From NCBI GenBank assembly GCA_002633005.1, contig NMRA01000064.1, forward strand, positions 186,001 to 250,000: 64,000 bases of DNA, read 5' to 3'. The DNA is from Phoronis australis (Eukaryota > Animalia > Phoronida). The notes under the pieces were generated by a model that did not search any database, was not told the DNA's origin, and saw only the letters and a program-made list of their open reading frames with translations. Positions within the stretch are counted from its first letter, which is position 1; each line of letters starts with the position of its first letter. A program made the position numbers and the translations under genes. Positions 1 to 64,000 of the stretch are shown here, one piece after another.

Positions 1-1245
1 TTTATGCCGTAGCTTACGCTTATAAATTTACCCAAACAGAGGGCCATGGGGGCTGTTTGTGGAAATTCACGGTATAATTAGATCCACTGGCACTTGAGGT
101 TATCTGTTCCTCAATCACCACTGACATCACTCACAACTAATAAAACAAAAAGGTTGGACACTAAAAATCGGTTTGCTTAGAATTTTTTACTCAAATGTTT
201 ATCGAACAAATCCAGTCTTTGAACACCTTCTTTCACTTGATTACATCAAATTGCCTTGAAGTGGTGATTTGACGACAACAATGTCAAAACATCACTAATT
301 CAAGGAGGCTATTTTGTGACCTTCATGGCAGACGCCCTTCGCCCACATCGGATTTTTCATAGATGTCCCCGAAGCAATTCCAGGGCTTCGTTTTCGCGCG
401 CCCACGAATGTTATTTGAGTGCCCTCCACATAATCTAGTTAGTGTCAGTTTGAATGGTTTTGTAAAATAACGTTGTCTATAACCGAAGAACCATGGGTTG
501 CTGCCTACTAACTTACTGCGAAATCCGGCAGTTGCCGATAGATGATTTCCTGCGACTAAACGTGCCGTCGGACATTGGAAATCTCACGCCAACAGCCGAT
601 TGTTTGTTGTGCTTCAACCAAGAGTAGCACATAATGTCAAGATCAAACACAAGATACGCCACTTCTTGTAATTAAATTCTAGCTTAGGTGATGAAATGAG
701 CTATAAGACATAAGTGAAAGGCTAAGTAACCTCAATCATTTAAATTGGGAACAAATGTCTTGATTTTGACGTAGGGGTGGCTTGCTCTATATCGAAATTT
801 TTTCTTCGACACGGTACAAGTTAAAGCACAACTAAAATCCGCCACGTTAAAACTATTTAGTCTCCTTGAGTTCAGTTTTCTGTTTATGGAAATTCCGTCA
901 CCAGTTCACTACTCACAAGGACAATTTAATGGAATCGGGGGCAGATAAGGCTTCGGAGGTTTGTGTAATACCAGACAGAGGGAAGGAAGTGCACTCAGAT
1001 TTCTTTTGGATTTGGGACAGTTGAGGCTGGGAGCCTATGCTATGCAAAGTTTTAGTGTCCAAATTTTATGTTTCTTATGTGGTTTTGAGTCATTGGGATA
1101 TTCGTCTGCCTGTGTAAACCTTTGACACTCTCCGACATTCGTCATCAAATCTCTCTCCCTGACGGTCGCCAATTAGTCCAATCCTCACTTGTCATCCATT
1201 AATCCCTGGTTCAGTAAATAAACAGTGTAAGGACATTCATAAAAC

Positions 1246-1413
1246 ATCGTTTACATACCAATCCATGCAGTGAGAAGTTCCAAAAACTTATTTCCATATC
1301 CAAATAATGGTTCAAAAATGTTATTATACACGTGTGCATTGTAAGTTTGACGCGCGTCTTCGACATTTTTGTCGCGTGATCAAGTAAAAGCGAAGTCTGG
1401 CGCACATTATACA
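1246..1413. repeat. Dispersed repeat, copy 1 (direct repeat of 14795-14964)
   Basis: Collinear match with 14795-14964, including the exact block TTCAAAAATGTTATTATACACGTGTGCATT and CGCGTGATCAAGTAAA. Confidence 0.85.
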
Positions 1414-1490
1414 GAAGCCCTGATGATATAAATCTTTCCATGTCGCCAACCAAGAGAAGGGCTTCATGAAAACTAAAATGCAGTAAGGTT

Positions 1491-1560
1491 TCATCATCAT
1501 CATCATCACCACCACCACCATCACCATGACCATCATCATACGATCATCATCATCATAATC
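1491..1560. repeat. (CAT)n/(CAC)n trinucleotide microsatellite
   Basis: tcatcatcatcatcatcaccaccaccacca... is directly visible and explains the poly-M/V ORF 1324..1539. Confidence 0.9.
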
Positions 1561-1590
1561 ACGGCATGCAGAAAAAGAAAGAACGTCACT

Positions 1591-1596
1591 TTTATT
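1591..1596 (-). terminator. Candidate polyadenylation signal (AATAAA) of the large membrane-protein gene
   Basis: tttatt on + strand, about 270 nt downstream of the stop codon at 1867. Confidence 0.5.
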
Positions 1597-1866
1597 TTAC
1601 ATGGTCATATAAAACAAACAAACAAACAATGTGCAAATCGATATGTTAATTATTTCTGGTCAATTAAAACATACCCAATCAACAGAAGACATCTTTAATA
1701 CAAAAGCGAACCGTTGCCTTGAATTCTATAATCTTGAGACATTTTAATTGAATCTTGATTACTCGTCATGCGCTCCTCAGCAGATTATAAGAACAACATC
1801 TAACAAAAACAAGAATGTACAACAGTAATCGCTGACGCTCCTGGGACCAACCTTTTGTCAGTAGCT

Positions 1867-2350
1867 CTAGCCAAGAAGTTGATCATCAGGTATGAAACGT
1901 TCAAATACAGTATTAAGGGTCACGCGCGTTCCCAAAATAAATAAATTGCGTTCTTCACCACCGGAATCATCCGACGACTCGCTACACGAATAGTTTGCAT
2001 TCATGTTTCTCTTCATCCATTTCTTTACTGCTTTCTTTTCAACGCCCTCCTTTCGCTTCTGCCACTTTGCAACAACTTCCGCTTTCAATTCCTCTTCTCT
2101 CTGTTTTTGTAAAGCTTCCATTTCAACCTTAAATTCTCTTGCCACAATCGTTAAAATAAAAATTTGCCTATCATCCACGGCTGGAGTGGGTATTTGGTCA
2201 ACCATTCGCAGACATTGGTCGCATATTCCCAAAGCCCACGCGTGAAAAATCGCGGCTCCCAAGCTCAATCGATTTACTTCCTCGTCCGTGTACCTTAACA
2301 AGATCTCAAGAGCGCGTGCTGCTATTTCCGGGTGAAGGAATCTCACGCCA
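1867..2350 (-). CDS. C-terminal part of the large membrane protein (second half of MTBD-like domain plus basic/acidic tail), in the -1 frame relative to the 1974-aa ORF
   Basis: VRFLHPEIAARALEILLRYTDEEVNRLSLGAAIFHAWALGI continues the domain begun in the upstream ORF; compare the dynein stalk pattern V..xS.AA..L..WV. The frames switch at AAG TTT TTG GCG TGA. Confidence 0.75.
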
Positions 2351-5300
2351 AAAACTTTATGCGCATCAGCAACCCTGGATAGTCGCCCACGCGTATTGTG
2401 CAACAACGGTTCCTACAAACCAGCCAGTCAGATGTTATGTCTTCCGTGTCTCCAAGAATCAATAGCACAGCCTTCATCACATCGTGAACGCATACAGGAG
2501 GACATTTGTAACTCCTAATCTCCAACATCAAAGATCTGTCCAGCTCAAGAATTTTCACCTTTAAATTTTCTACACGTTCCATAGATTTGAGAGCGACTTT
2601 TGCGTTATCCATTTCAACTGAAACCCATTTTTCGCCACCCATTCGTAACAAACGATCAAGTACAATTTTCAAACGTCTATAGTCATGTTTTTTTATGGCC
2701 CGTGTCATGGCATTCCTTTCTCGAGCGACTGCCAGTACGTTTTCTGTTTCCTGTAGTAATACAGTGTCTCCAGTACCTATAACAGCTCTATGTCGATGAA
2801 CAAAATCAATGTACCTTTTTAGTGCATCCTCTATTGTCCTTTCGTTCAACGTTTCGTGGGCTGAGAGCAAATCTTCCTTGAGTTTCAACTCTCTTTCTTT
2901 TACACAATTATTGAATTGAATAGGATCATTCAGTATAGCGTTTGCTTTTTCCACGAGACTTCTGTGTTCGTCAGCGTCATAAGGTGATAAGTTACAAAAA
3001 TTCACATACTCTGCCAAAGCCTCCTTTATTTTATCGACGTCAGCAGTATCTATTGCTTGTCGGAGACGTTCAACGTATTCTTCTTTCTTTGCTTTAGAAA
3101 TAAATTCTTTAGCTTTCTTAACCAATTTATCATCAATTTTCAAATTGCGCTTAGCCATACATTGTGTATACGCACTTAAGGTCCCGATGATTTCATCGGC
3201 ATTGTCATTTTCGCTCATGTTTAATAGTTTTGTTTGAAGCGCCACAACGGGATCTTTCCTTTCTCGCTCCTTTTGACGTAATGTTTGCAGACAGTCATCC
3301 ACTAATGCCGAGTCTAGCTTGCAAATCTTTGGATGTGCTTTGCAATAATCCCGGTATGCTTGCAATCTCTCTTGAATTAAACTTTCATTACCAGCTTCGT
3401 TTCCCGAAACCAATAACTTATTTAAATGGTCACCTTCAGCTTTAATACGGTTTATCTCTGCTTCTTTCTTAAGTATCACATCCTTGGCACGAGAAACTAG
3501 AATCGAATCTAGGTGTAAAACGTCCGCGTGAGCTTCATGGAACCTCGTGTATCTGTCAAGCGGTTTCCGAACTTCGTCTATTGTCGAACACAGCACAGTT
3601 ATGGCGCGAACTAGACAGTCGCGTAGAACCTTGAACTTCTTTTCTTCTGGTGTTTGTCGATTTCTAAAGACTTTTTTGTAGCCATGTACTTCAATCTCTT
3701 CATTCGTAATGTTCGCATTATCTTCCTGTCTTTTCTCTGGTTCAGTAAGTGGTTCGGGTGTTTCTTCTGCCACGTCTTTTTGTAAAGTACACTGTTCCTT
3801 AGAATCGAATTCAGTACCTTCTTGCTCTTTGGTATCACTTCTAGCCAGTTGATTATCGACAGTTTCAGAAAGCTTGAAGCTAGTCTTTTGAAATGCAGCA
3901 GCCTCGCTCAATCCAAAATCTAGTTGATACGGACTTGCCTTAGTACTAGCGTCTTTTCGTGGTGAAATGTGCTTGAGTTCATGGGTGCTAATTCTTTCTT
4001 CAAGGTTTACTTCTCCAGAAGAGCTCGTGTGTTTATTAATCCAATCCGAGACCTTTCTAATTAAACTTTCGTCTCTTTTGAATTCTGGTAGATTTTTCTC
4101 TAAAAATAATTCATAATTATGAAGCGCCACCGTCACATCTTCAATGTGTGTTGCATCACTGCCGACCAGATCTTTCAATTTCCCTTTCAGATCCTCGTGC
4201 TCAACAATTTTGGACAACTTGGATAAAATGTTTTTAGAACAATTTATTAGTTGAAAGTCTTCTTTGAGTTCGTGCTGCCGATTCTGCCACAAAGAAACGT
4301 TCTTTGCAGCAGCCCTTTGCATCTCCAACGTATTGGTTTCCCAAAAATGAATATAGCTTGCTAATGTATCTGTAATTATGGGTTTGCTTAAAGTTTTGTT
4401 AGCCTCTTCGAGTTGTGCCGTCAATTCCTTCCCTTCACGAACGAGTTGAGAAAGTTTAGAATCTTGCTCGTCTTTTCTCAAGTCCCGTTTTTCCCGTTGC
4501 TCACTTACCGTACTCGATGTCGTGTTCTTTGTCGTGAACCCCTCAGTCATGTTAAGTTCTTCAGCACCCCCTTCGCCAGGGCGTGATTTCACCCTTGACG
4601 CTTTACTTTGTTCTTCTTTTCTACTTGCTTTTACCATTTCGTCATTGGCCTTACTAACATCCCCCACTACTCTTGGTGGTACGCTACACTCTCTGGTCTC
4701 CTTTACCTTTGCAAGGTCCACTTTAACTTGATTTGACTTAACCTTCTCTTCTTTATGTGAAGCAGATGCATCTTTTGGATGCTGCTTCCTTTTCTCTTGT
4801 ACTAACGTGCCGGGTGTATGCTTCTCTAACCAAGCCCTGGTCATGTTAACAAGGCGAATGTCTTCTTTAAATTTTTTCCTGTGTGTTTCAATAAACGTCT
4901 TATATCTCTGCAGGGCTTCTTCAACTTCTTTGGGTAATGTATCATAGTTACTAGTTAGTTCTTCTATTGTTGTCCTCAGTACCTCGTGATCGACATCTGA
5001 TTGGGAAACTGTCTCTCCCACCTCCTCATCCCCATCACTACCTTGGTGCCCTTCTTTTTTGTTTGATTCAACATTTCTGCCATTGACCGTAGCCTCTTCC
5101 ACCCCAAATTGTGATGGCTCGTAACACTGTTTGAATGCCATCACCTCTCCATGTTCCTCATTAGTTGGTTTTGATTCAGGTTTAACTTTTACAACTGAAG
5201 CAGGTGGGTCTTCTGGGTATGATTTCTTTTCGTCTTTTCCCGAAGTATCGCTTTTATGTTTCTGTAACCAGACTCTGACCTTTTCAATGAGCAACTTGTC

Positions 5301-8257
5301 TTCTTTAAATTTACCCGGGTGATTTGCAATAAATGAAAGATACCTTTTCAGACTTACTTCTACTTCTGTGGGAGACGTATCTTCGTCCTTCGTCAGTTCT
5401 TCAAGGATCGTCTTCAATCCCTCGTGATCGAAGGTTGACTGGGACAGTGTTTTGAACAAAAGTCTTTTAGAACGAGCTACAAGAGCAAAGTCTTCTTCAA
5501 GTTCGGTTTTATAATCCTGCCACGACATCCCTTGCCTTGGAGCTGCTCGCTGCATAACTGATTTATTTTTGTCTCTGAAGTTCAGATACTGTGTTAGCGC
5601 TATTGTAATAGCCGATTCATCTTGCTCCGTATTTGCTTTCTCTAATTTCGCCTTCAATTCTTTGTTTTGGTCCAATAGTTGATGAACGTTGCTGTCAGCA
5701 GAAAGCGCTTTCGTTCTTACCTTTTTAGTATGTTGATCACCTACCTGTAGATACGAATTTGCCTGTCCCTTTGATACGCTAAGCATAGGATTCTGAATCC
5801 AAAATGTGACCTTTTCAATGAGATTAGCATCTTCTTTAAACCTCCCTTTGTGTTTTTGAATAAAAGCTTTGTATTCTTCCAGTTTTAATTTAACTTCGCC
5901 TACTGGTGCCGTGTTATTTTCAATAAAGTCTTGCAGATTTAGCTCCAATGAAAGTTTAGATTTAATTTCAGACAAAAATTTCTTTGACCGAGCTACTAAC
6001 CCAGTATCTTGTTTAAGGTCATTCTTTTGGAATTCGCTTGACGAAGCATCCACTTCTCTCAGCGTCATTTTGTTCTGTTTCCAGAAATTAAGATATTGCG
6101 CAAGAGCTTCGCCTATAACATGCTCATCATGTTCTATGTTTGCTTTCTCCAGCTTAACCTTTAGATCCTTCCCTTGCTCTATGAGGTGAGCAACTTTGGC
6201 ACCATAGTTTGCACTTTCTGTATCAACAGCAACACTAAGCGATACACTCTCTTCTTGTTTTCGTGGTGGCCGCACTTTGCTGTTCTCGATGTCTTTAATG
6301 TGATGCGGCAAGGCTGAATCACTAGCTGCTGTGACATCAGTTTTACTAGAAATGCATCTCATGTTAGGGACCGTCGTATTTCCCTTTACCTTAACAGCTC
6401 GCCAGGGGGGCTCTTCGGAATCCGCCATTGTGTCTGTAAAGTAGTCCCTTGCTTCCGACGTCTTATCACTACTGGAACTAGGTGTTGTTTTGTTGAAACA
6501 GTGAAGGCCAGTTTCCCCAACAATTCCCCCGGAAGTTTTGTGCAAATCTTCACTGTAATGAAATGATGCTTCAGATGCATCTGTTTTGCCTCCACTTACT
6601 TCAGCTTGATTAGACGATTTCCCGTTTCCATCAATCGGTTTACTACTTGTGTGCCTTTGAAGCCATTGAGACGTTTTTTCAACAAGACTGGTGTCTTCTT
6701 CAAACTTATCTTTATGTATTGCAATGAATGCTTGATATTTCTCCAAAGCTAGCCTAACATAGTCAATTGTCGTGTTGTCGTCATCAAGTAAGTTTTGAAG
6801 ATTCATCTCTAACGTTAATCTGGATTTTATCGTTGATAGAAGCCTTTTCGAGCGCTTCACAAGCTCTGGATCTTGTTTGAGCTCTTCTTTACCGAATGTG
6901 CCGCATCGTTTAGCCTCCACATGCATGGAGAGTTCATTGAGCTGCCAGAAATTGAGATAATCTGTAAGTGCTTCACTGATAGCCAGTTCGTCTAAATCGT
7001 TGTTGGCTCTCAGGAGGTTCATCTTAAACTGCTTCCCTTGTGCTACGAGGTTGTGAAGTTGCAGATCACTAAGTGGTCGCGCATTCTCGTCTAACGCGCA
7101 TTCGCCCCCCGATAGCTGCAAGCCTGGAACAATAGTGACAGGAAACTCTCTAGATGCTGGAAGCTGAATTTTATTTTTCTCCAGTTCAATACGCTCATCT
7201 CTGTTATCACTGGTGTCTTTTGTTTCATCGAATTCATCATAATGCCGCGCATTGTTCATTTCTCTGCTGATTACTTGTTCCACGTCGTTCGTGTGTGAAT
7301 TTGATAGTGGATAATGTCTTTGTTCGGTCTCATCGTCTATGATGTCGATCTCTGAACAATTTTTGATTTTTGTCTCACAACCATCAACTAGGTCTTCGTC
7401 TCTTCTAACACGATCTTGATAGTTTGCTTTTGGTTTCGCTTGCAGGTCTCCTCCTTGGAGGCAAAACATTTGCTCATTATGTGATTGTAAGAACCTCCTT
7501 TCAGAATGTTTTTCAATCCACAAGGTGACTAATTGCAAAAGACCTTCATCTTTTGTAAACGTTTCTTTGTGTTTTGAAATCAATTCGTTGTACCTTTGCA
7601 AAGTCGTCTCCACTTCAGAAACAGGTGTATCGTCCACCATTATGAGTTCACGTAGTTGTGACTTCAGCAGAGAATGCTGCGTGTTTAAGGCTGATTGTAA
7701 ATCATTGAGTAGGTCCTTCGTTGCTTTAATGAGGCCAGCATCTTCTTCAAAACAATATCGTCCCTCTTGCCATTTGATACCTTCCTCTACAGCCATCTCT
7801 TGTATATTGAGTTTGTTTTCTTGCCAAAAGTTGCAGTACTGTTTTAAGGCTTCCGTGATAGTAAAACAATCTAGTTCACCATTCGCTTTCTTGAGCAATT
7901 CCTTCAGGTAATTCCCTTGCTCCATGAGATGTCGAAGTTTGATCTCGCGGAGAAACGTCCGCGCTTGATCAAGCAACTCTTGCACATTTCTATGGCTCTC
8001 CACATGCGTTTTGTGTTTCTCCAGACAAGCCTCTATCTTGTCCGCCTGTCTCGAAGAATGTGCCGCCTGCAGCTCCTGGACAAGACAGGCGTTGGTTCTT
8101 AAAACAGTTTCCAAAGCAGATTCTGGCGCTGTTGCTAATTTCTCCCTCATTTTACGTTGGTGCATATACCAGACGTATATAAAAGTGCCCCCCAGCAGAC
8201 ACAGGCCGACAGTACCAACAACAACCACGGCGATTATGGTCCCCGATTCACTGGAGG
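2343..8257 (-). CDS. Giant coding exon of an uncharacterised single-pass membrane protein with helical repeats and a dynein-MTBD-like C-terminus
   Basis: 5.9-kb stop-free ORF. TM helix IIAVVVVGTVGLCLLGGTFIYVWY is followed by basic HQRKMREK. Repeats of types Y.NFW..N and F..D..L...V..W..KH recur. LDRSLMLEIRSYKCPPVCVHDVMKAVLLILG...DW resembles the dynein MTBD (EIKS...PP..V..VM.AV..LLG...W). Acceptor gttatgttcacag|CC at 8258/8257. Confidence 0.9.
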
Positions 8258-9118
8258 CTGTGAACATAACGAGGCACTTTGAAGCTGGATTTTAGCCTGT
8301 TTACTGAGCACGCTAAATCGAATAACGAATGTTTCCTTTCATTCTCTTAAAATCGGACTCTCAATATTCCACTATCGTGTTAGGAATTCATTTCAATTAT
8401 TAACAAGAACACCGAAACACCCCCGAACTAAAAACAACATTTCAAGAATTTATTAAGGTTGGCCTGTGGCTTGAGTTGGTAACGGAAATAGATTCTTATC
8501 AAAGTGAGGAATATTATGAGACCGACTTTATGAGAGAAACTGGCCTAATGCCTAATTTCGTATTTTGCCATAAAGCTAAAAAGGGCGAAGTGCAACTCTA
8601 ACTGTAAAAATAAAAACATACCACACTTGTATAACCTACATTACTGAATCTAATTTATCGTGCACTAACACATCTAGGGTACCACAAGGCTAAGCCCGCA
8701 ACCAAAGTTTCCTGGGGAGAACTGCATACGTTTTTGGTCATGCCCGGAGCATCCCTAATTCTGCTTATGACGTGCTTGTTAAAATGCATCGGACCTTCTG
8801 CCACAGTTAGGTATGGTTTTGTTTCGTGCAAAAATAGATGGTTTCGTAAGAACAAAAAGTGGTACGCGGGAGAAGAAATGCAGTTCGTGAAAAAAGAATT
8901 AATTTGGTGACAACAAAACACGCAGTTTGTAAGGGAAGAAGATGTGTTCATATTGAAGTAATATGACACACGCTCTTGCAATAAAAACAGTGCGCAATTA
9001 CAGTTCATTGGCTTGCAACAGTCAAGCTTTCACTAAAAAATCTTAAATCATATCAATTCAAGTCAGCTAAGTTTAGTTTCGAGTAATCCAGTTAGTCTAG
9101 TTGAACCATTCTTCTCAC

Positions 9119-9176
9119 CTGGTTCTGTTGTTGCTGCAGGGATCGCTGTACCATTCAACGGGCTCCCAGCAGCCAT
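9119..9176 (-). CDS. First coding exon of the large membrane protein (MAAGSPLNGTAIPAATTEP)
   Basis: Acceptor tttttatttgcttag| at 9182/9181, ATG at 9176 in context GTCATGG, donor CAG|gtgaga at 9119/9118. Phase 1 matches the acceptor at 8257 (G|CC = Ala). Confidence 0.8.
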
Positions 9177-10782
9177 GACAACTAAGCAAATAAAAACGCA
9201 AGTTATAGTCAGCTGTATGCAAAATTTTCAAACTGTTACAGGCGTTTACGTCACATTAGGCCTACGGTGCATTACGCTAAAAAGAAATTTATAGATATTC
9301 TTTCAACTAACAAAAAGACAGTTAAACGAAGTTGAACGGCACAAATTGCACTGTCGTGTTTGTCAATGTCTGATGACGACCGTAACACTGCTATAGAACC
9401 GCTTTTCGTTATGAAATAAACTTCTACTTCAGACAAGTTACAGATATCAAATTGGTCTCAAAGTATTCCTTAGTCAGGTTAGAGGTGATTTTTTTTGGCT
9501 TGGAAAGAACATACTGTTAGTTATTGGTTTAGATAATGCTCCACAAGTTGGCTTGTCACGGCGACCCATTTTATGTCCTGAACATGGTCTCATGCAGTAA
9601 CGAAATGCCATTTTCTCACATGACCAGGACTGTTTAATAACACCGAGTACGTATTTTTATATTACATGGGCAAATCACAAAGTAATGCAATGTAGAAATC
9701 CATATGCCTTACATTTTATCGTCTGCAAAACACTAAAACAACCAAACGCGCGCCAACCAAACAATGCCGGAATTCCGAGACGGTGACAAGGTTATGATTG
9801 ACAAATCAGGTGTCGCAACTGTACGTACTCCCAGTCGGAAGGACATGCAAACAACTTTTTAAACGGACCCATCTCAGGGGCGGATTTATATGTAGGGGGG
9901 CCAGGGCAGAGTATTAGCCAGGGTTTGCCCGTCAGACATTGGCACCGCCGAACTGCCAAATGGAATGTGGGTGTTTTAGGGGGGGGGGGGGGNAAAAGCG
10001 TCAGAGTGTAACCTTTGTTGTGGATCTGAAATAATACTTGGCTTTTGCTTATTTTTTAAAATAAAGAGCTCGGAAAGCATTGGCTTTCGGTAAAATGCCT
10101 TGCGTCTCGTAAAATCGACAATTTCTAATTGTTATTTGCAATTCCAGGATTCTTAAGAAGAGACGTGTGACGTTTATAGTTTAATCGTCCCTGGTGACAC
10201 CTTTGTTAGTTATGATTTGTGAAATAATTTGAGATATTTACCAATACAAGCTGGTCCTTGTGTGAGACGGCGATCGGGAACGATGTCGTAAATTCTTTAT
10301 GGCGATGGTGAACGCACATGATTTTTTTTCTCTGAATCGACCTGAATAGTCGTTCAAGTTACGGTATTATGTCAATAATTTTAGAATAATACGGAAACTG
10401 AATTAGTTGGTGGGTTGGTTATTAATTACATTTCATCGTTTTTTCATTATTTCTAAGGAAGATTTAGCCTAACAAACATAAGTGAATGCGTTTGATTTTT
10501 TTCAGTTGAACTGTAGCCACACGAGTCCTTCAGGGTGATAACGTCCACGCCTCCTAGAAAGAGTAGTACAACTGCTGCATGTCACAACGGAGTGTGTGTG
10601 TGTGTGTTGTGGAGCCTTGTTAAGGAACTAAGAAATCGACTTAGTATGACCACATGGCAATAAAATACAGTGACACTACAACAAGGCAAGACCTTTACCA
10701 GCCCTTGCGTGCGTCAAGAGTTTTTTAGCAATATAATAAAACAGAGCATGTAGCATCGTGCTCAGGAACCAAGTCGATTCAG

Positions 10783-10936
10783 TGTCCTATCTGTGATCAA
10801 TGTCTCACGGAAAGAGTAAGCCTGATGCGACATTGCGTCACAGCAGGAGGACATTCCTTTTTGTGGTGAATGTGTCATGTCATGCAAACAGTATGCCTCC
10901 TTCTACAGGCATAGCAAGCAGAAACGTCATGAATGA
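10783..10936 (+). pseudogene. Decayed pair of C2H2 zinc fingers, probably a transposon-derived relic
   Basis: CPICDQCLTERVSLMRH...H and, after a frameshift, CGECVMSCKQYASFYRHSKQKRHE*; both have C-x2-C-x12-H spacing. Confidence 0.6.
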
Positions 10937-13102
10937 AATCATTAAGTCCAGTGGTAAAGGTTGTTAAGTCATTATAGGTTATTCAGATTTACAGAGTTTA
11001 TGGTTCGTAGTTGTCTGATGTGATAATATTTTGATGTTTTGTTTTGAACCTTTTTTCCTCAAGTTTCTTTCTATATTTGTGTTATTTCAAAAGGATCTTT
11101 TACAGAACCAGTACATTTATGTAGTGTTTAGGTAGATTTAAATGGCCATACTAAGTGTCATTGGGCAATACTTACATACAATTGTTCTGACCAATTAATA
11201 TCTTAAAAGAAAATATATGTCTTTGATTATTGTAGAAATTGCTTTCATATAGTTGTTGATTTCGTGTGACAGACTATTATACTATCAACCAGTCCTAAAT
11301 ACATTGTCTATGATTCAGTGATGGTTTAGTTTAATACATTCCAAAAGTACTTCGTTGGAAATGTTCAATGGATTTGTTATGTTGATTTCCCTAAAGCAAT
11401 AAATTTATATATTTTTGTAAGACCAATTTTGAAGTTCGTGTGATAAAAGATTAATATTATAATACAAATGCTATAGTATTGTTGATTTCCTGTGTAAATC
11501 ACTACAGTGTGTAGTTGAAGTGAGGTTAATGACAACATGTTGACTACGTTTTGAGAAAATCACAATATAGTATGTGTATTATAATTGTCTCAATCTTTTT
11601 CAATGTCACATTAAGCTGGAGATCATGAACTGATGATGCAAGTGAACTTCGGACCAAGACTACAACACAGAAGAGTCAAACACAACGTACATTCAAGCCA
11701 CACGAGTGCCACAAGTCAATCTGTTCATCTCTGTATCGATGTTATCAGTAAAACATTATGTAAAATCCCACCCACATGAGTTTACACAACTTCTTTCCAA
11801 TTTTTAGATTCCAGGCGTTTATGAGTGGGAATCTTTGAATCATTTCGTGAAGTGTTGCCGTACTCCCCTCTCTCCTCATGCCATGGGCAAGCTTATCATC
11901 ATTCTTAATTGACTTCACTGCTTTCACTGTTTTTTTTCCTTTTGCTGTCACAACTTTACAGGAAGATTCTACACTCGCTTTCATTTCGGTGCTGTAACAA
12001 TTTGTTTACACCTGGCTGACACGCCACATGGAACAACTCCTGGGTGAGTCTTCAGTTTAGAAACCCTTGTTCTCAGTAGTTTCCAGTCTCAAAGTAGATG
12101 CCTGTACTTTTCAAAACCCTGGTAGTGTGTACCTTTACGTCGTGGGTAACATGTTCGTTGAAGCTCGCCTCACAATAACAGTGAACTTGTTTCCTGAAAT
12201 GAAAATAAATTCGTTTGTGAAACTAAAATATTATGCTTGATGTACATGTAATGCTCATGGCAATTCAATGGAATATGCTATGTTGTTCAGTTTTGATACG
12301 AAAGTAACTCAGTAATGACACAAAATGTGATTAATTCATTGCACTACACTTATTTTGTATTCGCGTTTTATAAGTAAAAAGTTCATTACTGTTCGACACA
12401 CCACGATGCGTTCCCGATCGCATAAACAAACACAAATTTGCGTTCCCGATCGCTTATCGTTGCGTTCTCGATCGCATCTTTGAGCAGAAAAGCGTCGAAA
12501 AATCAGAGATCCTGACAAAACTAAAAAAAACAAGCGTTGCGTTATATTTTCACGCGTCATTTCTTCATAACTCCATGGTCAATTTATTGATTTAGCGCCA
12601 AAAATAACGGCAATTTGCCAAAATGACACACAAATCACCTTCGGCTTAAGCGATGCCTCGGTCAACGTAACTTTTCTCCTATTTTTGGAAGAGACACTAA
12701 CCTAAACCTCTACCTGCCCTTCCTCAATGTGTTACGCCTTGAAATCATGTCTCTGTTTTCACATTGGAAGTAAAAACAACGAAAATTCATCAAATTTACT
12801 CACCTTGCCTGGCTTCGCTTCCCGCGCCAAATTTTGTTCTCGATCGCGGGTTGGCCGGGGTGCCAAGTTGTAATATAACACCTTCAAAGACTATTCATTA
12901 GATTCTAACTTGCATATTTGCTACAAAAGCTGAATGCAATTTACATTTGCTAAGCTTAAAATAAACCTATTCACAAAAATAGCCGAATTACTTACATTGC
13001 GCAAGTGTGTTTTTACAAAAGTTGAGTCGTGTGGTTGAAAGTTTTAGACACGTCGAGTTTTTTAGCCAAAAAGATCGTTTTTACGGTTCTTGTGAGAAAA
13101 CA

Positions 13103-13228
13103 AATCCTACACTCGACTCAGATTTATGACATGGGCAAAAGCTCTTGGAAATTTCGTCAAGCCTCGGCAAGCTTTGTGATTTTGGCTAGGTTTTGCCCAT
13201 GTCATAAACCTGACACTCGTGTAGGATT
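13103..13228. repeat. Imperfect palindrome / hairpin-type non-autonomous element
   Basis: aatcctacac...tttatgacatgggcaaaa pairs with ttttgcccatgtcataaa...gtgtaggatt (18-bp perfect core plus 10-bp outer arm). Confidence 0.75.
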
Positions 13229-14794
13229 CTCTGTTTCTTTCCAAGTCACGAAATCATGAGTTAGGAATAAGGTCACTAATATAGCGGTATGCATTCGGAG
13301 TCAAAAGTTGGCGTCTTTGACGGAACGCGGGTTTTTGAGCCTTTAATCTGACTTGTTGGCTTCCACTTCGGCCGGGTACATCCTTGTTTTCAAAAACCCA
13401 TGGCATGTTGACAGTGTTTCATTTAGAAAATTGTTTTGTCATAATTAAGTTCATCTACATACATATTAAGAAAGATAATTGTATAACACAAACAAAGTAA
13501 AAAGATATAAAGTTAATAAATAATCTCGAAACTCATGAAAATAGTGAAAATTGAAATCGAACACCACAAAACCTATAACTAGTACCCCCTTCTGAATAAT
13601 CGAAGCGACGTAACTACCACCAATACTGCCCGACAGCTGTGGGCACGCATCTAGCTAGTCGGTGAACCAACCCCAGTATTGGCATGTAGCTAGCCAAAAT
13701 GACCTGTTGACATGGGAGCAAGCCTACGAAACGTACCGTGAATTTGTCATAGTACGGCGCGCCCCTGATGTCTATTTGGAAAACAGCAGATTTTACCTTT
13801 TTGGAACTCCAAAAGTAAGCGCGGGCAAATCCTTGGAAACGAGGAGCCTATGAACGGAAAATGTATCATAAAATTGATCGGGACGAGTGTTTGCCTTGCA
13901 AGCATATCCCTGAAAATGGCATAAAGATGAAAACCAGACATGTAAAACAGCCAACAAACCTGATGATTGACTATGCGTGTATAACTGTTTGTGATTGGCG
14001 GTCGTTGAGACTGGTCATTTTGGGACACCTTAAAAACTCCGAGAGTTGTTGGCACCAAAACTAGGCGCATATAACACTAAATTTGAAAACTCTCTGAATA
14101 TACGGAAAGGAAGTATAAGATGGCTGCAAGTTTCAACTCTCTCATATTCTCCACCAATGTCTCTCCCAACCGTTGCTAAATCTCCCACAGTCGTCTCTCG
14201 TCACTCATTCCCCTAGCTAGGCAGCTAGCTGTATAAAGACTAACGTAGGTCTACAGCTTTACACCAAGGCTATCATTCGCCCTACCGCTCCCCGGCCCGG
14301 TCACTGAATTCTCACTATCGGGTCATCGCCGACACACCTTATTCAGCTACTTAGCACTTAGTCAGTAAACTAACCCTTAAACAGGATTCTGTTAAAGAGC
14401 TGAGTATTGGCTACCCTGCCCAACCCCTGATCCTCATCATATTTTCCTCTCTTCCCTCTGTTCATCAGTCGTCAACAATCCTCTCTAATTAATTAGAAAC
14501 AAAATTATCCTGGATGAGGTCGACCTCAACCGCCAGTGGAATCTCATTGAAGGGACAACCCGATGAGGTGCGCTTGTTCTTAGTCGCACCTCACCTAATT
14601 GACTACATGGAACACATTTAACCTTCCAATCTTACATACACTGGGTTAACATTTTGAGTTAAAAGACAACAGAAAAAATAATATCTCAAGAAACTCCGAA
14701 TCTACATGCTGCCATTGACTATTTTCTGAAAAGAGCGCCTAAGGACCAGAACGTGAGCCCAATCACAAAATAAACAAATGAAATAAATAAAAGT

Positions 14795-14964
14795 ATCGTT
14801 TACGTACCAACCCATGCAATGAAAAGTTCCAAAAATAATTCCCATATCCGAATAATATTTCAAAAATGTTATTATACACGTGTGCATTCCAAGTTCCCCG
14901 CGCGCCTGAAGATATAATGTTGACGCGTGATCAAGTAAATGCGAAGCCTGCCGCACACTATACA
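14795..14964. repeat. Dispersed repeat, copy 2 (direct repeat of 1246-1413)
   Basis: Same blocks as copy 1; the spurious ORFs 1211..1453 and 14702..14965 share MHTCIITFL. Confidence 0.85.
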
Positions 14965-17599
14965 CAATTGGGCGACTTATCTCATCTCAAGATGACTAGG
15001 GTGTAATCTGCGAACTCAAACTCAGCCAACTCAGACTCAGACTCGAAACTTAACCAATCAATCACCACTGAACAACGTACTCTAGCACCACGGACCGCGG
15101 GCGTAAGTCAGTCGTAAACAACGGGCAACGCATAGGGAGCGTTTGACAATGGGGGAACGGGGTGCAGTGGACCTGCATGAACAGCATCAAACCGACGACA
15201 CCTGTTTCGTGGGGACTAAGCCTAAATAATGGAATTTCAAAAATGCAAGTATAAAGTAACACATTTCGAGACAACCTTTTATAGGTATATTAGTGTTTTC
15301 TAACACTACAAAAACAGTTCTATTTGCGAACGATAAAGTAACTAGGAAAATCGCGTGGTGACATTTTAGAATCTGAAAACATTCACCTGCAACATCCGCA
15401 GTTATATCATGAAACTTCATCACAGTTATAGGTAGACAGTTGCTAAAGAGAAGCAATGCTATTACCGGTAAAGTTGCAGCAGTGAGGGATGTTTCACGGA
15501 AATGCGGGAAAAATTCACGTAACAAAAACAAAAAAAAATCCTGCAGGGAGCATTTATCAGAAACGTATTGGATGCTAATGCCTAGACTAAAAACCTGCGG
15601 AACAGGTTTAGAATACTTTAAAGGCATTAGAATTATGAAACAATATAGATGTGCACAATTTCATTTGAGGTTTGTGCAAGGTAGACGTGAAGGTGTTGGT
15701 CGTGCTCTAAAACGTTGGCCTTCTATTAATTTAAACTCAGTGGAATCTAATTCATTTTGGCAGTTTTTCCACTATACTTTGGAAAAAGACGAAGACGTCA
15801 ACCATTTGTTGCGGATACGACTGAAGAGAGCTTTAAAAGACTTATGATGTTTAAAAACTTGAATAGTGAATTATTATACGAGGTGTATTTTTTTGAAATA
15901 CACTGTAAATAAATTTATATCAGAATCAATCCTAAAGCACAAATGGCTTTTCTCGACAACTTCCACCTTGTATTCTGTCCTTCGGGCGAGTGCCTTTACG
16001 GGATTTGGTATAAAGCCATGTAAGTAAAAGAATCAGAAAAGACACCTAAGGCAGGCGCTTTTTCGGGAAAATCATCTGCAAGTTATTTTCATTGGGAAGG
16101 GGGGGGGGGGGCTCAATTACAGAAAGTCATTGCACTGGAAAAGCGTAATAAGCTCAATATTACCTTCTCTCTCGCGGTTGTTTAAATTGCTTACAAACTG
16201 GCGTTCATAACGTTATGAGGTTTTGAATCAAAATTTGTTTTTTTCGACGGAAAGCGGGTTTCTAGAAACTTCAAATAAAACGAGAATAAACGATAAACCA
16301 CGAGATGTGCCCACTTGACCAGGCCTTTGTGGCAGGGGTCCATTTTATCGGAGATCACTTAGATGGCAATAAAGTGTCAATGGCCTCAACGTGTTCGTAG
16401 AAAAATGACAATTTTGTTAAAACTAGAAAATCTAGTCTACTTTCAATCCCAGACAATTCAAAACCAATCAAAATAGTTCAAGAAACAAGATTCGTTAACT
16501 TTAATGAAGTGAAGGCAGTTTGCATGTGGAGTGAAAACTTATCAAGATTACATGACAACGCTTTCGCTCTTCTAACGTATCGTGCAACCTACTTACGATC
16601 GTCCTATCTACGATCTGACTTACAATCTCATGACACTGGTCCCATGAATGTGAAAATCGTCCCCATCTCTGACTTATACTTGATCACAAATACGATACAT
16701 TCAGGGAAACAGAAAGCGCACACTTTGGCAGGGACGTCTTTAAAATAATGTTCGTTTCCCTTCCCCCTATCATAACTCCTATGGAATGCTGATCGATTGG
16801 TAAAAGCCTTTATTTTATACGTTTCGTTGTTATTACGCACTCATTTTTATTACAAAAATAATAGCTTTGTTCTTACAATTGACAAAACATTCTTCAAATA
16901 GCAAGTAAAACATTTTGAGAAGAGCTTGTATTTTACAGTCGCGCGGGGGGAAAGACAGGCAAGTAAGACGACTAAGAAAGAATTAAGGTGCAAAAAATCC
17001 TCATTGTCGTTTACTATGCTGGTGTGCTACGATTTGAAAAATTAAACATAGCTATTTTATCTTAAATACCATTTTTAAATATCTGTCAAGTATAGGTAAG
17101 CCGGAAATGCATGGCACTTAGATATGTACATTGCTCTTCAAACTAAACCCATGTTTCTGAAACAGTGAATTGCTGTCTAAAAAGAGACACAATCAGTTTT
17201 AGGCTGAAAAACGCATTGTTGAGGTTACTTTTGTATGGGGCAAATTTTCATGTTATTATCCTTGAGATGTTAAGCAACAAAATCCGTTGCGTTTTAGTGA
17301 TTTCGGTAATTCAAATCACCAATTGTCACTACTGGCTCTCACTCATTTGCTGCGCTAGCAAAACATAGGACTGAAACCACGGAGGTCGTATATTCGAATC
17401 CGTCTTGGAAGTGATATCATAAGACATTGTCTCTCCGGGCTGCTGGCCATCAGTCCTAACCTTTCGTTTTGTAATAGCCCAAACCATTATCAAATTAAAG
17501 ATTCCTGCTTAAGAAACCTACAAAAAAAATGATTACCACTTGGTCAAACTACTTGCCAAAACTAGGCTCGCAAAGCAAAGCAGTTAGTTAAATTTTCTT

Positions 17600-18623
17600 T
17601 TTGAGTTGTTCCGTTGATTCTGAAAGAACCGAGACTCGGGGAGCGGGACATTTGCGAATGGGTGAAAGCCGGGGTAAGCCCGCTTCACTTTCGCTCAGAC
17701 CTTCAGGCGTTGCATTCATTGGCTACAGGCATGTCACCTTACAAACCGTGATGTACAAAACAAAAAGGGCTACACCTAACACATCTTTACATTACGTCTG
17801 TGTTGCAAAGCATGCAGGTGACGCAAAGGTGGCAGTGGCTGTGGCAAGCAATGAGATAAATCAATAGCTCATTGGTGGCAAGAATTCGTCTTACTGACAC
17901 CTAGCGACAAAAATACAAACTAACCAATAGACTTCCTCGATAGAGAGCGCTGTATTTATTGGACAAAATTTAGATATGCCTATATTTCGAATAACGAAAT
18001 TAATTGAGTATTGTTAGGTTTAAGTCAGGTATTACTTACCGCGTGTGAAAGTTACTTAAATACCTCGAAGTTTGCAATACTCTGCCTTTGTTCCCATATA
18101 TTCGAAAAATCGAGTGCAAAAGGTTAATCTGTTCAGGTTCAGTATTCATTCGCCAAAACATCGTTCAGAAAATGTTCAAAGCTAACGACTTGTTCAATTA
18201 AAAACCGATATATCAAATTAAATTAAAGGAAACATGTGTTCATACCATGTATTATTTTTTTTCAAGTTGAGACAGAACAGTGTCAAATTTCCCGCTTTTA
18301 TGGCGGATGAGTTTTCTGACCTTTGTCAGTGCCAGGTCACTTAATCTCTTTAGCTCGGGGATGAAGGGTTTATCTGGCAGAACAGACGGCTTTCAGTAAC
18401 ACTCGATCGGGCAGATTTGACCGAGTATCATGCTGAGCTGACAGAGTTCGTCGATGGAAGTTCAAAGAAGGTCTCGACTCAGTCTGCAGCGACTAAGTTT
18501 GCAACTCGATTGTTGAAAACTAGTCGGACAACCGTGCTACGATAATCTGTCCATCCAACTTTTTTGGCCCGTCCCCATTGAGGCACAATAACAAATCGTG
18601 AGAAGTCGCCGTTTGTTGCCGAG
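17600..18623 (+). promoter_or_regulatory. Likely promoter/5' UTR region of the dve/SATB-like gene
   Basis: CpG-retaining region with several CCAAT/ATTGG boxes (~17718, 17871, 17923, 17958) upstream of the ATG at 18624. The TSS was not determined. Confidence 0.45.
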
Positions 18624-18710
18624 ATGGATTTCCACGCAGCGATGGAGACGTTTGCCGAAGCATGGGTCGCTGCTAATACACAAACAGCCGTCAATTCTTC
18701 AGAGACACAG
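18624..18710 (+). CDS. dve: dve/Compass/SATB-like homeobox gene, coding exon 1 (shared)
   Basis: MDFHAAMETFAEAWVAANTQTAVNSSETQ; FAEAWVAAN recalls the Dve N-terminal motif. Donor CAG|gtaaaa, phase 0. Confidence 0.8.
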
Positions 18711-21700
18711 GTAAAACGACCTGTTGAACGAGTGCCTCGTTTTTCGTTTCAGCATACACGGTGATCCAAGACTCGAACTAGTGTTTTGGCTGCCGAAGCC
18801 GAGTGTCTTGTTCTATTTAGGTTAAAAGAGTGCAGCTGCTTCTAGCCAAGCCAGACAGTTAGCTGTGTATATGACAACTAAACGCCAAAACACCACTAGG
18901 AAATTGATGTGGGTAAAAAACTGGCAAAAGAGCTTTTTCAGTTCCCTGAAACTCAATTGGCTGTAGGCTAACTCTGTCAACAAATTTTATACCAAAATGC
19001 ACAAGATTGTTTCAAGGCTACCTGCAGCTGTACATTTTATGCCGCACTGTGAACTGTAATAGTCAATCAAATGAAACATTTTTTCACAACATAATGACCA
19101 CTTGTACCTGAATTTGTGCTTCTTGTGGGTTTATGACCGGTTTATTGGGTTTAATGTATACTTTGCCTTTGAATTGTGATTTTTAACAGTATTCCTGTGT
19201 TAAAAGTTTGCCATTGTAGGTAACAGCCTCAGACATTACATTCCTAACCTATTTTGTGTTATTTTTAAAATCATGATCCAATCCTGTATTTTAACCTTTT
19301 CATGCTTGTTACAATGCGAATGTTAGGTTTAGTACCATAGTTTTTTGATGAAAACTTGAATTAAAAGTCCAGGGTACTCTCACAAAAAGGTATTAGGGAT
19401 GTATCGCTCAGCTGGATGATTTTCTCTCGACTGGTTTCTCAGAGGCAGGGTGTCTTTTCCAGTAAAAGTGAAGTAAACGGGTCCCTCTTAAAAATGGCTG
19501 CTGAGAACCAGTTTTCATTGAATAATGACAGTGTCCGTTATTCAGTGAAACTGGTTTCCAGTAGCCATTTTGAAGAGGGACCTGTTTACTCCACTTTTAC
19601 CCGTTTCCCAACAAAATTCCTGATGAAAGGGTACCTTCTCTGATTTAATTCACTACAAAAGAGCTCATTTTGGAAGTTCAAAAGTGCAAGATTTCTTTTT
19701 CCAAAGTACAAAAATCAACGGATGGGTTTTAATGTTTTCCTTCTTATAATACTTTGATGCAAAATATGTACTTATTCTTGACAGTATGGCATCTGTTCTT
19801 ACACTTGTTTTAGGCTTAAAAAGACAACTGTCCAAGAATCCTATTAACGATAGTGAATGGTAGTGTTTCTAGAACAAAATCCTATGAAAATGTGACTTTA
19901 TAACCTTCAAATGAGTTCCCCTTTTGGAATCCACTCTCTTTAATGGGTGGCTGTCATATACTATCTGAGTGTGTTTTAACTTATTCATACTGAGCACTGC
20001 ATCTTCTGAAGTAGTTTTCGTACTCCATGTCTTGTGTCTCAGTGGCTGCAAGTCTCGCCAGGTGTCGCCTAATCACCTGTTTCTTTACATTTTGGTAAAG
20101 TGATGCGTCATCTATTATGAGTGTTATCTTATTAACTTAAATGGGATAGGTACGTTCACTTTCTGTTGATAGTCCGATATAGTGTGCCAGTGTTCTCCAC
20201 CAAGTAATGGGCATCAAACTGGCTGGCACAGTATATCCAACTAATGCCCATTTTCCAGCTGCACCTCTACCAAAAATGTAGTGTTCCCCATTGTGTCCAA
20301 GGGTCTAGGGGTATTTCTCTGCTTTGGACTCGGGGATATGGCATTTTAGCTATTTAATTGTTCATTGTGCATAAAACCCCCGTTCCTATGTGATGTAGAG
20401 TTTCGATTCTCACTTTTTAAAAAAGTGAGAAATTATTTTATTTTAAGTTCTATAGATTTCTGGTGGTTGCTTACTTTATCATTTGAAATATTGCTGTTAT
20501 TAAACACCATCTCAAACTGTCAATAACATGTATATAAGCTGCCATTGTTCCACTGTTCCATTGTTACTACGGTAATAAGGTGTCAGATAGACCAACTTCA
20601 TAGACCCACAGTCCAGACTGACACTTACATATGAAGTATAAGGGGATTAGGACTAGGTGAATACCTGCCTAGTAAACAAACCCATTTACATGGGGGACAA
20701 GCCATTTATTGTTGTGAAGAGATCCCTAATGGGACAAGGCTTTTTTGTTGTGGGTAAAGGGAGTTCTGCTTGACTGTGAAGGCAACTATCAATCTTAATC
20801 AAAAGCTCAGTTGACTACAGGGATAATCTTTAATGTTCTTCCTTTGCCCATAAAACCAGGATGCCCCTCGGTGATCAGCAATTGTTGCCTTTGTGACTGG
20901 CACACTGGTGGAACAGCTAATTTCTGCCACTAAGCCCTATGCCATTGTGTTTCAGATTTCAATAGCTGTCTTTTGTACCAGGAAAATTAAATGTCATTGG
21001 GGTATCTATTAGCTGCTCATCTCATCCCTTTTTCTCTGGATTTAAAGACCTTAATGGAATGTGGTTTGGAACACCCCGCCAGTATTAACTGATTGACAAA
21101 TTTTATATTCTGTTTTATGTGCATTCTGATAAAACGAGTTTAAAATATCTATTGTCAATGTATATAAGTATTACGCTCAGTAGGATCTAAATTTGAAATC
21201 TCAGATAAAACATGTATTAAGTATTTCAAAAATAGTGAAAATTTCTTTCATTTGATGGTGTGATCTGTCATCTTTGGGTAAATTTTCGCCTGTTTAGGAT
21301 TCGATATGGCGGGAAAGTGAATTAAATTTTTTGTTCATTGAAGTAGCACAAAATAGACTTTATCAATATTGAAGTTCCAGAGCTACCTTGCGACATGTTT
21401 TTTCAGTAACAATGCTAAAATGAAAAACCATTTGGGGAGTTGTTTTTGTTTGAAATTGGTGACAATTTGCTTCATGTACACGTCAGCAGTAACCCCCCCC
21501 TCTGAAACTTGTTATCATTTTACAGTTTGTTTCAACTTTCATTTTAAAATTGAACGGCTGGACACTTGAAGCCTACCTTGAGCAGTAACGCATGTAATTC
21601 CTTCAATATGTTGATAGGGCCACTCTGACCACACTCAAGTCATGAACTGTGGCAGTTATTCACTTTTTTAAATTTGCCAAAATTGGAATTTTTCTTTTTC

Positions 21701-21884
21701 TCAAAAGCCAATTATCTTATTGCAAATATTCCAAACTTAGCCAAATGTTGTTCAAGGACATCTTCACAGCACAAACTGAACTAACAAAAGACTAAAAGTT
21801 ACTTAACTTTTATTTTTTTGAGATATTTAACAATGGCTTTTTTTTCTGCCATGTTGTATGCTAAATTAGTGAACAATTTCTATG

Positions 21885-22075
21885 TTACCAATTTCAGTCA
21901 AAAATAATTCCCGAAGTTGGTATTTTTTCATTTTTTAAAGGCGTGTAACATTATTGCAAATGCACGCAGTTTCTCAAAAAAATTGCCTGATGGTATTCAT
22001 GTTAAGACTGGTAAAGGATTTATTTTTGCAACTTGTCCACCATATTGTTTCCTAAATTGGTGATATTTTACTGTA
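21885..22075. repeat. Intronic dispersed repeat, similar to 25187-25403
   Basis: Shared blocks ttaccaatttc.g.caaaaataatt, ctgat.gta..catg and tccaccatattgt in the same order. Confidence 0.55.
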
Positions 22076-23439
22076 CATGACTTTAGTCTACGAACATCAC
22101 CCGCTTATATTGGTGTTCAATTCAATATACTTTGATACCCGCTGCAGGCACATACTACTGCGGATACAAGAGAATGTTCAAAGCTACCAAACGTTTTTTG
22201 TTGGTTTCTCGCGGTGATGCAATATGACACGGAAAGGCTGCCTTTAGTAACATGTGGCGCGTGCCTGTGTTTTTTTAGTTCCTGAAGTATTTCTTAGACT
22301 ATCTTCATAATCCAATACATCTAGTATGCAATCCGTTTGAGGAAGTTTGGAACACATTTTTGTATTGCAACATTTTGTCTGAATTTTATTTCACTCGCTG
22401 TATGTGACACTGCTTTCCTTGTTTCCATAGGAAGCCTATGAAGGCAAATATTTTAATCCTTTTGCAGAATTAAACTTGTCAGCGATAACAGGTCTGAGAT
22501 GCAAACAACATATGAGGATGTGAGGGGATAAGACATTTGCTTTTTAACACTTGTGAGATCTCTTCACAGGATTTTCATGTTTGTTCAATTATTCAGGGGG
22601 ATATCCGACTTAACTCTAGCCCTCTAAATAACTTATTTTTAGAAATCTGCTCTCTCTGACGGTGGATTACATTTCATCTTCAGCATGTTAGTTGTGGCTC
22701 ATTGAGACTGAATACAATGTATTGAGGTCGGTGCTGAAATAAAGAAACTTGGCATTTTTCTATAGTTCTACTCGTGTTCAAACAATTAGCTGCTGTTTAA
22801 TTGGTCTGATTTTTAAAATACAATTAATGAACGTAATTAAAAACGGTTCAGGCAATTTCCTAATTAATGCGGTTACTCTGCTGTTAGAGAAATTGCAAAT
22901 ATTGCGCGACCTGCACCGTGGCCAGGCATCGCGTACTAATTTCTCACGTCACATGTTCACCATAATTATTGTCATTTACTAAACGCTGACATTGCCCCAT
23001 TATAAATGAAGTCACGGTTTCAATTACGTGTGGCGTAAATATGCTTTTCTTGGTAAATTTCAAATTTTTGGCATTGGTTCCAGTTATTAAAAAAAAACTT
23101 GTTCGTATACGTTCAACAGGTCTCAGCCCTTGTTGGGTTCAGTTTAGTCATATGATTAATGCATGCACTTAGTTTTATTTGGATTATTACTTGCTTATGT
23201 TCATCTTGTTTTCTGCTTCTCAATTCTAAGTCCTGGTAGCGTATCAGGCGTTGATATTGTGTTTTTACACTCACTGAGCAAATATTTGCACTGGAATCAA
23301 CGGCTACTTACTGTTAACCCTGGTTTCTTTTGGTCTTCAAAATTGATTGTTTATGTTTACCGTGTCTTCTTTCATCTACCTGTGAAGTACCTTATCCATT
23401 AATTCCCTCTCTAATAGCTGTCTACTCCCCATATTACAG

Positions 23440-23569
23440 AGTCCCCCCAAGTCAATGGAAGATCTTCCAACACTGCTGCCAAAGGAACAGTTGGTGGAGA
23501 ACCGACAAACATCACCAAATAAAGCCCCTTCGCCAGATAAATCTGCACCCACCTCCTCAGCTGTATCAA
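23440..23569 (+). CDS. dve: dve/SATB-like gene, coding exon 2 (shared; Ser/Pro-rich linker)
   Basis: atattacag|AGT CCC CCC...GTA TCA A|gtatgt; open frame SPPKSMEDLP...PTSSAVS. Phase 0 to 1 exactly bridges exon 1 and the exon at 40100. Confidence 0.75.
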
Positions 23570-25186
23570 GTATGTTTGATAAGTTAAAACAATCGTAAAA
23601 ACAGCATTTAGATTTTTTTGGTGTAATAGAAACAAGAGAATTGTACGAAGCGTTCATTATATAAGCTGAAAATTATTGGACCATTCTTTCTGTATGAGAG
23701 CATTTTCGTAATACTATAGTATTATAAAGTCTCCAGTTTGGCTCAGTGAAAAATCTTTTAATGTTACTTTGTTTAAGGTCAGAGCTTGTATTAAATTTTA
23801 GAAATAGGCAATATTGGCCATTCCAAATTCAAGAATTATGATCAGCGAAGAGTGAACAGTCACCTTGAAGGTTTACATTATGGCGAATGTTCCATTGACA
23901 ACTATTTTGATGATTTTATGAACTGTCAAATTTATTTTTGTAATCTATTAATACAAAATCCATTGTCTGGTATTTGGGAAATATGATTGCCAAAATCGCC
24001 TGTATCCCAATCTTTTGAATCAAGAAAATTTGACTCTGGCTTGAATTTTTATGTCTCAAATTTGAGAGACTGTTCCAAACCTGGCGAATTTTATCTGGAT
24101 TTGTCTGTTTTTGACGTGAGGATGATCCTGTCTGTAGTCGTTTCACTAAGGAATTACAAATCCAAATACAACAAAAAAAAACAAGAATGGAATGAGCTGA
24201 CAAAGTTCTTACTGTGTGTTTTAACTGGTGACAAGCAAATTTGTGACTCAAATTCATTAGTTTGGTTAAAAAATCACTGGTGGTTTGTGCCCCTGAAATT
24301 TGATTTTGTTTAAAGTTGAACAAGTGCAAATGTTTCTGAAGCATCCAACGTGAGGCAGCCTGCTTTGTACCATATCCCACTGGGATCTTAAAGGGAGGGT
24401 GCACCTGTTCTTTTATATGACTTAGCAGATTTCTGACAGCTTTTAGTTCACACATGATGGCTTATCCCTGAAACTGAACTGTGATAATAACCATGTGTTG
24501 TGCTGGGCCTGCCCGCTGTCAACAGTTGCCTAAACAATACTGACACCTTTCTACAGACGGATTAGTACCTAGGAAACTTCTTGGACTGAAATGCTCTTGA
24601 AAGCTGTGGAATACATTTTAACAGTCTCAGTTGCTGCCATTTTAAAGAATGGACAGCATTAAACTCATTGACGACGACTGAAAGAAAACTGGCTGCTCAA
24701 CATTTCAAATTTGAAATTGGAAGTGTATTTTTTAATAAAAACATATGAGGTTTAGTTTTTAGATCTCTAAAGTGTATTCTTTTCAACTGTTTGATTCCGT
24801 AACCAACTTGTCAAAGGTTAATTTTATCTGATTTTGTGCTTTGATTTTTGTTTGTGCTTTGGCTGGTGACGTACCTGGGCAATTCAGCAGTTTAATCATT
24901 GTCAAGCCGTGCCTGTTTGCAAAACTTGATTGATTTTTGTGGGATTATCCGCATGAAGATCAGCATGTCTTTGGGGGTTTAGTGTGTTTGCCTATGGTCT
25001 TCGTTACCAGGGGAACATAATCTGTGGATTAAAAATGCTATTTACTTAATGCCTTTGCAGCATATTAAAAGATAGAAGTCCTCCTGAGAATTTTAATATT
25101 GTATGATTAGTGGCTAGAAAATGGTATTAATAATGCTGATGGCCTGAGCTAATCCTATTCTTTCGGTAGGCGATACTGTCAAATCT

Positions 25187-25403
25187 TACCAATTTCGGAC
25201 AAAAATAATTGCTAGAGTTGCCCTTTTATTTCTCAAAGGCTTAAAACATTGTGAACGCCATACTTTTCTGATCGGTGTCTGATAGTAAGCATGTGTTTTA
25301 GAAATTGAAAATGGTAATGAAGGTTCAATCATTCATGTATGTGTACAAATAATCAATTTATGTTCCACCATATTGTGTCTTATAATGTGTGGGATTTCAC
25401 TGT
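25187..25403. repeat. Intronic dispersed repeat, similar to 21885-22075
   Basis: Same ordered blocks as the 21885 copy. Confidence 0.55.
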
Positions 25404-28400
25404 ATTAGCCTTGAGTGAAGGTGACAATGTCTAAGTCCTACTGGATTGGTTTTGGGATAATTAATTACCCTTACAAGAACTTGCCTAACTCTTTTTAAAT
25501 TACATCTTAAGTTTATTTAATCTGGGATTCAAAGATAGGCTGTAATTGCTATTTGCTTGTATCTAGTGTCCAGGTACGCGATTTCTCCAATTAATACAAT
25601 AGAACAGGTGATATGAGTTTTGAGAAAAATGTGGATTAGTAATTTGTACAGCAGAGTTTAAAATCAGTGAAGAAAGAAATCCTATATTTGCCATTGTAGA
25701 TTTTGCAAAACGTGGAGTTGGATTTTTTAAAAATTCATGATGTTTAGATTTTTGTTGCAAAAGAGAAGGATGTGCTTTGATAAAGGGGCTAATTGTGGTC
25801 TGGGCTGGCACTTCTGTGCCACAGGAGACACTAAAGAAAATCCTTGGAAATGGAATTGCCTGTCTTGATAATTTGAGTAGGATTAAATAAATCTCCGCTA
25901 ATCTCCCTTGGCACATACTATGTGACTGTCCAAGAATGTATGTGACCACCGGTGGGTCTGAATGGCACTTGCAGGTTGACCAGTGGTGCAGGGTTAGCCA
26001 CACCCTAACTGTGGCTCAGTCTCTCTTTGAGAATGGTATGGGAACAATGACTGCCAGAAGGCCAGAGGAGTTATACTGGATGTGGTATTTCACATCATGT
26101 TCACTAATTGTACGTTGCCATGGCAACTTGGAGCCTGTTATTCAAAATGACAATGGGTTGTCATCAGCCCATGTCACTATATGCTAAGTATGTATTTAGC
26201 GTCTTCATTGCATTAGACTTCGTAGACAGGTATGGAGATCCATTTACAAAAGATTGTCACTGTGATTAACTTGTTGAATGAGATCCTCTTTGTTTTCCAC
26301 AAAATGATATTGGTGTGTCTGATACCATTGAAGCAATAAGTAGCATACACCCCAGTCAAGCTATTGAAGAATCATCTCCCAAAAGAATGTCTGTAGGGTT
26401 TGTAGGAAATAATGCATTCCTAGCACATTTCTAGTAGCCACAAATGATGGGTATAGTTTTAGAAATGGACCCACTAATGTAAAGTTTACAACAAAATAAA
26501 TGCTTTTTTAGTTTAGCTCAAGACAAGAATTTTGTTGCCTGTCGTTTTATGTAATCATCATTCAAAACTGAACATTTATACTTTTTTGTTTTGAAAAACA
26601 ACCAAAAGCATTGAAAATAATTAGTCTGGGGCCAAAATCAAATCCATAGGCCTATATTCACCTGCTTAATACGCATTTAACATTGCACTCCATTATCCCA
26701 TTTTTTGTGATTTTGAAAAATGCTCTCAAATTTGAGTCAAATTCAGGTTGTATAATGATGAGCAGTAAAACTAAAGACTGATTGTTAAAATTGAGTGATG
26801 TTATTGCTATGACATAGTATTGAATGGCTGTGCTCCTCATAAACGTAACGAGTGCGTCACTTGTCCTTGGAAGATGAACACCAGCAGGAAAAAGAAATTT
26901 TCATCAACCACCTCAGATGTATAGTATCCTTTCAGAGACTCCTGGTGGTACCATGATTCATACTTAACAGTCTTCATAGTGCCACTTAAGGGCTCCCCAT
27001 TTCCCCCACTTTCGGGGGTGCCAGTTGTGATGGACCGCACATGTGTTCACAGCCTGTGTCTGTATTTCTTCATTTACTGTGCACAAACACAACTGTTGAA
27101 ATGATAAGTCAATTTAATGTTGAAAGGTTTATTACCAAACTGCATATTGTGGAAACTTTAACCTTCCTTGTTTTATGACATCTACACAACACAACCGGAG
27201 CCTTAAATAGACTAAAGGTTTGTCTACCCTATCGTGTGTAAATCAGTGAAAAGGTACTGCAGGTGGTAGCTTTTTATGGAATCTTTGCAACCATTCCACT
27301 GATTGTCAATAAGTTGGCATGAAGAAAAATCACGTGCCAGGATTTTTCATTTAAATATTATTTGAATTATTTATTGATGAAGTTAAAGGAAATGCTGCAA
27401 CTTCTGTTTTTCAAATGCCTAGGAATTTTAAATACAAAAATCAAAGCCAAACATTCTTTATAAATTTATTTAGATTGTAAAATAAGTGTTTTGCATGTAT
27501 ATTTACCATTTATATCCGCAAAACATAAAAAGGTTATGCAGCTCTTTTCCAAAAAATAAATTAAAATCATCTTTGGTAACATTCTAAAGGTTGTAAAGTG
27601 TTGATTATTGCTCAAAACACTGTTAAAATGGTTACAGAAACGTATGTTAAGCTTTCTATGTGATTGAAACTGGAATGAACTATTCAAAACAAAACCAATC
27701 TTTGAGTCTTAAGTGAGAGAAGATGAAACTGAAATTTGTCATGTGTTAAAATTATCCACTTTTCGTGCAATGTTTTAAAAATAGTTTGTCATTGTGCAAT
27801 GATTGTTGAGAGCTATGCATTGCTTGAGATGAAACACTAAAAGTGATAGCTTAGAAGCTTGACTATAAAGGTGTAGATGTTAAACACGGTTGAGTGAACG
27901 TGGCTCATATCTCAAAGTGTTTTGCACTCAGCTTAGGCCTTGATTGTGTAGCTTGACTCTGTTTAATATCCATAATTTAGAAAATCACTTGGAAAATAGA
28001 TGGGTGTAATTAGACCGTTTCCTGATAAGTGCGACTATTAATCGGACTCAATTAAAACGTTTTACGATGATAATATATCAAGATTGAGCCAAGTAATATA
28101 GTTTAATCCCTTGTATTTAATTCCGTGCCAGCTGACGCGTGGCTTAAACCTTTTGTTGAGCCAGTGATAGAAATAACATGGTAACCAGCAAATCAACTAG
28201 CTATTAACGTGGTGTATTTGTGCAACTCTGTTTAGTAGGACCTAGTCAGGCTGTAGTAATCCATCTATTGTTTTTCATGTTTATCTCCAAAATATGACAT
28301 TCACTGACATGTTCGCTATATAAACAAAGTTGTATTTAGTTTTTTAAGCTTTGCAAAGTACACGTTCATTAAATTTTTAATTTCTGCCATTAAGTAGCTC

Positions 28401-30935
28401 AGCTAATCTGTTTTCCTCTGGCTTATGGGCCTAATGCCTTGAAATTGCCAGTTGACGATGATATTTCCTGATTGCATTAGCTGATTTTTTGCTAAAAATA
28501 TTTGCGTCTAAATGTAAAAGTCTATTTAAGCTTTAAAGTATCTTTGTCAAAGTCCTAGCTCAGACATAGGTTTAATTTAATCTTTGGTATTACAAATGTA
28601 ATTCTGTTTTCTAACTTCTTCTGTAAAGGACATGGATCATATCATGTGCGCTTACGTTAAGGGGTGTAATGTAATGAATTAAAGGTAGTACGGTATGTAT
28701 TGGTTTTTTCTACGTGAAGTTTGTGTTGATCAATCAACTTCGTGCTTGAGAGTCAGACAAGGTTTTGTTTTGGAATTTCACCGTTATCAATGTAGACAAT
28801 CTGATATAAAAGCTCAATAAATCTGGCAAGAAATAACAGTATACAAGAATTACAGTTCTAGTGTTCAACTTATTTTCGTTAATTCTCTCTTGAAATGGCC
28901 TCATTGGGGTGTGTTCTGCATAAAACTATGCCAAAGATCATCTGTTCAAGCTAACTAGTTGTGCTTGTACACTGCTGTTGTATTCCAGATAATGCAACAG
29001 ACACGCATTGTTTGCCTCTCCCTAACTATGAATTCCATTACATCTACCAGTGTAATTGTAGCAATGGGAGCCCTGAAGATTAATTACGAGTGTGCGAACA
29101 TCGCCACTTGAGTTGTTCAAAGTTTTCTGTTGCAAGTCTGCATTTTAAGATACAAGGCGTTTTCCCATTGACTTATATCTGCTACTGTTAACAGCAAAGT
29201 TGACTTGGGCTTGGTCATTGGCTTCGGTATTAAGTCAACATCAAAATTTTTACCTAGTGATGCCAGGTTCAGATTAAGGCTAGATAGCTCTTGGAACAGG
29301 CCTTCAGGCTCTTAATTAAGCTATTTTGCGCTTCCATGTGGTAAATTTTTAGTTATCTCATTTCACTTTCTTGTTAGGGAAACTCCGGTCTATAGAAACT
29401 CATCACAACTTCTCGTACCGTTTCTAGTGGCTGTTGTCCACTAGCAACATTGGATTTCCTTTCTATTTCTTTAGATTAAGCACCAGTTGGCATAGTTGAC
29501 TATTGCACGTTAGTATAATGTTTTGCTACCTCCAGCAATTGACCTATCGGCAGACGCCAGGTTTGTGAGTGACAACTTCACTGACCAATCAGAATGCAGC
29601 ATTCTTGACACACCTTCGTTTTCAAGTCGCCATTTTACCTAACAAACAACACGTTTCCGGGTAAAAGTTGTTTGTCTGTCGACTTTTTGCAAGGGCGCAG
29701 AGGTTGTGATAGGTTAATTACCCCCATGGGACAGGTCTTAGTTGTTCCGATGCAGGAGAGTTGTACATCTCTGCACTTTAATCCACTTATTTTCCGAGAA
29801 GTTGTGGTGGCTGTTTAAGTTCGGGAGTTACGCTTTTCCAGTTCCCACTGACTGAAACTCCTCAAAATAAGGGAGCCGCAGCGCTGGTGGGAAAGCGACA
29901 TAAAACCAGGCAGAAGGCTCATGTTATTTCACTTTTAGTCACTTATCCTATCTTTGTTAATTTATAACAGTTTATTCAAATTAACTTTGGTACCTTTTTG
30001 CTTGGCAGTATTGTTTGCAGTTTTCCTGTCCCAAGTTTTTGCAGAAATCGCTTGAAGGTTTTGTGCAAAATTGAAGGTAAAATATCCAGTTTGATCATGA
30101 TTGTAAAAATTACAGACTTAGAACGAGTTCTTAATCCCGATCTTTATTCTTCGCCAATGGAGGTGACATACTATATTCAGTGACCAATGGAGCAGGAATA
30201 AAATGGCCATAGTTAAACTGATTTGGCTGAATTATCTCAGACAACACTTCAACACTCATTTTTATAAACTGTCAACATCCCTGTTGTTGAACCATGTGAC
30301 CTTCAGGCATGGACTTACTCACAAGCTCACCTTGCTCGTCATATAATTTTAGAGTTAAGCATGATGTCCAAAAACAGTGCGCCGGTAATATTTAACCCCA
30401 AAAACTGCATAGGTAAGCAATGATGATATTGTTCTCGGGTATACAAAGTGGATTAGAACATTTAGAAAGCAAATTTTATTTGTATAGTTAGGCCGACTGG
30501 CTGAGATCTTTTGAATTTTTAGAAACTCTAAGGAATTCAATTGGCTGAGTAGTTAAACACTGTTTAATAACCATAGATGTCAACCTGTTTCTGGAAGACC
30601 CAAAAAGAATGCAGACCTAGTGGGCTGTTCAACAACATTACTGGAAATGTTCAAGTCTTCTGCTCTTCGCCTCATTTTCTCTCATACAGTAGATTAGCCT
30701 CGTGGCTTTTTACACCATCTTTGATCAGCACCACACGCCGGTGTCAACCATGTCACATGAGTAGACCTACAACCTAGGTCAACTTGGGCTGGTTACATGG
30801 CTCAACCTCCCAGCCCATGGGAAACCGACCCGACTGACCATTAAAAAATGTAATGCATGTCAGGGTTACCGTATATTGTGAACAGGTGTGGGGTGTGCAG
30901 CTTTCCTAGTTTCCTTTACTCTGTCTGCTGTGCAA

Positions 30936-31143
30936 GGGCTACAACAGTGCAAGGTCATGGCGTGTACCTGGCGAGGGTTAACTTGGGCTGCTAGACTATT
31001 TGGGCTACAACAGTGCAAGGTCATGGCGTGTACCTAGCGTGGGTTAACTTGGGCTGCTAGATTATTTGGGCTACAACATTGCAATGTCAAGGCGTGTACC
31101 TAGCAAGTGTAACTAGGGCTGCTTGACTATTTAGGCTACAACA
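30936..31143. repeat. Tandem repeat, ~66-bp unit, about 3 copies
   Basis: gggctacaacagtgcaaggtcatggcgtgtacct... recurs at 30936, 31002 and 31068. Confidence 0.9.
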
Positions 31144-34100
31144 GCTGTTTCGACATCTTCTTGCAACGAAACTCTTTGTGGAGTCGATGCCTCATTTTCA
31201 GTTACTTTGATCGGAAGACTTGGTGAGGGATCTGTGATTTCTAATAAAACCATCACAACACTACAGGATTTTATTCTGATAAAAGTTAGTAAGTTTAGGA
31301 AGTCGGGAAGTCGGTCCAACCTAAAATAACTTGTGTGTAATTTGCATTTCATGACGTCAATTTGAGATTTTTGTGCCGATAAATAGGTTGATTTTTCTTA
31401 ATCTGACATCATCCAAACTAACTTATTAATGTGCTTTTGAAATTGTCTCATTAGCATTTTGCAGTGTCAAGGTCAGCTATTCATGAGGCAGCAGACGTGT
31501 CAGTTTTTTAAGCTGATTGTTTAAGCAGGGAACCCTCAATAGTTTGCTTTCACTGAAAATAGATCTAAGTGAACTTGTGCAGGTGACACGTTGGTGGATG
31601 CAGGATATCTTAAGGGTGGCCCACCCACAGTATCCAAAGTCAAGACATTTCAAATAGTGCATAGTACATGTACACTGCCATGTTTGGGTCGTGCCTGAGG
31701 GGAAGGCCTAAATTTGTCCGTGTGACCCGTCTTTGCTCATTTTTCATTTACACACGTTGCGAATAATGCAAAGATGATGATTCTGTCAATTCTGCTGACC
31801 ATGGACGCGTCTGCTAACCATGGATGCGTCTGCTAACCATGAACCCGTATGTAAATCCATGTATTGACTATCGCCACTTAACTCCAGCCTCAGTCTTCAA
31901 CCTTGTTACAAAGTCTGTGAACTTTACTGGTCACTGCTGTCTACACAAATCAGATCATTATATCTGTGTTTACACATGAAACAGTACCCATTTAATCCCC
32001 CAATTAAGTTAAATAACCTGTTTTTCATTTTTCTCAGGAAATTTAGGATTATCTCCCCAGAAACTAATGCAGTGTAATCTCACACGAGCCCCCAACTGAA
32101 GCTTTCTAATGATAAGACTTGACAGGGTTTTAGGCCCAGGGCATCAAACATCATTAGCCTAGCATGCTTTGAATTACTTGATCAATTCTTTTTGACCTTT
32201 TGTCTGATTCTTCCATGTTCGAATGTTTCGTTTTATCACCATTATACAATGATATTTTAGAAATGATAAATTTTGAAATTCCGTAAGCTGTGTTCAGACC
32301 AACTTTTACCTGGTTGTAGTTCTTTCTATAGTTGTAACTTTTATGTTACCATTCCGTTTACACTACCAGATGAAACTGTTGTAACCTTAGTTTGTGGTTT
32401 TTAGTCGCTAGCCGTCAGTGCTATCGCCTTCCAATTCACACCAGTTAGTGTCCTGGAGTGTCATTGCTTCCAACCAGATTTGAGGGCAGCACCACCTGCT
32501 GAGTTATAACTTGTGCGCAAGTTCAATGCTGACACAGAAGGTTATAACTGCGCTACAGTTACAACTTTTAAACAGGTTTTAAACTGTTCAGACCGAGAGT
32601 TATAATCTTTAAATGTGAGTTTTAAAAAATTGCTTTTGTGTAAACAGGATAAAAGTAACATGTCAATTTTTATGAAAAGTTAAAATGCTTTAAATGTGTT
32701 TCACGTTTTTATATGTTGATTTTGCTATAAATCTTTTTAAACTATCCCTGATTTTTCATTACCTGTCGCATTCAACAAGTGTGGAATTAAAACAAGATGG
32801 AGACCAATGAAACAGATTGTGACCTCTCCAGAGTATTTATGATAATTTTGCATAATTTGAACGTGTCACATTTTTACACGAGTTACTTAAAGTGTCATTA
32901 AACCCATGCTTTCTGTCAAAAAAATTGATTTACATCACTGACTGTTAGAAAATTTTTCCTAATTCAGTTTAGAAGTGATCTCTTGGGTTGGGAGCAACTG
33001 GCAGTTGGTTATTTGTTCAGACCAAGCTCATAAAATTTCAGGTGTCTTGGTGTTTTGTTGCTTTAATCGAATACATTACTCTGCATTTGTGTCATATTTC
33101 TCTATTTCTATGGTAGTGCACATTTAATCGAGATAATTTCCATTAACTCCATCTGATGTCTGTACGTTGGTTTATAATCCCATCTAGGTCACATCATCTT
33201 GGTAAATTACATTCCTGGTTGCATCTAATGAGAGCCTTTTAGTATCACAGCTTGCAGTCACTCAGGTGAAATTAACTTTGTCCAGTAATTAACTGAAACT
33301 CTAATTTCAGTTCAGTTGCTGGATGTGAAACTCTGATCTCAGTCCATTAGTTTTGTTGTGTGCTGCATCAAATGAGGTTGGGGCTCACCAACACATGGAC
33401 ACCATTGTTTTTTAAATGAGACTTGCTCTTGTTTGAGGAATGTGCCCAACTAGTTGGGAGATCCTAATGAAATTTAAGGTGCTGTCTGTGTGACTTATGA
33501 TAGTGGTTACATCTGTATGGGATTCTGAAGTTGTCAAATGATGTTCTTGCAAGAGTGCTTAGTAATCTGTTCTATTGCTAATAGTGCATTGGGACAGTTG
33601 TACTATAAACTAATACAAGTTGATTCTAAATTATTGTAATTCTTTGGCTTGTTTAGCACACAAATTGTTTTCATCAAATTTTTCAAATGCTATATTATAA
33701 TTAGATTGGTTGGTACAATGTAGATGTCACAAAACAAAAAATTGACAAGTTTCCAACACTTGCAGGAAAGTAATCAGGCTTTGAAAAATTGAAAAACTAC
33801 AATTTTGTCAATTATTTTGGTGCAAAGTAAATGAATGATTACCAAATAATGTTCTGTTTTCAGAGGAGTGGCTATTTTTTGCTAATTGGTGAAATCAGTA
33901 TAGATCTTAAACCCTTTGATCTTTCGAACATTTTCTGTGACATTTCACCTTGGGAACTTAACCTTATTCATAGATTTTCCCCTTCAGTTAATCCCTCTGA
34001 TTGGGTCATTAAGAAAATTTGCTTCATGAAAATTTCAAGTCCAATTTCCCATCCTGACGCGTTAAGTTCTCGTCTAGACTGTTGTCGCGCAGTTGGATAC

Positions 34101-37063
34101 CAACTAAATTAAGGAGCTTATCGCTGCTCGGATTTCGTGCTGTTTTTTCTCGCCTCCTTCGGGGATGACATTAGAAACATTAATTGTGGATTAGCCAAAG
34201 GCTACAAGTTAGCCCCGGGCTAATGAAGCTGTGATATTAAAGATAACTTTTGAGTGCAAAAGATCAGCCCTGTGCTTAATTCTCTAAGACAAGAAGATTA
34301 TGGTTAATGGGCAATTTTCTGGGACTGCCTTTGTTATTTGATTTTGTAGAAAATCTTGGATTATGTTTTACAGCTTGTTGTTTTGTTAGATCATTTATAA
34401 CTGGTTAGTTTACGTCAGTCATATGTTTGCCAAGGTGTTTTGCTGGATTTTGTGCAAAAAGGTAATTTAGTACTATTAAACTAAGATAAATTGTAGTAAA
34501 ATCCTTGCTCGGTCTTCACCAGCTTATTACTTTAATTTAAGAATCTTGCAAAACTTGGTAGTACTAAACTGACTGACCGCTTCTTTATGTGCTAAAATCA
34601 AATGGTTCTATGTGCTATTATTTTGTAAATTGAAATCACAATTCCTTTGAAACTGCACTTAATTTATCTGAGGTGTTTATAGTAGCTAGGTTATTTTGGT
34701 GTTATATGGCAATGATTCATAGCCTGTCCATTTGTAGCCTGTCCAGTCCCAGAAGACCTTACAAGGATCTCCTGTTATTTCGTGCAAAAATCCAAAATTC
34801 CCTATTTAGTTTTTAAAGAGCGAGTCACTGTCTCACTTCAATCCATTCAGGCAGGCACCCCTATAAACTTTTCTCATTTCTTATTGACATGACTTTTCTA
34901 CCCTGGTATTGTGTGTAAATTAGATGGAGAATTTCCATAATTTGTGTAAAGTTGAACTTTACAGTTGGTGATCACCATGCAGCATTAATTTACCTCATGT
35001 CAGACCCAGTCACCAGTTTGTTCATAAAATATGGACTCTTCCTGGAAATAACCACCTCATCACCTCCTGGTGACCATGTCTATTGTGATGAACTACAGAC
35101 CCATGACACAGATTTACTTAAATTTACCATTCATTTCAAGCCCAACTCTATCCACTGTTATCATCTTATTGTTCACCCAGATCAACCAGTCTTTGTTACC
35201 TGCAGATTATACTGGGCCACAGACTATATGTATCCTCTTTGATGTACTGGGGGCTATTCTTCTTCTCATTTTCAATGAATGTCTTCCTATCTAACTCAGG
35301 ATCACTGGTGCCCTAAACTGTTGATTCTTCATATCCCATCAACAGAGAAGTGGATTAGATAACAAGATTTCTCTCTTGTTGATTTCTATTGCTGAAGATG
35401 TTGGACTGATTAATAATTCTTCTGAAGGAATTATCAGTCTTTTGTGGCTGATACAGTAGCAGATAATGGATTTGTTAATATTAGCATGAATTGTTTATGT
35501 TAGTGGCTGTGTCACCTATTCAGAGTAATCTGGGCATAACAGCCTACTTATGGGTTCACTGGTTTGCTTTGGAGCCAGTTACCACTAATCAAAAATGCAT
35601 TAAGATTTATGCTTGCCACCTTTAAGAAATGTTACAGTTTCCGTAGTACGTATGGTCGTTTAATGTGGAAGTAACTGAAGAATTCTTTCAGTTATTTTCT
35701 AAATGGGATCATCTTGTGCACTGGAGTGTTTCCGAATTTGTTTTTATCCCTCCCCTTTGGCTGAAAGGGAAGGGAACACGGTATTAGTGGTATGCATCAT
35801 GCTGTTGCTATGTCCCTGCGTACTTTCAAATAATAACATTCTTCTGTGCACACAGCTACATTTCTGGGGATTTCAACTAAACCTTCAATTATATGAACTT
35901 ATACAGCGCACGGCATAAGGCGAAAATACCCGCTTGTAAATATGAGTGGTGTTTTATTTGCAACTCATATTACCAGATTTAGGCTTGAAAAATGGGACAA
36001 CCCAAAAATTGCCAAATGTGTGTTCATATAATACAAGTGAAGTTAACTTCCTATTCATATTTTACTTTTTCTACTCCTATTTAAAAGGATTTACTCGCTT
36101 TTGTGGACTCTTGCGTATAGCATATACCGCTAACCACCTGAGCAGTATCTATTCTGGTTGTTACTTGATATCCTCTCAGGGCCAGTGCAAACACTCACAT
36201 CTTTTGTCAATTGGAATCCCTGGAGGGAGCAGTACAGTCACATCAATATATTTTTGGTAAAAACTAGAGGTGTATGAACTAACCTAGGTAAACAAAATTA
36301 AGAATTGATATTTCTGATGTTGTCGAAGCTTTGAAGTAGACATGTATAGTGACTTGAAACAGCTATTCAAATGTATCAGTGTTAATTGCACTGTACTGGT
36401 GACAATGTTCACCCCCACAGCATTTTCTTTACAAAATTGTAGGAAATTTTACAATTTCCGTTGTACCTTTAGATACTTACAGCTAGGTTTGCATGTAAGG
36501 TTTGGGTAAAAATCAATATGAGTGGATCTTGAGTGCCGCAAAATAGATTGTTTTCATCCATCGCCGTCCGATTCATTTAATCATTTTCGTTAGTCAACAA
36601 TTTTCGTTGATTACAATTTATCAAAGGCACACATTTGATGGATAAAGTTGACTTTAAAATACATTAACTGTTAGTTAATCAGTATATCATTCTATGCTAT
36701 TTAGTAATTATGGTTACAGCAGGCATACCTTTTGTACTTAGTGTTATATTCTGTGGCCATATGGGTGTCATTATCGATAAAGTGGTGGAGAATGGACGAT
36801 TACTTGTTCGATGATAATCCACTGTGCACTAACGACCACAGGAAGTGGACTGATTGGACCGGTGAAAGAAACAGTTAAAGATCAAACGTTGAAACGCATG
36901 CATTGGTAAACCAGCTACTGTTAATACTAAGAGCAATGGCCACCAATAACGTCTAGTTAGGAGTTTAAAGCTTAATGGAATTATAAGTATTGAGAAGTCA
37001 AGTACAGGGTGTCTCAGAAAACATGCTAACTTGTTGGTGTTATAAATATTGCGAAGTCAAGTA

Positions 37064-37936
37064 CAGGGTGTCTCAAAATACATGCTAACCTACGTGTTAA
37101 TGATTTTGTTCTAATGTTCTGTATTTAAGGAGAGAACTCATTAACAACTAATTACCAGCAGTTAAAGGGAAGTTACTTATTTTGAAACAAAATCAGTAAT
37201 AACAGTGCAGAGTAGTTTTGCAGGAAGTTCAACATTAATAATTGTCTTCGGAAATGTCAGATGTGTTGATTGCACAAATTTCAAGCCATGTTAATAGTAA
37301 ACAACCTCAGCAAAAGCGGAGATCGCTGCAAAGTTGTCTGTGAGATCTGTGGACAGAGTGGATGTGTTTAGAGTTTCTTTAAGGAGACAATTTTCATCCA
37401 CAAATGTAGCCAACAACTACGCGGTGGTTGGCAAACAGGGGTCAGTACAAACAGTAATGGTCACGGATCATAAACCACTCTATACAACTTGATGATCAAT
37501 CATAAATCTAGGAAGGTGACATGGAAATACAATGCAGTGATTTGCTGGTAAACGATGGGGGTCTTGACTTTTTGTTATGTTTGCCTCTGGATTGGGTCCC
37601 CCCATTCAGATAAATATGATCGCATGATGGTTCCCAAAATTGCAAAAAAGGGGATGTTCCTCAAAAACATGTGTTAAGAGCTGTTTTAAAAATAGCTTCG
37701 TTGAAATGCACATATAAAGCACTGTTTCACCGACAGAATATGAAGCAGAAATGAGAGGATGGAAGTATGTGTGTCTAGTTGATCAATAACTTTTGCCATT
37801 AACTTCAAGTTTGGACACATCTTTTCCGAGTTGGAGACTTTGAATATATGTTATTGTAATTGTTAAAATGCGATATTCTAGAGAATATGATCTTTTATTG
37901 TCATGTTATTGGATTGTATCTTTTTGAGACACCCTG
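37064..37936. mobile_element. Non-autonomous Tc1/mariner-type element with terminal inverted repeats
   Basis: ta|CAGGGTGTCTCAAAA at 37064 and TTTTGAGACACCCTG ending 37936 (15-bp perfect TIR). TA lies on the left flank and TG on the right; no intact ORF. Confidence 0.7.
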
Positions 37937-40099
37937 TGGGTAGAAATGTTTTGATAGGTTAAACTCTAGAAGAATGTATAATCTCTTTAATGGTGTGTTT
38001 GTATGCTTCTTACTGTGCTAAGGTATACTATACACTAATGCTATAAGTATTCTGGCAAAATCTCTCAGAATCCCCTGTTATGATGACTAGGCAGAGGCCA
38101 AATTCATCATCAGTGGTTTACCTAGGATGAAGGGTACTTAACAAGAAAGTGCGAAGCCATTCTGTATAAAATTTTGCCGTATGATGATTATAACCAATCA
38201 TTTTTTAATGATACCGTACCTACATTAGCCGTCGTGACGGAGAAACCATATTTTGACTGATTACTTTTGTTTTGTACTGTATTACAGCAACTAAACAACA
38301 ATGCTATTTTATACATCTACGAAACAGGCTCAAATGGCTAAACCGATCAGCGCCATCTTGAGGCTTGGGGACGAGGCTGCGTATTTACTGGACACGGTTT
38401 AGTGATTTTCGGCTGATCATTTTCACCATAGAACTAGCGTACTTTAAAATATTAAGCTACTTACACCAACTCTATATTAACATGATCACAAAAAGTTGTA
38501 TTTCTAATTCGATATAAGCAGGTCTTACTGGTATAAGTGAATATGCAGCAAATTCCACTTTAATGCATTAAATCTGCATTCATTTTTCTCTGACTTAAAA
38601 CAGCTGTAAGCCCATGCACCTTTCATGCAGCAAACTTTTGATTCAGGTCCCTTACCACACTATAAAGTAGATCTGAAGTTGTTCTGTAGTCAAATGACAA
38701 GTGATTTCGCTTTGTCGAGGACGTGCTCCACGCGTAAAATGAGACGCTGTGAGAAACCAACTTGTAGAGCCTGAACTAAAGGAATACCGCATTGTCATTT
38801 CTTTCACAGCCCTGACATCATCTCCGATTTCGTTAGGGAACTATTTGAGACCAATTCCATAGCGGTAAATGGTTTAAATCAAAAAGTGGTTTCCGAGTTG
38901 CAAACTGGATTTATATCCACTTTAAATTACACATCAATCTTTCAATTCATTCCTCGAAATTTTGGTCAAAGTCTCTAATTTTGAAACGGGTATTAATTTT
39001 TAACCTTGAAGAAATGATTATTAAATGTTGGCTAGAGCTCTGTACATTCTTAAAGGGGCTTCATTTGTTTGATTAATATTAGCCATTCAAATGACTGCTG
39101 TGGACACTTATTTCTTGGATGAAATAAAGTTTCATCTAATTTAAAGAAAGACATTTTTTCTAAAGCTCAAATTTTTTTATCTCTTCACTCTTTAATGCTT
39201 GATGATACCTGTGCCCACGATGAAGAGCAATGATACATGTGCTCATAATAAAGAAAAATATGTCTTATTTCTTTTTCTCAAAAAATTTGAATGAAAAACT
39301 AAAATGTCACTATTTCACCATATTGTGCTCGTAATGGCCAATTTCTGTAATTCCACGGTGCCCTGTGATTCTGTGGCATTTACCCATAATCCTTCTCATC
39401 AACAGGGCACAGTTGTGCCCTCCTGCTGTGCTTATCACTATTTTACATTAATTAGCATTAGTTTGCCATTTGTCAGTCTAATGCCAGTTAAGTTTTACTG
39501 TTCAATTGTAATCCAGATGTAAACATTTTACAAAGCTGATTGAGATGTGATGCAGTTTTTCACTTGTCTTTCCTGCTAGGTCAATCATGCAATGTTTTTT
39601 TCTGTCTCACAAAAGAGGAGAGTTGAGTCAGTGTGTGAGAATCTTTATGAATTGTACTCAAAATTAAATGGTTATCTTGTGGAAGTACATACGTTGCCGA
39701 TTATCCGGGAAATAATTTTGTCAAAGCTTGCCCTCTTTTTGCTCAAACGTTTTAAGTATTTACAGTTAACACGACAATGGTATAGAACTTGCACCTGGTA
39801 AACCATTGATTTTTTACAAGTTATCTATGATAAAAAAAGGGAAACTACCTGTTGTCCTCACTCTAAATTAATGAGATTAAATACAATTTGCTTCTTGGAA
39901 TGAATTATGAAGCCTTCACTTGCATTCCGAAGACCCAAGTCACTTGCAAGCAAAGCTGGTGTGATAATATAATGTAATGTATGGTGATATCTCACAAAAG
40001 TATGTGTCATCTCGGGTTTTCAAGTGTTGCATGTATCTACAGAATGCAGCTGTATAGTGTAAGTACTGACAAGTGGTATTTTATCTGCTGTGTTTCCAG

Positions 40100-40291
40100 G
40101 TAAGACGCTGCCAATCCATTGTATCGTGGAACAATCCAGCACAGCCGTAGACAGTCCGGAGAAGCCTAGTTCATCAACTGTTGAGCTGGATAGTTATGCT
40201 ATCGTGTCGAGCTCGACGCTGTTCAACGAGATTGTGCGCGCGGCCATGTTGAAATTAGGCTACACCACCACAGAAGCAGTGGCAGCCACTG
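40100..40291 (+). CDS. dve: dve/SATB-like gene, coding exon 3 (ULD/COMPASS domain, first part; shared)
   Basis: KTLPIHCIVEQ...DSYAIV...LFNEIVRAAMLKLGY...A matches the SATB/Dve ubiquitin-like domain. tttccag| acceptor, ACTG|gtaggt donor, phase 1 to 1. Confidence 0.92.
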
Positions 40292-40983
40292 GTAGGTTAC
40301 TAATGGATACTTGGATTGTAAATATTTTGAGGCACTCTAGTTAAGACAAGAAGGAAAGCGGCCATTTAGGCAATGGTTGTAGTCTTCAAGACAGTCAACA
40401 TGGGAGTCCAACTCAGGCTTCTTTAGTCAGAATGCACTTGTGTTTTAGAATTTTTCATCTTTTGATCCATTCTTTTGTGTTCAAATGAGAGATTTCATTT
40501 AGCATCTTAGATTTTTGTTAATGAAAATATTTGAGATCTAGATAGTCTGCCATTTGACTACATTGAATTTCTGCAGTTTTCACTTAAATGACAAGTTAAT
40601 TAGAAAAACAGATGTTTTGAGGTCATATTTTATGAATGTCCTTGTATCCTTTGTACTGCACAAAGACACTACTCTTGATAACTAAAGACTTTGCAAACTC
40701 ACATAAGTTGGATCCAACTGTTGCGATAAGTTTGATCTAAGTAAATCAAACTATTGATTGACAGGCCAAGAGCACAAACTATAATAAGAGTGGTGCAGAG
40801 ATCTGACTTAAGCAAGCTTTACCATGGCCGTGCCTCTAAAATCCAGCTATGATCCTCTAAAGCTCTCTCTCATACCTCTGATACCAGTTTCGGATTCCTT
40901 ACCTGGACCTATGTCAGGGGTTTGGTTCCTTGGTATAGAGGATCTTCAGACATCTGTATGTCACCCTCTACCATTTTTTACAG

Positions 40984-41110
40984 GTGCTATACAGTTCAAG
41001 AATTGGAAACCGTTGTCATTTGATGTCATCACTGATAACAGTCAACTCACAGTTGATGATGTGTTGGGAGAATTGACCTCTGTGGCAACTTTAAGGATCC
41101 GGTTGTCTAG
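40984..41110 (+). CDS. dve: dve/SATB-like gene, coding exon 4 (ULD, second part; shared)
   Basis: GAIQFKNWKPLSFDVITDNSQLTVDDVLGELTSVATLRIRL; tttttacag| acceptor, TAG|gtgagt donor, phase 1 to 2. Confidence 0.92.
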
Positions 41111-42853
41111 GTGAGTGCCACGCCCATGTAATTAGGGGTTGTGCATCAATGATTGAATTGTTTGTTACTGAAGGTGTGCTGGGTATACTGATGAGTTGGA
41201 TATGGCTGCGAGGCAAAGTTTCCTTTGATAGGAAAGGTCAAACTGTCCTCTGCAGACCAGAAAATTAGTGTTCAACCTTGGCTTTACATAACCTTAATTG
41301 TCCACTGGATATAATACTTAAAAATTATATTGCCCACCCATTATGATATCTTTAAGCCATATTGCCCATCCGTGATGACACCCAAAAGCAATATTGCCCA
41401 TCTGTGGTGATATCTTAAAGCCACTTTAGCTCATCCGTGACATACCTCTCAGAACAACTTCATGTCTGATTTGGTAGAACATTTCTACTTTGCGTATTGG
41501 GAAACCTTCTCGTCCATTCAAAAGAAGTCTTGGATGTGGTGTAATTTTGCTGCATTTGTCCTATTGGAAAGTGTATTGCTGATAAAATGAAACCTTCCAC
41601 TGAGTCGTCACGTCCTTGTCAAAATTTGTTTACTTACTGTATGGTTATTTGGCAAAATGTATTTTTGCTCAAACTGTGACCTTGTGTAGAACCACATCTC
41701 CAGCTACCAGTGAATGGACGTCATGCACAAGGGAGAGACTGGATTTTCATGGAGTCCACTATTACCAAACAGGTGTAACACTTTGACTAGATAAAACTTC
41801 TGACAACGAATTATAATAGGCTTTATTTCATGTAACAGTCTTTTGGTCCACACTACAAATATTTGGTACATAGAGAGCAGAAAATATCTGAGCAAAAATT
41901 AATCTATTTCAAGGAACTTATTTTACAATTTCTCAGCATTAATCAAATATTATGCAATTTTTCTTAAGGAAATTATGTGAGGAGTCTACAAAAAAATCCT
42001 GAATACTATTTGGTCCTCCTTATAAATTCTTGGTAAAAGCTGTAAATGTGAGTGTCTGAGTAGCGGAGCTCAAGAAGATCTCTTTCTGATTCCACCTGTC
42101 CACTATTATAGCCCGGGCTTATTTTTTCCTCTGTATCAATACCATTAAACCTTCCCTTAAATATGAGTAAAGGATGCACCAAATAGAAATTAAAAGATTA
42201 GTAAAAGATTAGTAAAAGATTAGTTTGGTCAAATAATTTGCTTGTGCTTGAAGGGTGCGAAAATACCATCCTGGTATAACTGAAGTCCTCGAGATAACAG
42301 ATTTTGAAATTTTGTTATTGAGAGATCATGATTACATTTTGTATGGACAGAAACCACCAATATCAACAAGCACGTTTGCTAAAAAGTTAATAATTGGTTA
42401 TTGTTTTATCCATGACTTTTTATTGGTGATTTTTTTATCTCAAACTGAACTACTGAGCAGTCGCGTACATTAAAAGGCATAATTAGTAGTGCCATTTAAT
42501 ATAAACATGCAGTGATTGAAATAAAACATAGTCATAGCTCGTCTCATTTTATTTAAACTGTTAAGCAAAATACTTTGTTTTCATGTGAAGGAGGAGACCT
42601 GCGTGCATGGTGCCTGTAATCGCCATAGCGGCATACTTTGTTCTCACTGTTGCTTATGTTTTATTACATTTGCCTGTTCTCCTCGACTCTCTGATTATGT
42701 TTTATTCGTCGCTCTTCTTACATAGTAATGAAAACTAGTTTTCCGCAAGAAGGAAATACGCTGACTTCACGTTTGTGTGTTGTCCGTAAGTTTCGAGTGC
42801 TTCCGTTTTGCCAAGAAATCCAGGCCACCGAGAAGTCTTCTTCCTATTTTCAG

Positions 42854-42959
42854 TAACGCGGCCTCTAGTGCACAAATGGACATGAAAGAAAAGTTGTTGC
42901 AATTACTTCTTAATCAGTCGCAAGATTTTCTTCTCAAAGCAGGCTGCCCCATTGACAAG
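42854..42959 (+). CDS. dve: dve/SATB-like gene, exon 5A (Dve-type CUTL-like domain, first half)
   Basis: attttcag|T AAC...DMKEKLLQLLLNQSQDFLLKAGCPIDK|gtaggc; phase 2 to 0. Confidence 0.88.
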
Positions 42960-43512
42960 GTAGGCAGGAGCTGTTAACCTTTGAACTTACATGTATGCGG
43001 TCACTTTATTACGTTCATTAGGTAATACCTAGAAGGAGGCTTAGTTCTTTGCTTTTATTTGTGTATCTCCATAATACAGTTTTTAAGCTTGTTTGTGGTG
43101 AAATTTCGATGAAAAGTTTCTGATCTCTCCAATAGACGATAGACCAATTAATTAGATTTTGGAATGGTACTTAGTGACAAAGCCCTTACAATACAACAAA
43201 ACAACATTGTGTGATTTATTATTGCAGAGTGAGTACCCTTATTGGCAATTCTGTATATTTTGTCAAAAATTTACAAAACTATTGAATTTAAGTGTGTAAA
43301 AGTATGCATTTCCTAAAAGTAGAAAGCCACAGCTTCTGCTTGATGCAAATCTACCACTGACTGGCTCACTCAATCACATCTTTTTAGTAAAATTAAGCAA
43401 AAAAGAAAGGCATGTTCGTAACAAAACATTGGTAACCTGTCAATCACACTACCAAATTTCTTTTGAAAAAATATGCGAGATGTTTTCTATATTCATTTGT
43501 CAATTTTGTTTT

Positions 43513-43632
43513 ACGCAACTATTTAAAGTTTTCTTATAAAACCCCTATTAGGTGGTTTTCGATGATACTATCAACGCAACTATTTAAAGTTTTCTTATAA
43601 AACCCCTATTAGGTGGTTTTCGATGATATTAT
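43513..43632. repeat. Tandem duplication, 61-bp period, 2 copies
   Basis: acgcaactatttaaagttttcttataaaacccctattaggtggttttcgatgata at 43513 and 43574. Confidence 0.9.
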
Positions 43633-44324
43633 CCAAAACGTTAACATTTCAGAAACGATTCTTAATAACAGTGTATTCAAGAACAGTGCATAAACTGTGG
43701 TATCTGAAACTTTCGCATAAGTAAGAGCAAAGATCTTTTCAGACATGATGTGACCAACAGGTGCATGTATGAAGGCTAATTATTCTTGCTTATAGAGTTG
43801 GAATCATTTTTCAAATCATGTACACTTGTCTGTGAAAATTTTGAAATCTTGGAATACTAAACTGTTGTCTTTCATGTCCCAGCCTCGGTGGCAATTTTCC
43901 TATGTTGTTTTGTATTTTTTTACTGGGCCTGGTTAAATTAGAGTCAAACGTTTGTTTGCAGATATGAGCACATACCTTCGCACATCATGTAGCCATTGTT
44001 GAACAGTCTTCCTAGCGTGCAAGAAACTCGTGACTTTGCGAGATTTAGCCATGTGAAGCACATGACCACATAAGCTTCCTTTACGAGATTCTTGCGTCTA
44101 CGGAGACGGGCATCAGGATGTTCTGCAGGTCTCGGGGCTCCATAGGAGTTTTGGCCTACACTGGATAGCAACAGTGGTGTTACTGTGTGGGTGCCATGCT
44201 GTGATTGGTGAATAATTCTGTTGATGTCATTCAACAACTGAATTTATCCATCTGAACTTTTATTCATCCTTATTCTAGTTATTTTTTTTTACCACCCAGT
44301 CAATCTGTGATATGTTCATTGTAG

Positions 44325-45794
44325 GATATTCTCGCACAGATCACCAGCGGCCAGTCTTTGAAGGACATTCCTAACTCGACCAAGGAGGCTTTCTATGACT
44401 GGTACCACCAACAAGTGAACAAGTCACATGCCTCTCCCTGCTCCAAGGAATCCTCACCTGATAACTGTTTACAGCTCTCTTACCCTACTGTTGCCCACAT
44501 TCTGAACTCTCGCAAGACGCCCACACTGTCACATGGGTTGCCACGGACACGGCCACGCACGTCCTTTGACCCTGACCACGAGATTCCTCGTCTCAACCAT
44601 TGGTTTCAGCAGAACCAGCATCCGTCACGCTACCAGATGATGCAATACCTTGAAGAGTTGAACTTGCATGAGACAAGGCGTGGCCGACTGCGCAAACCTC
44701 TAGACCTTCTCAATATCATACATTGGTTCAAAAATGCTCGGGCCGCCGTTCGTAAGGGAATCAAAGTCTTAGATAGTGCGGAGGACGGGGAAACAAACTC
44801 TGGTAAGAAAAATTCTGGTGATAATTGGGAGAGCGGGGAAAAAAGCGACATTCCTGAGCTGCCTAATAAAAATGCTGTGTATATTATTAGCAAGCCGAAC
44901 AGGGACCATGTGGACTATGAGGAGGGATGTAGTGAGAGTGAGGAGGATGAATCTGGGGAAGAGGATGAAGAGTTAGAACCGGAAGACCTGTCTTTGCCAA
45001 AACGCATGTCAAGTAGCGAGCAATCTCAAGAAAACGAATCTAGCAAAACATCAGAACTAAGTGAAGCATGTAAAAGAGGGAGCAGTGGGAGTGAGGACAG
45101 CCCAGCCAAGAAAATCAAAACAGAAAACTCTGACGAATCGGGAACTAATAGTAAATTAAATGAAATAAAAACGGAGAATCTAGAAAATGAAAGTGAAGTC
45201 TGTTCTGAAAGTGGCACTTCGTCTGGGGATAGAAATAACTCACCAGCCCACACAAGTGCGGGACAGACACCCTCACTCATGGTTCCCATGTACTCTGTAC
45301 CCTATCCTGTTGGCATTTACCCGGGCATGGGACTACACCCCATGTCCCCACACTTCTACGGGACGCAGTTCGCAAACACACAACACTCATTGGGAATGAC
45401 GCCCCTCGACATGAGCCGCTACACAAGCGGTGGCGCTCCGAAGCTGTCAAAACCGCAGGTGTCGCCGACGAACGATTCCGACTCCAATGAGAATCTGTCG
45501 AGAGAGGAGAAACGACGGCGACACCGCGTGTTCATCGACCCAGTGACAGAGATTCCATTACTGGAACACTGGTTCAATCAGGAAACACATCCACCACATT
45601 ATGTTATTGAGAAATACTGTGAAGAGCTGAATAAGTTGGAGTATCGCCAGCGCTACCCCAAGCTGAATCCGAAAAATGTGCAACTGTGGTTCAAAAACCA
45701 CCGGGCCAAGGTCAAGCGGCTACGTTTAGGTCAGGCTCTGAACCTGAACCACAATGGCATCAGCGTTCTTAATATTCCACCCACTGCAGTTTAA
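44325..45794 (+). CDS. dve: dve/SATB-like gene, terminal exon 6A (end of CUTL-like domain plus two K50 homeodomains); isoform A is 703 aa
   Basis: cattgtag|GAT ATT; HD1 RPRTSFDPDHEIPRLNHWF...HWFKNARA and HD2 RHRVFIDPVTEIPLLEHWF...LWFKNHRA, both with the Dve-type insertion between helices 2 and 3. Exon lengths sum to 2112 nt. Confidence 0.95.
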   Translation, partial: DILAQITSGQSLKDIPNSTKEAFYDWYHQQVNKSHASPCSKESSPDNCLQLSYPTVAHILNSRKTPTLSHGLPRTRPRTSFDPDHEIPRLNHWFQQNQHPSRYQMMQYLEELNLHETRRGRLRKPLDLLNIIHWFKNARAAVRKGIKVLDSAEDGETNSGKKNSGDNWESGEKSDIPELPNKNAVYIISKPNRDHVDYEEGCSESEEDESGEEDEELEPEDLSLPKRMSSSEQSQENESSKTSELSEACKRGSSGSEDSPAKKIKTENSDESGTNSKLNEIKTENLENESEVCSESGTSSGDRNNSPAHTSAGQTPSLMVPMYSVPYPVGIYPGMGLHPMSPHFYGTQFANTQHSLGMTPLDMSRYTSGGAPKLSKPQVSPTNDSDSNENLSREEKRRRHRVFIDPVTEIPLLEHWFNQETHPPHYVIEKYCEELNKLEYRQRYPKLNPKNVQLWFKNHRAKVKRLRLGQALNLNHNGISVLNIPPTAV

Positions 45795-48700
45795 TGGACT
45801 GTTATTTTAGTTTCCAGTCTCACTCGTCTAATTAGTGCAGTTGCTTGAGGGTACTGTTATCACTGTTGAAGCCATTTTGGTCACTGTGGCTTATTTTACT
45901 TAATGTTTGGGTGTTTGAACCTTTCCGGTCAATATCACATGGAAAGTGTGACACTGTGAGCAATTTGCACATTGTGTGTCAGACTGACCGAATCACTGTT
46001 GTATTGGTTTTATCACCTGTTTCTGGCTTCATTACCAAATCTGCTGAGGCTGGAAGTCAAAGTCGGTGAGTGTCTTGGCTATTGAGCACAGATATTAGGC
46101 TCTCCTCAAATTGTTGGAACTTTTCTCACTGTGACATTCTTCTGCCTTGAGGTATTATTTTTCATTCATTTTTTAATATAAATTGATTAAAAGATTCAAA
46201 ATGTCTTTCATAGTGAGTAAAATATGCCAAATCGACCAAAAATGCCTCGAATGGTAACATACCACTCTAATGTGGTTGAGCTGTAGATCTGAGTCTTCTC
46301 AGTTATTGAGCCTTGGGATTTCTACGCAACTCTTGTGTTTAATCTGCGTTGTTATATAGCATCAGCTGTAGTTTTATTAATGTTTATTTGTGGTTTACAA
46401 TATTCTTGGAACTTATTGGGGGATTTATGGAATGAGATATTTTAACTTTAAATGTAGTCCAAGACGGTTATAGTTGGTTTTATTTTTGTAGTATGTAAAT
46501 GTTTATTAAAGGAATTGGTGTTTGTATATATTTTATCACATAATTAGTATACCTGTCTTTATTTGCCTGCATCTACACATATATGCAGGTGCATATTGTC
46601 GTTATCTTTCTGTTCGTGGGGCATACATCATTTATATACGCCGCCATCTTCTAAATCCCTTGATGTAGTCTTGGTATTTATGACAAATGCGTTGTTTTTT
46701 TTCACGTTGTAATTTTTTGTGTCCCTATTGGTAGTGTTACTGAAGCTTGAGTGGATCTATTGTTTATGGTCTTACACTTATAGCTTTTCAAGGGATTCAT
46801 CTTATTCAAGAGATACTATCTGTTCAAAGTTTAATGTCTTCTACTAGGGGTGTTTGATACTTATAATCATTGCTTTAATTTATAAAATTTTCTTAAATTT
46901 TACACAAGTGAGTTCTTATAGGGACCACCATCACTGATTACAGATATTCTCAGTTACCTTTGCTCAGACCAGTCTCCTGCTTTTCATGGCCTGTCAAATA
47001 TTTTTAAGCTGCAAAGTTTTTTATAAGGAGTCATCACTAGTGGATTTCATATCTAGCATTCCAGCTGTTCTTGCCCCCCCCAGTGGTGGTGTCCCCTCAC
47101 ACAGTACCTGTTGCCAATATCTGCAACTGTGTTGCGATAGTTTCTGATCTTGAGCAAGTGATTTTAATCTCCTACTTCTTAATTAAAAGTACACCAAACG
47201 GCGGGTGGGCATATTAACAGATACTAAAAATAACTTTCCCACCCATTTCTCTGAATTAAAATAATGCTCTGTTACCATTGACAACGCTCAACAGGTTGGA
47301 GAAAGATTTGAAAATTCCTTATCAAGTCTGCCTAATATAACGTACAATTTGGAAAGACCACCCACCAAGAACCAGAATATCTAATCTATGAGTCGGAGAA
47401 TATGAGTTTTTAGTTAAATCATGCTTTTATCACTCAAGTGGGATGCCAATAATTTATTAGCAGGTAATAGAACAAAAATTGGTTGAAATCACCAAAGCAG
47501 GGTTTAGTATCCTTTTAAGTGACTTAAGCAATGAGTGTCCCTTGTAACTTTGACCTTTGTGATGTTGCATTGTGGGTGCATATCAACAGGTTACTCTGGT
47601 TAAGGAATATAGAAACAACTCATGTGTAGAACCAGTTTAAACATGTGTTAACATTAATGTTTGTTATAAGTAACCATATTTAGAGACTGGCTATGGAATT
47701 ATATTCTCTTGTAAAGAGAACAGTTGTTTATGTTTAATATTTTTGTCACGTAAAGTTGACTTGTATGTTGTGACTGGTCACTCAAAGTTGTCAAGTTTTT
47801 GTTATAAAATCAAAATCCTCACAAAGTGATCAAATTTTGTATCATGCATTGATAGCAAAAAGTTTAATTGTGATTGATAATGTTTTTAGACATATTTTAC
47901 ATATGAAAGGAAATAATTTAATTTAGTCCTTTCCATACTGAAGTATTCTGTCAAGAATCACACAGTACTAATTCATGTATAATTGGAGTATTTGGTACAC
48001 CTAGCATTTTGTAAATTGCTGAAAACCTTTTCTAAACAGTCATAAATTGGTTAAGAAACATTTCACATTTATATTATTCCACCACGATTGTTAAACAAAG
48101 AATCGTCTCATTTTAGATATGTCCTATAATGCAATTTCTTGTTGTGCGCTATGAACACAAGTGCCTTTTTATATTTCAAATTACGCATCATTATCTTGGT
48201 AACGAGGGGCTATTTAGTCGTTGTTGTTGTGTACGACCGATGAAGACTCGCTTGTGTTTAGTACTGCTGTTGTATATGAGATACAGTATTTATGGATGAC
48301 TACAACTGATTATCCAACTTATACCAAATATTTCTGATGAAATGTCACCAACCTAGGACGCAATATGGTCGACAATTTTCTGTTTCCCTTTTTTTCCACG
48401 AAACATGAAGCACTGAAATGATTTTCCGCATTCAAGTTTTGTACAACTGCAACCACCTAACTAAGTTTTGAAGAATTGTGGGATTTCGCATTAATGATTG
48501 AAGCTTTGGAAAATGAAAAAAATACATTTTTTCAAATTGTGTTTGTCCAAAGTTGGTGAGGTTTTATCACAGTACACATTTTTCTCCCAAATTATTATTG
48601 TTATGGGGGGCCTTGTGATGATGGTGTAAGATAGGTTTGTATGGCATCAACCTAATGAGTATTCATGTTGAGTAATACTATCATATGATTGGTTAATAAG

Positions 48701-49379
48701 TTTATACTCTTTAGAAACCCTGAATAGTGGTCAACCTCTGAGTTGAAACTCCTTCAGATGTTATCTACTGGATAAATTTTGACTTTTCTGCCATGTTAGC
48801 AGCCCTGTTGACAGATTTTGTAACACATGCGTATATGATGGCATTGTTGTTATTCACCATGTTTTGTACTGTGAGCAGTTGTTTTGTAACCTATTTGGTC
48901 TTCTAAGTTATGAAGTTTTCTTGAATTTTAGACAGGTTTAAAATAGGCACGTTTGTCTAATGGAAAATTGGTTTTGACGTTGACGAAGGATGCGGCTATT
49001 TAGTGTAAGAGCTTCTTAGCTGGGACTAGGTTTAGCGCCTACTACTGTTTTCTCGATGATATATCTGTTTACATGTATCATGCTGTTGAAGAAATATTGT
49101 ATTATTTTAGATCTGAAACTTTAAACATCTTCACTGGTTATTAGGGTTTGTGCAATTTGTTTCATGATCACACTGCTTCCCTTTGTGATGATATGTTTTA
49201 GGATATAATCTGGTTTAAGGGTTCGTCAAAATTTCTACGCAGTTTTACGTGGTGCCTTATGGAAGTATGTAAAATATGGAATTACGCACTCAAAAGTGCT
49301 CGCAACATATTTGTATTGTTGTGAAGTATTCTGTTGACACTCAGGATGTGTTTTCACATGTTTGCGGACTGCTATGTTC

Positions 49380-49397
49380 AATAAATATTTAAATAAA
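49380..49397 (+). terminator. Tandem AATAAA polyadenylation signals, likely end of the isoform A 3' UTR
   Basis: aataaatatttaaataaa ends a ~3.6-kb TG/T-rich stretch downstream of the stop at 45794. Confidence 0.55.
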
Positions 49398-51113
49398 ACG
49401 TATGGACTAGTTATTTACAACTCGGTTTTGAATATTTTCTACCATTTATGGCACCCAGCAAATTGTTAAACTGAGGACAGGTTGAGCAGTTTAGCAAATA
49501 TGTACAATCGTAACACATTACAATGGAGATACATGGGACACACAGTACAAGACACAAGTAGTCAGACAAAGTACCATTTTTTACTTTGAAGGCTAATTCT
49601 ATTAACAAAAGAAATTACTGGTAGTAACTATTTGAGTGGCAAAATTCTAATTACATAATGACATATGCACCTCACTAACTTCCCTACATTCTCTGTCATA
49701 AGAGAACACTGCTCTAACTATGAATTCGTCTCCTGCTCAGCTGTCATGGCGGGGGAAATTTTAGGTCATTTTGTTAAAAATACTTTTCAATTGTATTGTT
49801 TAATGTAACCAAATCAAGTGGTATAAATTAAGTAAATTTGTTCAGTTTGTTAATGACAAAAGAATGATTGCTGTTTAAAAATTGTGTCCCGAAAAAATAA
49901 ACACATTCATGAGAAAGAAACCCCTACAGTTCATTAGGGATGTTACCCTGAATAGGACATCTAAAGAGACCCAACGAACAATCGTTACGAATTCACTTAA
50001 AGCTACATTTCACCCCAATATGGTGTTCTTCTGTTCAGTGACTTAACCAGACGTACAGGGTTGTGGGCGTGTGATAACATCTAGCTTCTTTGTTAACTGC
50101 CAAGCTCAGTCTTTTTTGTGGCATGACAACATGCAGGCCAATTATCTACCAGGCTTATTATAAACCATGGGTGAACACAGTCAAACCGAGAACGAATTGG
50201 TATGTTCAGAAAAAATTGATTGTTGTAACTTCGGTTGTAGTAGGGCGATTTTGGTGATTCAAAAACTATAAACATGATTAACATTTGCTATTGGTTTATG
50301 TTCAAATATGTGATAACTTAACTTTTATTTTTTAACAGCACAGCCCAGTCAGGCTAGATACGATCTTATTGGAGATTAGAGCAATTATCGAAAAAAGAGC
50401 TGGCCCTCCAACCATAAATGCCAGAATGCAGTTATAATCAGTCTCGTAAGATATTGGCTACAGGAGTCATTTTCCCAACTTGTTGCTGGGTTATATGGTA
50501 GCATCGAACAAGTTGGGATCAACGGGAAAACACCGTAATGCTGTTTAGCTGGCTAAAAAGCAAAAATCAAATGAGACCTTTCACTCTTATAAACCCAGTC
50601 TTGTGATATTCTTATCAAGATAGAATTCTATTTCCACTCAAGTACCAACACGAGTCACAGGCAATGCATGCATGTGCCATATGCAAATTCACAATTTTAG
50701 AGTTTAGCCTTGCTCAATAATCAAAATAATGAAAGGAGCGTCACATCTTGACATTGATCACTGATAGAGGGGAATAGATATCTCACCTCCATCATGTAAC
50801 GAGGTTCCTTCAAGAGTCCTGCACCTAGATCTAACTATCATGAACTCAGTCAGTCTTAAGAAGGTATCCCAACAATATCCCATTCACTGGTCTTTAATGT
50901 ATTTGTATACGAAATATCTTAACTAGGTCTTTTTGGAGATCACACATGGATTTAACCAAAATTCAGAAAAATTCAAGTATTTACTCAACGTGCGTGAAAT
51001 TTCAATCTCTGAAGCAGTGAGGAAATTTATCATATCTATTACTACTGCATGACTGTTTTCAACCAACTGTGAACAGGTTGCAGTTACAATATGTTGTATG
51101 GTGTGCATTGCAG

Positions 51114-51225
51114 CCTCCAAGACTCTTCGTTTGAGTGGACAGATGGCGCTGTTAGATCTGCGGTCATCGAATTGCTGAAAGAAATGAACCAGAAAAATCT
51201 GGCTAAACTGAGTCCCCTGTGTCAG
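51114..51225 (+). CDS. dve/SATB-like gene, alternative exon 5B (SATB-type CUTL, first half)
   Basis: gcattgcag|C CTC...EWTDGAVRSAVIELLKEMNQKNLAKLSPLCQ|gtgagt, versus SATB1 [31 protein letters not shown] (recalled). Phase 2 to 0, the same as exon 5A. Confidence 0.85.
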
Positions 51226-51665
51226 GTGAGTCCTAGTCAGTTATCCCCATCTATTTTTTGGAAAATAGACAAACAGTAGGCTGAAAGAGACCAAAAAGAT
51301 GCAACACTTTTGGTTTGATTATGGTCAGTCATTTTTAGTGCAGCAATACCAAATGATAAAAATCACCGTGACACAGCTGGTTGGAGGAGGGCCAACCGCT
51401 GGCACCCCAAAGCAGGAAATATGATGCTAAAGCCACACTGTTCACTTTGTAAACCTGTGTGTTTTGTAAGGCTTGTACTTAACAGCCTTTTAATTGAACA
51501 TGTTATATTACCCATAGTTCCAAGTGGTTGCTGTAGCTAGATTCAGCACTACAAAATTCAATACGATTTCATTGACTAAGTTGTAACTCTTAGAATTGCT
51601 TCTAATTCTTGCAACCACTGAGTGCCTGAAATACAGTACGATTGACAGCTCATTTTTATTGACAG

Positions 51666-51774
51666 CCCACCATCTCCAACATAGCCAATTCCAAGGTGAC
51701 ATCTAGTTACATCAGCAATGAGAAGGCAAGAGAGTTTGGACAATGGTATATCTCGTACAGAAGACAGCACGCCG
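51666..51774 (+). CDS. dve/SATB-like gene, alternative exon 6B (SATB-type CUTL, second half)
   Basis: tttttattgacag|PTISNIANSKVTSSYISNEKAREFGQWYISYRRQHA G|gtaatg, versus SATB1 [27 protein letters not shown] (recalled). Phase 0 to 1. Not in the supplied ORF track. Confidence 0.85.
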
Positions 51775-52421
51775 GTAATGATAAGCCTGACTGACCTATT
51801 TCATGTTACTTCCTCAATAAGTTTGTATATTCCTGCAGTCGATAAGAAGGAGAAGACTGTTTATCAGAGAATCTGACGATCCCATACTCATGAGTGCCCA
51901 GTAAGATTTTCACACTTCGTGTGGATGCATTCGTTGAAAAATGCCCTTTAGCTAATACTTGTTTGAAAAACGATCACATCAGTTATATCAGTTTAAAATA
52001 TATAAATGCCCAGGTTATTCATTTGAGTAAACAAAGTTGTTTGCATAGAAGTCAATTATGAGTTTAACATTGGTCAATGACTCTATATTGGTCACCAGGG
52101 TAGTTTTATTTGTTATTATCTCAACTGAACTCTTGGTTTTGGCCCCCCAAAAATGCACAAGCCCTAACACATCCCGTTTTGATGCTAATGAAAATATTTC
52201 CTGCAGACGCCTATGCTAAAATTTCGAAAACTGACTTCCTTCAGATAACCACTTGCATTGCCATACATACCAAAAATTATATCACTTTCCTATCCTCAGT
52301 CAAGTACATGAATGCATCTTGTCAATACATGTTTCCAGAACTGCAACCAAAGTTTTTAAATTTAGTCAAATAATGTATTTGTCCTAAAGCTGGAGTTTGT
52401 GTGAGGTACATGTTTTTACAG

Positions 52422-53008
52422 GGAACCAGTTTCAAGAGGGCGCTCCTAGAGATAGCAGATTGACCTTCCACTCAACTGCTGAAATTCCCCAGATGCGCAG
52501 ATGGTATCAGAGCTGTAAAAACCCTTCTGACGACAATTTTCAGTGGTTTGCAGATGAGCTTAACAAGGGTTCTGCCCGTCAGCAACGAATACCAGTGACT
52601 GCTAACAAGCTCAAAATATGGTGGAAAAATGAGAAGCAGAGGGAAAAAAGACTGGGTCTCCAGAAAACAGAGACTGCTTACATCCCTAGGAAAAGGGTTT
52701 CCAGGAGCAGGCAAAAGAGGGAGACACAATCTCAGAGACTGCTAAATTTGTCACCAAGTAAGAAAGGAGAAACCCATAAATCTCCTGATCATGCAAGTAC
52801 CAGTGAAGTGATGTTGAACAATCCTAAGCTCACACGGAGTGGTGGAGCATCTCTTTATACTAGCCAATCACTTGTGACTTCCACTCCCCTTCAAACAGAT
52901 AGTTTCATTGGCGAAGGAAAAGAAATAATAGATTCAGAAAGTGAGGACATCATGCTACCGGCAGATGATGCCATTTCAGAAGATGAGTACTTAGATCCTC
53001 ATAGTTGA
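52422..53008 (+). CDS. dve/SATB-like gene, alternative terminal exon 7B (single atypical homeodomain); isoform B is 447 aa
   Basis: gtttttacag|GG AAC, phase 1; SRLTFHSTAEIPQMRRWY...NPS...ADELN...LKIWWKNEKQREKR aligns with HD1 and HD2 of exon 6A. Confidence 0.85.
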
Positions 53009-55032
53009 ATTTGAATTTCCACAGATTTTAAAGATAATTAAAACAGCAAAATTCAATGTGTGAAGAAGAGAAAGAAATTTTGGAGAAACTTCAGGAGCAT
53101 TACTCAACTCAGTGGAAAAAAGATAAGAATTTAGGACACAATATGGCAGACAATGGATATTTTATTTTTTCATCATTTCATATTAAATAATGTACAGGAC
53201 CAATGCAATACTTTACCATTTCAAGTTAAGCACCATAACTGCTACCAGTCACTCGCAATATTTGAAACTTTAGAGAAATGAATAAAAATCTTAGCAATAA
53301 TGTTTGACTAAAAAAGCACGGTTTTAGTGTACTCGTGCATTGAGGACACTTGAAAACTAACCTGCTTGAACCAATGTGTGTTTCTTGAACTTGTATGGTA
53401 TAAACAAACATTTCAAGCTTAAAACTTTTAAGTTTTAAGCTTGAAATGTTTAAAAATATTATTTTTAAGTGTTTCACTTTTTGACAAGTATGCAAAGTAC
53501 CTGGCATTAAAGTTTAATATTTAATAGTATAATAGACAGTTAAACATTTTTGTTGTTTAATGCAAACATCATACTTATGCTAGTTGGATACTCATGGGTT
53601 ACAGTAAAATCTCTTCTATTTTGACTCGTATCCATTTCCAAAGGTTTACTGTGTTGTAATATATGCTTAAAATTGTGTACGGTACATGTTGTTGATGACA
53701 TATATACAGTACATTCTGTGTTATGTAATAATCAAGTAAAGTTTTCATGTTTATTTCTGTACAGAAAGTTGATAAAAGAGAATTCTGTATGTCCGCCATA
53801 TTGTGACCTAAAACTGAAATATTTCACCAAGATAAGAACATCATGGAGGCTAAGACTACCACCACACAACAATGCACAATTTGTTCAGTTGTAAATCTTA
53901 TTTGCTATTTGCTCAAAGCAAGTATTGGAAAAAACATGACATGAACAAGTTATTTGACACCCAATGCTTTTCTCATAGAAATGTCTTTGTTACCAGAAAT
54001 TCATTCACATGTAACGCACTTTGCAGCTTTGACTGTGAGAGTGTAAAATGTAGAAAACAAAAACAACACTAGAGGGCAGCATGAGAATGATGTTTTGATG
54101 TTTGACAAATGTCATCCTCAGGTAGACAGAATAGAAAGAAATACCATAACAGACTGCTTTCTTCACATCACAGTGCCTGACAAGATCTGCTGACTGTTTT
54201 CCAATTCTTGCATCTATCTTGACCAAAACCTAATTTTAATGTTAATTGTGTTTGAATAAATGTTCAAACAGGTGTCTGTTAGTACTATTGCAGGGATCAT
54301 TTTAGAAAAATGTGACTGGGTCAATTGGCCCTAAGAGCCAATTTGGAGGACTTATAGGGCACGTTAGCGATTGGTCTAAATGGCAAACTATAAACCAAAC
54401 ACATAAATCTACAGCTGAGAACTGTGTATTTCCATGCATAATATGCTCAGCTGGGTTTTAGCATGTGTATCAAAACTGCCCACCATTTTGCCTGTTTAGT
54501 AACTGGATGGTTTCAGCTGTTTGATGTTCGTCAGTCCTCCATTAGTTCAAAGTGGTGTTGGCAGTAGTTTTATGTGCTGTAGGACGTGTTGCATTTCTAA
54601 AATATTTGTGTAATTCTGTGTTTTGATTAGTGGTCTGCAATGTACGTGCATTTGATATTGGTTTCCTGGAACATTAGTTTCAGCCATATCTTCAACCTTC
54701 TCAAACATGTTTTATTTTAATCTTAAAAAATTCATCTCTTGTCAGTCGTAGTCGACACAGAAATACACATAGCCACCTAGTGATTAGCCCCATGTCTTGT
54801 CAGTAGCATGTTGTACATGTTATCTTGCTTCTTTTTAATACAATTTTAATTCTACACAGTGGTAATTCTCTTTCAATGTTTATATTTTGCAGGTTCGTAC
54901 ACAGTGGCAAATGCCAAGCACAATGCTGCAATTTACTGGTGACACTGTTTCATATTGTAGTTTGGTCTCAAGTAATAGTTATGATCAACTGTTCTGCTTT
55001 GATGAAAATTTCCATGCACCAATGACGCGGGA

Positions 55033-55135
55033 GGAGGCAGTGTGGCCTAGTGTGATAGGTGCCCGCTTTCTTTACTTGATGTCGTGGGTTCAAGTCTTAC
55101 TGGGCCACACTGCTAGATCCTTGAGTCAGGTTTGT
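55033..55135 (+). mobile_element. tRNA-derived SINE fragment
   Basis: A-box-like GTGTGGCCTAGTG, B-box-like GGGTTCAAGTC, then a TCCTTGAG core-like motif; no cloverleaf closure. Confidence 0.6.
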
Positions 55136-56346
55136 AGCTCCTCATATAAAGCACAAAAATGGCTCTAGGTGAACAGTGCAATGGACCCACATGCACGGCC
55201 TACACACGTCTGGTACAACGTGTACCAGACCGCCTGCAATAATTTTTTTAAATGATGCGGGATGGGATCCTTAAATTATCCCTGCAATGTGTATTGGTGC
55301 AATAATATTCAGAGACAAAAAGAAATCGTTCATTTTATGTGGCAACCTTGTTCTCAAACACTAACAATATGTCAGTCCTTTCCAAGCACACATTCTGAGT
55401 GAGAAGTTAGCTGACAACAGTCACATTAGAACATGCGGCTTAAATGAAGTTAGTATTTTGAAAGACGACCGGTTTATAGCACTTTTAAAAAAGTACACAG
55501 TGTGCTCAAAATGGCTGAATACAGTAATGTTAATTTTCGTAAGCTTTGTTACAACTGAAGAGACTCAACACATCTGTCCTTTTTCTGAAAACTAGTCCGA
55601 CATAGTTTTTAGCATACACCTTGGGTAACTCACATCTACAATGATCAAGCAGTAGAAAATATCAGCCAAGAGAGGACAGCACCATACAACTAGTTGAGGC
55701 AACAATACACAAAAGAATGACTTCTGCTATGGTAAAAGTTCTCCAGTTTGTGGCAGTCTCTAAAATTTGGATCATCAAATCCAATCTGAAATTGAATTTG
55801 CTTTATTCTGAAAATTGGGTTATGGGCGATTTTTGCATGTAAAATATCTCTCAAATAGTGGACCAGTGCATGTTTTTTTGCATAACAATGTCAGGAAATA
55901 AATGTGAAGTGCAAGAAAATAAAGCTGATCATTTATATGTCAGTAAGCACTGCTGCAAATGTCCTTCAAATTATTGCTATGACCTTGAGCGAATTATTTA
56001 TTTTTCCACTGTCCCAAACTGAAGAATATTTATTGTTCTAACCACCACAATGTACCTTAGGTATTGGGAAAAAAGTTGTTATTTCAAACTACAATAACGA
56101 CATTAGTAGGGTAGTAACATGCCACAAAAGTAATCTTTGAACTCCTCCAGATCAATAATGCAACCACAATTGAGAACATAAACTTACAATTTAGAATTTC
56201 TAACTTTTATCACCAGAGATACCGCTGTATATGACTCTAACACCCTTCTTGAAAACAAAAAATTACATGTGTCACAGTAAGATTCTCAGTTAGTTCACTA
56301 CACCCAAGGATTGGGGTTAGAACTAGTTTCTGTCATCTGCTGTTTT

Positions 56347-57294
56347 TTACACATCATAGTTGTCTTTAAGATAGTCGATGACAGCTGCCATACTAGTCAA
56401 ATTATTGAATATCCGTTTTTCAGGTTTTGACATGATCCTGCTTAGCATGTCCATTAGATGATGGTGAAAGCATGGAAAAGGTGTCCCATATGAAGTGGCA
56501 ATATCTAACCACTTTCTCACACACTCAATAGGAGTCTCTGTGTATCCAGCATACATTGCAGGGTTTTCTAGAAGTCCTCTGGCAGCCATTACTCCTTTTG
56601 CACCAGTTTTCTCACAAACAGAACCTACATCATCCAGCAATTTTATGTCACCGTTAGCAACAACAGGTATAGTAACGCTATCACAAATCATTTTGATTGC
56701 ATCTAAATGAACTGGTGTTTTACGTTCAGAAGGTGTCCTTCCGTGTACTGTGATCCAATTAACACCCGCCTTCTCAACTTTCCGGCACATGTCAACAGTT
56801 TTAACGACATCACTGTGAATACGAATCTTAATAGACGTTGCAAAGTCACAGTCGTCAACACGATTTCTCACTTGTCTCATAATGTCGTGTATAAGTTCTG
56901 GTTGTTTAATAAGACAAGAACCATACCCTTCTTGCATGGCCCACCTCTGTGGGCAGCCGCAGTTCAGATCAACACCATCCGCAAACTTACTAACCATCTG
57001 AGCCGCATCTGCCATGTCCGTGGCATTATTGGCTGCAAACTGAACCACCAGGGGTCTATCTGTAGCATTAGTAGTGAAATCATTGTCTCTTGCTTTTAAT
57101 GATCGCACAAAAGAGTTGGCAATAATCATAGGCGTGAAGGCCAAGTCGCAATCATATTGTCGCACAAGATGGCGGAACGCTAGCTTTGAATATCGAACCA
57201 TAGGAGCAGCCATTTTGACAGGTCTGTCCAGTTCTTGAAACATCTGTATTGGTGTCTTGAAGTAGAACACCTCTGGTTCATCTCTGAGATCCAT
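56347..57294 (-). CDS. DUS4L: tRNA-dihydrouridine(20a/20b) synthase [NAD(P)+]-like
   Basis: Complete 315-aa ORF with APMVRYSKLAFR, TPMI, DRPLVVQFAAN, catalytic DLNCGCPQRWA, ITVHGRT, VANGD and GVMAARGLLENP. Acceptor ctacttttag| lies 10 nt upstream of the ATG. Confidence 0.96.
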   Translation of the reverse strand: MDLRDEPEVFYFKTPIQMFQELDRPVKMAAPMVRYSKLAFRHLVRQYDCDLAFTPMIIANSFVRSLKARDNDFTTNATDRPLVVQFAANNATDMADAAQMVSKFADGVDLNCGCPQRWAMQEGYGSCLIKQPELIHDIMRQVRNRVDDCDFATSIKIRIHSDVVKTVDMCRKVEKAGVNWITVHGRTPSERKTPVHLDAIKMICDSVTIPVVANGDIKLLDDVGSVCEKTGAKGVMAARGLLENPAMYAGYTETPIECVRKWLDIATSYGTPFPCFHHHLMDMLSRIMSKPEKRIFNNLTSMAAVIDYLKDNYDV

Positions 57295-57484
57295 AGTGGT
57301 TAATCTAAAAGTAGAGAAATTTAGTGCAACTTACTTTTAAAAGTAAAATTGAGTAGTAGCATCACTTAATATTTACAAATGAATTCTAAGAACCAATTAA
57401 TAAAATTCTATTCCAAAAAAATTAAACTGACCACAAGAAACTACCAGCATGGCCACTTTCCGTGACTTCCTCTCAAGTGCAGAG

Positions 57485-57810
57485 TCCTACAGCAGTGTTA
57501 TGGAGTGGGTCCTTGTGTCCTACAGCAGTGTTATGGAGTGGGCCCATGTGTCCTACAGCAGTGTTATGGAGTGGGCCCTTGTGTCCTACAGTAGCGTTAT
57601 GGAGTGGGCCCTTGTGTCCTACGGCAGTGTTATGGAGTGGGCCCTTGTGTCCTACAGCAGTGTTATGGAGTGGGCCCTTGTGTCCTACAGCAGTGTTACG
57701 GAGTGGGCCCTTGTGTCCTACAGTAGTGTTATGGAGTGGGCCCTTGTGTCCTACAACAGTGTTATGGAAAGGGCCCTTTTGTCCTACAGCAGTTTTACGG
57801 AGTGGACCCT
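57485..57810. repeat. Minisatellite, 33-bp unit, about 10 copies (in the presumed DUS4L 5' UTR intron)
   Basis: gtcctacagcagtgttatggagtgggcccttgt repeated. Confidence 0.95.
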
Positions 57811-58486
57811 TCAGGCCTTTATCCAGGAATTTGAAAATAGGGTGTCCAAAATGGGGTTCCCAATATTCCAGGTCATCCATGATTCCGACGCGTAACCCTC
57901 CACCCCCAGGACCATTCACCAGCAATCCCCCACAAAAATGCGTAGACCAAGGATTTTACATCAAACTTTACAAAAAAGCCTTCTGTAGAGAGCTTTTTTA
58001 CTAAAAAAAACTGTGTAGACTAAGACCTTACATCTAAATTTAAGTAAAAAGCCAAGTAGCTTACCAAAGAAATATTAGAGATATTGGTTAAAGGATGAGA
58101 GCACTATGTTTTTGGTGATCTCTAGTCAAATTGTTGTTATAAAGGTTGTCATATCATTTTAATTAGCTTTAATATTCTGTAAAATGAATCATCAGAGCTG
58201 CAGTTACAAAACAAGAAAAATGCACGTATGATGTGTGATTTATAGTTTGGCAACAGGTGTCACTGCTGTTCCATATTAAAGCCCTAAAACGCACATTGAA
58301 AAGCATGAAATGGGCACTAGTTCAAAAAAATTAAATGAGCATATTCTTTTGGAACAATATTTTATTAACATAATGACATTTATTTCATTTTGATGTTTTT
58401 AAAGATGAAAATCATGAAGTTACATCTCTGAAACAACAGTATGGAGTCGCACTAAGACATGAACCCTAAATATACGTATATACATA

Positions 58487-58522
58487 TACCGTATTTGCCG
58501 TAATAACCGCCCAGGGCGCTTA
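58487..58522. mobile_element. Solitary DNA-transposon/MITE end
   Basis: TA-flanked CCGTATTTGCCGTAATAACCGCCCAGGGCGCTTA resembles pogo/Tc1-like MITE termini; no partner end seen. Confidence 0.35.
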
Positions 58523-59639
58523 GAAAAGTTCGGTTCAGGCGGGTGAAACCCGGTCTCCGTAACGGGTGAAATCGGAAGCTAAGATTCATCAAATTTACGT
58601 TCTGTGACGTATCTGTAATCTATGAAAGATTTTCAACAAAACTGTGGTGCATTGCTATCAAACTTTGCTACTAAATTATGACCATTTTACAGAAAATTTT
58701 GCTGAAATCCCAGGGCGAAAACTCGCCGACTGACTGCCTCGAAATCGCCGTCTTCGATATGGCGACTTCAATGCTTGAATAAAAATAGTTTCGACTCAAG
58801 CAAATTACCTGAAATCTTCATTAAGTTTTTTAACGTCTCTAAGATTTTTTTCCAAGTTCCCGTGGAGTCTGGATTAACAGCAGGTTTAAGTACAAATCTG
58901 TGCAACATCGTGCCATCTACATGTATGATCCGCAACGCGGCAGGAAAAATGTCTGGACGAACACACATGTTGTTGTCACGTGACGTTTGTTTTGAAGTTC
59001 ATCTGCATTTTGAGTATTAAGCGAGCGCGTGCGTGTCACCAGAGTTCATTTGCCAAAGCAAAGAACGTCTTTTGGCCAGAGCCACGCAAACTAACGAGCT
59101 AGATGTGCCTTAATGGTGTCTAAAGAAATTTGCACAAGCAGTAGGCCTAAACCAGAGCATGTTTCATTCAGCACTTACCGGTCTCATGTGCCAGACATTC
59201 GTACCCCTGTAATGCCAAATGGAACATGGGAGAATTTTTGGGGGATATGGCCCCTTTGCCTCCCCCCTTACTGAGTGAAATCAGCCACTGTGAACAAAGG
59301 ACTGCTTGAAAAGTTTGACCACAAGATTATTTGTTCGAGTTGGATGGGTTTGAAGAATCGACGGCCTACTAAGGTGTCCCTCTATACGCAAAAGGTACAT
59401 AACAACGTGACTTCTCTTTGAAGTTCATGTTGTTACAGTACGACTGACTTAATGACTGTGACTGTGAGGCATACATTCGCGGGGTTGGTCATCAGAACGC
59501 TCACCTACAAATCTTCTCATTTGACAAACGCCTTTTGAATTTATTGCCTTCGTGCAATTCAATGACTCGAGTTCATTAGCGTTCAGAGTACAACAGGCTT
59601 TACATCGGAATGAGTTTTCACACTACACGCAAACATGGT

Positions 59640-59930
59640 CAGTAAACCCTCACGAACCTTTCCGGAACGGAAGTTTGTTACTTTCTGACAAAAGGTGTCG
59701 CGACAAACATAACTTTCAAGCATTTTAGCTAAATTAAATCGTTTTAGTCGTGTTACTTTCTGTTTTTAAATCTTGCACTCGTTATTTTGCTCACTGAGTT
59801 CGATGGAAACGATTCTTAACGCTTTTAAGCTAAATGCGTAGGCGTTACATCAGCAGTTCATGTCACGTGAGTACTCCGAGTTTCACATGTTCACTTCCTG
59901 GTTTGCTTCGGAGCAGAGGCGATGTAAAGG
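59640..59930. promoter_or_regulatory. Putative bidirectional promoter between DUS4L and the MGNC gene
   Basis: CpG-retaining region with ETS-type CCGGAACGGAAGT (~59663) and CACTTCCTGG (~59892) plus E-box TCACGTGA (~59863), lying between divergent genes. Confidence 0.55.
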
Positions 59931-59969
59931 CGATCACTTTTATTGTTTTTTCCAGTTTCTTAGCTTAGC

Positions 59970-60013
59970 ATGGGTAATTGCTGGTCAACATGCTTCGGCA
60001 AACTGGACAGAAG
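59970..60013 (+). CDS. First coding exon of an N-myristoylated/palmitoylated protein, AP1AR (gadkin)-like; remainder not identified in the window
   Basis: AGCATGG context; MGNCWSTCFGKLDR then donor GAAG|gtaaac. Resembles the recalled AP1AR N-terminus MGNCCWTQCFGLLRK; only 14 codons support this. Confidence 0.6.
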
Positions 60014-60865
60014 GTAAACCGCTTCAGTGCTGATATTTAATTACCGCGGTGCTCGTCTAGACTTGTTTCTGATTGAATTGCTCTGGTAACTGAACATTAC
60101 AGGAACACTCAACACTCATTGATTGGCAATAGAATACACTCCGCTATCGCACGGAGTTCTGAGGACATCACTGCTGTTTTCAGTATTTATTGGAAATGGG
60201 TGTTACCCCACGGTTAATTTTGGGCATTTTGCCTCAATTAGCATGTAATTTATTGGCTATTTTATTTAAGCTTAATTGTATTGTTGTATTTGTCAAACTA
60301 GTCAGATATAGTTCATTGATTGTATTTAAAATTGCTATAACTTAATCATTTCTTGTCATAGAATTAGAATCATAAATTTGGTGACCACATGCAGTCATAA
60401 CAATTCTTCTATGGTGTGAGTTTTAACATATAATCTGTTATTTTTAGAATATTGACTGTTGAAATTGAAATTTTTTTTGCTGACTTATGCATTGTCGCAA
60501 TCCTAACACATTCATCACCAACACAATTGCAATGAGATGCGAATCGACTATTTCTTGACTCACAGTCTATGGTCTGTTAGTAACTCACGCACCCCAATTT
60601 AACCAGCTTATCAAATCAACAATTTCCCAGAGGTTATGACTTTTAATATCATACTTTATGTCTAAATTTCGTAATGTTTCTTTGATGTCACGCTCATGAA
60701 TTATTTCTCAAGATTCACAACAGGTTCAGTCATTTGGGGATGGATTTGCAAAAAGTTTTTCAATAGCTTGCTAATGTTTTTGTTATCAAGATTTGATTTT
60801 TGGTTTGGAAATTTGTTTTGACTTGGCAGATTGCTGATAGACCTGCATAATGCAAATTTAGCGGC

Positions 60866-61697
60866 CAGTACCAGACTAACCTGTTGTTGGAGACAGTTGG
60901 AATTTAGCAGCACCAGACTAACCTGTTGTTGGAGACAGTTGGAATTTAGCAGCACCAGACTAACCTGTTGTTAGAGTCAGTTGGAGTTTAGTAGTACCAG
61001 ACTAAACTGTTGTTGGAGCCAGTTGAAATTTAGTAGTATCAGACTAACCTGTTGTTGGAGGCAGTTGGAATTTAGTAGTACCAGACTAACCTGTTGTTGG
61101 AGCCAGTTGGAATTTAGTAGTACTAGACTAACCTGTTGTTGGAGACAGTTGGAATTTAGCAGTACCAGGCTAACCTGTTGTTGGAGACAGTTGGAATTGA
61201 GCAGCACCAGACTAACCTGTTGTTGGAGACAGTTGGAATTGAGTAGTACCAGACTAACCTGTTGTTGGAGTCAGTTGGAGTTTAGTAGTACCAGACTAAA
61301 CTGTTGTTGGAGCCAGTTGAAATTTAGTAGTACCAGACTAACCTGTTGTTGGAGCCAATTGGAATTTAGTAGTACCAGACTAACCTGTTGTTGGAGACAG
61401 TTGGAATTTAGCAGTACCAGGCTAACCTGTTGTTGGAGACAGTTGGAATTGAGTAGTACCAGACTAACCTGTTGTTGAAGCCAGTCGAAATTTAGTTGTA
61501 CTACTGTTGTTGGAGCCAGTTGGAATTTAGTAGTACCAGACTAACCTGTTGTTGGAGCCAGTTGGAATTTAGTAGTACTAGACTAACCTGTTGTTGGAGC
61601 CAGTTGGAATTAAGTAGTACCGGACTAGCCTGTTGTTGGAGCAATTTGAAATTTAGTAGTACCAGACTAACCTGTTGTTGGAGACAGTTGGAATTTA
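60866..61697. repeat. Minisatellite, 42-bp unit, about 19 copies
   Basis: accagactaacctgttgttggagacagttggaatttagtagt repeated with variants. Confidence 0.95.
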
Positions 61698-61999
61698 AAA
61701 GTGGACCAGAATTTAGTGTAGGTACCACCCATGGTTGCGACAACACTCAAATTATGTTTATGGAGATTTTTATTACTAGATTGTGCATTTATAACATTTT
61801 GATGAAGGATAGTGTATTACTCGATACTAAACAAAATATAGGGAACCTGAAATTTCATTGCATACCAGTGATTATTTATGTTGGACTGATTATGCAAAGT
61901 AATGGTTCAGAAATTTTGTGTATTCACGGTGTATTCATGGTGCAGGTTAATGAATGAAAAATAAATGTAGCCAATTAAGCTTAAAAGAAGAATTGTAAG

Positions 62000-62301
62000 A
62001 AGTATCCTAGCCTACTAGTAAGGAATAAGTATCCTAGCCCACTAGTAAGGAATAAGTATCCTAGCCCACTAGTAAGGAATAAGTATCCTAGCCTACTAGT
62101 GGGGAATAAGTATCCTAGCCTACTAGTGAGGAAGGTAAGTACCCCAGCCTACTAGTGAGTAATAAGTACCCTAGCCTACTAGTGAGGAATAAGTATCCTA
62201 GCCTACTAGTGAGGAATAAGTACCCCAGCCTACTAGTGAGTAATAAGTACCCTAGCCTACTAGTGAAGAATAAGTATCCTAGCCTACTAGTGAGGAATAA
62301 G
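62000..62301. repeat. Minisatellite, 27-bp unit, about 11 copies
   Basis: aagtatcctagcctactagtgaggaat repeated. Confidence 0.95.
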
Positions 62302-62616
62302 TTGTTGTTCTTCATGGTAGCTTAAACAACTTATGCTGTTATTGTCTCACTGATGTGAAAATAATCTTGTTGCCTTGGTAAGAGATTAAAGTGGTTAAAT
62401 TGTTCATTTTGAAAAGCATGATAGGAGCTTGTGCTGTTGAAGAAAAATAAGATCATGCATTCAATAATTTTTTGACTTGTCAGTTCAAGTCTTGGACAAG
62501 TTGGATTTTTGGTTACAATACCACTGGGCAGGAGTATGAGGGTTTTGGAAGATTTTAAATCTGCCTTTGGTTTGTAGTTTTCATCAGACAGTATCTCCAC
62601 TATCCAAACCGTGTCA

Positions 62617-62921
62617 NNNNNNNNNNNNNNNNNNNNNNNNNNNNNNNNNNNNNNNNNNNNNNNNNNNNNNNNNNNNNNNNNNNNNNNNNNNNNNNNNNNN
62701 NNNNNNNNNNNNNNNNNNNNNNNNNNNNNNNNNNNNNNNNNNNNNNNNNNNNNNNNNNNNNNNNNNNNNNNNNNNNNNNNNNNNNNNNNNNNNNNNNNNN
62801 NNNNNNNNNNNNNNNNNNNNNNNNNNNNNNNNNNNNNNNNNNNNNNNNNNNNNNNNNNNNNNNNNNNNNNNNNNNNNNNNNNNNNNNNNNNNNNNNNNNN
62901 NNNNNNNNNNNNNNNNNNNNN
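62617..62921. other. Assembly gap (N run)
   Basis: Continuous Ns abutting a tandem repeat. Confidence 1.
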
Positions 62922-63077
62922 CACTGTCAACTCAGTGTCATTGGATTCATCTGTAGTAGCCACTGTCAACTCAGTGTCATTGGATTCATCTGTAGTAGTT
63001 ATTGTCAACTCAGTGTCATTGGATTCATCTGTAGTAGTTATTGTCAACTCAGTGTCATTGGATTCATCTGTAGTAGT
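62922..63077. repeat. Minisatellite, 39-bp unit, at least 4 copies (probably continues into the gap)
   Basis: tgtcaactcagtgtcattggattcatctgtagtagttat repeated. Confidence 0.95.
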
Positions 63078-64000
63078 CAGTCAATAGCAGTTTTCATTCA
63101 CTGTTTTTCCATTGTAAGTACCTCATTTCATTTACCGGTATTACTAGTAACCAACGAGATACTTCAAATTTAAAAACTACGCCTTTGTAACGTTTTCGGA
63201 GCATCATGTTGAAATAACTTCGATAACCTTCACATAAAATTGATAACTACCTACCTAAATGCCTACCAACAAGTTCACCTTTGAATTCTCGTTCTCTGTT
63301 GTTCTCAAATTAAAACCCACCTTCTAGTTCCTGGTACTTTACTTTGAATGCTGTTGCTGGACATGGCAATTATAGAAATGGCATAAAATCTAAATGTTTT
63401 GGATTAGTCCGTCAAGTCTTAACGTCACCTAATCTGCATCAAGTGTCAAAGTCACGTGTGGTTACTGGCAGTTAGCTTAGAAAGTGTTATGGGACCAGAT
63501 GATATTTTATTGACATTAATCTTGACTTTATGTGACATGAGCTCCAGTATAGCTTGCTGTTTGTATTCTAACTTATGAGCTGTCTCATATCCCACCCACG
63601 GCCTCTGCACTCACTAGTGTTGTGAACCAAGAACTAATCTCATGTTGTTGTCCTTTGAGATTCACCTCACTAGTAGCTTGTTATTGAATTGTTTTTTTCT
63701 AAGAATGCTGGAATCGGGCTTTTTGATAATCATATGTTGATTAATAATTATTTCCTAAACATGAAGAAGGTTATTATTGCTGAGTTGCCATTTCCTTAAA
63801 AAAACTAGTTAAGTTATTTTGCTTTTAAAATCATATGGTTGGGTGTCTTTTCTTTAAAGAAGTATTTGTATGCTCCTAGCTATGCTAATGTATAGTAGGA
63901 ACTAAACAACAATGCTGTTTGAACATCATCTATGCTAAACAAAGTACAGTGTCTGTTGTATTCATCAAAAACTTGTTAATGTGAAAACAAAAAAATCTGC

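Follow-up and report, generated by a model that had tools for sequence, protein, structure and literature searches.

What would a domain resembling dynein's stalk-tip microtubule-binding domain (MTBD) do at the end of a predicted membrane protein that has no motor? The question is raised by a gene on the minus strand of the window analysed here, a 64,000-nucleotide stretch of Phoronis australis contig NMRA01000064.1, within which all positions are numbered. The gene is spliced and covered by RNA reads, and it encodes a protein of 2,149 aa with a short acidic N-terminus, one predicted transmembrane (TM) helix, 5.5 copies of a helical repeat of about 150 aa and a C-terminal dynein-MTBD homologue. 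On the basis of sequence and models, we favour, at a probability of roughly 0.55, the reading that this motor-less combination of predicted anchor, repeat spacer and MTBD homologue is a passive membrane-microtubule tether. Raw-read runs bearing the same species label (X5, X6 and X7, RNA; X1, DNA) were used for comparison. The parts of the gene are as follows.

14808..14967, minus strand: candidate non-coding 5' exon, with a donor GT at 14807; 81% copy of 1216-1416
9119..9181, minus strand: first coding exon, ATG at 9176 (coding 9119-9176); residues 1-19, Thr/Pro/Ala-rich, with an NGT sequon at residue 8
8258..9118, minus strand: intron of 861 nt, GT..AG; joint 8257/9119 in six X5 and three X6 RNA reads
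1867..8257, minus strand: second coding exon (6.4 kb), covering residue 20 through the stop codon at 1867
1259..1416, minus strand: a copy (81%) of that candidate 5' exon; a GT donor of its own lies at 1258

RNA depth over the coding exon was 2.5-30 in X5 and 0.8-24 in X6, with the intron near zero, and extended to about 1580 in the 3' UTR; first mates across the coding exon were all on the plus strand. Four X5 reads used an alternative in-frame 3-nt joint (8254/9119). Two of the three RNA runs cover the gene, the blank in X7 being uninformative. A further RNA joint leads from 9181 to an exon end resembling 1259, and this joint may be assigned to the copy at 14808..14967 as a candidate link; if the latter is the 5' exon, its joining to 9181 places an in-frame stop ahead of the ATG. 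The copy at 1259..1416 is likely the start of a tandem paralogue, the coding exons of which would lie to the left of the window.

We found that the window sequence is not a single open frame.

2350..2354, minus strand: 1-nt frameshift in a homopolymer (A-run), inside the MTBD; RNA reads have one base more here

This 1-nt deletion, which in the window haplotype precedes H5-H6, gives pieces of 1,990 and 160 aa. The missing base is present in 26 of 26-28 and 23 of 25 RNA reads, indicating that an intact protein is encoded in P. australis, and with this base the length agrees with the approximately 2,150 aa given by the initial annotation. Readings of the break at 2350 as a mini-intron or a programmed frameshift were rejected, since the RNA reads show one extra base and no joint there. 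All RNA reads were unlike the window at seven listed sites (2103-2284), suggesting that the frame-restoring reads may derive from another allele or a paralogue. The window copy may thus be a real null allele or a decaying tandem paralogue, giving a protein truncated within the MTBD to 1,990 aa, with the working protein supplied by another allele or a sister copy, a serious possibility though one short of even odds. For example, the inserted base at 2352 accounts for 41.3 of the 85.1 X1 DNA contig depth, the remainder being listed without it; X1 contigs are divided half and half at 2103-2248, where the RNA reads all differ from the window; DNA depth is about twofold over 1873-2454; and there is the 5' exon copy at 1259-1416. 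However, no stop interrupts the 1,970 codons upstream of the break, 148 of the 451 X5 reads match the stretch at 99% identity or more, and the break is a homopolymer under-count in a window from which one A is also missing at 8889, against the full X1 depth, which points to an assembly error. This alternative is about the locus and does not conflict with the tether reading of the intact gene.

The motifs of the C-terminal domain, which had been noticed at about 2215-2552, lie at residues 1923-2030, and the end of the protein is organised as follows.

2550..2720, minus strand: family helical hairpin and short CC1-like stalk stub, residues 1866-1922 (family alignment; the homologue model aligns to dynein 3262-3409)
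2227..2549, minus strand: dynein-MTBD-like domain, residues 1923-2030 (profile matches and homologue model)
1867..2226, minus strand: C-terminal tail with a CC2-like helix, a charged helical stretch and the stop codon, residues 2031-2149

Both the profile and the structural comparison with the dynein MTBD that the initial annotation had proposed as a check gave matches, the latter through a homologue. The family profile matched solved dynein MTBDs (yeast, 6KJN, E 3.4e-11; mouse, E 8e-9), with the axonemal DNAH6 second to yeast dynein, and the read-through window domain matched the family profile, built without the window rows, at E 1.5e-51. When the N-terminal half of the window MTBD alone was compared with the PDB, dynein chains made up 10 of the 11 rows at E<=10 (best E 0.16), the remaining one being 9fqr_Hl, a chain of 4,583 aa with the label radial spoke protein and a DNAH10-like match; the C-terminal half alone matched only designed helical proteins. 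The fold was modelled on the nearest homologue, P0002 (38-48% identical), in place of the window protein. Its AF2 model (pLDDT 94) aligned with 5AYH at Z 17.0 (rmsd 3.1, 145 residues), with 3ERR at Z 16.9 and with 6RZB at TM 0.76 by target, compared with Z 8.1 for PhoU, the best clearly unrelated fold. These profile and model comparisons together establish homology of the C-terminal domain to the dynein MTBD. PF12777 matched neither window piece, the frameshift splitting the domain, and among 50 long homologues it matched five at E<=1e-3 and two above the gathering cut-off. The structural matches also included three that do not look like dynein (9YA2 chain L at Z 9.2, 7JRJ chain I at Z 7.1, and 7JTK chain C), so a published structure of a non-motor MTBD-like fold may exist.

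With the dynein heavy chain stalk tip (centre of PF12777; 6KIO, 6KJN, 6RZB, 3ERR, 5AYH, 8I3J) the domain shares the helical MTBD fold, a Pro pair following H1, a Trp in H3, an H6-Ser-x-Trp end, short flanking antiparallel helices and the H1/H6 contacts. It differs in lacking the canonical H3 contacts and, in structural alignments of the homologue, in an identity of 17-20%. The P0002 model covers 145 of the 254 residues of 5AYH (3262-3409) and continues upstream as a helical hairpin, so that a full-length CC1/CC2 stalk is absent. Unlike dynein, the protein lacks the AAA ring, the linker, the tail and the full 15-nm stalk, and has helical repeats and a TM helix fused to the domain instead. The earlier statement that AAA motor motifs are lacking was borne out, as neither piece matched an AAA or dynein family in Pfam at E<=1; the 2,149 aa are accounted for by TM helix, repeats and linkers, and the one Walker-A-like match, at residue 571, lies inside a low-complexity linker.

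The domain belongs to a motor-less invertebrate family (180 matches). Among 50 long members, 20 are KY/hillarin-like, as had been suggested at the outset, a strong TM helix lies upstream of the domain in four, and 12 show a myristoylation-like N-terminus, a start seen in 10 of the 20 KY/hillarin-like members. KY (kyphoscoliosis peptidase)/hillarin-like proteins (PF01841 and PF23265) end in the same hairpin and MTBD-like tail, and several of the nearest tree rows of the window domain, by path in an unresolved tree, are KY-like proteins of annelids, molluscs and brachiopods; the quick tree used 58 of 164 domains and left the window domain unplaced. By Pfam, the window protein lacks their transglutaminase-like and KY Ig-like domains, and it has a TM helix instead of a myristoylation-like start.

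Does the domain still bind tubulin? According to PMC7042235, the yeast MTBD-tubulin complex has six salt bridges, of which that of K3116 is dispensable, and the H1 glutamate is the sole acidic residue on the tubulin-facing surface, forming a salt bridge with alpha-tubulin R402. Four of the six residues are kept in the window domain, the equivalents of K3117, E3122 and R3124 (H1) and R3201 (H6) being R, E, R and R; the K3116 site is D, as it is in DNAH6. The canonical H3 pair (yeast R3152 and R3159) is replaced by L and C/T, and arginines are found mid-helix at W+4 and W+6, which could substitute for it, by analogy with the Dictyostelium alternative in the same paper. The net charge of the domain is -1. 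In the family as a whole, the two H1 lysine sites mostly hold D (77 of 157) and Q (89 of 157), K/R occupies the H6 site in 11 of 65, and all four H1/H6 contacts are kept in only 6 of 63 complete domains, suggesting that the family may have drifted from tubulin binding. In addition, the window domain is on a long branch (1.49), so its retained contacts could be due to chance.

A less likely alternative is that the MTBD fold was turned into a module for interaction with other proteins, the whole being a membrane-anchored spacer with its tip on a non-tubulin partner (a septin, an actin-cortex component or a light-chain-like protein). That both the H1 lysine pair and the H6 arginine have been lost across the family, with the fold residues (the two Trp, the Pro pair and the H6 Ser) retained, is consistent with this, as are the abundance of KY/hillarin-like members, hillarin being reported to act through septins (PMC3081291), and the binding of light chain 1 by a dynein MTBD (title of 6L4P). 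However, the H1 glutamate (154 of 157) and the following K/R (142 of 157) are conserved across the family, and the window domain keeps all four H1/H6 contacts.

The long helical-repeat region described in the initial annotation resolved into five full repeats and one half repeat.

7488..7961, minus strand: repeat unit 1, residues 119-276
6633..7079, minus strand: repeat unit 2, residues 413-561
5775..6218, minus strand: repeat unit 3, residues 700-847
5244..5711, minus strand: repeat unit 4, residues 869-1024, with six helices in its model (pLDDT 87)
4806..5015, minus strand: half repeat, second half only, residues ~1101-1170
4017..4478, minus strand: repeat unit 5, residues 1280-1433
2721..3650, minus strand: about five degenerate ~55-aa helical units, residues 1556-1865; weak half-repeat-profile matches (E 2e-4 to 0.04, within one protein)

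Against PDB sequences the ~150-aa repeat gave nothing below E 0.12, and its model gave no Foldseek match at E<=1e-3 and no usable match in the ESM Atlas. No spectrin repeat of the kind that nesprin and plectin carry was matched in Pfam, and the best model match, to beta-spectrin (Z 8.9, rmsd 9.2), is in the range of common helical arrangements. Word-index searches found no full-length relatives among the matches listed for residues 1500-1982 and 690-1030 (1,090-3,469 aa), which is weak evidence, and none with the repeat alignment (278-2,000 aa). Derivation of the repeats from the ~55-aa hairpins of the family was not supported, with a profile-profile probability of 1.7% and none of 150 homologues above 10 bits, equal to shuffled and reversed controls.

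A ciliary or sperm-related role, which had also been suggested, found no support. That the protein links the ciliary or sperm-flagellar membrane to the axoneme is improbable: the apparently restricted expression (two RNA runs of three, with X7 uninformative) and the rank of DNAH6 among the profile matches would suit it, but cytoplasmic dynein MTBDs match no worse than axonemal ones, and no ciliary gene neighbours were seen.

The anchor of the proposed tether was predicted as follows.

8166..8237, minus strand: predicted single TM helix, residues 27-50 (hydropathy and flanking charge), followed by a basic stretch

As described initially, the N-terminus is short and signal-less. The 19-residue Kyte-Doolittle mean of residues 27-50 reaches 2.39 (runner-up region, 1.26), and residues 1-26 contain no basic and two acidic residues, compared with four basic and two acidic in the 15 after the helix. 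Hydropathy and charge thus fit a type III protein, as does the in-frame stop that would precede the ATG should the 14808 exon be the 5' one. In two of the four TM-bearing homologues the helix lies behind a CLCA/VWA or VWA ectodomain, which places the tail in the cytoplasm. The N-out topology first proposed is therefore supported by charge bias and by homologues with the tail behind a signal peptide, ectodomain and TM helix. A reversed, type II orientation, in which the repeats and the MTBD-like domain would make up a rod outside the cell or in a lumen, with no connection to microtubules, is very improbable: a signal-less hydrophobic helix can serve as a type II signal anchor and the C-terminal part has 16 N-glycosylation sequons, but that number is within chance (shuffles, 12.2 +/- 3.4), the charge bias opposes it, and the same tail occurs behind such ectodomains or on predicted lipid-anchored cytosolic proteins.

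In the TM-anchored members (amphioxus CLCA-like XP_078700756.1 / XP_019614282.1, Styela XP_077966891.1, amphioxus CAH1240778.1 and P0019), the anchor is likewise upstream of hairpins and an MTBD-like tail, and P0019 has the layout of the window protein, with a short N-terminus, TM helix, basic stretch, helical repeats and MTBD. They are uncharacterised entries that resemble the window protein in the tail alone (for P0019, E 5e-14 across 97 aa), and their places in the tree are away from the window domain, suggesting that anchors may have been gained separately. CLIMP-63 and nesprins are single-pass membrane proteins that tie membrane to cytoskeleton, nesprins by long three-helix repeats. Neither is known to use a dynein-type MTBD, and no sequence relationship with the window protein was found, the spectrin match being weak.

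For the passive tether, the TM helix would be a type III anchor inserted N-out, with about 2,100 residues on the cytoplasmic side; the repeats, as paired three-helix bundles with low-complexity linkers between them, would form a flexible spacer; and the MTBD would dock on the tubulin dimer via H1 and H6, as in dynein. Its affinity would not be ATP-switched, because the stalk is no more than a short stub and an AAA ring that could shift the coiled-coil registry is missing, and the protein would thus hold or space the membrane against microtubules, not move it.

A literature search found no description of such a motor-less, membrane-anchored MTBD protein, and the literature examined presents the dynein MTBD solely as a motor's ATP-switched foot. 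We tentatively suggest, at somewhat less than even odds, that a large undescribed invertebrate family of motor-less MTBDs, repeatedly joined to TM helices, lipid anchors, CLCA/VWA receptors and KY proteins, may act as static membrane-to-microtubule tethers, of which the Phoronis protein may represent a long-spacer member setting the membrane-microtubule distance. If so, a free-standing MTBD on a membrane anchor would be a new mode of membrane-microtubule coupling and a natural test of how the domain behaves without stalk-registry control, and the common tail would give the poorly understood cortical KY/hillarin proteins a testable link to microtubules.

We found that the C-terminal domain encoded at 2227-2549 is a homologue of the dynein microtubule-binding domain (MTBD). 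The gene carrying it lies in animal-type genomic sequence (GC about 0.38), and its coding parts are:

9176 (ATG), minus strand: start of a 58-nt upstream coding exon, spliced to 8257 (sequence and RNA joint)
8291 to 2343, minus strand: large open frame, 1,982 codons (ORF listing)
2412 to 1867, minus strand: second open frame, 181 codons (ORF listing)

The large exon was covered throughout by stranded RNA reads in two of the three RNA runs (X5, at a depth of 2.5-30, and X6), with first mates on the plus strand only and depth near zero in the intron; the joint 8257/9119 was supported by six reads in X5 and three in X6, while coverage in X7 was confined to 3 of 30 bins, every one outside the coding exons. 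The gene that the initial annotation had placed at 1867 to 9176 is thus a spliced, expressed minus-strand gene. A further RNA joint connected 9181 to an exon end resembling that at 1259. Two copies of a candidate 5' non-coding exon (1216-1416 and 14768-14967, 81% identical), both with conserved GT donors, flank the gene, an arrangement that hints at a tandem array; the downstream copy would probably belong, as first exon, to a paralogue lying to the left of the window. Joining the upstream copy to 9181 puts a stop in frame and adds no in-frame ATG ahead of 9176, which is therefore the likely start; the product would then have no signal peptide. In addition, a diverged, expressed paralogue is suggested by loose-ended RNA reads at 2660, 3124, 3669, 4432 and 4471, and DNA contig depth was about twice as high over the MTBD region.

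The two open frames join at an A-run (2350-2354) within the C-terminal domain. One additional base was present there in two variants, in 13 + 13 of 26-28 RNA reads in X5 and 17 + 6 of 25 in X6. The species makes an intact transcript, whose product has 2,149 aa (about 245 kDa). An A missing from the window at 8889 relative to the full depth of X1 counts in favour of assembly error at the A-run. We do not assert a plain assembly error, because the insertion accounted for only 41.3 of the 85.1 contig depth in X1 and because all RNA reads differed from the window at seven sites in 2103-2284 (among the best-supported 40 of 225 differences), where X1 contigs were divided roughly half and half; the haplotype in the window could itself represent a null allele or a paralogue.

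Other features of the window were as follows:

56347-57330, minus strand: dihydrouridine synthase (Dus), one intronless 327-codon frame (Pfam E 1e-68)
44325-45794 and 52388-53008, plus strand: atypical homeodomain frames (Pfam Homeodomain E 2e-10 and 0.002)
10740-10940, plus strand: short stretch resembling, by eye, two C2H2 zinc-finger remnants
57484-57811, 60855-61710 and 61995-62302: minisatellite arrays (offsets about 66, 42 and 54 nt), giving rise to spurious long frames

In lacking introns, Dus resembles the near-intronless MTBD-protein gene. The frame at 44325-45794 contains two homeodomain-like segments and presumably resembles defective proventriculus/SATB-type genes.

The 185 residues that precede the break served as query and, at E<=1e-3, retrieved 180 proteins out of a set of 1.84 billion representatives; family counts are drawn from the 150 listed. 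A 32-row profile (30 short homologues and the two window pieces) matched the yeast dynein MTBD (E 3.4e-11), DNAH6 (6e-10) and mouse dynein-1 (8e-9) in the PDB, the best-ranked 32 of 41 rows being dynein chains by name or size, and the window domain, with X at the break, matched a family profile that contained no window rows at E 1.5e-51. The likeness first noticed in the sequence also extends to predicted structure: when the nearest homologue (P0002, of the annelid Ridgeia) was modelled (pLDDT 94), the model matched dynein stalk heads in Foldseek, with a best E of 4.4e-4 and, for 6RZB, a TM of 0.76 by target, and 5AYH residues 3262-3409 in VIA-align (Z 17.0), so the module comprises the MTBD with short stubs of the stalk coiled-coil strands CC1 and CC2. 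A helical hairpin is predicted ahead of the module, in place of a long stalk. Unnamed, mollusc-rich clusters of the module occur in the ESM Atlas, with PF12777 clusters as structural neighbours. MTBD-like folds were also matched in a Toxoplasma intraconoidal microtubule chain (9YA2 chain L, Z 9.2 over 125 residues) and in Chlamydomonas radial spoke chains (7JRJ chain I, Z 7.1 over 74 residues; 7JTK chain C, Foldseek E 0.035), which may represent solved non-motor MTBD-like domains.

In the yeast complex, PMC7042235 describes six salt bridges, formed by K3117, E3122 and R3124 (helix H1), R3152 and R3159 (H3) and R3201 (H6); according to that paper, mutation of each basic residue lowers affinity more than 2-fold, and K3116 is dispensable. 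PMC4046564 employs the quadruple H1 mutant as a weak-binding dynein, and mouse equivalents come from PMC4987762 and PMC6629372; when mouse residues were counted along the alignments, E3378 and R3382 coincided, as they should, with Glu and Arg. In the window protein, the H1 contacts are R, E and R, and the H6 contact is R. The canonical H3 sites are not basic, though there are two arginines in the middle of the helix, and the net charge of the domain is -1. Of 157 family domains, 154 retain the H1 Glu and 142 the K/R that comes next, and Asp-Gln mostly stands in place of the H1 lysine pair; all four H1/H6 contacts are retained in only 6 of 63 complete domains. Since it keeps all four, the window domain is closer to dynein at the interface than most relatives, but it lies on a long branch of the tree. 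The main rival, in which the fold has been redeployed to bind a partner other than tubulin, we consider less likely.

At the N-terminus, residues 1-26 are rich in Thr, Pro, Ala and Ser (net charge -2, sequon at residue 8), the sole strongly hydrophobic stretch spans residues 27-50, and the following 15 residues include four basic versus two acidic. The single hydrophobic stretch followed by basic residues is thus as proposed, and the proposed N-out, type III insertion is compatible with this charge and hydropathy pattern. Five units of about 150 aa and one half unit follow, 36-49% identical to unit 4 (5244-5711) and separated by charged linkers of 20-140 aa with low hydrophobicity; about five degenerate units of about 55 aa come after them. 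An AlphaFold model of one repeat unit had six helices (pLDDT 87, pTM 0.63), and its top structural matches were spectrin repeats (Z 8.9, rmsd 9.2), which are not diagnostic; word-index protein searches, PDB sequences and the ESM Atlas gave no relatives of the repeats. The predicted absence of an AAA motor held, the Pfam scan finding no motor family in the window protein.

Nor did a Pfam scan of the 50 listed homologues of at least 250 aa (out of 150) find a dynein motor family in any of them. KY Ig-like domains occurred in 20 of the 50, most with a transglutaminase-like core, in agreement with the initial remark on similar tails in KY/hillarin-like invertebrate proteins; other matches were EF-hand (1), VWA (2) and PF12777 (5). 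Named members came from annelids, molluscs, a brachiopod, amphioxus, a tunicate and a sponge. One abalone member (356 aa) bears the automatic name 'cytoplasmic dynein 2 heavy chain 1-like', hinting that database naming already points to dynein. Homologue P0124 (937 aa) has a CFAP97/Hemingway-like N-terminus and five near-identical dynein-MTBD repeats without a motor. The shared end point of 69 of 163 domain matches, just ahead of the H3 Trp, points to a conserved intron at a site where the window gene lacks one. Four of the 50 had a strong transmembrane (TM) helix upstream of the MTBD-like domain:

P0047, amphioxus CLCA-like protein, two assemblies (XP_078700756.1, XP_019614282.1)
P0064, VWA protein of the tunicate Styela (XP_077966891.1)
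an amphioxus multi-pass protein
P0019, laid out like the window protein

P0047 and P0064 are type I membrane proteins with the MTBD-like domain as cytoplasmic tail, possibly surface receptors wired to microtubules. An N-terminal myristoylation-like motif was present in 12 of the 50 (raw count). This recurrence of membrane anchoring offers the strongest contextual evidence for a tether and for a tail on the cytoplasmic side.

Most likely, the N-terminal helix would insert in the membrane, a flexible chain of helical bundles would reach into the cytoplasm, and the MTBD would dock onto the microtubule lattice. There being no AAA ring, stalk registry would lack ATP drive, so binding would be static or otherwise tuned. 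The data directly establish the gene, its expression, the MTBD homology and the absence of a motor; the topology, the spacer mechanics and microtubule binding are inferences, which we put at slightly better than even (roughly 0.55). Nothing in the analysis points to the ciliary or sperm role suggested initially. The full-text literature searched, which takes in few subscription papers, yielded no account of a dynein MTBD without a motor, either in animals or as part of KY/hillarin proteins, and there 'MTBD-like' together with 'dynein' occurred only in two TTLL11 papers; an earlier precedent may exist, because the Toxoplasma and Chlamydomonas chains match the fold. The window adds an expressed, TM-anchored form of the MTBD and the recurrence of membrane anchors through the family.
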